Shown in pieces: positions 1 to 64,000 of a stretch of 64,000 bases of DNA (positions within the stretch are counted from its first letter, which is position 1; every line of letters begins with the position of its first letter). The notes under the pieces were generated by a model that saw nothing but the letters and a program-made list of their open reading frames with translations, was not told the origin of the DNA and made no database searches. Position numbers and translations under genes: made by a program. The stretch comes from Eledone cirrhosa (lineage: Eukaryota), in assembly GCA_964016885.1 (NCBI GenBank), contig OZ024752.1, forward strand, positions 23,436,001-23,500,000, in the 5' to 3' direction.

Positions 1-1987
1 GTTAATTTTCTCCCTCTCCTTCTCTTGCACTCTCGTGTCGAACGGGCAGGCCACATCCACAATCAGGCACGATCTTTTTTCTTTGTCCACAACCACCAGG
101 TCAGGTCTATTGTGTTCCAGTTTTTTGTCCGTCTGTATCCTAAAATCCCACAGCACCTTCACCTGACTGTTCTCCATCACCGCCTCTGGCCTATGCTCAT
201 ACCATTTCTCAGAATGTGGTAGATTGTTTACTTTGCACAGGTGCCAGTGGATCACCCTGCCCATCACATCGTGTCTCCAGCCCTTATAGTGGGTCTGGGC
301 TAGGTGTTTACACTCGGACACAATGTGAGCCACAGTCTCCTCTCTCTCTCCACAGATCCTGCACAGTGGGCTAGCCTCCTCCTTGTAGATATGGTGCTTC
401 AACCACTTCGTTTTGAGGGCCTGCTCCTGCGCAGCCATTAGCATTCCTTCTGTAGCCTTTTTGAGGTCTCCTCTTCTCAACCAGTTCCATGTCTGTGGAT
501 CTCTAAATTCAGTTTTCTCAAAGAAGGTACTATGAAGGGATTTTCCCTTAAGGCTGCTCTTCCTCCTTGATGTTATTTCCTCCTTGGGTATCCCCTGGCC
601 TACTGTCCCCTCCTTCAGTACAGCTCTGAGCATTGGCTCCTTACTATAGGTCACGTATTTGTATAGGTTGTTTTTCTCCATCTGAACACAGTCCTCTATG
701 CTTATAAGACCTCTTCCACCCTCAGATCTCCTTAGGTAGAGTCTATCGACATCACTCCTCTTGTGGAACATGTTGTAGATAGTCAATAGCTTCCTAGTCT
801 TCCTATCCATTTCTTTTTGTTCAGCAACATTCCATCTCAGAGTTCCCGCACTGTACCTAATAATAGACACAGCTCGGGAATTTACTGCGCTTATGGCATT
901 TCTGCTGTTCAGATGTGACTTCAATACGCTCCTTACTCTCCGAATGTATTCAGTTCTTAACAATTCCTTCATTTTTTTGTTCTTTATGCCATCAGCCTCC
1001 AGAACGCCCAAATACTTGTATCCTTCCTCAGAGTCAATTTCCTTTATCATCTCACCTGTTGGTATCTGGATCCCGTTACTTCTGCTCAACCTACCCCTCC
1101 TCATCACAATGACTCCACATTTACCAACACCAAACTGCATACATATATCACTGCTGAAAATACGGACAGTGTCAACAAGCACATCCAACTCCTTCTCACT
1201 TTTCCCGAAGAGCTTAAGATCGTCCATGAAGAGGAGGTGATTGATGGTAAGCTCTCCCCTTCCCAACTTGTATCCTGCTCTCACTTTTCGCAGCATAATG
1301 GTCAAGGGCATCAGGGCAAGGACAAACAACAGAGGGGACAGGCTATCTCCCTGGAAGATACCTCTCTTGATCTTCACGCTTCCCAAGGATACTCCAGTTG
1401 ATGTCAACTCTGTCTCCCAGGACCCCATACTCCTGCCCAGCAACTGTCTGATGTTATCTGCCACCCTGAAGATCTCCAGGCTTTTGGTGATCCAGGAATG
1501 AGGCACCATGTCAAATGCCTTTCTGTAGTCTATCCATCCCATGGCAAGATCAGTGTGTCTCCTCCTGCAATTCCCCATTACCATCTTATCAATAAGCAAC
1601 TGGTCCTTTGTACCACGTGACTTCTTTCGGCATCCTTTCTGTTCGTCCGGCAACAAGTTGTTTGTGTGGAGGTGATGGTAGATTTCCTCAGACACAATGC
1701 TCGTCAACAGTTTCCACATTACGGGCAGACATGTGATAGGTCTATAGTTGGTAACATCATTACCCTTGATTCGGTCTTTCATTATCAGAACTGTGGTACC
1801 TTTTGTCAACCACTCTGGCACCTCACCCGACACCAAGCAGTCATTGAACATGGCCGTCAGCTTCGGGTGGAGGGATGTTAAATGTTTAATCCAATAACCC
1901 TGCACACCATCTGGGCCTGGTGATTTCCAGTTGGTTAGTTTTTTGGCTTGCCCCTTAAGAGTTTCAACTTTGATACTCAAATCAGTC

Positions 1988-1988
<1 letters not shown>
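1..1988 (-). mobile_element. Dong/R4-like REL non-LTR retrotransposon, family A, 5'-truncated; 3' end lies beyond the left edge of the window
   Basis: Near-identical to 11528..13515 of the full-length copy (offset 11527). Similarity stops at ...aaatcagtct, where (TTA)n begins. Confidence 0.92.
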
Positions 1989-2035
<47 letters not shown>

Positions 2036-2047
2036 GTTATTGTTATT
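1989..2047. repeat. (TTA)n target/tail tract
   Basis: Pure tta run grading into ttg-tta units next to the family A 3' end. Confidence 0.95.
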
Positions 2048-3217
2048 CCTTGAATCTCAGTCATTGATGTTGGTTAACTGGAAAGTCCGTTGGATTGAAT
2101 ATCAAGCCACTACCTGCAGCCTCAGATATTCAGGACGTATCGGAGGGTTCTTGCTGTTCCAAGCAAGCATGCCTTTTGAAGCGTTCCAAAAAGCGTGAAG
2201 GGGCCGATTTTCTTTAACCATCCCTGGAAACTGTTGGAGATAGTCCCCAGTGCGCCTATGACAATCGGGATCACTTTGACTTCATGGCAGTTCCAAATCC
2301 TTTTCACCTCCCACTTTAGGTCCTGGTATCGGTTAATTTTCTCCCTCTCCTTCTCTTGCACTCTCGTGTCGAACGGGCAGGCCACATCCACAATCAGGCA
2401 CGATCTTTTTTCTTTGTCCACAACCACCAGGTCAGGTCTATTGTGTTCCAGTTGTTTGTCCGTCTGTATCCTAAAATCCCACAGCACCTTCACCTGATTG
2501 TTCTCCATCACCGCCTCTGGCCTATGCTCATACCATTTCTCAGAATGTGGTAAATTGTTTACTTTGCACAGGTGCCAGTGGATCACCCTGCCCATCACAT
2601 CGTGTCTCCAGCCCTTATAGTGGGTCTGGGCTAGGTGTTTACACTCGGACACAATGTGAGCCACAGTCTCCTCTCTCTCTCCACAGATCTTGCACAGTGG
2701 GCTAGCCTCCTCCTTGTAGATATGGTGCTTCAACCACTTCGTTTTGAGGGCCTGCTCCTGCGCAGCCATTAGCATTCCTTCTGTAGCCTTTTTGAGGTCT
2801 CCTCTTCTCAACCAGTTCCATGTCTGTGGATCTCTAAATTCAGTTTTCTCAAAGAAGGTACTATGAAGGGATTTTCCCTTAAGGCTGCTCTTCCTCCTTG
2901 ATGTTATTTCCTCCTTGGACATCCCCTGGCCTACTGTCCCCTCCTTCAGTACAGTTCTGAGCATTGGCTCCTTACTATAGGTCACGTATTTGTATAGGTT
3001 GTTTTTCTCCATCTGAACACAGTCCTCTATGCTGATAAGACCTCTTCCACCCTCAGATCTCCTTAGGTAGAGTCTATCGACATCACTCCTCTTGTGGAAC
3101 ATGTTGTAGATAGTCAATAGCTTCCTAGTCTTCCTATCCATTTCTTTTTGTTCAGCAACATTCCATCTCAGAATTCCCGCACTGTACCTAATAATAGACA
3201 CAGCTCGGGAATTTACT
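2048..3217 (-). mobile_element. Family A REL retrotransposon, heavily 5'-truncated (C-terminal ORF 2122..3217 plus 3' UTR)
   Basis: Encodes the CCHC finger (CKICGEREETVAHIVSEC), RHD and the PD..D REL motif. Same 3' UTR as the other A copies. (TTA)n on both sides. Confidence 0.92.
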
Positions 3218-3260
3218 ATTATTATTATTATTATTGTTATTATTATTATTATTATTATTA
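3218..3260. repeat. (TTA)n target/tail tract
   Basis: tta run between a family A 5' truncation point and a family B 3' end. Confidence 0.95.
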
Positions 3261-5284
3261 GTTGCATTTATCTTGCTTTATGTTTATACGAGTTATCACC
3301 AAGTCACAACCAGTGACCTCAAGAGACAACAAGGTCCGCCATGTTCAAGAAAGAACATACATATTCACACATGCATCCTTAGTGTTTAGACTTGTGATGT
3401 ACTTATATTGACAGGATCTTCCTTAGTATATGGGCAGTTCCCATTAGTCCTATCTTTTGTATTTCTTCTATACGCGGGTGTCCTGGGATTTGCGATAAGT
3501 AGTCGTTAGACCCCTTAGGTATCATTCCCAGAGCGCCTACAACCACTGGTATTGTTTTAGTTCTCAATTTCCACATTTTTCCAATTTCTATCTCCAGGTC
3601 CTTATACTTGCTCAATTTTTCAAATGTTTTTATAGATACATTCTTGTCTATTGGAACAGACATATCAATTAGCAGGCATACCCTCCTTTGAAAGTCCTTC
3701 AATATTATATCAGGTCTATTTGCATCTATTTTTCGGTCTGTTTGAATGCTAAAGTTCCACAAGATTGAGATGTGATCTTTTTCAAGTATGGGAGGTGGTT
3801 GATGCTCCCACCAATTCTTTTGATGGGGCAGGTCAAAATGCTTACACATTATCCAATGTATGTATTGTGCAGCTCTGTCATGCCTGTTTAGGTATTCGGT
3901 TGGAGCTATAGGACTGCACATTGAAATTATATGGTCAATGGTCTCTGGTTGTTTTTTGCATACACGGCATAATGGGCTGCACCCATTTTTAATTATGTTG
4001 GCTTGGTAATTTTTTGTTGGCAGACACTGATCTTGTGCCGATATAATCAGTCCTTCATTCTCCGATTTCAGTCCAGAGGATGCCAACCACTGATGGGTTA
4101 AAGTTTTGTCAACATCAGGATTGTTAGCTCGCTCTGGGTATTTTCCATACAGAGGCTTTTCTTGCCATTTCTTAGCCAGTTTCTGTAGCAGTTCTTTCTT
4201 TGCAGTTACTTTTACCTGCTTTGCTTTTTCTGTGTTTTCCATTTCAGCAGTAAATGGGACTTCTGAAATTTGTAGTCCATTACTGTATCTTTGTGCATCT
4301 TTTGTAATGGAATATGATCTTTTGGTGCTTTCGTGTTTCAAAACGAGTTTGATCATCCAATCATGTGATTCCCTTAGATATGTGGATAATCCAATTGTTG
4401 CAGTTTTCAACGCAATGTCTAACTGGATTAACCCACGTCCTCCTTCTTTCCTAGGGAGATATATTCTATCTATGTCTGCCTTAGGGTGATGCATTCTGTG
4501 CATGGTTAAGAATTTTCGGATTTTTGTATCGAGCCTACGGATCTCTGTGCTTGACCAGTTGATGACATTGTAACTGTAGGTTACTACTGGTATGGCAAGC
4601 GTGTTTATGGCATCGATCCTATTCCTTGCATTCAATTCCGTTCTTAAGATTGCTCTTACTCTGCGGTAACATTCCTTCCTTATCCTTTCCCTCATTGTCG
4701 AGTGCTTGATTCCGTCTCCTTCACAAACACCTAGATATTTGTAAGTTTTTTCTTGATGAAGCTCTCTTATCACGTTCCCCCGATCAAGATTAATGTCTGA
4801 ACTCTTCAGCAGCTTTCCTCTGGTGAACGTTGCATTGGCGCATTTATCCAGTCCAAACCCCATTTTAATGTCATCACTGAACTGCTTCACAGTGGACAAT
4901 AGCCCTTGCAATTGTTCATCATTTTTTGCAAATAGTTTCAGGTCATCCATGTAGAACAGGTGATTAATGGTTTTGTCATAGACTCTATATCCATGTTTTG
5001 TTTCATTGAGCATTTTACTTAATGGTATAAGTGCGATGCAGAATAAAAGCGGTGATAAAGAGTCACCCTGAAAAATTCCACAATTAATGTTAACTTCTCC
5101 AGCTTCCAGTGATTTTGTTTCACTATTCAAAAGGAGTGTCGTTCTCCATGTCCTCATACCGAATGACAAAAACCTCCTGACAACGGGGGATATTTTGAAA
5201 ATCTCTAAACATTTTTCAATCCAACTGTCTGGCAAACTATCGAATGCTTTTTTATAATCTATCCAAGCAATCGATAGATTTTTT
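3261..5284 (-). mobile_element. Dong/R4-like REL non-LTR retrotransposon, family B, 5'-truncated (open frame 3403..~5284)
   Basis: RT motifs QGDSLSPLLF and HLFYMDDLKL, CCHC (CRVCKKQPETIDHIISMC), RHD, NRPDII..LIDMSVP REL. Near-identical to 15289..17310. Confidence 0.92.
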
Positions 5285-5307
5285 TTATTATTATTATTAT
5301 TATTATT
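5285..5307. repeat. (TTA)n target tract
   Basis: tta run between the family B truncation point and the Tx1-a 5' end. Confidence 0.93.
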
Positions 5308-5515
5308 GGCGACCTACGTAGTAAATCGTATCATCGTGAGCTCCGCAAAGGTTTGTTATTTCCGTTTGTTAAAAATTGCCATTTATGGAAAATTTAATTG
5401 TTAACTGTTTATAAGCACACATACATTGTTTTCCGAAAAGGACACCCAAAAAGATTGGCGCCTTGTGCCCAAAATTTTAACTTTTATTATTATCCAAAAA
5501 TTTCTTTGAAAAAAA

Positions 5516-7514
5516 ATGGCTAATTCACCTCTGCACGAAGCAGCTGAAAGCCTTCCTCACAAAATAACACCTCACACCGACACCACCATTGTAAATGTTA
5601 CTACGTTTGCCAACACAAAACAAAATATAAGCAGTAGCAATATTTTAAATTAGTCTCAGGCAGACATTCATTTCCCGCCATTACCAATGACTGCAGGTGT
5701 TAAAGCCTCCACCACCACCACCACCGCGACAACCACCCCCACCACCACCGCGACAACAGAAACAAAAGAAGAAAAAAATAAATTAACTCGTGATGTCGAA
5801 ATGAAATCAAGCAAAATGGACTCTTCCACACCAAAGACGACTGACGTCACCACCACCACAACTGAAACTAAAATTAATATTAACACAAATAACGATAGCA
5901 ACAACAACAATAACAACAATGACATTATAAAACCGACCCTCAGTTTCGCCATAGTAGCAAAACAGTTCGAACCATTCACGGTAACTCAGGAGGATTTAGA
6001 AAATGCCAAACAAATGGTAAAGAAAGATGGGTACAGGGTTAGCCTCACCCCCCCACCTAATAAAATGGAGCATCAGCGCCTATGCACCGTGTCGTATAGA
6101 ACAATAAATGTAAAATCGCGCCGAGTGGAAGGGGCATCCGAGTCCCAAATCCAAAAAGCTTTGGGACATATGTGGGCAAGAAAAACCCACATCAGACGTG
6201 GGCAAAAGTATGGAACCGTGGATCTGTTCTTTGAAACACCAGAGGAGGCTAGAGAACACTCCATGGCCCCATTAAAAAGTGACGACTTCACACTCGTCCC
6301 AAGCTATTGTGGCCAGAGACTCGTAAAGATCAGGGTGACCCACGTTCCACCGGCCATCGAAATTCCCTGGCTAATAGCAGCTGTCCTCGCCGGCATCGAA
6401 GCCAACACGAAAATAATAGCAATAGCAAAAGAAAAGCAGGAGAACTGGTCCGGATCTGGGATGGAGCTCCTGATCCAAGCGGACCAAAAAAGCATTGAGG
6501 AGATCCCAGAGGTAATAGACCTCACTGACGGCAGCCACCACACGGTAATTGTCGAGGGCAGAAGACCTAGGTGTGTCGTTTGTGGTGAAGGAACCCACCT
6601 AAGGGCTTTCTGCCCTCAGGCTAAAAGGTTGAGGCCACCTCTCCTACCCACCCCAGTGACACAACCATCAACACGACCAGTAGCAGAGATGGCAGCAACA
6701 ACTGTAGCAGCAACAACAGAAGCAACTATAACAGCAACAACCCCAGCAACAGTAGCAAAACCAACACCACTACCACCACCAGCAAAACCAACACCACCAC
6801 CACCCAACGCTTCAGAACTAGCACAAGCGCCTACACCATCTACCACACCACAACCAAAACTAACGGCTGTGGAGGATTTTCCACTCCCCGGCCTATCACA
6901 ACTGGAGACAGATTGTGACGACGAGGAGTGGGAAACGATATCCGGGAAAAAAAAAAGAAACCAAAAAAGAAAAAAATTCTCTTCCTTCCCCCTCCAAAAA
7001 CAAAATACAGAGGGAAACAAATAAACTAAGAAACAAAAAAGTTAGGACAGATATGCCACCATCCACACCAGCATCACCAACCCCATCAACCCAAACACCA
7101 ACACCATCACCATCATTAACTCCAACACCACCATCACCTACACCACAAAAGTCACCAAAATGCGAAACAGAAACAAACCCACAACAAACGCAAACATAAC
7201 AAAACAACCAAAACGATACACACTACACAGCATTAAATTTGAACAACAAGCAATTATTACACTACATCCAACACAACACCAGCATCACAGAAAAAGACTA
7301 CACAACAACCCCAAAATTCACACCACCTCCACACATACAAATCACTCGCATCACACAGAAAACGTACATGACACTAAAACAAAAATTCCCCAAAGACATC
7401 GGAGACTTCCGACAAGCGCTCTCCAGGAGGATTTATAAGGACATCCTTCCTTAGGAGGCCACAAGCAGTGAAAAGGATGGAAAAACCGTCCTTCCCCTAC
7501 GAGAAGTAAGGTAA
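5516..7514 (+). pseudogene. Tx1-a ORF1 (CCHC zinc-knuckle nucleic-acid-binding protein), disrupted
   Basis: ATG at 5516 is in frame with ORF 5687..7024 through a TAG at 5651. Knuckle CVVCGEGTHLRAFC. The C-terminal part is split by frameshifts or stops (6915..7199, 7239..7454) and is homologous to the Tx1-b ORF1 C-terminus. Confidence 0.82.
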
Positions 7515-7548
7515 GTGGTCTTTCCCATCTTTTCCACTCCTTTTCAAC

Positions 7549-10500
7549 ATGACCTCACTCAGAATAGGCAGCATAAATGCGCGTGGCTTGGGGTCGTCAT
7601 GGAAGCAGGGCCACCTGCTCAACGACCTCAGGTCACTAAACATAGATGTAGTGGCCATCAGCGAGACCAGAATCTCCGAAGCACAGGCTTTCGCACCGAT
7701 CTTCGGCGGCTACGATGTGTACGCATCTCCCAGCCGTCCGGGATCGGGGGGGGGGAGTTGCTGTGCTTTTTCGGAGAGGTTTGGATCTTGCCATACGGGC
7801 CATCTTCCTGGACCCAGAAGGTAAGTTGGTTGTGCTGGACGTGACCAGCGGAGACGGGCAAGCTTTCAGGTTAGTGGTCGTCTATGCCCCGACAGGAGCA
7901 GGGCGGCCTGATTTATTCCGGCGTCTGGAGACCTTTCTTGGAACGTCCCGCTCTTTAGTGTTAGTGGGCAACTGGAACGGGATCTTAGATGCACGCTGGG
8001 ATTGTGTGGGATTAGTGGATAGGGAAGGAGGGTGCAAGAGCCTCACCAACCTGCTCAGACGTTTTGAACTGTCTGACAGGTACTGAATGGATTTCCCGAA
8101 TGTACCAATGTGTACTTGGACAAATCGCATAGGGTCATCCAGATCATATCTAGATAGAGTATTTTGTAGGGAAATAGATAGGTCTAGCATAGGCTGTCCA
8201 CAATTCAAGATAGTCAGCTACACGGACCACAAATTCGTGATCTGTGTGCTTGACTTAGATAAGCTTCATAGGCGAGGACCCGGCTACTGGAAGCTAAACG
8301 CGTCCTTACCAGCGCGCAAGGCCTACAGAGACCGGATTAGCGAACTAGTTAAGCGGGCGTTGACGGGGGCCATCGTCAACAACAAGTGGTGGTTTGCTCT
8401 GAAAAGAGCAATTAGAATAGAGTCCATTAGGTTTAGTAAGACTTTAGCAATAGAGAAAAATAGAGCAGAGGGAGAACTAGTTAGAAAATTAGATGAGGCG
8501 CTTAGCAAAGGCATCGCGACCGACGTACTTGCGGCGAAATTGGCCCTTGATCAATTCTTCAATGCAAAGCACGAAGGCTGCGTTTTCAGAGCTAGGGTGC
8601 GTGCTCTCAGACACGAGGGGACGAAAGCCGTTCAATGGGCCCGAGTGGCGGAGGCGCGTCGTGGCAACAAAGCCACGAACCGGTCTTTGGTGGACCACGA
8701 CGGGCGCATGCTACTCGATCCCGGGCAAATGTGTGAAGCTTTTCCGCGACACTTCGCTCAACTGTTCGGGGGCAGTGGCGGGCCGGATCGAGGGATGGAC
8801 TTTAGTGTCTACCTCGACGGACTGCCGCGGCTTTCGGCCACTGAGGCGGAGTGTTGCGAAAAGCCGATAACAACCGCTGAAGTACGGGATGCAATAACTA
8901 GTTGCACAAGGGGTAAATCGCCTGGTTTGGATGGTCTGCCCTATGAACTTTACGTACAAATGCCAAACTTGTTCGGAGGCCTCTTGGCGGACGTCTACTG
9001 CAACTGGCAACAGAACGGAAGAATTCCCAGCTCTGTGAGCCGAGGAGCGGTGGCGCTGCTGAGAAAGGATCCGAACAAGGGGGATAACATAGATAATTTT
9101 AGGCCCATAACTCTGCTAAACACAGAGTTCAAGATTTTGGCCAAGGTGCTAGCAAAGAGGTTGGCGCTTGTCGTTGGTGGTCTGGTGGGAGAGGCACAGA
9201 CATGCGCCATTCCCGACAAATCCATCCACGACAACCTCTACCTCATGCGATACATCGTAGAGAGGGTAGCTAGGGAACCTGGCACGGGTGGGTCTTTGAT
9301 CAATTTAGATCAGTCGAAAGCCTTCGATAGGGTCGACCATCGTTACCTAGCGGCAGTCCTGAGGGCGGCTGGCTTTGGGCCGGTCTTCAGAGGCTGGATC
9401 GCTGCCATGCACAGCGACATCTGCTCTGTAGTGAGAGTGAACGGTCACCTTTCGGAACCGTTCAACATCATGCGCTCGGTCCGCCAAGGATGTCCCCTCT
9501 CGTCCCTATTGTACGTATTGACTCTCGAGCCATTACTGCACAAACTGGAGACGTTGAGGGGCGTCCCGCGCGAACTAGGATGCGGAAGATCCGTGTCAGC
9601 ATATGCCGACGATGTCACCGTAGTGGTGTCGAACGCCAAACACATCGAGGCGATCGGCACTACACTAAGAGAATACGAAGCGGTGACAGGAGCAATGATC
9701 AACCAGGAAAAGTCAGTGGGCCTGCAGCTCGGCACCTGGAGAGGCAGTTCCATGCCGTCCAACAGCGTCGTCGGGCGCTGGACGGACGGACCGGTTAAAT
9801 TGCTAGGGGTCTGGTTCGGTCCAGACCTCCAGACGGAAAAAAACTGGGACGAGGTGACGAGCAGGGTGGCTTCTCTCACCCAGAAATGGGCCGAGAGGAA
9901 GCTATCCCTGAAAGGTCGAGCGGAGGTGGCTAACGCGTACATCGCGTCCGTCATCTACTACCGCCTGACCGTCGTACCTTGTCCTAAGCCCCGCCTGACT
10001 GCGCTGGAGCGTTTGCTCTTTCGCTTCTTGTGGAAGGGACGCGCTCCGATGGTCAGGCGGTCCATCTGCTCTCAACACCCGCTACGTGGAGGGCTGGGCA
10101 AGCCGTGGCTGATGATGCGCAGACACGCACTCAGGCTACGACATCTCCACCTCTTCCTCGACGGTGATCAGGTGTGGTCGCCGTTTGCTAGACACGTTTT
10201 TCCCCAGCTCGTCTCCTTGACGGAGATGCAGTCCTGGGTCAAGCGAAGACCGAGAGGGAGCGCTTGGAGACTGGAATGTCTTCAGGCGCTCACAGCCCTC
10301 GACCAATCGGGCAATGTGATCGGTGGAAACTCCACCTTGGCGTTCTATAGGGGATTAGTGGAGGGGAAGAGCGACGACGTACTTGGAGAAACTCTAGGCG
10401 TCGACGAAAATCAATCTCTTCGGAAGGACTTTCGGGCCGGGGCCTATGGACAACTTCCAGAAATCCCTGGCCTGGCAGTGCTACCGGGGTGCTTTGCCAG

Positions 10501-10961
10501 TTCGGGATAAACTTTACAGGCATGGAGGTGCCGTCAGCCGGGCATGTCCGAGATGCGCACAGGGCGACGAAACCGTCCTGCACGCACTCGTCCAGTGTCC
10601 GAGCATTGCTGACTTGTGGGTTTATGTCGAACACCTGCTGTCACGTGTAGGACGGATCCAGCTATCAGCTGAGTCCATCGTGATGATTGCCCCGCCCTCT
10701 TCCTTTAGCCGGGAAGGGCAGGCAGTTTTTATCTGTCTGGTGGCCATGGCGAAAGAGATAGTATGGTGGACACGTTTGAAAGGGCTGAAGACGAGCACTT
10801 ACCTCTTCGGTGATGCCCTGATTAACTTTTTCAAATTTCATTTGAAAAGGAAAATCAGGGTAGAGAGGGAAGTGCTCTCTTCCCAGCATTTTGTTGAAAG
10901 ATGGGTGAGAGAAGCAAGTATGGCGTGAATGAATGGGCCTTCTCTGAGTATGTCTCTGTAA
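7549..10961 (+). pseudogene. Tx1-a ORF2 (APE endonuclease-reverse transcriptase), disrupted
   Basis: Pieces 7549.., 7715.., 8087..10510 and 10446..10928 are colinear with the intact 25884..29303 protein. Motifs GSINARG, ISETR, YTDH, RQGCPLS, AYADD, CPRC..H..C. Frameshift in the G-run near 7750, stops at 8084 and 10926, deletion near 10415. Confidence 0.88.
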
Positions 10962-11204
10962 ATTAAAGGTGGAAAACTGGGAGAGGGCACTTACCCTGGT
11001 GGTCAGGGCCACTGTGGTCTTTTAATGGGCTTTCTCCACAAATGTCCCTTGGAAGTCTCCCCCCTATTGGGGAATTTTTCTTTGTTATTTTATTTCAACC
11101 TCTGTTTTTTTACACGCAGAAATGCCCATTTGTACCGTCCTGTATTGTCCTGTACTGTCCTTAATGTCTACTTTATGTGAACCCTTGTGGTTAATAAAGA
11201 AAAC

Positions 11205-11243
11205 ATTATTATTATTATTATTATTATTATTGTTATTGTTATT
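11205..11243. repeat. (TTA)n tract shared by the Tx1-a tail and a family A tail (tail-to-tail)
   Basis: Direct reading of the sequence. Confidence 0.95.
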
Positions 11244-14200
11244 CCTTGAATCTCAGTCATTGATGTTGGTTAACTGGAAAGTCCGTTGGATTGAATATCA
11301 AGCCACTACCTGCAGCCTCAGATATTCAGGACGTATCGGAGGGTTCTTGCCGTTCCAAGCAAGCATGCCTTTTGAAGCGTTCCAAAAAGCGTGAAGGGGC
11401 CGATTTTCTTTAACCATCCCTGGAAACCTTTGGAGATAGTCCCCAGTGCGCCTATGACAATCGGGATCACTTTGACTTCATGGCAGTTCCAAATCCTTTT
11501 CACCTCCCACTTTAGGTCCTGGTATCGGTTAATTTTCTCCCTCTCCTTCTCTTGCACTCTCGTGTCGAACGGGCAGGCCACATCCACAATCAGGCACGAT
11601 CTTTTTTCTTTGTCCACAACCACCAGGTCAGGTCTATTGTGTTCCAGTTTTTTGTCCGTCTGTATCCTAAAATCCCACAGCACCTTCACCTGACTGTTCT
11701 CCATCACCGCCTCTGGCCTATGCTCATACCATTTCTCAGAATGTGGTAGATTGTTTACTTTGCACAGGTGCCAGTGGATCACCCTGCCCATCACATCGTG
11801 TCTCCAGCCCTTATAGTGGGTCTGGGCTAGGTGTTTACACTCGGACACAATGTGAGCCACAGTCTCCTCTCTCTCTCCACAGATCCTGCACAGTGGGCTA
11901 GCCTCCTCCTTGTAGATATGGTGCTTCAACCACTTCGTTTTGAGGGCCTGCTCCTGCGCAGCCATTAGCATTCCTTCTGTAGCCTTTTTGAGGTCTCCTC
12001 TTCTCAACCAGTTCCATGTCTGTGGATCTCTAAATTCAGTTTTCTCAAAGAAGGTACTATGAAGGGATTTTCCCTTAAGGCTGCTCTTCCTCCTTGATGT
12101 TATTTCCTCCTTGGGTATCCCCTGGCCTACTGTCCCCTCCTTCAGTACAGCTCTGAGCATTGGCTCCTTACTATAGGTCACGTATTTGTATAGGTTGTTT
12201 TTCTCCATCTGAACACAGTCCTCTATGCTGATAAGACCTCTTCCACCCTCAGATCTCCTTAGGTAGAGTCTATCGACATCACTCCTCTTGTGGAACATGT
12301 TGTAGATAGTCAATAGCTTCCTAGTCTTCCTATCCATTTCTTTTTGTTCAGCAACATTCCATCTCAGAATTCCCGCACTGTACCTAATAATAGACACAGC
12401 TCGGGAATTTACTGCGCTTATGGCATTTCTGCTGTTCAGATGTGACTTCAATACGCTCCTTACTCTCCGAATGTATTCAGTTCTTAACAATTCCTTCATT
12501 TTTTTGTTCTTTATGCCATCAGCCTCCAGAACGCCCAAATACTTGTATCCTTCCTCAGAGTCAATTTCCTTTATCATCTCACCTGTTGGTATCTGGATCC
12601 CGTTACTTCTGCTCAACCTACCCCTCCTCATCACAATGACTCCACATTTACCAATACCAAACTGCATACATATATCACTGCTGAAAATACGGACAGTGTC
12701 AACAAGCACATCCAACTCCTTCTCACTTTTCCCGAAGAGCTTAAGATCGTCCATGAAGAGGAGGTGATTGATGGTAAGCTCTCCCCTTCCCAACTTGTAT
12801 CCTGCTCTCACTTTTCGCAGCATAATGGTCAAGGGCATCAGGGCAAGGACAAACAACAGAGGGGACAGGCTATCTCCCTGGAAGATACCTCTCTTGATCT
12901 TCACGCTTCCCAAGGATACTCCAGTTGATGTCAACTCTGTCTCCCAGGACCCCATACTCCTGCCCAGCAACTGTCTGATGTTATCTGCCACCCTGAAGAT
13001 CTCCAGGCTTTTGGTGATCCAGGAATGAGGCACCATGTCAAATGCCTTTCTGTAGTCTATCCATCCCATGGCAAGATCAGTGTGTCTCCTCCTGCAATTC
13101 CCCATTACCATCTTATCAATAAGCAACTGGTCCTTTGTACCACGTGACTTCTTTCGGCATCCTTTCTGTTCGTCCGGCAACAAGTTGTTTGTGTGGAGGT
13201 GATGGTAGATTTCCTCAGACACAATGCTCGTCAACAGTTTCCACATTACGGGCAGACATGTGATAGGTCTATAGTTGGTAACATCATTACCCTTGATTCG
13301 GTCTTTCATTATCAGAACTGTGGTACCTTTTGTCAACCACTCTGGCACCTCACCCGACACCAAGCAGTCATTGAACATGGCCGTCAGCTTCGGGTGGAGG
13401 GATGTTAAATGTTTAATCCAATACCCCTGCACACCATCTGGGCCTGGTGATTTCCAGTTGGTTAGTTTTTTGGCTTGCCCCTTAAGAGTTTCAACTGTGA
13501 TACTCAAATCAGTCTGTTGCTGTGCCTGCTCACCGATCTCCCTCTGTACTGTCTCAATCCACCCTGCCTGGGCATTGTGTCTAACATCCTGCTCCCATAT
13601 TCCTCTCCAGAATGTTTTAGCTTGTTCCGCCCCAGGGATCAAGTCGGTGCCTCTTTCTTTCCCCTCAAGCTGTCCAAACAGCATCTTCTGGTTGTTGTCG
13701 AACATGCGGTTCTGTTTATACTGACTGACTCTGTTCTCGTATCGCCTGATTTTGGCACTCTTTGCTACAATGCGTTGCTTCAATTCCTCTATGATAATAT
13801 TTAGCTTTTTACTCCTAGTTTTGTATTTTATTTCCAGTCTATTTTTAGTGCCTATGTTTTTTAGTGTCCCATTCAGTAGTGACTCAAGCTTTCCTATGTC
13901 ATTTCTCATTTCCCCGATTTGCCCACTCAGTCGCTTCTTCCACCACGGCTCTGCTCTTTCTTGTCTGTTGTTTCCTCTCGCTTTTATACCAAGTAGTTTC
14001 CTCACCGTATTTGCTGTTGCTTTGAGGATATTGTTGCACTGGTGAAGACTCCTCGCCTCAAGGTATGGGATGACTTTGTTTACCTTAGCTGTTGTTTCTT
14101 TTAACTTTTTCCTGTCTACAAATCTTAGGTTCATAGGTCTCCCACTATCATTGTTCAACTCATCTACCACTAAATTTAGGATGTCAACCGAATCTTGTCC

Positions 14201-15233
14201 TAGCCCGTCAGCATTCATCTCCTCAGTGGCCGTATCTCTGTTCCAGGTATTATTTATCTCAGTATTCAGATCATTGTCTGCTTCGGGTGGTTCCTCCGCT
14301 CTCAGGACCTCCTCACCTTCATTTCCCGCCGGCTCGCTTGTCTGGCATACTACACCCGCCATCTCCAAGCCATTCTCTCTGCTCAGTTCCTCCAGTTCCA
14401 GCTCGCTTATCCACCCATTAGTTCTTATTACCCGAGCCTGCCCGGCCAATTTTTGTTCATCTAATTTAAATAAACCAATCTTGTTCCAGATGTTATGCAT
14501 CCGTCTCCTGTAGCCCCTCTCCTTGGGGTTACTTTTCAGGTAGCATTGCATAACAGTTCTATTCAATTCTTTCGTCCAGTTGGTTCTGGCCCCTTTCCTT
14601 CTTCTTCTTCCTCCAACATCAGCAGTATTTCGTTGACAGTCAGGTTCCTGCTGCTGAGCCAGGGGGCACCTGTTGGGTGAGAGTCTGTCACATGACGTTC
14701 TAGTCTCCATTTCACCGTTATTCGAACTGTTTATGTTCGATATTTAAACACTCTTATCGAGGATTGGCGAATGTATGTTTACATAGCCATCTGTGGATCC
14801 GCCATCCCACTTGGCCCTTGTGTGGCATTATCACCACGCTGTATACGGACACACATAAACAAACAAACACACGGGCAGAAAGGGCCCCAAAAATGAATAA
14901 GCATAAGTTTCATTGTAATGTAGTATTCGAATGTCCGACTTAGTTTTTGTTTTTTAAGTTTTACTTTTTCCCCCCTCTTCTCTGTCCGTCCGCCTGCTTC
15001 TCTCTTCATTCTTATTTTCTTTACGTTTTTGGGGTTTCTTTTTTTGTTTTTGTTTTTCTCTGTTTTTCTCGTTTTTTACTGTTGTTGCTGTGCTGCTTTT
15101 GTTGTTTGTTTTTTCTTTTTTCTTTTGAGTCTATCTATATATTTTGATGCCTTCCTCTTTGTTAGTAGTAGGAATTCTATAATGTGGAAGTGGTAGCCAG
15201 CAGAGACTAGCGGCGTTGGCGATACTGAGACAG
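11244..15233 (-). mobile_element. Family A REL retrotransposon, full-length (~4.0 kb), apparently intact
   Basis: ~520-nt 5' UTR starting at an (AAT)n junction with an Inr-like TCAGT near the start, a single uninterrupted ORF, a 74-nt 3' UTR and an (AAC/AAT)n tail. Confidence 0.93.
11318..14710 (-). CDS. RT-REL polyprotein of Dong/R4-like element A (1130 aa)
   Basis: N-terminal WTKELNRTVMQCY (Myb-like), RT (KSPGPDG, YRPITCL, DYRKAFD, QGDSLSP, FMDD), CCHC CRICGEREETVAHIVSEC, RHD, RPDLVVVD..IVDVACP..EK REL nuclease. Confidence 0.93.
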   Translation of the reverse strand: METRTSCDRLSPNRCPLAQQQEPDCQRNTADVGGRRRRKGARTNWTKELNRTVMQCYLKSNPKERGYRRRMHNIWNKIGLFKLDEQKLAGQARVIRTNGWISELELEELSRENGLEMAGVVCQTSEPAGNEGEEVLRAEEPPEADNDLNTEINNTWNRDTATEEMNADGLGQDSVDILNLVVDELNNDSGRPMNLRFVDRKKLKETTAKVNKVIPYLEARSLHQCNNILKATANTVRKLLGIKARGNNRQERAEPWWKKRLSGQIGEMRNDIGKLESLLNGTLKNIGTKNRLEIKYKTRSKKLNIIIEELKQRIVAKSAKIRRYENRVSQYKQNRMFDNNQKMLFGQLEGKERGTDLIPGAEQAKTFWRGIWEQDVRHNAQAGWIETVQREIGEQAQQQTDLSITVETLKGQAKKLTNWKSPGPDGVQGYWIKHLTSLHPKLTAMFNDCLVSGEVPEWLTKGTTVLIMKDRIKGNDVTNYRPITCLPVMWKLLTSIVSEEIYHHLHTNNLLPDEQKGCRKKSRGTKDQLLIDKMVMGNCRRRHTDLAMGWIDYRKAFDMVPHSWITKSLEIFRVADNIRQLLGRSMGSWETELTSTGVSLGSVKIKRGIFQGDSLSPLLFVLALMPLTIMLRKVRAGYKLGRGELTINHLLFMDDLKLFGKSEKELDVLVDTVRIFSSDICMQFGIGKCGVIVMRRGRLSRSNGIQIPTGEMIKEIDSEEGYKYLGVLEADGIKNKKMKELLRTEYIRRVRSVLKSHLNSRNAISAVNSRAVSIIRYSAGILRWNVAEQKEMDRKTRKLLTIYNMFHKRSDVDRLYLRRSEGGRGLISIEDCVQMEKNNLYKYVTYSKEPMLRAVLKEGTVGQGIPKEEITSRRKSSLKGKSLHSTFFEKTEFRDPQTWNWLRRGDLKKATEGMLMAAQEQALKTKWLKHHIYKEEASPLCRICGEREETVAHIVSECKHLAQTHYKGWRHDVMGRVIHWHLCKVNNLPHSEKWYEHRPEAVMENSQVKVLWDFRIQTDKKLEHNRPDLVVVDKEKRSCLIVDVACPFDTRVQEKEREKINRYQDLKWEVKRIWNCHEVKVIPIVIGALGTISKGFQGWLKKIGPFTLFGTLQKACLLGTARTLRYVLNI

Positions 15234-15288
<55 letters not shown>
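15234..15288. repeat. (TTA)n target/tail tract
   Basis: Pure tta run between the A 5' end and the B 3' end. Confidence 0.95.
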
Positions 15289-15289
<1 letters not shown>

Positions 15290-15432
15290 AGTTGTATTTA
15301 TCTTGCTTTATGTTCATACGAGTTATCACCAAGTCACAACCAGTGACCTCAAGAGACAACAAGGTCCGCCATGTTCAAGAAAGAACATACATATTCACAC
15401 ATGCATCTTTAGTGTTTAGACTTGTGATGTAC

Positions 15433-18400
15433 TTATATTGACAGAATCTTCCTTAGTATATGGGCAGTTCCCATTAGTACTATCTTTTGTATTTCTCCTA
15501 TACGCGGGTTTCCTGGGATTTGCGATAAGTAATCATTAGACCCCTTAGGTATCATTCCCAGAGCGCCTACAACCACTGGTATTGTTTTAGTTCTCAATTT
15601 CCACATTTTTCCAATTTCTATCTCCAGGTCCTTATACTTGCTCAATTTTTCAAATGTTTTTATAGATACATTCTTGTCTATTGGAACAGACATATCAATT
15701 AGCATGCATACCCTCTTTTGAAAGTCTTTCAATATTATATCAGGTCTGTTTGCATCTATTTTTCGGTCTGTTTGGATGCTAAAGTTCCACAAGATTGAGA
15801 TGTGATCTTTTTCAAGTATGGGAGGTGGTTGATGCTCCCACCAATTCTTTTGATGGGGCAGGTCAAAATGCTTACACATTATCCAATGTATGTATTGTGC
15901 AGCTCTGTCATGCCTGTTTAGGTATTCGGTTGGAGCTATAGGACTGCACATTGAAATTATATGGTCAATTGTCTCTGGTTGTTTTTTGCATACACGGCAT
16001 AATGGGCTGCATCCATTTTTTATGATGTTGGCTTGGTAATTTTTTGTTGGCAGACACTGATCTTGTGCTGATATAATCAGTCCTTCAGTCTCCGATTTCA
16101 GTCCAGAGGATGCCAACCACTGATGGGTTAAAGTTTTGTCAAGATCAGGATAGTTAGCTCGCTCTGGGTATTTTCCATACAGAGGCTTTTCTTGCCATTT
16201 CTTAGCCAGTTTCTGTAGCAGTTCTTTCTTTGCAGTTACTTTTACCTGCTTTGCTTTTTCTGTGTTTTGCATTTCAGCAGTAAATGGGACTTCTGAAATT
16301 TGTAGTCCATTACTGTATCTTTGTGCATCTTTTGTAATGGAATATGATCTTTTGATGCTTTCGTGTTTCAAAACGAGTTTGATCATCCAATCATGTGATT
16401 CCCTTAGATATGTAGATAATCCAATTGTTGCAGTTTTCAACGCAATGTCTAACTGGATTAACCCACGTCCTCTTTCTTTCCTAGGGAGATATATTCTATC
16501 TATATCTGCCTTTGGGTGATGCATTCTATGCATGGTTAAGAATTTTCGAATTTTTGTATCGAGCCTACGGATCTCTGTGCTTGACCAGTTGATGACATTG
16601 TAACTGTAGGTTACTACTGGTATGGCAAGCGTGTTTATGGCATCGATCCTATTCCTTGCATTCAATTCCGTTCTTAAGATTGCCCTTACTCTGCGGTAAC
16701 ATTCCTTCCTTATCCTTTCCCTCATTGTCGAGTGCTTGATTCCGTCTCCTTCACAAACACCTAGATATTTGTAAGTTTTTTCTTGATCAAGTTCTCTTAT
16801 CACGTTCCCCCGATCAAGATTAATGTCTGAACTCTTCAGCAGCTTTCCTCTGGTGAACGTTGCTTTGGCGCATTTATCTAGTCCAAACTCTATTTTAATG
16901 TCATCACTGAACTGCTCCACAGTGGATAATAGCCCTTGCAATTGTTCATCATTTTTTGCAAATAGTTTCAGGTCATCCATGTAGAACAAGTGATTAATGG
17001 TTTTGTCATAGACTTTATATCCATGTTTTGTTTCATTGAGCATTTTACTTAATGGTATAAGCGCGATGCAGAATAAAAGCGGTGATAAAGAGTCACCCTG
17101 AAAAATTCCACAATTAATATTAACTTCTCCAGCTTCCAGTGATTTTGTTTCACTATTCAAAAGGAGTGTCGTTTTCCATGTCTTCATACTGAATGACAAA
17201 AACCTCCTGACAACGGGGGATATTTTGAAAATCTCTAAACATTTTTCAATCCAACTGTGGCAAACTATCGAATGCTTTTTTATAATCTATCCAAGCAATC
17301 GATAGATTTTTGTGTCTATTATGACAATCTTCCAGTATCATTTTGTTAACCAGAAGCTGATCCTTACAGCCATATGAGCCTCGTTTACACCCTTTCTGCT
17401 CAATGGGAAATAGGTCATTTGTTATCAGTTGGTCATATGTGTATTCAGTTAGGACTGATGTTAAAATTTTATACATTGTGGTCAAGCAAGTTATCGGTCT
17501 GTAATTTTTGGGATTGTTTGTCTCATCATTCTTCGGAAGCAGGAATGTAATGCCGTTAACTAGCCATGAAGGTATCTTTTCTGGCTCCTTAACTATTTCA
17601 TTGTAAAGTTGGGCTAACAGCTCATGAGACTCCGTGAAGGCATTTATCCAAAAGTTTTGTATTTTGTCTTTTCCTGGGGATTTCCATTTGCTTGTTTTTC
17701 TTAGAGCCAAGCGCAACTGTTCAACTGTTATATTTTCCCATATTTGTTCCTCAAGGTGAGCTGTATCTTTCATTTGTCTGTCTATCCATGGGGCATGTAT
17801 GTTATGAACTTTTTCTTCGGCCCAGATCTTTTCCCAGAATTCTTGCACTTCCTCCTTGGGTGGTATTGATTTAGCAGTTATTGTTGACTTACCAATTTTT
17901 CTGTAGAAGTTTCTTTGGTTGTTTTTGAACATATTATTGTCCTTATAGAATCTAGATCGTTTTTCAAAGCGCCTTACACGAGCATCTTTGGCCGACACTT
18001 TTTGCTTGATTATTTCTATCAGCATGTCTATGTCACATGTTGATTTTATACTGTACTTTTTTTCAATTTTCTAAGTTTAGTTTGTTTAACATGTTCACCT
18101 ACTTTATAGTTTGTTAAAATTTCTATGTCAGATCGGAGAAGGTTTATTTGGCGATTGATGTTCTCTTGCCAAGTAGATTTCTTGTGGGAATTCCTTTGTT
18201 TTTTCATCTTCACTCCACATAAGTGAGTGGTGACTTTAGCCGATGCATAATAGAGATGATTTAAATCAGTAATGTTTAGATTGTTTGTGATGATAATGTT
18301 TTTGAGAATTATGTTAGTCTTGTGTATTATCTTTTGGTTCTGTTTGGAGTTCTGGATCTTAGGGAGGGTGTCTCGTTGCCCCATGTCAGATTCTTTCATT

Positions 18401-19080
18401 TTCATCCATTCGATCATAATTTCATCCTTCAAGTTGGCAAGTTCATTCTCATTCATTTCTTTATCATTTACGATCTCATTATTTTCATTTGGAGTTTCAT
18501 CCTGAGCATGCACTCCCTCCCCTTTTTCGATCCTTTCTTTAATTTGTTCTGTTGCCAGTGATTCCGCCCCAACCCTGGGATTCGAAGTGTTACAATTTAC
18601 CTCGTTTTCACTGACACATGTTTCATTTTCCCTTCGCTGACTTTGTGCTAATAGCTTGATCTGATCAATTTCTATATCAGTTAGTAACTTGTTTCTTACA
18701 ATATTTCTTCGTATATTGGCTAGTTTGTTACTGTCAATATAGCCTATGTTTTCGGGATGTTTCTTTTTCCAGTTGATATATGTCTGTTCTGTATTCGATG
18801 TATTTGATGGGTAGTACATGGCAGTGTAGAAAGCCTCAAAGACTTCTTTATTATCTTCCCATGACCATTTTTCTCTCTTTTTCTTTGGATTTCTTGGTGG
18901 TGAGCATGGAGGGCTAACAGTAGGAGTATTCCGGTTATGAGAGGTCTCCAGCTCCGAAGTGATGGGAAGGTTTGAACCATTAGCTGATTTTTCGACCCCA
19001 GTCTGGTTCCTCTCTGAGGGACGCGGCCCTTTTTTACCCGGGTGACGGCCGATCCGGTATGAGATTTTATCATTAGACAT
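15433..19080 (-). pseudogene. Family B RT-REL ORF (~1215 codons) with two frameshifts
   Basis: Three consecutive ORFs (18046..19080, 17246..18025, 15433..17199). Breaks at a homopolymer near 18060 and a 2-nt deletion near 17258 (ccaactgtggc versus ccaactgtctggc in the 3261..5284 copy). Confidence 0.88.
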
Positions 19081-19320
19081 TTACTTTATTTTGTCGCGTT
19101 TTATCCTTATCCACCAAAGGGTAATCATTTCGTGTTACCACTTCTAGAACGAGTGTCAACCAAGACTAGAGGGGTCGTTCTCCCCTAGAGACACGGCTAT
19201 TCCCCGCCGGCCGCCATCCCGGTATTTCTTGGTCACGGGGTTTTCTTTTTTGTTGTTTTTTTAAATTGTTATTATCATGAGTGGTTCCTTAATGTGAGCA
19301 TTGCGTGGCTTAAGAATGAA

Positions 19321-19377
19321 ATTATTAATAATTGTCTCCACTCCAGGCACAAGGCCAGCATTTACCCAGTGCATTAC
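19321..19377 (-). mobile_element. SINE 3'-tail remnant inside the family B upstream region
   Basis: Reverse complement gtaatgcactgggtaaatgctggccttgtgcctggagtggagacaattatt matches the SINE tail. Confidence 0.75.
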
Positions 19378-20326
19378 AATAATATAATATACTTTTTGCT
19401 GAAGTTGCCTGTTATTGTTGTTGGATATGTCGGTGGTGGTGCTGGTTTTTTTTATATTGTTGGTGAGGAAGGGGGGAGCCAGCAGTGCCATAGTTGTTGA
19501 CGTTTGGCCGGTGGCCAGGTCACTAAGTCAATCTATTTATATCTTTTGCTAGCCTCTCCCTTGTCTAGTGATACCGCCACGTTTCCCTTTCTTAAGTTAA
19601 AAGAAGGTAATGGGGAATAGTGGTGGTAGCAATGAAGGAGTGGTGGCGGCGGTGATGGGATAGTGGTAGCAATGATGGATGGAGTGGTGGCGGCGGTGGC
19701 GTTGTCGTTACTGAGTTTTGTTGAATGGACTAGTTTTTTGATATGTAGTATCTATGCGTTTGTGTCGCGTATGTTTAATATATGTGTTGAATAGACTAGT
19801 TTTGTTTGATCTGTAGTATCTATGCGTTTGTTTCGCTTATGTTTAATATATATTGTGTTGACATATTCCCTTAATATTGGAATTAAAGATTTTGTTAAAA
19901 CTTGAAACAATAATAATTGTAATTATTATTATGATGCTGGGATTGGTGGTGGTGGTGGGGGTGAAATTGCCGTTATCTGGCTGTTATATTTAGTGTACAC
20001 AGCGGAGTGATGGGGTAGGTGGTGTATCAAGTTTCTGGTGTTGGTGAAATTGCTGTTATTTGGCTGTTCTATATAGTGTAGACAGAGGGTTTTTTTTTCC
20101 ATTTATAACCATTTCTTTTTTGAATATAAAATATATTATACAAAATTGAATATTTGAGCGATATAACAATATATTATGGATCCGAAATTTTATGAGACTT
20201 GATTCGGTGATTTATGCATCATTTGTACTAAGAATTGTTATTTCACAATTGATTTAAATATGTTAAAAATCAAAAACTTACGGGAGCGATTTCATGACCT
20301 TCTACCACCACGTGCGTCTTCTTCCC

Positions 20327-20454
<128 letters not shown>

Positions 20455-23400
20455 CCTTGAATCTCAGTCATTGATGTTGGTTAACTGGAAAGTCCGTTGG
20501 AATGAATATCAAGCCACTACCTGCAGCCTCAGATATTCAGGACGTATCGGAGGGTTCTTGCTGTTCCAAGCAAGCATGCCTTTTGAAGCGTTCCAAAAAG
20601 CGTGAAGGGGCCGATTTTCTTTAACCATCCCTGGAAACTGTTGGAGATAGTCCCCAGTGCGCCTATGACAATCGGGATCACTTTGACTTCATGGCAGTTC
20701 CAAATCCTTTTCACCTCCCACTTTAGGTCCTGGTATCGGTTAATTTTCTCCCTCTCCTTCTCTTGCACTCTCGTGTCGAACGGGCAGGCCACATCCACAA
20801 TCAGACACGATCTTTTTTCTTTGTCCACAACCACCAGGTCAGGTCTATTGTGTTCCAGTTTTTTGTCCGTCTGTATCCTAAAATCCCACAGCACCTTCAC
20901 CTGATTGTTCTCCATCACCGCCTCCGGCCTATGCTCATACCATTTCTCAGAATGTGGTAAATTGTTTACTTTGCACAGGTGCCAGTGGATCACCCTGCCC
21001 ATCACATCGTGTCTCCAGCCCTTATAGTGGGTCTGGGCTAGGTGTTTACACTCGGACACAATGTGAGCCACAGTCTCCTCTCTCTCTCCACAGATCCTAC
21101 ACAGTGGGCTAGCCTCCTCCTTGTAAATATGGTGCTTCAACCACTTCGTTTTGAGGGCCTGCTCCTGCGCAGCCATTATCATTCCTTCTGTAGCCTTTTT
21201 GAGGTCTCCTCTTCTCAACCAGTTCCATGTCTGTGGATCTCTAAATTCAGTTTTCTCAAAGAAGGTACTATGAAGGGATTTTCCCTTAAGGCTGCTCTTC
21301 CTCCTTGATGTTATTTCCTCCTTGGACATCCCCTGGCCTACTGTCCCCTCCTTCAGTACAGTTTTGAGCATTGGCTCCTTACTATAGGTCACGTATTTGT
21401 ATAGGTTGTTTTTCTCCACCTGAACACAGTCCTCTATGCTGATAAGACCTCTTCCACCCTCAGATCTCCTTAGGTAGAGTCTATCGACATCACTCCTCTT
21501 GTGGAACATGTTGTAGATAGTCAATAGCTTCCTAGTCTTCCTATCCATTTCTTTTTGTTCAGCAACATTCCATCTCAGAATTCCCGCACTGTACCTAATA
21601 ATAGACACAGCTCGGGAATTTACTGCGCTTATGGCATTTCTGCTGTTCAGATGGGACTTCAATACGCTTCTTACTCTCCGAATGTATTCAGTTCTTAACA
21701 ATTCCTTCATTTTTTTGTTCTTTATGCCATCAGCCTCCAGAACGCCCAAATACTTGTATCCTTCCTCAGAGTCAATTTCCTTTTTCATCTCACCTGTTGG
21801 TATCTGGATCCCGCTACTTCTGTTCAACCTACCCCTCCTCATCACAATGACTCCACATTTACCAATACCAAACTGCATACATATATCACTGCTGAATATA
21901 CGGACAGTGTCAACAAGCACATCCAACTCCTTCTCGCTTTTCCTGAAGAGCTTAAGATCGTCCATGAAGAGGAGGTGATTGATGGTAAGCTCTCCCCTTC
22001 CCAACTTGTATCCTGCTCTCACTTTTCGCAGCATAATGGTCAAGGGCATTAGGGCAAGGACAAACAACAGAGGGGACAGGCTATCTCCCTGGAAGATACC
22101 TCTCTTGATCTTCACGCTTCCCAAGGATACTCCAGTTGATGTCAACTCTGTCTCCCAGGACCCCATACTCCTGCCCAGCAACTGTCTGATGTTATCTGCC
22201 ACCCTGAAGATCTCCAGGCTTTTGGTGATCCAAGAATGAGACACTATGTCAAATGCCTTTCTGTAGTCTATCCATCCCATGGCAAGATCAGTGTGTCTCC
22301 TCCTGCAATTCCCCATTACCATCTTATCAATAAGTAACTGGTCCTTTGTACCACGTGACTTCTTTCGGCATCCTTTCTGTTCGTCCGGTAACAAGTTGTT
22401 TGTGTGGAGGTGATGGTAGATTTCCTCAGACACAATGCTCGTCAACAGTTTCCACATTACGGACAGACATGTGATAGGTCTATAGTTGGTAACATCATTA
22501 CCCTTGATTCGGTCTTTCATTATCAGAACTGTGGTACCTTTTGTCAACCACTCTGGCACCTCACCCGACACCAAGCAGTCATTGAACATGGCCGTCAGCT
22601 TCGGGTGGACGGATGTTAAATGTTTAATCCAATACCCCTGCACACCATCTGGGCCTGGTGATTTCCAGTTGGTTAGTTTTTTGGCCTGCCCCTTAAGAGT
22701 TTCAACTGTGATACTCAAATCAGTTTGTTGTTGTGCCTGCTCACCGATCTCCCTCTGTACTGTCTCAATCCACCCTGCCTGGGCATTATGTCTAACATCC
22801 TGCTCCCATATTCATCTCCAGAATGTTTTAGTTTGTTCCGCCCCAGGGATCAAGTCGTTGCCTCTTTCTTTCCCCTCAAGCTGTCCAAACAGCATCTTCT
22901 GGTTGTTGTCGAACATGCGGTTCTGTTTATACTGACTGACTCTGTTCTCGTATCGCCTGATTTTTGCACTCTTTGCTACAATGCGTTGCTTCAATTCCTC
23001 TATGATAATATTTAGCTTTTTCCTCCTAGTTTTGTATTTTATTTCCAGTCTATTTTTAGTGCCTATGTTTTTTAGTGTCCCATTCAGTAGTGACTCAAGC
23101 TTTCCTATGTCATTTCTCATTTCCCCGATTTGCCCACTCAGTCGCTTCTTCCACCACGGCTCTGCTCTTTCTTGTCTGTTGTTTCCTCTCGCTTTTATAC
23201 CAAGTAGTTTCCTCACCGTATTTGCTGTTGCTTTGAGGATATTGTTGCACTGGTGAAGGCTCCTCGCCTCAAGGTATGGGATGACTTTGTTTACCTTAGC
23301 TGTTGTTTCTTTTAACTTTTTCCTGTCTACAAATCTTAGGTTCATAGGTCTCCCACTATCATTGTTCAATTCATCTACCACTAAATTTAGGATGTCAACC

Positions 23401-23701
23401 GAATCTTGTCCTAGCCCGTCAGCATTCATCTCCTCAGTGGCCGTATCTCTGTTCCAGGTATTATTTATCTCAGTATTCAGATCATTGTCTGCTTCGGGTG
23501 GTTCCTCCGTTCTCAGGATCTCTTCACCTTCATTTCCCACTGGCTCGCTTGTCTGGCATACTACACCCGCCATCTCCAAGCCATTCTCTCTGCTCAGTTC
23601 CTCCAGTTCCAGCTCGCTTATCCACCCATTAGTTCTTATTACCCGAGCCTGCCCGGCCAATTTTTGTTCATCTAATTTAAATAAACCAATCTCGTTCCAG
23701 A

Positions 23702-23707
<6 letters not shown>
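20455..23707 (-). mobile_element. Family A copy, 5'-truncated, with nonsense mutation
   Basis: ORF split into 22812..23660 and 20529..22718 by GGA>TGA at 22812-22814. Similarity to the full copy ends at ccagatgttat. Confidence 0.92.

Positions 23708-23732
<25 letters not shown>
23708..23732. repeat. (TTA)n target tract
   Basis: Direct reading of the sequence. Confidence 0.93.
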
Positions 23733-23943
23733 GACGAAAGTGGATGTACGTTTTTTGAAGCTCCGTGAGTAAGCAATTTTTGAGGATTAATTGTAGAGAA
23801 TTGTTTATTTTTTGTACCGCTGAAGCATTATAAGACATTAATTTGTATCCTGTGAAGGAATAACTCATAATATTTGGGCCTTTTGGCCCAAATATTTGAA
23901 CTTTATTTTGAAAAAAAAATAATAATTTTTTTCTCAAAAAAAC

Positions 23944-25854
23944 ATGGCGGAGCCACGCCCCCTAGAGGCGGGTCTGCTGTCGTGCAACGGCGACTTGAGC
24001 GTTGAGAGGAGAGGTGAGGCGAGGAGCGCCACCAGCACGAATGTGAGCAGCGACAGTGCCAGCACCAACGGGCCGAGCGGCGCGGAAGGTGGTAACAGCG
24101 ACAACACCAACACCAACAAGCCGAACAGCGCAGAAGGTGGTAATAGCGAGAGCACCAACAAAACGAACAGCACAGAGAGTAATAGTAGCGACAGCAGCAG
24201 CACCAACAAGGTCAACAGCACAGAAGGTAACCACGACACAGGGGAGAACAACAACAGCAATAGCAGCAGCAACACCAACAAGAACAACAACAGTGACAAC
24301 ATCAACAAGAACACTTTCGCTGCTGTGGCAGCGGCTAAAAGGAGACCATGCTACAGCATCGACTTAACCAACAGAGAGGAAAAGTTGGCCCAGGCCTGGA
24401 AAATCATAAATCAAGAGCAGACCTGGGCAAACTTAACTGTCCCGGCAGAAGCCATTGAGGCAGTGGAAAAAAGAACGGTGCATTTCAGATGCATCTCAGT
24501 AGAGACAAAGAGGGCAGCGATAATCGCCCAAGCTGACATAGAAGCCGCACTGAAATACATCAGAGAGGACACAGACTTCATAGAGAGGGGCAGGCAATAC
24601 GGCACCGTTTCGGTGCTGTTCAAGTCTGAAGCCCTCGCTGTGAAGCATTCAATGACCCCTTGCAAAACCAGCAAGGTCATAATGTACCCCTCCCACATGG
24701 GAAAACGAATAGCACGTGTGCGCATTCCCAGGATTCCACCAGGACTTGATATGTGGTGGCTCCTGGGTTGCGTAATCGTGGAAGGAACGGATACAGTCCC
24801 GGTAGAGGCAACGAGAACTGCCAGGGACGACTGGTCCGGGGTTGATCTGGAGATACTGCTCCAAATCAGACCCGAAAACGTAAAAACAATCCCGGACCAC
24901 ATCCGCCTCCAAAACGGGAGGGTGTTGCATATAATGACTGAGGGCAAAAGGCCGCATTGTTTCCTTTGTGGGGAAACGACACACTTGCGAGCCTTCTGCC
25001 CTCAACTGCCGAAAAGCGCAAGGGGTCGAAAGATTCCACTGCTGGCGACGCCGGGACAAGGACCACCAGCAACACCGTCAACAATGGAACCACCAAAATT
25101 GCACACCCAGGGGGGAAACGAGGAAAGCTCTCCCATTCCCCCTCCCCCCCAAAATACACACACGAACAAGAACATAAACACTCACTCAGACACAAACACG
25201 CTCACAGCCACAGACCCCTCATCCTCCAGCAGTGAAGATGAGGGAAAACCAAAGTCCCCCAAAATACAAAAAACAAAACACAAAAAAAAAAGAAATCCAC
25301 AAAGCACAAACACCCCCACAAAAAAAAATACACACACCACCCACACAAACATTTTCCCCACAGCATCACCAACACAACCACCAAAATCCCCCAAACGCAA
25401 ACAAGCTAAACAGACACAAGAACAAATAGACACACAAACATCAGAAACTACAGACACCCCACCCACAACAAACGCAGACACAATAGAAACAACACTAACA
25501 AAGCTATCACCACCACAATCACACGAACAAATAAAACCCGAGCAACAAAACATTAAAAACTTCGTGCTTGCCAGAAGGGCCAACAAGGAATTGATGGCCC
25601 ATGTAGCACGAAGCACAAACATCGAAAAAGACGGGGAAACATTTGAAGCGAGCACATTTCGCGTACCAGATAATTTGCTTCTGATGCGAATGTCGCTCGC
25701 TTCATACAAAGAAATTCGAAAGAGCTTTCCTCGGGATGTGGGAACCCCGAACGTAAAACCCACGTCAAGACTATTAAAGGGGTTCCCAAAAGAAACCCCA
25801 CAAACCATGGAGGTCGAACCACCCGACCTTCACAAGACCCCGGAAGGTAAGTAA
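23944..25854 (+). CDS. Tx1-b ORF1 protein (636 aa; CCHC zinc knuckle, low-complexity N/S- and T/P-rich tracts)
   Basis: CFLCGETTHLRAFC knuckle. Homologous to Tx1-a ORF1 (RGxxYGTV, WSG, EG(K/R)RP). Confidence 0.88.
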   Translation: MAEPRPLEAGLLSCNGDLSVERRGEARSATSTNVSSDSASTNGPSGAEGGNSDNTNTNKPNSAEGGNSESTNKTNSTESNSSDSSSTNKVNSTEGNHDTGENNNSNSSSNTNKNNNSDNINKNTFAAVAAAKRRPCYSIDLTNREEKLAQAWKIINQEQTWANLTVPAEAIEAVEKRTVHFRCISVETKRAAIIAQADIEAALKYIREDTDFIERGRQYGTVSVLFKSEALAVKHSMTPCKTSKVIMYPSHMGKRIARVRIPRIPPGLDMWWLLGCVIVEGTDTVPVEATRTARDDWSGVDLEILLQIRPENVKTIPDHIRLQNGRVLHIMTEGKRPHCFLCGETTHLRAFCPQLPKSARGRKIPLLATPGQGPPATPSTMEPPKLHTQGGNEESSPIPPPPQNTHTNKNINTHSDTNTLTATDPSSSSSEDEGKPKSPKIQKTKHKKKRNPQSTNTPTKKNTHTTHTNIFPTASPTQPPKSPKRKQAKQTQEQIDTQTSETTDTPPTTNADTIETTLTKLSPPQSHEQIKPEQQNIKNFVLARRANKELMAHVARSTNIEKDGETFEASTFRVPDNLLLMRMSLASYKEIRKSFPRDVGTPNVKPTSRLLKGFPKETPQTMEVEPPDLHKTPEGK

Positions 25855-25883
25855 ACCTTTCCTCTCCCATTCATCCTGCCAGC

Positions 25884-28800
25884 ATGGCCATAAGAGTAGG
25901 AAGTTTAAATGTTCGTGGCCTGGGGTCGCCCTGGAAGCAAGGTCACTTGCTCAACGACCTCAGGTCACTAGGAATGGATGTAATTGCCATCAGCGAGACC
26001 AGAATTTCCGACACACGCGCACTGGCGCCGATTTTCGACGATTATCAGATCTTTGCATCTGTTAGTCGGCCGGGAATGGGAGGTGGAGTGGCTGTGCTGT
26101 TTAGGAAATGTCTGGATCTCGAGGTAAGGTCAATCTTCCGGGATCCTGACGGAAAGTTGGTGGTCCTGGACGTGAGCAATAGCGAAGGTGGTGCCTTTAG
26201 ACTGGTGGCCGTCTACGCCCCTACTGGGGCCGGTCGGCCGGACTTCTTTAGGCGCCTGGAAAACTTTCTGCTTACGTCTCGCCCTTTACTGTTAATAGGG
26301 GATTGGAATGGCATCTTAGAAGCACGCTGGGATTGTGTGGGAGTATCTGATAGGAGCGGGGGGTGCAAAAGCCTCAAGTACCTGATCAGCCAGTTTCAAC
26401 TGTCTGACAGGTACCGACTAGATTTCCCTAATGCGCCAGTATGGACCTGGACCAATCGCATAGGGTCATCTAGATCGTACATAGATAGGATTTTCATTAG
26501 GAAAAGAGATAGAAATAGTGTAGGATGTCCACATTTTAAAACGGTTGCCTATTCAGATCACAAGCTTGTGATCTGTATGGTCGACCTAGATAAGACACGT
26601 AGGTTAGGACCTAGCTACTGGAAGCTAAACATGTCGTTTCCGGCACGTAAAGCTTACAGGGACCGGGTCAACAACTTAGTTAAGCAAAAGTTGACAGGGG
26701 GGGTTGTCAACAACAGGTGGTGGGGGGCACTCAAAAGAGAGATTAGAGCAACCTCGATAGGATTTAGCAAAGAAGTAGCAATAGAGAAAAATAGAAAGGA
26801 GGAGGGGCTGATAGCTAAGTTAGACGAGGCTATTTGTAGTGGCATTGCAACAGACGTGCTAGCGGCGAGAATGGCACTAGACCATTTCTTCAATGCGAAA
26901 CACGAAGGTTGCATTGTCAGAGCTAAGGCGCGTGCTCTGAGGAACGAGGGAAGCAAAGCTGCCCGATGGGCTCGCTTTGCAGAGACGCAGCGTGGAAATA
27001 AAACCACAATTCGGTCTTTGACGGATCGAGATGGACACGAACTGAGCGATTCCAAGCAGATGTGTGAGGCCTTTCGCCAGCACTTTGCTCGATTGTTCGG
27101 GAGGATGGGTGAGTCGGAGACGGCGGCGGACTTCAGTCCCTACCTCGACGGCTTGCCACGCCTCTCGACGGCCGACGCTGAGCGCTGCGAAGAGCCGATA
27201 ACATCAGCCGAAATTCAGGACGCCCTTGTCGGCTGCTCGAGTCGCAAGTCACCCGGTTTGGATGGTCTGCCCTACGAGCTTTACGTAAATATGCCAGACT
27301 TGTTCTCCGATCTCCTCGAAGCGCTCTACTGCAACTGGCAGCAGAACGGGAGCATTCCCAGTTCTGTGAGCCGTGGCGTAGTGACGCTGATAAGGAAAGA
27401 CGAGAACAAGAGGGACACACTAGATAATTTCAGGCCCATAACCCTGCTCAACACAGAGTTTAAGATTTTGGCCAAGGTGTTAGCGAAAAGGTTGGCGCTT
27501 GTCGTCAAAGATTTGGTTGGGGAGGCGCAAACTTGCGCAATCCCGACCAGGTCCATACACGACAACCTCCACCTCATGCGATACATCATAGAGAGGGTTG
27601 GGTGCAAACCTGGCTTCGGTGGGGCTCTGATCAATTTAGATCAATCGAAAGCATTCGATAGGGTCGACCATCGGTACTTGGAGGCTGTCCTCGAGGCGGC
27701 TGGCTTCGGCCCCGTCTTCAGAAGCTGGATCGCTGCAATGTACAGCGGCATCCGCTCGGTGGTCAAAGTTAATGGCCACCTCTCGGAACCGTTTCAGATC
27801 TCTCGATCGGTCCGTCAAGGGTGCCCTCTCTCCTCACTTCTGTACGTATTGACTCTTGAGCCTCTACTGCGGAAGCTGGAGTTGTTGCAGGGCATCCCGC
27901 TCGAACCGGGACGTAGAAAGGCTGCGTCCGCTTATGCGGACGACATCACCGTGATGGTGTCGGACACCTCGGAAATCGAGGTGATCCGCACCCATTTGGA
28001 GGAATATGAAAGGTTGACGGGAGCAAAACTTAACCCGGAAAAGTCGGTGGGCTTGCAGCTCGGCACCTGGAGAGGCAAGTCCATGCCGTCCAACAGCGTC
28101 GTTGGGCGCTGGACAGACGGACCGGTAAAGTTGCTCGGGGTTTGGTTCGGACCAGACCTCCAGGTGGATAAGAATTGGGACGAGGTGACGAGCAGGATAG
28201 CCAACCTCACCCAGAAATGGGCTGAGAGAAAGCTATCACTGAAAGGGCGGGCGGAGGTGGCGAACGCGTACATCGCGTCCGTCATCTACTACCGCCTGAC
28301 CGTCGTGCCTTGCCCCCGTCCACGCCTCGCCAATTTGGAACGGCTCCTTTTCAAATTTTTGTGGAGGGGACGGGTCCCGTTGGTGAGGCGGTCCATCTGC
28401 TGCCAGCACCCTCTTCGTGGAGGGCTGGGCATGCCGTGGCTAATGATGCGCAGACATGCGCTGAGGCTGCGACATCTCCAGATATTTTGCCTAAACGGTG
28501 AACAGGTGTGGTCGCCGTTTGTTAGACGGGCCTTTCCGCAGCTCATCTCTTTGACTGAGCTGCAGTCCTGGGTCAAGAAGAGACCGAGACTGGGCGACTG
28601 GCATCTGGAATGTTGCCAGGCGCTCACTGCACTCTGCAAGGTGGGCAATGCGGTCAGTGGAACTTCCACTCAAGATTTCTATAGAGGATTAGTGGAGGGC
28701 AAGTGCGATGACGTACTAGGAGAGGCTCTGGGCGTCAACGAAGTAGAACTGACCAGTATGTTCCGGAGGACTTTCGAGCCGGGGACGATGGATAACTTCC

Positions 28801-29303
28801 AGAAATCCCTCGCTTGGCAGTGCTACCGGGGGGCGCTGCCGGTTCGGGATAAACTCTACAGGCACGGAAGTGCTGTCAGACGAACCTGCCCGAGATGCGC
28901 GCAGAGCGACGAAACCGTTCTGCACGCACTCGTCCAGTGTCCGTGCATTGCTGACTTGTGGGGTTATGTCGAACAGCTATTGTCGCGTGTAGAACGGATC
29001 CGGCTATCGTCCGAGTCCATAGTGAAGATTGACCCGCCGCCTTCTTTTGGTCAGGAAGGGCAGGCAATTTTCCTCTGCCTGGTGGCAGTAGCGAAAGAGG
29101 TTGCATGGTGGACCAGGTTGAAAGGACTGAAGACAGACACTTTTCTCTTCGGCCAATCCCTCATCAACTTCTTCAAGTTTCACTTGGAAAGGAAGGTGAG
29201 GGTGGAGAGAGAAGTGCTGCCCCCCAGTACATTTACTGAAAGGTGGGTGAATGTGGCGAGAATGGCCCGCGTGAGTGGGCCTACTCTGATCATGCGCCTG
29301 TAG
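25884..29303 (+). CDS. Tx1-b ORF2 protein (1139 aa; APE endonuclease, reverse transcriptase, C-terminal CCHC)
   Basis: APE motifs NVRG, SETR, YAP, GDWN, IDR, SDH; YWKLN; RT motifs KSPGLDG, FRPITLLN, DQSKAFD, RQGCPLS, YADD; CPRCAQSDETVLHALVQC. Confidence 0.94.
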   Translation: MAIRVGSLNVRGLGSPWKQGHLLNDLRSLGMDVIAISETRISDTRALAPIFDDYQIFASVSRPGMGGGVAVLFRKCLDLEVRSIFRDPDGKLVVLDVSNSEGGAFRLVAVYAPTGAGRPDFFRRLENFLLTSRPLLLIGDWNGILEARWDCVGVSDRSGGCKSLKYLISQFQLSDRYRLDFPNAPVWTWTNRIGSSRSYIDRIFIRKRDRNSVGCPHFKTVAYSDHKLVICMVDLDKTRRLGPSYWKLNMSFPARKAYRDRVNNLVKQKLTGGVVNNRWWGALKREIRATSIGFSKEVAIEKNRKEEGLIAKLDEAICSGIATDVLAARMALDHFFNAKHEGCIVRAKARALRNEGSKAARWARFAETQRGNKTTIRSLTDRDGHELSDSKQMCEAFRQHFARLFGRMGESETAADFSPYLDGLPRLSTADAERCEEPITSAEIQDALVGCSSRKSPGLDGLPYELYVNMPDLFSDLLEALYCNWQQNGSIPSSVSRGVVTLIRKDENKRDTLDNFRPITLLNTEFKILAKVLAKRLALVVKDLVGEAQTCAIPTRSIHDNLHLMRYIIERVGCKPGFGGALINLDQSKAFDRVDHRYLEAVLEAAGFGPVFRSWIAAMYSGIRSVVKVNGHLSEPFQISRSVRQGCPLSSLLYVLTLEPLLRKLELLQGIPLEPGRRKAASAYADDITVMVSDTSEIEVIRTHLEEYERLTGAKLNPEKSVGLQLGTWRGKSMPSNSVVGRWTDGPVKLLGVWFGPDLQVDKNWDEVTSRIANLTQKWAERKLSLKGRAEVANAYIASVIYYRLTVVPCPRPRLANLERLLFKFLWRGRVPLVRRSICCQHPLRGGLGMPWLMMRRHALRLRHLQIFCLNGEQVWSPFVRRAFPQLISLTELQSWVKKRPRLGDWHLECCQALTALCKVGNAVSGTSTQDFYRGLVEGKCDDVLGEALGVNEVELTSMFRRTFEPGTMDNFQKSLAWQCYRGALPVRDKLYRHGSAVRRTCPRCAQSDETVLHALVQCPCIADLWGYVEQLLSRVERIRLSSESIVKIDPPPSFGQEGQAIFLCLVAVAKEVAWWTRLKGLKTDTFLFGQSLINFFKFHLERKVRVEREVLPPSTFTERWVNVARMARVSGPTLIMRL

Positions 29304-29554
29304 GCTGGTGAATTCGAGAAGGAGAGGGGTGCCCTTCCCGGGTGCCCTAGGAGCGTCGGGTGGCTCAGGACTGGTGGGGTGCTTGAGTCAACCCTGGGTG
29401 GTGATCCCTCTTATTGGGGAACTTTCATTGTTGTATTTTTATTGTTATTTTGTTTTTTTGTTATTTATACTTACTCGATCTCTATGTAAACCCCCACTGT
29501 CCCTGTCTATTGTGTTGTCCCCTATATGTCGGCCCTTGTGGCCAATAAATGAAA

Positions 29555-29556
<2 letters not shown>

Positions 29557-29604
<48 letters not shown>

Positions 29605-29619
29605 GTTGTTGTTGTTATT
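29557..29619. repeat. (TTA)n tract shared by the Tx1-b tail and a family A tail
   Basis: Direct reading of the sequence. Confidence 0.95.
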
Positions 29620-32600
29620 CCTTGAATCTCAGTCATTGATGTTGGTTAACTGGAAAGTCCGTTGGATTGAATATCAAGCCACTACCTGCAGCCTCAGATA
29701 TTCAGGACGTATCGGAGGGTTCTTGCTGTTCCAAGCAAGCATGCCTTTTGAAGCGTTCCAAAAAGCGTGAAGGGGCCGATTTTCTTTAACCATCCCTGGA
29801 AACTTTTGGAGATAGTCCCCAGTGCGCCTATGACAATCGGGATCACTTTGACTTCATGGCAGTTCCAAATCCTTTTCACCTCCCACTTTAGGTCCTGGTA
29901 TCGGTTAATTTTCTCCCTCTCCTTCTCTTGCACTCTCGTGTCGAACGGGCAGGCCACATCCACAATCAGGCACGATCTTTTTTCTTTGTCCACAACCACC
30001 AGGTCAGGTCTATTGTGTTCCAGTTTTTTGTCCGTCTGTATCCTAAAATCCCACAGCACCTTCACCTGATTGTTCTCCATCACCGCCTCTGGCCTATGCT
30101 CATACCATTTCTCAGAATGTGGTAAATTGTTTACTTTGCACAGGTGCCAGTGGATCACCCTGCCCATCACATCGTGTCTCCAGCCCTTATAGTGGGTCTG
30201 GGCTAGGTGTTTACACTCGGACACAATGTGAGCCACAGTCTCCTCTCTCTCTCCACAGATCCTGCACAGTGGGCTAGCCTCCTCCTTGTAGATATGGTGC
30301 TTCAACCACTTCGTTTTGAGGGCCTGCTCCTGCGCAGCCATTAGCATTCCTTCTGTAGCCTTTTTGAGGTCTCCTCTTCTCAACCAGTTCCATGTCTGTG
30401 GATCTCTAAATTCAGTTTTCTCAAAGAAGGTACTATGAAGGGATTTTCCCTTAAGGCTGCTCTTCCTCCTTGATGTTATTTCCTCCTTGGACATCCCCTG
30501 GCCTACTGTCCCCTCCTTCAGTACAGTTCTGAGCATTGGCTCCTTACTATAGGTCACGTATTTGTATAGGTTGTTTTTCTCCATCTGAACACAGTCCTCT
30601 ATGCTGATAAGACCTCTTCCACCCTCAGATCTCCTTAGGTAGAGTCTATCGATATCACTCCTCTTGTGGAACATGTTGTAGATAGTCAATAGCTTCCTAG
30701 TCTTCCTATCCATTTCTTTTTGTTCAGCAACATTCCATCTCAGAATTCCCGCACTGTACCTGATAATAGACACAGCTCGGGAATTTACTGCGCTTATGGC
30801 ATTTCTGCTGTTCAGATGTGACTTCAATACGCTCCTTACTCTCCGAATGTATTCAGTTCTTAACAATTCCTTCATTTTTTTGTTCTTTATGCCATCAGCC
30901 TCCAGAACGCCCAAATACTTGTATCCTTCCTCAGAGTCAATTTCCTTTATCATCTCACCTGTTGTTATATGGATCCCGTTACTTCTGCTCAACCTACCCC
31001 TCTTCATCACAATGACTCCACATTTACCAATACCAAACTGCATACATATATCACTGCTGAAAATACGGACAGTGTCAACAAGCACATCCAACTCCTTCTC
31101 ACTTTTCCCGAAGAGCTTAAGATCGTCCATGAAGAGGAGGTGATTGATGGTAAGCTCTCCCCTTCCCAACTTGTATCCTGCTCTCACTTTTCGCAGCATA
31201 ATGGTCAAGGGCATCAGGGCAAGGACAAACAACAGAGGGGACAGGCTATCTCCCTGGAAGATACCTCTCTTGATATTCACGCTTCCCAAGGATACTCCAG
31301 TTGATGTCAACTCTGTCTCCCAGGACCCATACCCCTGCCTAGCAACTGTCTGATGTTATCTGCCACCCTGAAGATCTCCAGGCTTTTGGTGATCCAGGAA
31401 TGAGGCACCATGTCAAATGCCTTTCTGTAGTCTATCCATCCCATGGCAAGATCAGTGTGTCTCCTCCTGCAATTCCCCATTACCATCTTATCAATAAGTA
31501 ACTGGTCCTTTGTACCACGTGACTTCTTTCGGCATCCTTTCTGTTCGTCCGGTAACAAGTTGTTTGTGTGGAGGTGATGGTAGATTTCCTCAGACACAAT
31601 GCTCGTCAACAGTTTCCACATTACGGACAGACATGTGATAGGTCTATAGTTGGTAACATCATTACCCTTGATTCGGTCTTTCATTATCAGAACTGTGGTA
31701 CCTTTTGTCAACCACTCTGGCACCTCACCCGACACCAAGCAGTCATTGAACATGGCCGTCAGCTTCGGGTGGAGGGATGTTAAATGTTTAATCCAATACC
31801 CCTGCACACCATCTGGGCCTGGTGATTTCCAGTTGGTTAGTTTTTTGGCCTGCCCCTTAAGAGTTTCAACTGTGATACTCAAATCAGTTTGTTGTTGTGC
31901 CTGCTCACCGATCTCCCTCTGTATTGTCTCAATCCACCCTGCCTGGGCATTGTGTCTAACATCCTGCTCCCATATTCATCTCCAGAATGTTTTAGTTTGT
32001 TCCGCCCCAGGGATCAAGTCGTTGCCTCTTTCTTTCCCCTCAAGCTGTCCAAACAGCATCTTCTGGTTGTTGTCGAACATGCGGTTCTGTTTATACTGAC
32101 TGACTCTGTTCTCGTATCGCCTGATTTTTGCACTCTTTGCTACAATGCGTTGCTTCAATTCCTCTATGATAATATTTAGCTTTTTCCTCCTAGTTTTGTA
32201 TTTTATTTCCAGTCTATTTTTAGTGCCTATGTTTTTTAGTGTCCCATTCAGTAGTGACTCAAGCTTTCCTATGTCATTTCTCATTTCCCCGATTTGCCCA
32301 CTCAGTCGCTTCTTCCACCACGGCTCTGCTCTTTCTTGTCTGTTGTTTCCTCTCGCTTTTATACCAAGTAGTTTCCTCACCGTATTTGCTGTTGCTTTGA
32401 GGATATTGTTGCACTGGTGAAGGCTCCTCGCCTCAAGGTATGGGATGACTTTGTTTACCTTAGCTGTTGTTTCTTTTAACTTTTTCCTGTCTACAAATCT
32501 TAGGTTCATAGGTCTCCCACTATCATTGTTCAATTCATCTACCACTAAATTTAGGATGTCAACCGAATCTTGTCCTAGCCCGTCAGCATTCATCTCCTCA

Positions 32601-32896
32601 GTGGCCGTATCTCTGTTCCAGGTATTATTTATCTCAGTATTCAGATCATTGTCTGCTTCGGGTGGTTCCTCCGTTCTCAGGACCTCTTCACCTTCATTTC
32701 CCACTGGCTCGCTTGTCTGGCATACTACACCCGCCATCTCCAAGCCATTCTCTCTGCTCAGTTCCTCCAGTTCCAGCTCGCTTATCCACCCATTAGTTCT
32801 TATTACCCGAGCCTGCCCGGCCAATTTTTGTTCATCTAATTTAAATAAACCAATCTCGTTCCAGATGTTATGCATCCGTCTCCTGTAGCCCCTCTC
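29620..32896 (-). mobile_element. Family A copy, 5'-truncated, with nonsense mutation and frameshift
   Basis: ORF pieces 31976..32875, 31307..31882 and 29694..31310. Same TGA as the 20455 copy at 31976-31978. 1-nt deletion near 31327. Confidence 0.92.
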
Positions 32897-32898
32897 TA

Positions 32899-32958
<60 letters not shown>
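32897..32958. repeat. (TTA)n target tract
   Basis: Direct reading of the sequence. Confidence 0.95.
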
Positions 32959-32961
<3 letters not shown>

Positions 32962-33061
32962 CCTGCCGAGGTTAACTTTGCCTTTCATCCTTATGGGCTC
33001 GATAAAATAAAGTACCAGTAATGTACTGGGTAATTGCTGGCCTTGTGCCTAAAGTAGAAAT
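32959..33061 (+). mobile_element. tRNA-derived SINE, 5'-truncated, inserted in the TTA array in Tx1 orientation
   Basis: gccgaggttaactttgcctttcatcc...taccagtaa...ggccttgtgcctaaagtagaaa followed by a degenerate TTA tract. Confidence 0.88.
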
Positions 33062-33087
33062 ATTAATAATAATTATTATTATTATTA

Positions 33088-33173
33088 CAGTTGCATTTAT
33101 CTTGCTTTATGTTCATACGAATTATCACCAAGTCAAACCAGTGACCTCAAGTGACAACAAGGTCCGCCATGTT
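33088..33173 (-). mobile_element. Family B extreme 3' end (86-bp remnant)
   Basis: cagttgcatttatcttgctttatgttcatacg...aaggtccgccatgtt matches 15289..15375. Preceded by tta repeats. Confidence 0.88.
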
Positions 33174-33189
33174 TTCTATCTTGAAGCTC

Positions 33190-33828
33190 TCGCCAGTGTT
33201 CATTTAAATGAACATTGGCGAGAGCTTCAAGATAGAAAAGATTCATCAGTACTCCACCAACATGCTAAAATAGAACATAAGGGCAAATTAGAGAAAATAG
33301 AAATAAAAATAAAATCTACACACAGAAAAGACGCAATGTTTAGACAAATCACAGAGGCAATAAACATAAATGAACTCCAACCAAAATTAAATATAAAACA
33401 TGAATGGAATATCAACATCCCAACTTACAATTAAGGACAAAATGAAAACTCACACACATAGAACAAACAACCAACCAGTAACATGTAAATAAACAAATAA
33501 ATAAACAAATAAAAACACACACAGACACCCGGATGTAACACATGCGCAAACGAAACACACAACACACACAAAAACAGATGGCGTAGGACAGAACAAAGGA
33601 GAGGCACAAAACAAAGAGAATAATCCCCAGTCACTGAAGAGGTCACAAAATGTGTGACGAAAGGACTTTGACAATATATGAACAACCGTCCGGTTGTGGA
33701 ACAAACCAACCAACCGCAAATTTATAAATTCTTAAATTTATAAATTTAATTTATAATAAATTGGAGTGAAAGCAACTGGTGCGTGTGTTTCTTATTGGCA
33801 ACATGACCCTCCCAAATATAACAATATA
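33190..33828 (+). mobile_element. Penelope-like element 3' fragment (GIY-YIG C-terminus plus pseudo-LTR)
   Basis: EH..SVLHQH..RQITEAINI..PKLNIKHEW resembles a GIY-YIG end. Hammerhead downstream. Terminal atgaccctcccaaatataacaatat matches 40015..40040. Confidence 0.7.
33630..33672 (+). ncRNA. Minimal type I hammerhead ribozyme motif (PLE-associated)
   Basis: GTCA-CTGAAGA-G-GTCAC(loop)GTGAC-GAAA-GGAC-TT-TGAC: stem I GTCA/TGAC, stem II GTCAC/GTGAC, very short stem III. Confidence 0.7.
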
Positions 33829-33881
33829 TATATATAGTAAGAGAAAACAAAGAGCGCTTATAACATCAATCAATTTTTATT

Positions 33882-33928
33882 CGCTGACAGTGTTTCATCC
33901 ATACCATGGGGCAGGACTCATTAGAACG
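33882..33928 (-). ncRNA. Hammerhead ribozyme motif with core mutation, in an inverted pseudo-LTR
   Basis: Minus strand CGTT-CTAATGA-GTCC(loop)GGAT-GAAA-CACTG-TC-AGCG followed by AATAAA. CTAATGA deviates from CTGANGA. Confidence 0.6.
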
Positions 33929-33959
33929 TTGAAAACAAAAACACAATAATGAAGATAAG

Positions 33960-36126
33960 CTCTACCGACCTACATCATAATAACAATAGATATATGATAC
34001 AGGATCATAGGATAATTGTGAGAAGTTGCTTATTGCTAGAGTCAACTCTTTTGTCAAAATAATTAGGTGGCGTGCCTTCCACTTCGATAGAAACCGTGAT
34101 AACCCCCAGCAAGTAACCGGGATAATAGATATGGTTTTAAAACTTACAAGAGTCCACCGCACAACAATATACTGGATGGTTTTGAGAACGATCTATTGTC
34201 CCTCGTAAGGAATATTAGATATAGGAAATATCATACTAACCATAATAAATTCCGCAAAAACCTCAAATCTATAGTTAAGGGATTTACTGATAAAGAATCT
34301 ATCCTCGTCCCATCGGATAAAACTAAGAATATTTATAACCTAGATTATAATACGTATCGCAAGTTCATCTATAATGAACTCCATAGGAACTATAAAAAGA
34401 CTACATACGCCAATTTGGATGAAATAAATAAGGGGGGACTAGATATTGTTAGGAAATTAAAACTTGAGAGGTATACCCAACCCTATACCCCTAAGCAACC
34501 TAGGTTTACACTAAAAGATCATAAGGTGGATTTTATTAGTAACCCATGTATTAGACTAATAAGCCCATCTAAATCGGACATAGGGATCATAAGTAAGAAG
34601 ATATTGGATAGAGTACTACCTGTAATTGGAAGTAACATTTACTTTGACCTGTGGGGGCATATGGATGAGGTAATAAAATGGTTCTCAAGCATTAGTAACC
34701 ATAAGTCCCTTAGGTTTGTCCAGTTTGATATTGATTTGTATTATACCTCTATCTCCCCAATACTCCTGAATAAGGCTCTCATCCTGGCTATGCAAAATAG
34801 CGATCTCACTAGATCCCAAATTGATATTGTTCTTGCCGCACGTAAAACTATAATCCTGTTTGAGGAGCAATTATGGACCCGGAAGAACACACCTAATAAT
34901 TTCGATATTACAATGGGGTCTAGTGACTCAGCACAGGTCACTAATTTAGTTTAACTTTACCTCCTCCATGAGTTACATAAAACTTTTCCCTCCCTTCGCG
35001 GTGGACTATATCGTGATGAGCCCTACTAACCCCAGAGTATAAAAAACACAACATTGAAAGAACTAGGAAGGACCTACATAAATTCTTTAAAGGCTTCAAC
35101 CTTTGTATTACTATAGACAAGAATAATAAAACAGTTAATTTTTAGATGTAACCCTCGACTTAGAAAATAAGACCTTCACACCTTATCATAAACCTAACGA
35201 AAAACTGACCTATATAAATGCTAATTCCAACCATTCTAAATCTGTCCTAAATGCCATTATTAAAGGCGTATCTAATACGATTAGCCGACTGTCACACAGT
35301 GAGGACGCATTTAACTCTAATGTTGAATATTATAATTAAGAACTAGCAAGGTCTGGATATAACAATAAGTTATATTACAAGCCTAGTAACTCCCAAACCA
35401 CGTGTGCCGGACCAAATACTATAATTACGTATAAGATGTCTCTTAATAATAACAGTAATAGAGATAAGAATAGAGGTAAGACCCATATATTAAATAATTC
35501 TGCCCGGCCACGGTGGAACAAACATACCGTGAACCCTCCTAATACCCATACTAAAAGCGATGTTATAATATCTAGAAACCAAGGACATAGAGGGGTCAGT
35601 GACTTGGGTAGGAACATAAATAACGTAGGGCAGCCACATCTAGTAAATTATGGCAATATTGAAGATTCTATTGTCAACCACTCACTTGGGAGGAAAAATA
35701 GAAAAAATAGAAGAAGACTAAACACATACTTTAACCCACCCTATACTCTGAAATCGTAACCAACCTTCCCAGAACCTTCTTCTCTATATTGGAAAGGAAT
35801 TTCCCGCCATGCGGTAGATATCATGGTATTATTAATAAAAATACGATTAACCTATCATATTCCACTACCCCTAACCTAGCTTCCAACTTAGCACGCACTA
35901 ATAATAGGAAAATTAGGGTAGGGTTTGAGACCATCAACTCTGTAAATAACCACCAACAACCTAACCCATTGGGAAATGAGTTCCCTGACGGTGGTAATGA
36001 CACACCAGATGTACAAATAACATTTCGGGATAGTACAACCAACCAGTCCTCCCGACGCATGTTCAACAGTACAAACCGCAATTGTAATTGTAGACGGAGA
36101 GATAGTTGCCCTCTGAAGGGCAATAA

Positions 36127-36128
<2 letters not shown>
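33960..36128 (+). pseudogene. Degenerate Penelope-like RT ORF, broken at the Cys linker
   Basis: SDKTKNIY, TLKDHK, RLISP, QFDI..Y, MGS.DSA, GLYRD; FNPPY; [12 protein letters not shown]. Homologous to 46085..47656. Multiple stops and frameshifts. (AT)n at both sides. Confidence 0.82.
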
Positions 36129-36213
<85 letters not shown>

Positions 36214-36905
36214 TATATATATAAACATATATATATGCATATATATATAAACATATATATATGCATATATTTATATTGGAAAATGTGTGAGATCCTTGGT
36301 ACAGTTAGGTGTATTTGAAAAAAAGGAAAAGAATGACTTCACTTGCAGTGTTAAACAATTTATGATTTAATGTTATAATATTATAATATTATGAGCTGGT
36401 AGATCCAGTAAGTTCTTTGTTAACTTCGGTGGGAAGAAATTTAGAGATTCCTGGTTAACTTGGGCTGGAGAACTTTCTCGCATTCGTCTGTCTGTGGCGA
36501 TTGTCAAACTGAGATCAGGTTGTATTGAAATGTGTGATTCTATATAAGAGAGATTTGGATGTGTCTGGGGTGTGACGTGTATATATATATGTATACATAT
36601 ATATATATATAAAAGAAAATTTCGCTCTACATGGCTGAATACAACAAATGTAATCTGAGTTTTTCGAAAATTAATAATAGCAATTTTGAAAACAAGCCTC
36701 AATTTTATAGCCATGTCAGTAGAATGAACACTTCATTCTTGTTCTTGTGTTGGCATGTGAACAGAACTGCAGACACTAATGTTTCTGGGTATCTCCCTTC
36801 ATTAGTACAGCTCACTGTTCATCCGCCAAACTGTCAGAGCTAGTGAAAATATGCTATTTTCAAAAATACACAGGGACTGATCGGCCTGATTTGCATATTA
36901 GCAGA

Positions 36906-36970
36906 CTGGCTGATCAGTCAGATCTGGCGGATCAGTCAGATCTGGCGGATCAGTCAGATCTGGCGGATCG
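36906..36970 (+). repeat. 18-bp tandem repeat (~3.5 copies, ctggcggatcagtcagat)
   Basis: Direct reading. Gives LADQSD repeats in ORF 36843..37163. Confidence 0.85.
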
Positions 36971-37163
36971 GTTCACGGAGCACCTCCGCGATATTCGTCT
37001 CGGCGGGAGTTCCCCCATCGCTCGCCACTTTGGCTCCCCTGGACATTCCACCCACCACCTCACAGTCTGTCGGCTGATCCAATGCCATGGGACACCCGCC
37101 ACCCGCCTCACGATCGAACAACACACCATCTTCACCCTACAGACCCCCTCCCCCCCGGCCTGA
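36960..37163 (+). pseudogene. GIY-YIG endonuclease C-terminal fragment of another Penelope-like family
   Basis: LADRFTEHLRDIR..SPIARHF..GHS..RLTIEQHTIFTLQT..P.GLN-like ending, typical of PLE endonucleases. Confidence 0.65.
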
Positions 37164-37880
37164 ACTCCCCACTCCTATTCCTTTAGCCTTCGACCCCCCC
37201 CCTACACACACAAACATCCCCCACTAACACACTCCTCAGTTTCACCACCCCCACCCCTTTGGCCCACCCACAACTAATAATACTAACACACACGTTCGTA
37301 TCCCCACATACACTCACTTAGCCTCCGGACTCAACACGCCCCCTCCCCCACCCCTCTCCATCCAACGCACGCACATACCGACGTACACGCCATGTACACA
37401 CCGGTTTCCCTTTTACCTGAACATGGAACCTCGTTCTTCCCCAACTCTCACATTCACAAATACACACACACACACCTTCACCCATACACAAACACCACCT
37501 TCAGCCCTCCCCGCTCGGACCCCCCCCCCTCTTCACAGCTACCCGCCACCACCCCTACACCCCTCACACTCTTTCACCCCTTGTTTATTTATTTATTTTT
37601 TCTATTATTTGTACTTTTAAAAAATTTCCTTTACTCTCTAAAAATATTGTTTTTCCTCCCTTTTCTCTACCCCCCCTTTTTAAATGTCTTTCCCCACGCC
37701 CCACACACCCCCGGAACTCTTTTCCTGATGAGTTGTCCCCCACACCCCACTCTCAAGCGTGAAACTAAAAACCATATCATTTGTACTCCCTCTCTGTTTT
37801 TTGTTCCCTGTTCATTTATTAAACTATATATATATAGTTATATATATACTGTTATACTGGGGAGAGTCATATTGTTGTAA

Positions 37881-37986
37881 TAGTTGTTTCTACTTTTGGC
37901 ACAAGGCCAGCAATTATCTCAGTGTATTACTGGTACTTTATTTCCTTGACCCCGTAAGGATGAAAGGCAAAGTTAACCTCGGCGGG
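37881..37986 (-). mobile_element. SINE, 5'-truncated
   Basis: Reverse complement of the SINE body and tail. Confidence 0.88.
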
Positions 37987-37987
37987 C

Positions 37988-40040
37988 GTTGTAATAATAT
38001 TGCCAGAAATAATAACAGAACACACTCACTGTTTGGTTGGTTTTCGCTTCTGTATCTCCATAGTTAATTCATTCGGCAATCAATGTTTATCATTGACTGA
38101 CCAACGGTCAAAAATACAGATATAAATACGTATATATAGTCTAACAAAGTTCTTTCTTGCACGTCTGCAACATCATCAGTGGGCCTCCTAGTTAAACTTA
38201 CCTATGACACCGAGTACCTAGACAGCCATGACCTTAGCCGTTTCTGCCCTAGTGGAATCATTAGAGGTAGACGCCCCCACCATAACTTCGACGGCAAAAG
38301 AGACTTCTATGGGAAGGTGGATTGGGTGGACCAAAGCCATAGGGACACCCAAAAATGCTGATCAGGTGAGAAAAATGGTCGCGCATGCAATAGGGGCTAG
38401 TATTAAAATTACCCTAAAGGGCCATATATTCAAATTCAACGAAAAGATCTACACTCCAAATGAGGGAGCAGCCATTGGCGTCAGCCAAGCTGGTGATGTT
38501 GCCAATCTTTTTATGGTATGGTAGGAAAGGAGACTCAAAGACCTCCTTGAAGAGAGCTCCATAGACCTCATCATGTACTCTCGTTACGTAGACGACATTA
38601 ATATAGTAATAAGGACACCCCCACAAGAGAGAGTACTAACAAATATGATTTAGAATGTAGCACAATGGAAAGCATCCAGCAGATAGCCAACTCCATACAC
38701 CAGAGTATAACTGTAACTATTGGCTACTCTTCCAAACACCCTAACAATAGACTACCTGTATTAGACACGGAACTCTGGATTGACACTATAGACGAGAGGG
38801 CCCAAATTCTCCACTCACACTACGCTAAACCCATGGCCTCCAAATACCTGATACTCAAAAACTCAGCAATGTCCAGTAGTGCTAAGTTTAATATTCTGAT
38901 CGTAGACTTGGTACGAGTGATGAAGAACGTGTCCCGCATGTGCGACCCAACAGAAATGGAAAGACACATCCAACACTTCATCAACCGCATGCAGTTCTCT
39001 GGCTACAACCAAAGAGACAGAATCAGAGTATACGAAGGAGCCACGGAGAAGTATAAAACCCTCATAGAACTGGACATGAAAGGAATTTGCCCAAGGACAA
39101 ATCATGGAATAGCTTAGATAGGACTAAACATAAGATAGGGAAAGCCATCTCATGGTACGACAACCAGAGATAACAGAGTGTCATGTTCGTGGACGCTACC
39201 CCTGGAGGGAAATTAGCTAACCAACGTAGAAAGGCCCTGAGAAAGTCCCACCTAAAGATTAAAGTGGTAGAAAAGCCAGGAACTACCATAAAATCCCTGA
39301 TCAGCAAAACATACCCTTTTAAGAAAACCCACTGTACTAATAGGAAATGTGTTATATGTAAAGTAAACCCCCAGACTGTAAAACTAGAAATATAGTCTAT
39401 AGCATAAGATGTACAGAGGGTACTTGCAGAAACATGACAACAATATACATAGGCGAGACAGCTCGAAGCATAGGAGAAAGAATAGACCAACACTAGGGCG
39501 AATTAAAAGGACAAAAAACGTTTTAGTACTATACGAACACGCCAGACAACAACATGATGGTAACATAGACAACATAGAAATTAAAATAATATCTAAACAT
39601 AGAAATGACCCAGCAGATAGGCAAGCGAAATAGAGCTTAGAAATCCAAAGCTAAATAAAAAAAAAAAATGAATGGAATAACAACAACACCTAATCAAACA
39701 ATACTGACTTAAGAGAAATATAAATAAATAAATAAATAAATAAACAGATAAAATAAAAATGGTGTAGACATACAATACAATACAAACAGGAGGAAACATA
39801 ATAGTACCACTGATGATGTTGCACATGTGCAACGAAAGAACTTTATTAGACTATATATATGCATCTATATCTGTATTTTTGACCGTTGGTCAGTCAATAA
39901 TAAACATTTATTGCCGAATGAATTAACTATGGAGATATAAAAGATACAGAAGCGAAAACCAACCAAACAGTGAGTGTATTCTCTTATTATTTCTGGCAAT
40001 ATTATTACAACAATATGACACTTCCCAAGTATAACAATAT
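37988..40040 (+). mobile_element. Degenerate Penelope-like element with inverted pseudo-LTRs (37988..38182 versus 39808..40011)
   Basis: RT remnants (EGAAIG..VANLFM, YSRYVDDI, RLPVLD), linker FVDATPGGKLA..VVEKPG, C..C..C and a GIY-YIG remnant. ~195-bp inverted terminal repeat containing CTGATGA..GAAA. Confidence 0.78.
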
Positions 40041-40539
40041 CTGTTTCGACACACGATTAGACACACGTAATTCCGACACACGTAAAGAGAGGAAAAATAT
40101 CAAGTCAACAACTCTTTTCGAACATACTTTCACTCACTCCCTCTCTGCTAGTCACCCTCTCTCCGCTAGCTCACTTTCTCCCTCGCTCGCCACTGTAAGC
40201 AGTCTCTTCTCTCGCTCACACCGCTACAGTGAAGAGGTGTTTTTTTCTGTCGTCAAACTCGCCAGAACTTATGTTCGAAAAGAGTCGTTGACTTGATATT
40301 TTTCCTCTCTTTACGTTGCTTCACCCTTCATGTCTGTTTACATTTTTCTCTCTCCCCCCTTTTTTTAATCCCAATAATTTATTTAAGTTATTGATCGCCC
40401 TAGGCTGAGGTGTCTTGTCTCGAAGGCGAAGAAATACCTATGATTCCTAGCAGACAACTGACGATGGATATTACCCTCTTTCGCCCGTAACTTTTATTTT
40501 CATTATATATATATATATATATAGGGTGGGTAAAATTCC

Positions 40540-41659
<1,120 letters not shown>

Positions 41660-41671
41660 CGTTATTTCTTT

Positions 41672-41947
41672 AACACAAAGAAATAACTGTTTCTGCTTTT
41701 GGCACAAGGCCAGCAATTATCTCAGTGTATTACTGGTACTTTATTTTATCGACCCCGTAAGGATGAAAGGCAAAGTTAACCTCGGCGGGATTTGAACTCA
41801 TTACGGCCCTTGCCATTCTGAGTTCAAATCCCGCCGAGGTTAACTTTGCCTTTCATCCTTACGGGGTCGATAAAATAAAGTACCAGTAATACACTGAGAT
41901 AATTGCTGGCCTTGTGCCAAAAGCAGAAACAGTTATTTCTTTGTGTT
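41672..41947. repeat. Perfect 129-bp inverted repeat (head-to-head SINE halves plus flank), 18-nt spacer
   Basis: 41672..41800 is the reverse complement of 41819..41947. Confidence 0.92.
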
Positions 41948-42044
41948 TTTTTTCTTTTCCTAGAAATAACAACTCCAACCCAATAGTTTTTTTTTTCATA
42001 TTCTGCCCCAAACATTTGAGGTTTCTTGTGGCCATTAAAGGAAT

Positions 42045-42329
42045 TACTATCACCACCATCACCACTACTACCACCCCACCCCACTTCTGCTACTACTACT
42101 ATTACTACTACTGCCACCACCACGACTACTACTACTACTACCCCCACCACCACTACCACAATTACTACCACCTACTACTATTACTACTACTGCCACCACC
42201 ACGACTACTACTACTACTACCCCCACCACCACTACCACAATTACTACCACCTACTACTATTACTACTACAGCCACCACCACGACTACTACTACTACTACC
42301 CCCACCACCACTACCACAATTACTACCAC

Positions 42330-42362
<33 letters not shown>

Positions 42363-42378
42363 GTACCACACCACCACC

Positions 42379-42430
<52 letters not shown>

Positions 42431-42446
42431 GTAGTACCACACCACC

Positions 42447-42483
<37 letters not shown>

Positions 42484-42489
42484 TTATCC

Positions 42490-42564
<75 letters not shown>

Positions 42565-42565
42565 T
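42045..42565. repeat. Compound (CTA)n/(CCA)n microsatellite with internal higher-order repeats
   Basis: Block ccaccaccacgactactactactactacccccaccaccactaccacaattactaccacctactacta repeated three times, then pure cta. Confidence 0.9.
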
Positions 42566-42660
42566 TTTCTCAGTTCATGTCTTGCCGAGGTTAGTTTTGC
42601 CTTTCATCCTTATAGGGTCGATAAAGTAAAGTACCAGTCCCGCACGGGTTCGATTTAAAT

Positions 42661-42829
42661 TATCGGTAGAGGGACGGACGCCATGCTTTCCAGCATAGTT
42701 ACGTCCCTTTACGATCTGAGTTCAAATCCCGCCGAGGTTGACTTTGCCTTTCATCCTTACGGGGTCGATAAAATAAAGTACCAGTAATGCACTGGGTAAT
42801 TGTGGCCTTGTGCCTAAAGTAGAAACAAT
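42661..42829 (+). mobile_element. SINE, nearly full-length, with (ATT)n tail; a degraded SINE fragment precedes it at ~42570..42637
   Basis: tatcggtagag..B-box gagttcaaatcc..ggccttgtgcctaaagtagaaacaattattattattatt. Confidence 0.88.
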
Positions 42830-43488
42830 TATTATTATTATTATTGGTAATATCTTCCTTTTGAATACGAACGTTTGAAGTCATTGTCTGGTTGCACTAG
42901 TGAGTAAGTTATTTATATAAACACAGCTATGGTCGGTCGTGTATGCACAACAAACAAGATTTTAAGTATTCAAAGGCAATGGAGAACGGGAATTATATCG
43001 AGAAAACCATATAACTGAAACCTCATTCAGATATATACGTACATAAAAGAACAACAACAATAAAACCTGTTGTGTTTTTCTAACAATTCAGTTCAAATCG
43101 ATATGAATTTATAAACATTGCTGTTGGTGTAATATTTAAAGAAGCTAAATATACAATGTTCTGCCCCAGTTTGAAGGGAATCTATATATATATATCGTCT
43201 ATACTTGCATATTAAATTTGCCACATGCGCCGATTATGCATTGTTGCATAATATATGCGGACAGAGGGTGCAGTGCACCCTACTGCTGCATTAAGTGTGG
43301 CCGAAACTCGAGTTTGGGAACTACTATAGGTACCCGTTTACGTGTGTTGTATTGAAGCGAATAACTATGTCTCTGGGAGTGTATTTTACATTACCTATTG
43401 AGTACGCTGAGATCCAACCGGTCCTGGCATTGATAAATATGCTGGGTCCGTCAACTTATTCTTATTCTTATATATATATATATATAAT

Positions 43489-43591
<103 letters not shown>

Positions 43592-43597
43592 AGTATG

Positions 43598-43651
<54 letters not shown>

Positions 43652-43655
<4 letters not shown>

Positions 43656-44328
43656 CAGTGTTGAACAAACGAACAACGATGGTTGCTGGACACTACGGCT
43701 TAATACGGGATGTTTGTTTACAAACACACCGAGCATTATAATAAATGTTCGGTGAATCCATACGTGCATATATATATGTGTGCATGTATGTATATATATA
43801 TACATACTACTGTACGTCTGTATACATATATGTATGTACGTGTACCTACTTATATTTAAGTAACAGCCGTACTAAGAGTGGGAAATGAAATTTCGTTTCA
43901 TTTTTTCCGTTTATCGTTTTCGGTGCACCCGGCCGATTAACCCACTCGATATGCAAATTGGGCTTCTCAGCTGTTAATATGCATAAGGTAAGTATATACG
44001 TTCAACAATCTGGCAGGAAGGTATACGCTGCTGACGATAGCTAATAAGCTTGAAAGTAGTACAGCGTTCCTTTGTCAGTGTTGAACAAACGAGCAACGAT
44101 GGTTGCTGGACACTACGGCTTAATACGGGATGTTTGTTTACAAACACACCGAGCATTATAATAAATGTTCGGTGAATCCATACGTGCACATATATATGTG
44201 TGCATGTATGTATATATATATACATACTACTGTACGTCTGTATACATATATGTATGTACGTGTACCTACTTATATTTAAGTAACAGCCGTACTAAGAGTG
44301 GGAAATGAAATTTCGTTTCATTTTTTCC

Positions 44329-44333
<5 letters not shown>
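43652..44333 (+). repeat. ~262-bp direct duplication (43652..43913 and 44072..44333)
   Basis: Offset 420, only about two substitutions seen. Confidence 0.88.
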
Positions 44334-44377
<44 letters not shown>

Positions 44378-44647
44378 AGTATGTAAATATAAATTCAGCG
44401 AGAATTGCATTTCGGCGGGTTGAAAAAGCGAAACCTAACGCAAATTCCGAGCCAAGCTGGCAAGCGCTCCATAGTTTAAAAAACCAGAGCTATAAACATA
44501 TGTTATAAATGCCATACAAACTGAGAAGGCGGTCAAGAAGGCATTAACCACCTAAGCCAAAAAACAAGTTAAGCTAAACAGGTCAAACAAAATAAATGAT
44601 AAAATCATATATATAACAAGTATGTATGTATGTATATATGTATATAT

Positions 44648-45113
44648 GCGCGGGGACATCGAAATAGTCGGGCTGGACACCTGATCGCGCAGTTAAACCA
44701 CTGCGAGTGTAGGACTCCTAGCCTTTGTCAGGGCATTCTTCTAGGAGAAGACAACTCAGGAAACTGGTATAACTCCTATATAAAACCTGCGGCTCAGTAG
44801 TTACCGATGATGTTGATCTTTTCTTCTTTTCGGGTTATAGCTGCTGTCGCTCAGAGAGTGGGATTGGCTCAGTGCACAGTCTTTCCTCACTTTAAAAAAT
44901 ATCTTCACGCACAGGCATTGCACGATAGAATTAATTAATTGTTTCTACTTTAGGCACAAGGCCAGCAATAACCCAGTTCATTACTGGTACTTTATTTTAT
45001 CGACCCCGTAAGGATGAAAGGCAAAGTCAACCTCGGCGAGATTTGTAATTAATAATTATTAATAATGGTATATCGTGCAATGACCATACTCGATAACGAG
45101 GGGGCAGCCATCA
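44648..45113 (+). repeat. Unclassified dispersed non-coding repeat (related copies at 45323..45487, 52108..52730 reversed, ~53660..54035 reversed, 54161..54201 reversed)
   Basis: Shared blocks such as ctagcctttgtcagggcat..gatgttgatcttttcttcttt and atcgtgcaatg..ctcgataacgagggggcagccatcat. Confidence 0.7.
44940..45046 (-). mobile_element. SINE, 5'-truncated, nested in the dispersed repeat
   Basis: SINE reverse complement flanked by duplicated taattaat. The empty site is visible in the 52108 copy. Confidence 0.88.
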
Positions 45114-45485
45114 TATATATATATATATATCTAGGGTGGGTAAAATTCCCGAGATCCATGGACGAGTTCTCTCCAGCGGTCTCTGTCCCTCATTATCACT
45201 GCCATGTCCTGCTTCTCCAACAGACCAGTATCTGTCCTTAGGGCATCAACATACGTTAACCATGGTCATTCTCTTCCAGTGTATCCATGTAGGGGCTCCC
45301 ACAGGAGCACTGAGTGCAATGTCAACCACTGCGAGTGAAGGACTCCTAGCATTTGTCAGGGCATACTTCTAGGAGAAGACAACTCAGGAAACTGGAATAA
45401 CTCTTATATAAAACCTGGGGCTCAGTAGTTACCGATGATGTTGATCTTTTCTTCTTTTCAGGTTATAGCTACTGTCGCTCAGAGA

Positions 45486-45526
<41 letters not shown>

Positions 45527-45723
45527 AAAACCACAGACCCTCCATCTCAACTCTACTTTTGAAAAGCAGAAGAACTGCGAAACCGGTAAAGGAACCAAAT
45601 AAATATATATAATTTAAAAAAAAATAAAACTCCAGTTGCATTTTCGATTTCATCTCTTTTTCTTTATACTTTCACTCGTGTAGGACACATCAGTTATTTT
45701 TCATTTTGTAAAAAAAACCTCAC

Positions 45724-45771
<48 letters not shown>

Positions 45772-46084
45772 GGACCTTCTTGACTTAGTCGCTAACATTT
45801 CCTTTCGCAAACACACTAACATCTTTCAAGCGAAACTCAGAAACGATATTAAGGAATTTAGGTCTTCTAATAACACCTTCGTCCTTTCCGACAAAACTAA
45901 CAATATTTACGAAGTCGACAGCACCATTTTCCGCCACCTGGCCCATAACGCTATTACTTCTAAATATAAGAAAGCTAACCCTACGGCCTACCACGACATT
46001 AATACAGAAGCCAAGGAACTCGCCGCCGACCTTAAGGTAGATAAGAAGCTACAATCTCTAGCTAAGCGGGAGGCGTTCCTCACC

Positions 46085-47656
46085 ATGAGAGATCACAAGG
46101 TAGACTTTACTTCTAACCCCACTTGTAGACTAATAAACCCGGCATGCACAGATATGGGACTAGTCAGTAAGGCTATACTTAGAAACATATTTAAGACCAT
46201 TATGACCAAGTCCAACCTGCCCCAGTGGGAGAACAGCGACTCCGTAATTAAATGGTTTAACTCCTTAAAATCCAAAAAAGCGAAGTTCACACAGTTTGAC
46301 ATTGTCGATTTTTACCCGTCGATCTCAGAGACCCTGTTAAACAAAGCGTTGGACTTCGCTACCACTTACACCACCGTCGATGGTTTAGACAGGGAAATCA
46401 TCGCTCACTGCCGGAAAACCCTCCTCTTCAACGACGGAGTAGCCTGGGAAAAGAAGTCTACATCTTCAGACCTGTTCGACGTCTCCATGGGATCGTTTGA
46501 CAGTGCTGACATATGTGATTTCGTTGGCCTTTTTATCTTAGACATATTACGTGTTAGATTCCCGGACTTCCACACGGGAATATACCGTGACGATGGACTG
46601 CCTTTATCGAGCCATAAAAGTGGTCTCGACCTCGACCGGTTTAAAAAAGACTTAGCTTCTACCTTCAATGAGTTAGGTCTTAGGATAACAGTAGCCACCA
46701 ACCTCTCTAGCGTAGATTTCTTAGACATTAATTTAGACCTTCGCACACTCACCCACAGACCCTTCCATAAGCTAAACGAGAAACTTAATTACATTCACAA
46801 GGACTCATGCCACCCTCCCACTTTTTTTAGAAACTTCGTTAAGAATATCAGTACTAGAATCTCAAACCTCTCCTCTAATAAGGCTATCTTTGACAGGGCG
46901 GCACCCTATTATAACACGGCGTTGGCTAACAGCGGCTTCTCACAACCTATCACTTACTCTCCCACTAGCAACAACACCATTAAGAAAAGTATGCGCAACA
47001 ATAGACAAACTATCTGGTTCTCTCCTCCCTTCTCACTCAACGTTAAAACCAATGTAGGAAAAAGATTTCTAGCGCTCTTAGATAGACACTTTCCCATAGG
47101 TCATAAATACCGCTCCATCTTTAACCGACACAAAGTTAAACTAGGATACTCCTGCACTAAGAACATGAAGGCCCACATCACCAGCAGCCCTAGGAGCAAC
47201 ACCCCACCAGGGTGCTCTTGCCGTAAGCCTGAAGCTTGCCCCCTTCAACAGCAATGTAACACACCAGCTGTAATCTATGAAGCTGTGGTCACTTCCAACC
47301 GACCAAATGAACCACAGGAGGTCAAATCCTATGTGGGCATGGCGGAGAGCCGATTCAAGGAATGTTTCCTGAACTACCAGTCTACCTTCAGGTACCCGGA
47401 CAGACGTTCATTCACGAAACTCGCGAGTCACGTATGGTCCCTCAAGGACTCAAGTATAGACTACTCCATTCAATGGAAAGCCATCATTAAGTCTAAGCCA
47501 TACGCAAGGGGAAATCCGACGTGTGGCTTATGTATTGACGAACGAATAACTATTCTAAAGAGATTACGCAATAGTGATTGCCTAAACAGTGAATTTTTCA
47601 CACGTTGTCCACACGTCGCCAAACACCTATTGCATAACTACAAGGCTCCGGACTGA
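46085..47656 (+). CDS. PLE reverse transcriptase-GIY-YIG endonuclease (partial; ATG is internal)
   Basis: RLINP, QFDIVDFYPSI, MGSFDSA, GIYRDDGL, FLDI, HPP; linker CSCRKPEACPLQQQC; VIYEA..SYVGMAE; CGLCIDE..LNSE..CPH. Confidence 0.85.
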   Translation: MRDHKVDFTSNPTCRLINPACTDMGLVSKAILRNIFKTIMTKSNLPQWENSDSVIKWFNSLKSKKAKFTQFDIVDFYPSISETLLNKALDFATTYTTVDGLDREIIAHCRKTLLFNDGVAWEKKSTSSDLFDVSMGSFDSADICDFVGLFILDILRVRFPDFHTGIYRDDGLPLSSHKSGLDLDRFKKDLASTFNELGLRITVATNLSSVDFLDINLDLRTLTHRPFHKLNEKLNYIHKDSCHPPTFFRNFVKNISTRISNLSSNKAIFDRAAPYYNTALANSGFSQPITYSPTSNNTIKKSMRNNRQTIWFSPPFSLNVKTNVGKRFLALLDRHFPIGHKYRSIFNRHKVKLGYSCTKNMKAHITSSPRSNTPPGCSCRKPEACPLQQQCNTPAVIYEAVVTSNRPNEPQEVKSYVGMAESRFKECFLNYQSTFRYPDRRSFTKLASHVWSLKDSSIDYSIQWKAIIKSKPYARGNPTCGLCIDERITILKRLRNSDCLNSEFFTRCPHVAKHLLHNYKAPD

Positions 47657-47813
47657 TTCTTTGTAATTTTATTTTCAACCTAAAAACTTTTCGGACTTTC
47701 TCAGTTATCTCCCTTACACTTCTCGCACGCAGTCTCGTATTGCCTGTGTGAAATGACCGAGTTTCTGCGCATGCGCGTTCGTACGGTTGTCCTTCCTGTT
47801 CCTATAACCATGC

Positions 47814-47863
47814 CCATTCCGAGCTGAAGATCCGCTAAGGTGAAACAATTGTTCTCGGTATGG
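47814..47863 (+). ncRNA. Minimal type I hammerhead ribozyme motif with palindromic stem III
   Basis: ccattCCGAG-CTGAAGA-TCCGCTAAGGT-GAA-ACAATTGT-T-CTCGGtatgg: 9 of 10 bp stem I, palindrome ACAATTGT. Stem II is short and imperfect. Confidence 0.72.
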
Positions 47864-47882
47864 TGAACTAACGTGTAACCAC

Positions 47883-47950
<68 letters not shown>

Positions 47951-48199
47951 CACAGAAAAAAGAGAATCAGTGTTGCGACGATATATATATATATTGAGGT
48001 ATAAACTCAAAATAGTCTCTTACAATTAAATACCTCAAGGAAAGAGATTTTTCCGAGCCGTAAATTATAATTGAATATAAATGAGAAATAAACACAGATA
48101 TAGGTGTTCAAATCGTGAGGGACCATTCATCTCATAAGGACTTTCCTGTCTCTGGGAATAACATTTTTGTGTCCGTTGGCCTTATTCTCCGGGACAGAC

Positions 48200-48670
48200 T
48201 TATGGCATATAGTTTGTATTGTCATTAAATGTTGAAAATGTGTGTTGGTGTCTTGTGTGGTGATGCTGTCCCTCCAGTTTCGCTTCAGGATCTCTTCCTT
48301 GATCTTTTTTCCAGTTAGCCTTGTGAAAGTTTAGACTGGATAAATTCCCGGTGTTTCTTAATGGTTGTTCCTCTGTTGACTCTCTCAGACCATATATCAT
48401 TAGTTCTACTAAGTTACTATCCGAGATAATCGTTGATGTCATTCCAAGGAGGAGGTCACCCTCAGGCCATTTGACTTTTGGTAGGTTAAAGTATCCCAGC
48501 AGCAGAATGTTGAGACTCCGGTCCAATATGTCAAGGACTTCTTCCATTCTTCTGAGGCTATCTTCAAACTTACCTTCATGACTAGAGGCGTCTGGTGGTC
48601 GATATGTACTATCAGTGTGTCAGAGACTGAGTTTGAATGTGTCAACAGTAAAATGGGTGTGACATCTTCA
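48200..48670 (-). pseudogene. APE endonuclease fragment of a CR1/L2-like LINE
   Basis: Minus strand gives YRPPDAS then NILLLG(Y)FNLPKVKWP and LNFHKANW. Confidence 0.6.
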
Positions 48671-48816
48671 CGAATATATATATGTATATATGTGTGTGAG
48701 TGTGTGTGTGCGCGTGTGTGTATGTACGTACGTGTGTGTGTTTGTGGGTGCGTGTATGTGTGTGTGTGTGCGTGTTTTTATATGTATGTACGTGTGTTTG
48801 TGGTTTGTGTGTGTGC

Positions 48817-48900
<84 letters not shown>

Positions 48901-49833
48901 ATTAACCAGTTCTGTTATATATTTTATTGCTAGTTTTCACAGTATACGGGACAAGATATAATAAAATGTTCCTGAAGGCACCTCGTCTCAGTTTTTTAGT
49001 TTGTTTTAGCTACCAGGACTACGGTCATACTGGAGCTAGATCTTCAAATCTGAATAGTCTCTATCGTATAATGTCGTCACAGTGTTTGCTCAGTGATCCA
49101 ACTTCTATGGGTGTTTTTGTTTTTCTTTTTCCTGAATAATTAGCATCGTTAATTAATGGATAAACGAATTAACGAAGCTGCTTTGCTTTGATTGTCTCTT
49201 TTTGCATGTACATATGTATGGTACAGTAACTCCTGGTAGAGTGGTTGGGGTGCCGTATTGACATACGCCGTTTCTTGGGCATTTTTAAGCCAGGCGGAGC
49301 CCATCCCTCACCAGGTCTGGTGACAAATTCAGGATGTCAGAATGAGATATATCTAGGTAGCTATTACAAGTCTCCGAGGAAACATTGGTTAAGCACCATA
49401 AATATTTTTAGGGTAACTTATATAACACCGTGCAACAAAACAGATTTTTTTCTCTGTTCCTGGCCTGTAATCACTTTTTTGTGTTGCTTAGGTCCCAAAT
49501 AAATAAAAAAAAAGTGCTATTAAACAGTTAAAGTTTGTGTTTGTAAAAAAGCTATTCACTAGAATTATTTGTATGCTGGATTTTACGTTGTATGTAAGTT
49601 TAATTTGCTTATGTTAAATGATTTTTTTTATATATGTTTCAGGTTAAATTAAAATTATAAAATAAAGAGTAATACCTAAAGAAAATTATAAAAGTGCAAT
49701 AAAGTATAAAATTGTTAAAAAGTGGATTAAAGAGATTTATTGATACTGGATTTTCGCACCCTGAATAAAGGGTAAGTTGTGTTTTAAGCACGAATTGTCA
49801 TTAGTATGATTAGTGTTCTTTTATATTATTTGT

Positions 49834-50014
49834 GGATTGGCAGTATCGGTAGAGAGTGGGACACCATGCTTTGAAGCATAGAGTTACGTCCCTTTATGAT
49901 CTGAGTTCAAATCCCGCCGAGGTTAACTTTGCCTTTCATCCTTACGGGGTCGATAAAATAAAGTACCAGTAATACACTGGGTAATTGCTGGCCTTGTGCC
50001 AAAAACTAGAAACA
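49834..50014 (+). mobile_element. tRNA-derived SINE, full-length (~180 bp)
   Basis: A-box-like TGGCAGTATCGG, B-box GAGTTCAAATCC, conserved body, tail TGGCCTTGTGCCAAAAACTAGAAACA then attatt. Confidence 0.9.
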
Positions 50015-50080
50015 ATTATTTAAATATGTATTTCCCTTTCCAATATTTATTTTGTATTGCATATCAAATTTATTTTCCAA

Positions 50081-51321
50081 GACAAGTATTCTGATGAAGA
50101 GGAGGAGATGGATGCTGAGGACTTGGATTACCTGCCTGAGGTACCAGAAAAAGTTCCTCACTTCCCAAACCAAAAAGAAGTCAATGACTTAGTCAGGAAT
50201 ATGGGTCAGACCAAGTCCAATGCAGAGCTATTCGTCTCCAGGATGAAGCAGTGGAACTTGGTCAAGGAGGAAGTGCAGGTGACGAGTCAGAGAAGTCGAC
50301 ACGAACCTTTGTCAGGATTTTTCACTCTTAGGGATGGCCTCTGCTTCTGCCATGACGTGCCTGGACTGTTTGACGTGCTTGGGGTGCCGTTTGTGCCCAA
50401 GGAGTGACGGCTATTTATAGACAGCTCTACCACAAGGTTGAAGGCTGTCCTCCTCCACAATGGAAACAAGTTCCAGACACTGCCTCTAGCTCATTCAGTC
50501 TACCTGAAGGAAGATTACTACAGTGTGAAAGTCCTCTTGGAAGCTCTGCAATACAATCAGTACAATTGGGAAATCATTGGAGACTTCAAGATGGTGGCTT
50601 TCCTGCTTGGACTCCAAGGAGGCTTTATCAAATTTCAATGCTTCCTCTGCCTTTGGGACAGCAGAGCCACCTCTGACGACTACAAAAGAAAGAACTGGGA
50701 GCAGCGAACAGAATTTGTAGTTGGGACCCGGAACGTCATGTGGGAGCCACTGGTTGATCCCAGGATTGTGCTCATGCCACCACTGCACATTAAGTTAGGG
50801 TTGATGAAGCAGTTTGTGAAGCTCTCAACCAAAAATCAGCCGCTTTTAAGTACTTTCTTGAGTTCTTCCCCAAGTTATCTGAGGCCAAAATCAAAGGTGG
50901 AATTTTTGTTGGACCTCAGATATAGAAGGTGTTTGAGTCTACCGAGTTCTCCAATAAGCTCAATAGGATTGAGAAAACAGCATGGAACTGTTTCAAGGCA
51001 GTTGTTAAGGACTTCCTGAGCAACTACAAAGCTGAAAACTACCAGCAACTGGTGCAGGATCTGATAAAGGCTTTTGGCGCCATGGGATGCAGGATGTCGC
51101 TTAAACTCCATATGCTGGACGCTCACCTGGAAAATTTCAAGGACAATATGGGCGCCTACTCAGAAGAACAAGGCGAACGATTCCACCAAGATGTGAAAGA
51201 GTTAGAGCGGAGGTACCAGGGCCACTACAATGAAAAAATGATGGAGGACTATATCTGGGGACTAGTGCGGGAATGCGACCTGGACTACAACCGCAAATCC
51301 AGGAAATCCAGTTATTTCTGA
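50081..51321 (+). pseudogene. DDE transposase remnant
   Basis: FIDSS..LKAVLLHNGN, GDFKMV..LLGLQGG, CFLCLWDSR, PPLHIKLGLMKQFVK, MSLKLH, SEEQGERFHQD. Stop at 50405 and frameshift near 50820. Confidence 0.8.
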
Positions 51322-51535
51322 CGTGTATAAGTTGCTTTATAAGTGTTATTTGTTTTTACTTGTTTGCTTTTGATAAGCATGTGTAATAAAATAAATATAT
51401 ACTCTGTTGATTTAATTATATGAACTGATGAACTTTAAAAAAATGTGTTGTTTCTTGAAAAATATGAACATTTCGAAATATCAAACTCCTGACCACAAAC
51501 CCAAACTTCTGATTAAATAATAGTGTTTTTTAAAA

Positions 51536-51668
51536 TAATTGTTTCTACTTTAGGCACAAGGCCAGCAATAACCCAGTACATTACTGGTACTTCATTTTAT
51601 CGACCCCGTAAGGATGAAAGGCAAAGTCAACCTCAGCGGGATTTGAACTCAGACTGTAAAGGGACGTT
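51536..51668 (-). mobile_element. SINE, 5'-truncated
   Basis: Reverse complement of the SINE from the B-box region to the tail. Confidence 0.88.
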
Positions 51669-51925
51669 GGGATATAACAAACGATGAAATGACACTTAGA
51701 ACCGGGGAACAAAAAATATGTTACACGGTGTAATCATTGACCCTGAAATTCCAAAATGTATAGGATGACAGATTACAAGCTTCCTTTTATGTTAACTTGA
51801 TATCATAGCGTGATTCGAGAAGATTCGTTGCGCTTCTGTGTGGTATTTGATTTCATTCATGCTGCATTCCGTTTAGGAGAATACATAGAGTGTGTCACTA
51901 TAGAATTACATTAGAACAGACTACA

Positions 51926-51988
<63 letters not shown>

Positions 51989-52082
51989 GCACACACACAC
52001 ACACGAGCTGGTCGCCCAAGAAACAGTTGTAATATGTCCAATAAATGCCTTTCGTCGCAAAACTGATTCTCTTTTTTCTGTG

Positions 52083-52114
<32 letters not shown>

Positions 52115-52730
52115 TGCCCCCTCGTTATCGAGTATGGCCATTGCACGATATACCATTATTAATAATTATTAATTAATTCTATCGTGCAATGCCTGTGCGT
52201 GAAGATATTTTTTTAAGTGAGGAAAGACTGTGCACTGAGCCAATCCCACTCTCTGAGCGACAGTAGAGATAACTCGAAAAGAAGAAAAGATCAACATCAT
52301 TGGTAACTACTGAGACGCAGGTTTTATATCGGAGTTATCCCAGTTTCCTGAGTTGCCTTCTCCTGGAATAATGCCCTGACAAAGGCTAGGGGACATTCAC
52401 TCCCAATAGTTTAACAGCACGATCGGGTGTCCAGCCCGACTATTTCGATGTCCCCGCGCATATACATACACATGCACCCATGTATATACACATATACATA
52501 TACATACATATGTACATGTGTATATACATATTTACACACTATCGGATGGCCGTTGACTCTTATGAGTTCTTCCGCTCTTTATCAGGTTTTGCTTTTTGTC
52601 CTACAGGGTGTTCAAAATCACTCACCTCACCAAGAAAACTTGATGGGGTTGCCGGTTTAGTCGCCGACAACCGGACCATGCGACAGGTTGTACTGGGTGA
52701 CATGTTACCATTAACACTCAAGAGTGACCC

Positions 52731-52802
<72 letters not shown>

Positions 52803-52933
52803 CACACACTCTTATACACAACCTCATATATATATATATATTGTTTTTTTCCGTTGCTTTGGTTTCATGTGGTTGGGCTCACCTGTCGCAGTTTTCAATT
52901 TGTCAAGCTATCTAACGTATGTTATTACTCTAT

Positions 52934-53111
52934 GGATTGGCAGTATCGGTAGAGGGTCGGACGCTATGCTTTCCAGCATAGTTACGTCCCTTTATGATCT
53001 GAGTTCAAATCCCGCCGAGGTTGACTTTGCCTTTCATCCTCACGGGGTCGATAAAATAAAGTACCAGTAATGCACTGGGTAATTGCTGGCCTTGTGCCTA
53101 AAGTAGAAACA
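52934..53111 (+). mobile_element. tRNA-derived SINE, full-length, with 12-bp target-site duplication
   Basis: gttattactcta at 52921-52932 and 53112-53123 brackets the element. Confidence 0.92.
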
Positions 53112-54282
53112 GTTATTACTCTAAGGTGACACAACCTTATCGAGTGCTTTGCTGCACATTCCTAATTGTATATCGTTAGCTTGGCCACAGCCAAAGCTTC
53201 GATTTTACTAAACTTCCATTTGTATATATATATATGATTATGACATTCGAACAGATACAAAAGTGTGCAGATTAGTAACGATTCGAACGCTCCTGCAATC
53301 ATCGGGAACTTGGAGTACATACTGACGAATTAGTAGCGTAATTAGGAAGTAGGATAGAATGCTTTGGAATATTCCTCGAATCTTGCATTCGGAAACGTAG
53401 TAAAGTGTGTTCACCTCAACTATATATGCATACATACATACATACATGGTGGCTGCCAACTCGTTTTCGAGTACGGCCACTACTTTATATCCATGTAGGA
53501 GAACCCCTATCGATGCGCTGAACGAGTGTGACTTTTTAGTCCAGCCAGCGAATTGAAAACTCTGGTACAAACACTACACTTGCGACAATTATTGACACAT
53601 AGTGCTGGGCCCATGGTATCATGTGACGACAAGTGCAGAGAGATCTCCAGATATAAAGCAATGCCTGTGCCGTGAAGCTTTTATAGTGAGCAAAGGCACT
53701 GCACAAAGCCAGTCCCACTCTCTTAACCAAGATGATATTTACCAAAAAGAAGAACAAGTCAACATCACTGGATACCATCAGGGTTGCAGGTGTTATATCA
53801 GAGTTTTCCTTCTCCTAGAATTCTGCCTTGACAAAGGCTAAGGGGTCATCTCTCCCGGTGATTTTGGATGGCCATTGACTCTTAAGAGCTCCTTTGCCCT
53901 TTGACAGGTTTTGTTTTAGTCCTGCAGGATGTCCAAAGTCACCTTCCTCACCAAGAAACCTTGGTGGGGTTGCCAGTTTTGTCGCCAACGACCCGACCAT
54001 GAGACAGGTTGTACTGGGATACATGTTACCAGTAGCACCAATTTTTTTTATTCATTACCAACCAGTTACGTACATATTTCTGTTGTACACCCTCCCATAC
54101 ATACATACATACATACATACATACATACATACATACATACATACATACATACATACATACATGATGGCTGCCCCCTCGTTATCGAGTATGGCCATTGCAC
54201 GAGAAAAAAAAAAATAAAAAAAAAATAATAATAATAATAAAAAAAAACAAAAAAAAACAGAAATATATATGTATATATATAT

Positions 54283-54355
<73 letters not shown>

Positions 54356-54539
54356 TTAATAACAATAATAATAATAATAATAATAATAACAACAATAATA
54401 ATAACAACAACAATAATAATATACATATACATATATATATATACACACACACGCACACACAAGCATATCTACACACACACACACACGATAGCAACTAACA
54501 GCGCTGCGATCGAATGTGGCTTTTTAGCCCAGCCAATGA

Positions 54540-55168
54540 TCTAAAATGTCTTGCACAGAGTCGGCAACCAAAACATTCACTAAGAATAGTCGGCTGTGGT
54601 TGGAGTTCGTGAACTTTTGCATGTCACTTGAGCCCTCCTGCTGATTTACATTCTCTACCACATGTTTGGCAAGCATGATGAGTAGCATCTCCAACAGCAG
54701 CCTGGTAGTCAACCACTGGTCTTACTTTATGACTGCGAAGATGACTTTCGAGTCCAGCTTTGCTTAGGCAGAGTCTCGCACATACGCTGCATGTCAGCAC
54801 CATAGGAGGACCCTCGCCGTCTGGAAGTGCAACAGCAATGCCCTTCCTCACATCCCGCTTTACTTTCTCGTATGCGATTCGAGATGCCTCAAAGGCAACT
54901 TTTCCCCCATATACAGTCTTTCTCCATTTATTACGATCAGCAGCAATATTCTCCCATGTATCAGCAGAGGTGTTAGCGTCTTTCAGAGAGGCTTTCAAGG
55001 AATCCTTATACCTCTTTTTTGGTTTATGTGGCGGTCGTTTTCCTTTAACCAACTCTCCATAAAAGAGTTGTTTTGGTATTCTAGAATCCTTCATCCTGGC
55101 AAGGTGACCACTCCAACGGAGTCGTTGCTTAAGCACAAGAGCTTCTATACTGTCACACATAGAGCTTT
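54540..55168 (-). pseudogene. RTE-clade (BovB-like) LINE 3' fragment
   Basis: LRWSGHLARMKDSRIPKQLFYGEL..G.P.KRYKD and C2H2-like CSVCARLCLSKAGLESHLRSH. Confidence 0.8.
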
Positions 55169-56102
55169 CATACACACATACATGCATTCATACATACATA
55201 CATACATACATACATACGTACGTACGTACGTATGTATGTATGTATGAATGCATGTATGCATGTATGTATGTATGTATGTATGTATGTATGTATGTATGTA
55301 TGTATGTATGTATGTATGTATCTATGGGAGGGTGTACAACAGAAATATGTACGTAACTGGTTGGTAATGAATAACAAAAATTCCCGTTAAACTTAATATA
55401 TACACTCTGTTTTAGCATTGAGTGCTAATATCGGTACCACTTTCAGTAACACACGCACACGGACACACGCACACACATACACACACACACGTATATATAT
55501 ATTTACGTGTGTGTGTATGTGCATGTGTGCGTGTATTTATATTTATATATATGGAGAGATAGATAGAGAGAGAAAGGCAGAGAGAGAAAGGGAGAGAAAG
55601 AGAAAGGAAAAGAGAGAGAGAGAGGGGGAATGGGAGATGGAGAGCATAAAGAGAAAAAGCGGGTGCCTAAAAAACAAAGAAAAGAGAAAAAGATCCCAAG
55701 TGGGGACTTCTGTCATTATCCAACTCCCATTACACCTCTATAACACCCCATCTACTCACCTAGCCTTCCTCAGCTATCTTTAATTAGCAATTAATTTCAT
55801 CCTAGTAATCAAATCAACGAGATTGCTATGATTGCTAATAAGCACCCCCAACTAAGGTTGCTTGGTACATTAATGTTGTATATCAGCCATGATCCCACCT
55901 GTCCTGAATAAATCTATTTTTAGTTGACGTGTTAAGCCCTTATTTCTTGTTTTGTTTTGTTTTTGGTTTTCTTTTTTCTGTTTGCAAATACATTCACCTT
56001 TGTTGCAATTGTAGGAGGATAAGGTCTTTTACTCATTCTCCCGCCTCCCATTGTACCATCTCCTCTCCCAACAGATCAGATGAATAATGTCATTGATTTA
56101 GT

Positions 56103-56191
<89 letters not shown>

Positions 56192-56231
56192 CAGTAGTAG
56201 CTTACACACTGTTAAATTTGTTGGTCAATTG

Positions 56232-56590
56232 AATCTTGGGTAATGACCGAAAGAATTCGATCGCGAATACAAGCGGCCGAAATGGGGTTCCTCCGCAGGG
56301 TCTTTGGAGTCACGTTACTCGATAGAGTACGTAGGTCAGAGATCAGAGAGCCACTCCATGTAGAGCCGCTACTTCTCCGAATTGAGACGTCACAGCTCCA
56401 ATACTTTAGACATGTGGTCAGAATGTCTCAGGAAAGAATCTCTGAACAGATTTTACAGGCAAAACCAACAGGTAGGAGACCCAGAGGTAGACCCTGAGCA
56501 ACATTCATGAACTTAGTTGGTCTCGTTTGGGGATCCAGCTTGATTATTTGGAGATGGTTGCTTCCGACATGACCTGCTGGAAGGAGTGTT
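56232..56590 (+). pseudogene. RTE-clade LINE 3' fragment (second family)
   Basis: ESWVMT..RIQAAEMGFLRRV.GVTLLDRVR..HVVRM..GRRPRGRP. Confidence 0.75.
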
Positions 56591-57764
56591 TTGTTGATCC
56601 AGCTTCAGTGAATCCACTATATCAACCAGTTTTGTCACGATCCACGACACCAAGACTTACGAGTACAGGGCATTGAACAGGCTAAGTTTAGAAAGCTAAC
56701 AACAAATACGTTAATAGCCATGCTAAAGTGTTGCCTTCTACGCGTATTTAGTTAATTGTATTTTTTTTTCTTTTGGTTTTAGTTATAACTAGTCAGACGA
56801 CACGACATATGTTAACGTTACCGTTGCACAATGATTAAACAAAATGGAAACCTATGTGTAGGTACAGAATCTAGAATGCTTCGTGTACAAAAGGTTGCAC
56901 TGTTGAATGACGCGGTTTAATGACAAACATAGAAACTACGGTAAAATCGGTCTAATTTTGTCAACATGTGTACTCAAACGTACCTCCATAGTGTAGTTAG
57001 GAGTAATTACGAAATATTATATGTCAACTACAATTTAATACACATTTTTGTATCACAATGCATAATTGCATTCTAGATAATCAGCAGTTGATTAACTGGT
57101 TATCGGTAATCAGCCAGTTTGTTTATAGGTGTGTAGCGGATAAGATGTTACTCTTTGATGGGTGTTTGATGAAAAGAATAATGCCATGATTGTGATGTTA
57201 ACAACGTTTATTTTATAACAACAATATTCACTTTGAACATCGAGTAATAATATTTATGACATGAATTATCCCTACATTAATTTACTGGATAGCTACTTCG
57301 AACTAGCGTGCATGCATGTATCAATTCGACGTTACAATATCACAGTGAGACGGAAGAATAGAATGAGCGTAGAATGTAAACAATATGAACTTACTATGTG
57401 TGTGTGTGTATTCTTAGAATACATTATTCGTCTCAAGCACTGCTGCTTCATGTCTGGCTGTCTGGCTGTGTCTGTGGCCGATAAGGTGAGAACCAGTAAG
57501 GGCCAGTAGAGAGAAGGGTAAAAGGTCTGCTGATGCCTACATGATTATCTCTCACTGACTGCTGCTTCGGGTCTGTCCTGGGTTTCCTAAGTCATTGTAT
57601 TTATATTAACATTATAGCTAGAAAGATGTGTATATGAGTTGATTTATGGGCTGCCATGTAAATATCGTCTCCCAGGAAGCTGGGATCACAGGTCAATAAG
57701 TATGTACCTTTATCATCGTTGTCTTGATGGTCCCAGAGGCGTATTCCGTTATAGGTGCATCCCT

Positions 57765-57812
<48 letters not shown>

Positions 57813-57816
<4 letters not shown>

Positions 57817-60800
57817 ATAATGAAGACATAAAGCAACATCAATAACAAGAGCAACAATGAAAATAACAGCGATAAGGTCGAGAAAGACAATCACAATGAC
57901 AATAACAACAGCTACAACAACAGTAACAGCAGCAACAGTATCAACGAAAGCAGCAGTAGTGGCGGAAAGAAAAAAGGGGCCACTTCTTTTGCAGGTGTGG
58001 TTCGAAATATAGAAACAGTGCTAGTTACGGAAAAGGAGATGGCAGTCGCAAGGGCCATGGTGACGAGAAATGCCAATCGAGTCTCCCTGAAACATTCACC
58101 CGATTTTTTCAAGGGCCACCAGCTACGGACGGCGACTTACTGCACTGTAAGGACAATATCACATCGGGTGGAGAGAGCCACGGAGGCTCAAATTCAAAAG
58201 TCCTTGGGGTGCGTCTGGGCACGCAAAACCCGAGGCAAAAAGTATACCACAGTAGACGTACTTTTTACACCCCCCCCCCGAGGTAAAGTCTCATGCTTTG
58301 GTAACCCTAAAGAGTGAGGAGAAGTCTTGGTGCCCTCCTACTGTGGACAGAAAATTGTGAGGGTCAAAATAACCCAATCCCGCCCGACGTGCCTATACCT
58401 TGGCTGGCCGCGTCTGCCCTTGCTGGAATCGAGGATATGATGACCATGCTGCAAGTACAGAGAATAGGGAGGGAGAACTGCTCAGGTATAGGCATGCAAA
58501 TGCTAATACAAACTGACCAGGAGTGTATCGAGGCTATCCCGGAGATCATAGACCTCGAGGAAGGAGTCCAACTCCCTATAAGCGTGGAAGGAAGGCGCCC
58601 AAAGTGTTATCTCTGTGGGTCAAAGGGTCACCTCAGGGCCTTTTGCCCGCAGAAGACAGCGAAGAAGCCCACTCCTCCTTCCGACGCCTGGTCCGCTGCT
58701 ACCAAGAGCAGGGCAGGCAACAAAGGCAACAGACCCTTCCACAGAGAGCAACGTCCGTGACACACATACCAAGGCCACGGACAACTAAAACAGCGAAAGC
58801 AGTGGCGGCAACACCAGTAGCTACATTTGCAGTAGCTGCACCAGTAACAAAATCACCGGGGAGGGCTATACTACCACCACCAACAGCCGTGGAGCTCATA
58901 CTCTTCCCAGACGCCACGGAATCCGACATGGAGTATGAGGCGGAAGTGAAGTGGCAAAACGGTCTGCCACAAAAAACAAAAAGAAAGAACCCCATAGCTT
59001 CGCCCTCCAAAGGCGAGGGAAAACAAAAGGGTAAAGGTTGCAAGGCGACTCGCAGCAACGCCACCACCATCACCACCAACAACAACCATACCACCACCAG
59101 CATCACCACAAACACCAACATCTCAAATACAACAAGACAAACATACCCAACAGCAGCAACAAGAAAACAACAACAAAACCAACCTCTACAAAAAACATTA
59201 CACAGCCATAAACATGGCAAATAAAGAACTCTTAGAACATATAAAGCAGCACACAGACATTACAGACAAAAATGACTACACCCCACCAATACCAAGAACA
59301 TTCCCGAAAAATATAAACATTATTGAAATTAAAATAGAATATTATAAACGTTTAAAAGAAAAATTCCCCAACGCAGTTGGAGACTTCAGAGTGTCAGTTA
59401 CCAAAAGGATATACACCAACATTATCTTGGAGACACTCATGACCAGCCAAAGGGACGGTTCGAGTGTCCCTTTCCCACACGATCAGGGTAGGTGATCCTT
59501 TCTCACTTACTCCATTCCTCACCCAACATGGCCTTACTTAGAATAGGCAGTATAAACGTACGTGGCCTGGGTCATCTTGTAAGCAGGGTCACCTGCTTAA
59601 TGATCTCAGGTCACTAAACATAGATGTGGTGGCCATCAGCGAGACCAGAATTTCCGAAGCACGAGCCTTCGCACCAATCTTCAGCGGCTACGATGTATAT
59701 GCATCTCCCAGCCATCCGGGAGCGGGGAGGGGGGCGGAGTGGCTGTGCTTTTTTGGAGAGGCCTGGATCTCGCCATACGGGCCATCTTCCTGGACCCATA
59801 AGGTAAGTCGGTGGTGCTGGACGTGATCGGCAACGAAGACAACGCTTTCAGGCTAGTAACCGTCTACGCCTCAACAGGGGCAGGACGGCCAGATTTCTTC
59901 AGACGTCTAAAGACCTTTTCTGGGAACGTCCCGCTCTTTAGTGTTAGTGGGTGACTAGAACGGTATCTTAGATGCACGCTTGGATAATGTAGGGCTAGTA
60001 AATAAGGGAAGTGGATGTAAAAGCCTCACCAACCTGAGCAGACGTTTTCCACTGTCTGACAGGTATCGACTGGATTATCCGAATGTGCCAATGTGGACAT
60101 GGGCAAACCGCATTGGGTCATCTAGATCGTATCTAGAGAGGGTATTGTGTAGGGAAACAGATAAGGCTAGCGTAGGTTGTCCACAATTTAACATAGTCGT
60201 CTACACGGACCACAAATTTGTGGTCTGTGAAGTCGACTTAGATAGCCTTCATAGGCAAGGACCTGGTTACTGGAAGCTGGACGCATCTTTCCCGTCGCGC
60301 AAAGCTTACAGAGACCAGCTAAGCGAATTAGTTAAGCGTGCGTTGACGGGTGCGATTGTCAACAACAGGTGGTGGTTTACCCTGAAAAGGGCAATTAGAG
60401 TAGAATCGATAAGGTTTAGCAAACGAGTAAGGATAGAGGAAAAAAGACGGGAGAGCTAGTTAGAAATCTAGAAGAGGCGTTTAGGACGGGCTTCGGAACC
60501 GACGTGCTTACGGCGAGATTGGCACTCGACCAATTCTTCAATGCAAATCACGAGGCTGCGTTGTCAATGGGCCCGGGTGGTGGAGGCGCGACGTGGCAGC
60601 AAAGCCACAATACAATCTATGCCTGACCAAAACGGGCGCATGTTACTCGAGAAGATGTGTGAGGCTTTTCAGCAGCACTTTGCTCAATTGTTTGGGAGCG
60701 GCGGCGGGCCGGATCGGTGTATGAACTTCAGTGCATACCTCGAAGGACTTCCGCAGCTCTCGACGACCGCAGCGCAGTATTGCGAAAGCCGATAACAGCA

Positions 60801-63108
60801 GGTGAAATACGGGAAGCGATGTTTGACTGCACGAGGGTAAAATCGCCAGGTTTGGATGGTCTGCCCTACGAGCTTTATGCGTACATGCCAGATTTGTTCG
60901 GTGACCTCTTGGTAGATGTCTACTGCAACTTGCAGCATTCCCAGTTTTGTGAGCCGGGGAGCGGTGGCGCTGTTGAGAAAAGACCCGAACAAGGAGGACG
61001 TTATAGCCGACTTCAGGCCCATAACTCTGTTAAACGCAGATTTCAGGTGATAGCAATGAGATTGGCGCTTGCCGTCGGTGGTCTTGTGGGATAGGCGCAG
61101 ACATGCGTCACTCCAAACAGATCCATCCACAACAACCTCCACCTCATGCGATACATCATAGAGAGGGTGGTTAAGGAACCTGGCACGGGTGAGGCCCTGA
61201 TCAACCCGGATCAATCTAAGGCATTTGATAGGGTAGAAAATCAGTACCTGGCGGCGATCCTCGAGGCGGCCGGCTTCGGGCCCATTTTCAGGGGTAGGAT
61301 CGCTGCGATGCACAGCGACATCTGCTCAGTTGTGAGGGTGAACGGTCATCCGTCACAGCCGTTCGGCATCATGTGCTCGGTCCGCCAGGGTTGTACGTAT
61401 TGACCCTCGAGCCGTTACTGCACAAATTGGAGGCAATGAACTGGGATGTAGGATGAAATGGGATGTGGAAGATCCGTATCGGCTTACGCCGACGACGTCA
61501 CCGTGGTAGTGTCAAGCACCGGACATGTCCAGATGCTCCTTACCGCTCTCAAGGAATATGAAGCAGTGACAGGAGCAAAGTTAAACCAGGAAAAGTCGGT
61601 GGGCTTGCAGCTCGGAACCTGGAGCGGCAAGTCCATGCCATCCGACAGCGTCGTCGGGCGCTGGACGGAAGGACCAGTTAAATTGCTTGGGGTCTGGTTC
61701 GGTCTGGACCTCCAGATGGAGAAAAACTGGAACGAGCTGACCAGTAGAGTGGCCTCTCTCACCCAGAAACGGGCCGAAAAGAACCTATACCTGAAAGGTC
61801 GGGCAGAGGTGGCGAATGCGTTCATCTCATTCGTCATCTGCTACTGCCTAACTGTTGTGCCTTGCCCCGGCCTAACTCTAACAAAAATGGAGCGCCTCCT
61901 CTTCCGCTTTTTATGGAAGGGGCGTGCTCCCGTGGTCAGACGATCCATCTGCTGTCAGCATCCGTTCCGTGGAGGACTGGGCATGCCGTGGCTGATAATG
62001 CACAAACACGTGCTGAGACTGACATCGCTGGTGCTTCCTAGACGTTGAACAGGTGTGGTCGCCGTTTGCCAGACGTGTTTTCCCCCAGCTCGTCTCATTA
62101 ACGGAGCTGCAGTCCTGGATCAGGAGAAGACCGAAGGATAGCGCTTGGAAGCTGGAATGTCTCCAAGCACTCACAGCCTTCTACTAGCTGGGCACTAGTA
62201 TTGGTGGAACATTCACCTCGGCGTTCTATAGAGGACTAGTGGAGGGGAAGAGCGACGACGTTTTCGGGGAGACCCTGGGAGTCGGAGACGATCAGCTGTT
62301 CGCTCTCTTCAAGAGAACTTTCTGCCCGGGGCCTATGGACAACTTCCAGAAATCCCTGGCCTGGCAGTGCTACCGGGGAGCGTTGCCGGTTCGAGATAAG
62401 CTTTACAGGCACGGAAGTGCCGTCAGCCGAACCTGTCCGAGATGCGCGCAGGGTGACGAAACCATCCTGCACGCACTCCTTCAGAGCTCCGAGAATTGCT
62501 GACTTGTGGAGCTACGTCGAATAGTTGCTCTCACGTGTAGGGCGGATCCAGTTATCGACTGAGTCCATTGTGCAGATAGCCCCACCGTCCTCCTTTAAGG
62601 AGGAGGAAGGACAGGCAGTTTTCATCTGCCTGGTGGCCATGGTGAAAGAGATTGTATGGTAGACAAGTTTGAAAGGATTGAAGACGGACATTTTCTTCTT
62701 CGGCAAATCCCCGATTAACTTTTTTAAATTTCACTTGAAGAGGAAAATCAGAGTGGAGAGGCAAGTACTGTCTTCTAGTAAGTTTTTTGAAAGGTGGGTG
62801 AAAGTGGCGAGTCTGGCCCGATTGAACGGGCCCGTTCTGAGTATGCGCCTGTGGACTGATAAGTGGGAGAACTGAGAGAGGGCGCTTGCCCTGGTGGTCA
62901 GGGTGGCCGTCGGAGTGACCCTCGGAGGTTTCCCCCCTTTTAGGGGAATTTTTGTTGTTTGAATTTTTTAAAATTTGTTTTTGCACATTTCTATCCTCTT
63001 GTTACAACCTTTTTACACGGCCAAATCGCACTTTGTATCGTCCTGTACCGTTCTGTGCCGTCTGTAATGTTTTTCTTCATGTTTGCCCTTGTGGCCAATA
63101 AAGAAACA
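57813..63108 (+). mobile_element. Tx1-like element (Tx1-c, related to Tx1-a), old and degenerate, near full-length
   Basis: ORF1 remnants (CYLCGSKGHLRAFC; ends 59495), ORF2 remnants from 59528 (ISETR, YWKLD, AYADD), 3' UTR ending AATAAAGAAACA then (ATT)n at 63109..63140. Confidence 0.87.
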
Positions 63109-63163
63109 ATTATTATTATTATTATTATTATTATTATAATTAGTTTATATATATATATAAAAT

Positions 63164-63286
63164 AATTGTTTCTACTTTTGGCACAAGGCCAGCAAATAAC
63201 CAGTGAATTACTGGTACTTTATTTTATCGACCACGTATGGATGAAAGGCAAAGTTAACCTCGGGGCGGGGGGGGGGGTTGAACTCA
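63164..63286 (-). mobile_element. SINE, 5'-truncated
   Basis: Reverse complement of the SINE body and tail. Confidence 0.82.
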
Positions 63287-63321
63287 TATATATATATATA
63301 TAAAATAATAATAATAATAAT

Positions 63322-64000
63322 GTTTTCTTTATTAACCACGAGGGTTGACATAAAGTATAACATTAAGGACAGCACAGGATCGTACAGGACGGTACAAATG
63401 GGCGTGTAAAGAAAAAGCAAACAAAAGGAATGAAAAAAATAGAAACAAAGGAAAATTCCCCAATAGGGGGAGAATTCCGAGGGCCACTCGTGGAGAAATC
63501 CCATTAAAAAAGCCACGGTGACCCTGACCACCAGGGAAAGTTCTCTCTCCCACTTTTCCACATTCAATTTACAGGCGCATATTCAGAGCAGGCCCATTCA
63601 CTCGGGCCATGCTTGCTCTCTCACCCATCTTTCAACAAAATGCTGGGAAGAGAGCACTTCCCTCTCTACCCTGATTTTCCTTTTCAAATGAAATATGAAA
63701 AAGTTAATCAGGGCATTACCGAAGCATTAGCTCGTCTTCAGCCCTTTTCAAACGCGTCCACCACACGATCTCGTTCGCCATGACCACCAGACAGATAAAA
63801 ACTGCATGCCCTTCCTGGCTAAAGGAAGGCGACGGGGCAATCCTCACGATGAACTTAGGTGATAGCCGGATCCGTCCTACACGCGACAGCAGTTGTTCGA
63901 CATAAACCCACAAGTCAGCAATGCTCGGACACAGGAACAGTGCGTGCAGGACGGTTTGGTCACCCTGCACGCATCTCGGACAGGCCCGGCTGGCGGCACT
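63322..64000 (-). mobile_element. Tx1-like element 3' part (Tx1-d, close to Tx1-a), continues beyond the right edge
   Basis: Minus strand encodes the ORF2 C-terminus (CPRC..QTVLHALFLCPSIADLW). 3' UTR similar to 10962..11204. (ATT)n tail on the minus strand at 63304..63321. Confidence 0.88.

Follow-up and report, generated by a model that had tools for sequence, protein, structure and literature searches.

An intact Tx1-like retrotransposon, Tx1-b, lies between two runs of (ATT)n in the genome of Eledone cirrhosa, raising the question of whether the repeat is the target the element seeks, a tail it leaves behind or the work of other elements crowded around it. The window analysed is a 64,000 nt stretch of contig OZ024752.1, with positions counted from its first letter, in which four Tx1 copies (Tx1-a to Tx1-d) can be recognised. 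A first-pass annotation had read the locus as an (ATT)n-specific lineage with a fixed insertion register.

Anatomy and relatives of Tx1-b

Tx1-b (23733-29556, plus strand) is a two-ORF APE-RT LINE with complete APE, RT and CCHC motifs:

23733..23943, plus strand: 5' UTR, 211 nt, T-rich, loosely resembling the Tx1-a 5' UTR
23944..25854, plus strand: ORF1, 636 aa, open
25884..29303, plus strand: ORF2, 1139 aa, open; APE at aa 7-226, RT at aa 509-753 with YADD at 684, C-terminal CCHC/zf-RVT at aa 974-1026
26445..26477, plus strand: hairpin loop of the endonuclease, between the counterparts of L1 T192 and S202
29304..29556, plus strand: 3' UTR, 253 nt, T-rich, with a terminal AATAAA (29544-29549) and 7 further nt
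29527..29547, plus strand: predicted 3' hairpin, loop of 5 nt, CT(T/C)GT

The initial reading of both ORFs as open, with the APE and RT catalytic motifs in place, is borne out by Pfam, where Exo_endo_phos, RVT_1 and zf-RVT all exceed their cut-offs, and by alignment to human L1 ORF2p, with which all catalytic residues align. L1 ORF2p is also the best solved-structure match of ORF2 (E 2.5e-57, with R2 proteins at E 3e-22 or weaker). Kelch-repeat design proteins, also among the structure-search matches, were discarded as spurious. The endonuclease loop is 9 residues long and thus L1-sized, with a core, NRIGSSRS, identical across Tx1-a, Tx1-b and Tx1-c; the homologous loop in Tx1L and TRAS1 is described as 11 residues long (PMC1950540). 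The N- and C-terminal parts of ORF1 are of low complexity, while its core is 32% identical to that of Tx1-a ORF1 and holds a zinc knuckle, CX2CX4HX4C (aa 339-352, nt 24958-24999), that recurs in Tx1-a and Tx1-c. A CCHC zinc knuckle in ORF1 is a feature of the Tx1 clade. A Pfam search with ORF1 gave no match, L1 ORF1 families included, and its core had no homologue among 1684 candidates.

The layout, two ORFs with ORF2 carrying an N-terminal APE, an RT and a C-terminal CCHC motif, is that of the L1 group. An RT phylogeny, proposed at the outset as a check, places Tx1-b with target-specific Tx1-type elements, both U2-flanked (Keno-like) and 5S-flanked, to the exclusion of a true-L1 protein and of plant and algal L1 (FastTree support 0.939, 152 rows; SH-aLRT 94, 43 rows, quick tree), these references being labelled by flanking RNA only, without Repbase names, and the support lying below 95. 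The U2-flanked elements form the sister group of Tx1-b in the quick tree (SH-aLRT 88), and the true-L1 protein, P0072 (E 4.5e-150 to L1), falls outside. In 23 of 64 parts of the metagenome data, at least 505 relatives were confirmed, of which the 80 retained are at most 35% identical and in no case carry ATT or AAT runs; being too distant to inform the target, they were used for the tree only. None of 91 candidates from viral contigs proved to be a relative, and an Rfam search of the window found no match, and hence no U2 snRNA insertion site.

Sequencing runs show that Tx1-b belongs to a young, multi-copy family of near-identical copies. Together with the open ORFs, this suggests, from sequence, that Tx1-b may be active.

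Tx1 junctions within a Dong/R4-like nest

The other Tx1 copies and the runs beside Tx1-b are as follows:

5308..11204, plus strand: Tx1-a, full-length, broken, (ATT)7 before and (ATT)9 after
57814..63108, plus strand: Tx1-c, degenerate, 5'-truncated within ORF1
63322..64000, minus strand: Tx1-d 3' end, element cut by the window edge, then (ATT)6 (63304-63321) and TT(AT)n
23706..23732, unstranded: (ATT)9, 5' flank of Tx1-b, also the 5' junction of a truncated minus-strand Dong/R4-like copy
29557..29619, unstranded: (ATT)16(GTT)n, 3' of Tx1-b, with (ATT)16 at 29557-29604

Tx1-a and Tx1-b do lie between ATT runs, (ATT)7/(ATT)9 and (ATT)9/(ATT)16 respectively, and Tx1-c and Tx1-d do end in (ATT)9 and (ATT)6, as first described. 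Tx1-a has an in-frame stop near the start of ORF1 and frameshifts plus one stop in ORF2, over which it is 77% identical to Tx1-b, the differences showing a third-position excess (142/106/302). AATAAA stands 6-7 nt ahead of the repeat at all four Tx1 ends. Tx1-c begins after TTATTA(TA)23, with (TA)23 at 57768-57813 and no (ATT)n there; on its 3' side (ATT)9 (63109-63135) passes into an A/T-only stretch with (AT)6. Its 3' junction has one additional A (…AAAC-A-ATT) compared with the …C-ATT of Tx1-a, -b and -d, and TTATTATA is present at both sides of the element.

Tx1 5' junctions in the window number only three, of which two are long (ATT)n and all three have TTATTA in the flank. Counting both sides, the target repeat adjoins two of three 5' flanks and four of four 3' flanks, in copies from four different subfamilies; the criterion reported for microsatellite specificity in Tx1 families is the target repeat in >20% of flanks (PMC4494074). 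ATT-type runs make up 507 of the 21,379 non-Tx1 bases of 1-33100 (2.4%), and two random insertions within this nest would both hit such runs with p ~6e-4. That the repeat is not merely a tail, as had been argued, stands for the 5' side of Tx1-a and Tx1-b, where it is not element-derived. The (ATT)n ends of Tx1-c and Tx1-d run into (AT)n, and the SINE described below ends in a short ATTATT, which argues for a tail as the origin of at least part of the repeat on the 3' side. The idea that a fixed register locates the nick has to be given up: the 3' register follows the RNA tail, leaving as evidence the two 5' junctions, which would agree by chance one time in three.

Tx1-a and Tx1-b are, moreover, both surrounded by single-ORF Dong/R4-like elements that form a nest. 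All 14 junctions of these elements in the window are (AAT)n, on the strand opposite to Tx1:

11244..15233, minus strand: family A, full-length, one open 1130-aa ORF, tail-to-tail with the older Tx1-a
15288..20328, minus strand: family B, full-length, ORF broken
20455..23705, minus strand: family A, 5'-truncated, head-to-head with Tx1-b
29620..32898, minus strand: family A, 5'-truncated, tail-to-tail with Tx1-b

The 1130-aa ORF contains an RT and lacks an APE domain. The (ATT)n runs flanking Tx1-a and Tx1-b double as Dong/R4-like junctions; the run at 29557..29619 is Tx1 tail and target and, read on the opposite strand, the (AAT)n that borders a Dong/R4-like copy on its 3' side. As the junctions of those elements are (AAT)n, the long runs beside Tx1-a and Tx1-b may partly stem from them, and the use of these runs as evidence for a Tx1 target is qualified to that extent, since the same runs are targets of younger (AAT)n-targeting elements that had not been separated earlier. 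The decayed Tx1-a carries in its tail an intact family A (R4-A) copy, which differs from another copy at 5 of 1988 nt, so that there the R4 insertion came later.

The tail-to-tail arrangement recurs, as seen in RAD reads of another sample, in 2665 of which an (ATT)7G match is continued by the R4-A terminus, and 3339 of which start within a related 3' UTR; a restriction site inside R4-A (29739) enriches this junction among such reads.

A SINE with a Tx1-like 3' end and the choice of site

Around 11 SINE copies in the window have a 3' end that resembles the Tx1 3' end and terminates in a short ATTATT, for example:

52938..53115 (approximate), plus strand: SINE copy bounded by a 12-bp direct repeat

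A pattern derived from these ends, drawn up post hoc, has 14 matches in the window, namely all four Tx1 ends and 10 SINE ends. The SINE end is matched to the ends of Tx1-b and Tx1-c as well by only 21 and 13 of 62,350 background windows, and more weakly to those of Tx1-a and Tx1-d (164 and 476), against 23,151 and 54,194 of the same 62,350 for two R4 ends. The predicted 3' hairpin, in which two stem pairs vary on both sides across the four Tx1 copies, has folding z-scores between -0.6 and -1.7 at the four Tx1 ends and of 0.0 at two SINE ends, and the SINE end is predicted to fold differently. Upstream of the SINE 5' junctions, T[AG]TTA[AT]T (a motif picked post hoc) lies within 40 nt in six of nine, against a background of 3.1%, and is absent at three; a long (ATT)n is found upstream in just one of the nine. 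Tests for locus-specific target-site duplications around the SINE did not reach significance (p 0.17; 0.08 and 0.15 with the junction rule relaxed); the pair at 41681-41938, an inverted duplication, was left out of the count beforehand. We infer that the Tx1 machinery may also mobilise this SINE with its similar 3' end; the partner could instead be an unseen CR1, L2 or RTE element.

The explanation we favour, and hold to be probable with some reserve, is that Tx1-b prefers a short motif, with a bottom-strand AAT|A nick, and pairs its tail with the primer, (ATT)n being a hot spot. A short T-ATTA(T/A)T site, and not the microsatellite as such, would be where target-primed reverse transcription takes place: once the endonuclease had nicked the bottom strand at the AAT|A step, the released ...AATAAT-3' end would pair with an RNA ending in (AUU)n. 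The 3' (ATT)n would be partly element-made, either because cleavage and polyadenylation of the RNA occur a few AUU units past AAUAAA or through extension by slippage. Runs of (ATT)n would be hot spots as arrays of the short site, and the Dong/R4-like elements would exploit these runs as well, on the opposite strand, each class making landing sites for the other and so building the nest. In favour of the short site is Tx1-c, which has the same loop core as Tx1-a and Tx1-b yet a TTATTA(TA)23 5' flank, although, as this copy is old, its (TA)23 may postdate insertion. Of the lineage first proposed, then, the preference for ATT-type sites is retained, whereas specificity for the microsatellite as such is weakened by Tx1-c and by the single TATTA-type motifs of the SINE; the proposed bottom-strand nick gains from an AAT|A step that fits the SINE junctions and draws nothing from the register of the Tx1 copies, which does not place it. 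The 5'-junction check has a similarly divided outcome, Tx1-a and Tx1-b lying in (ATT)n and Tx1-c, with the same loop, outside it.

It is rather unlikely, in our judgement, that the young Tx1-b family is strictly (ATT)n-specific in the manner of Kibi and Koshi, with Tx1-c and Tx1-d being older copies of decayed flanks or other specificity and the SINE having a different partner. Tx1-type families with microsatellite targets have been described (PMC4494074), each of the two full-length copies is flanked by long (ATT)n on either side, and 23733 does not figure as a 5' loose end among the best 24 of about 7000 from four runs. A contig from a different run extends through the 5' junction into (ATT)7 or longer (with 8 other letters and 2 gaps, positions not given), as strict targeting predicts and to the detriment of a short site. 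However, Tx1-c shares the loop core without a 5' (ATT)n, the tails of Tx1-c and Tx1-d run into (AT)n, the loop is L1-sized and not Tx1L-sized, and both long 5' runs are R4-like junctions too, possibly lengthened by those elements.

Less probable still is a loose, L1-like taste for A/T combined with an (ATT)n tail, the specificity being only apparent and due to Dong/R4-like elements that later inserted into the tail or short target duplications and expanded them. The later arrival of the intact R4-A copy in the Tx1-a tail and the (AT)n beside Tx1-c and Tx1-d fit this account, which predicts the tail-to-tail junction of the RAD reads, enriched by the R4-A restriction site, equally well; against it stand TTATTA in every Tx1 5' flank, the excess of the motif at SINE 5' junctions, and the need for a pre-existing ATT run before an R4-like element could insert beside a Tx1 5' end. 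Misassembly or tandem duplication across microsatellites, which would make the junctions other than independent insertions, might be suspected from the two R4-A copies flanking Tx1-b, whose truncation points lie no more than 25 nt apart and whose ORF is broken at the same place. Yet these copies differ at 33 of 3250 sites, as other copy pairs do, Tx1-a and Tx1-b are 23% diverged with a third-position excess, and the Tx1-(ATT)n-R4-A junction is present in raw reads of another sample, making such an artefact very improbable.

A broader reading, less probable than not, is offered tentatively: an APE-type Tx1 lineage may have converged on the Dong/R4 microsatellite from the opposite strand, mutual making and lengthening of targets building nests, with its machinery driving a major SINE and seeding (ATT)n genome-wide, and with Tx1-b as an active source copy and a candidate compact programmable-site integrase.

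Comparison with known systems

Among the papers searched there was no ATT- or AAT-targeting Tx1 and no octopus SINE with a Tx1 partner. With the site that it likely recognises, Tx1-b would extend an already known type of site-preferring retrotransposon to a further target; as target-preferring Tx1 elements are known and their targets are many, a further one should not surprise the specialist. Its use lies in being an intact, apparently young copy with an L1-sized endonuclease loop, located at ATT sites next to elements of an unrelated endonuclease class that use the other strand. How APE elements target microsatellites is described as poorly understood (PMC3812793), and Tx1-b permits a direct test of whether the site is chosen by the endonuclease or by pairing of RNA tail and primer. 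If correct, our model would supply an abundant SINE with its partner and explain one origin of (ATT)n microsatellites.

Kibi at (TC)n, Koshi at (TTC)n and crocodilian Tx1 families at (TTCC)n/(TTTC)n (PMC4494074; PMC3812793) are, like Tx1-b, Tx1-type APE-RT LINEs within microsatellites. By their descriptions these targets are pyrimidine-rich, whereas the Tx1 flanks here are (ATT)n or TTATTA(TA)n, and Tx1-b differs from Kibi and Koshi, as described, in a 3' repeat that is partly tail and a preference seemingly shorter than the repeat. Keno belongs to the Tx1 clade and targets U2 snRNA (PMC4640811); the best full-length metagenome matches of Tx1-b include APE-RT elements followed by U2 snRNA (L003, L005), although such Keno-like elements are 28-29% identical over ORF2 and have another target. 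For Octopus vulgaris, 13 L1-Tx1 families of recent activity, to which 421 recent insertions belong, and 5 Dong-R4 families are listed (PMC13282606, Table 1), a likeness drawn by description; the word 'target' has no occurrence in that paper. The repeats of the window, taken together, seem cephalopod-like.

The Dong/R4-like RTs of the window are 25-28% identical to that of Tx1-b, and their single-ORF, APE-less layout differs from its two ORFs and APE. Dong is a member of the R4 clade. It uses the same microsatellite as Tx1-b with opposite strand polarity, a TAA target being given for Dong, DongAg and DongBg (PMC3812793), and R4-clade elements have a single ORF with a restriction-like endonuclease (PMC4640811). 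Human L1 endonuclease, described as nicking TTTT/AA with a loose, structure-based selectivity (PMC1950540), shares catalytic residues and loop length with Tx1-b, and is the source of our borrowed model of a nick at a T|A step followed by pairing of primer and tail; Tx1-b differs from it in having no poly(A) tail and an ORF1 that carries a zinc knuckle and matches no Pfam L1 ORF1 family.

Tx1-b and its surroundings

Tx1-b is a real, intact Tx1-like element. The boundaries that the first-pass annotation gave for it and for Tx1-a, and the (ATT)n termini of Tx1-c and Tx1-d, hold, and the two open ORFs and APE/RT catalytic motifs claimed for Tx1-b are confirmed by ORF reading, Pfam and alignment to L1 ORF2p.

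Tx1-like copies and parts of Tx1-b
5308-11204, plus strand: Tx1-a, between (ATT)7 and (ATT)9
23733-29556, plus strand: Tx1-b, between (ATT)9 and (ATT)16
57814-63108, plus strand: Tx1-c, ending in (ATT)9
63322-64000, minus strand: Tx1-d, cut by the window, ending in (ATT)6
Tx1-b 5' UTR: 211 nt
Tx1-b ORF1: open, 636 aa, with a CX2CX4HX4C knuckle
Tx1-b ORF1-ORF2 spacer: 29 nt
Tx1-b ORF2: open, 1139 aa
Tx1-b 3' UTR: 253 nt

The APE, RT and zf-RVT domains exceed the Pfam cut-off, and the catalytic residues line up with human L1 ORF2p (E 2.5e-57), a better match than R2 proteins (E 3e-22 or weaker). Tx1-a and Tx1-b are 74% identical across 773 codons, and their differences per codon position (142/106/302) indicate distinct lineages under selection, not duplicates.

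Both lie in a nest (1-33100) of seven minus-strand copies of two single-ORF elements, families A and B, plus a short fragment; these have RT, lack APE and are divided by (ATT)n runs. Family-A copies differ at 5-49 nt across 0.9-3.3 kb. On their own strand, (AAT)n is found at 7/7 5' and 7/7 3' junctions examined. We call both families Dong/R4-like on layout and target, Dong being placed in the R4 clade. The Dong target is (TAA)n, according to the part of PMC3812793 consulted. The nest holds at least eight minus-strand A and B copies in tandem, each (AAT)n-bounded, and (AAC)1-3 closes family A ahead of (AAT)n. One family-A copy (11244-15233) may be an active element, its 1130-aa ORF being intact. 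The two that flank Tx1-b (20455-23705 and 29620-32898) have truncation points at most 25 nt apart, a variant in common and the ORF broken at the same place, yet 33/3250 sites differ between them; perhaps both come from one truncated or defective source copy.

Twenty sequencing runs contain part of Tx1-b, six of them at least half of its words. Run X1 yields four ORF1-region contigs (201-261 nt) with zero differences and one more with a single difference, at word depths of 1760-2007 against 6-18 for the diverged X1 contigs listed, which suggests a multi-copy, near-identical family, although word depth does not give the number of copies and the window may itself come from X1. From run X6, one 976-nt contig extends from the element interior to the first base of an (ATT)7 flank, with eight other letters and two gaps, and may be the same locus. 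Run X24 (RAD reads, different sample) has loose starts before 29471 in 3339 reads and loose ends past (ATT)7G in 2665, the consensus of the latter ending in the family-A terminus; since the lengths 24+86+22+19 sum to one 150-nt read, we infer that several loci carry a related subfamily tail-to-tail with family A. Read starts stack at a GCATGC site (28429) and another GCATGC lies in family A (29739), so X24 is biased to this arrangement, and its reads carry no order of arrival for the Tx1 relative and family A. Activity of Tx1-b is putative.

Target and tail at the Tx1 ends

An (ATT)n-specific lineage with a fixed insertion register had been proposed. The preference for ATT stands; specificity for the microsatellite as a whole is weakened by the Tx1-c 5' junction, the Tx1-c and Tx1-d tails and the SINE junctions. 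Tx1-c, which has the endonuclease loop core NRIGSSRS in common with Tx1-a and Tx1-b, is 5'-truncated directly after TTATTA(TA)23, and TTATTATA on both its sides is a possible duplication. Past Tx1-c and Tx1-d the (ATT)n continues into (AT)n, and all four Tx1 ends have AATAAA 6-7 nt ahead of the repeat and a 3' hairpin in which two stem pairs vary on both sides (paired cells, 96%; 18/500 shuffles of only four sequences as high). The 3' (ATT)n thus acts like a tail, and its register is uninformative on the nick that it had been taken to locate. Tx1-c and Tx1-d lie tail-to-tail over an A/T-only stretch (63109-63321) and form a second, smaller nest; it lacks R4-like elements, and the Tx1-d tail holds a SINE insertion.

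Most likely, in our view, the ORF2 endonuclease would nick the bottom strand at the AAT|A step, and the released AATAAT end would pair with the RNA through AUU units at its 3' terminus. Reverse transcription would begin there and leave a short duplication and (ATT)k, with no poly(A). As arrays of this site, (ATT)n runs would be hot spots; Dong/R4-like elements would enter them via the other strand, every insertion leaving fresh repeat. The endonuclease loop, bounded by the counterparts of L1 T192 and S202, has 9 residues, the L1-EN length, against 11 in Tx1L and TRAS1, which are stringent enzymes (PMC1950540, in part); this fits short, L1-like selectivity, loop length being weak evidence.

Tx1-a and Tx1-b occupy (ATT)n runs of the nest on the strand opposite to the Dong/R4-like copies, head-to-head and tail-to-tail with them. 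A young Tx1-b family strictly specific for (ATT)n, with which these two sites agree and the Tx1-c junction does not, is a distinctly less probable account. An intact family-A copy adjoins the decayed Tx1-a, so the R4-like element arrived later there and run length need not mirror what Tx1 met. Such runs make up 2.4% of the non-Tx1 nest and the chance of two Tx1 landings both falling in them is about 6e-4 (p); that there is no true preference beyond A/T-rich DNA is unlikely, and an artefactual Tx1-b arrangement would be very surprising. The ATT preference is real and probably combines a short motif with the tail.

A SINE with a Tx1-like 3' end

About 11 SINE copies in the window close with a Tx1-like end and then a short ATTATT in the same orientation.

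SINE copies, mostly 5'-truncated
32959-33060
37879-37986
41681-41938
42661-42833
44933-45045
49824-50020
51533-51667
52923-53117
63160-63263

The last 30 nt score against the Tx1-b and Tx1-c ends at a level that, out of 62,350 background windows, only 21 and 13 reach, a few of these derived from an unexcluded SINE piece; for Tx1-a and Tx1-d the counts are 164 and 476, and against R4-like ends the score is at background. At nine junctions (an inverted-duplicate pair was omitted), T[AG]TTA[AT]T lies within 40 nt upstream in 6/9 against a background of 3.1% (p 7e-8 for a motif picked post hoc), and long (ATT)n in only 1/9. Several have 7-12-bp direct repeats beginning at this motif; locus-specific duplications did not reach significance by permutation (p 0.17, 0.08, 0.15). 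On folding, the Tx1 hairpin is not the fold of the SINE end, so Tx1 machinery as the SINE's partner is only a lead. There is precedent for SINEs moved by Tx1 families (PMC4494074, in part); the parts of PMC3747384, PMC4758252 and PMC4824008 consulted name no Tx1 partner of an octopus SINE, and the family has no Rfam match within the window. One SINE pair forms a 276-bp inverted duplication (41672-41947), and a variant of this SINE has a 44-nt 3' fragment (about 19315-19375, minus strand) inserted in the 5' part of the full-length family-B copy, where the site is once more TATTATT.

Other features of the window
46085-47656: decayed mobile-element ORF, presumably Penelope-like
38665-39117: decayed mobile-element ORF, presumably Penelope-like
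54624-55187: decayed mobile-element ORF, presumably RTE-like
50591-51019: decayed mobile-element ORF, presumably DNA-transposase-like
43652-43913 and 44072-44333: 262-bp direct repeat (99%), adjoining (TA)n runs
42090-42564: degenerate (CTA)n array, 475 bp

Relatives and known targets

An Rfam scan of 20 of the 80 metagenome loci kept placed snRNA or rRNA after three APE-RT elements.

RNA after metagenome APE-RT elements
L003, 4675-4885: U2 snRNA, Keno-like
L005, 5815-5977: U2 snRNA, Keno-like
L008, 5892-6010: 5S rRNA

Keno, a Tx1-clade family, is an APE element followed by U2 (PMC4640811, PMC4494074, each in part). Two further metagenome loci, L018 and L033, have (GT)n at the end. An RT tree built with FastTree (152 rows, 426 columns), its references labelled by flanking RNA, not by Tx1 family name, puts Tx1-b with the U2- and 5S-flanked elements, apart from the fish protein P0072 and plant and algal L1 (support 0.939). 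A quick IQ-TREE of 43 of these rows gives a comparable group SH-aLRT 94, with the U2-flanked set as sister (88); the trees disagree over proteins P0048/P0055 and relatives. P0072 behaves as L1 proper: its E value against human L1 is 4.5e-150, compared with 2.5e-74 for a U2-flanked-group protein. Membership of Tx1-b in the Tx1 clade is likely; its closest proteins are one at 78% and then an unnamed group at 37-45%.

No ATT- or AAT-targeting Tx1 was found in the literature searched, whose scope stopped short of Repbase and the target figure and supplements of PMC4494074, so one may already be in print. For Octopus vulgaris, PMC13282606 (in part) reports L1-Tx1 and Dong-R4 families with recent activity but gives no target analysis, and Tx1 is unmentioned in the part of PMC9115989 consulted. 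The host of Tx1-b may itself be a cephalopod. Known Tx1 targets, from part of PMC4494074, include Tx1D, U2, U5, 5S, (TC)n, (TTC)n, (TTCC)n/(TTTC)n, satellites and several transposons; to this known kind of target-preferring Tx1 element, Tx1-b would add ATT.
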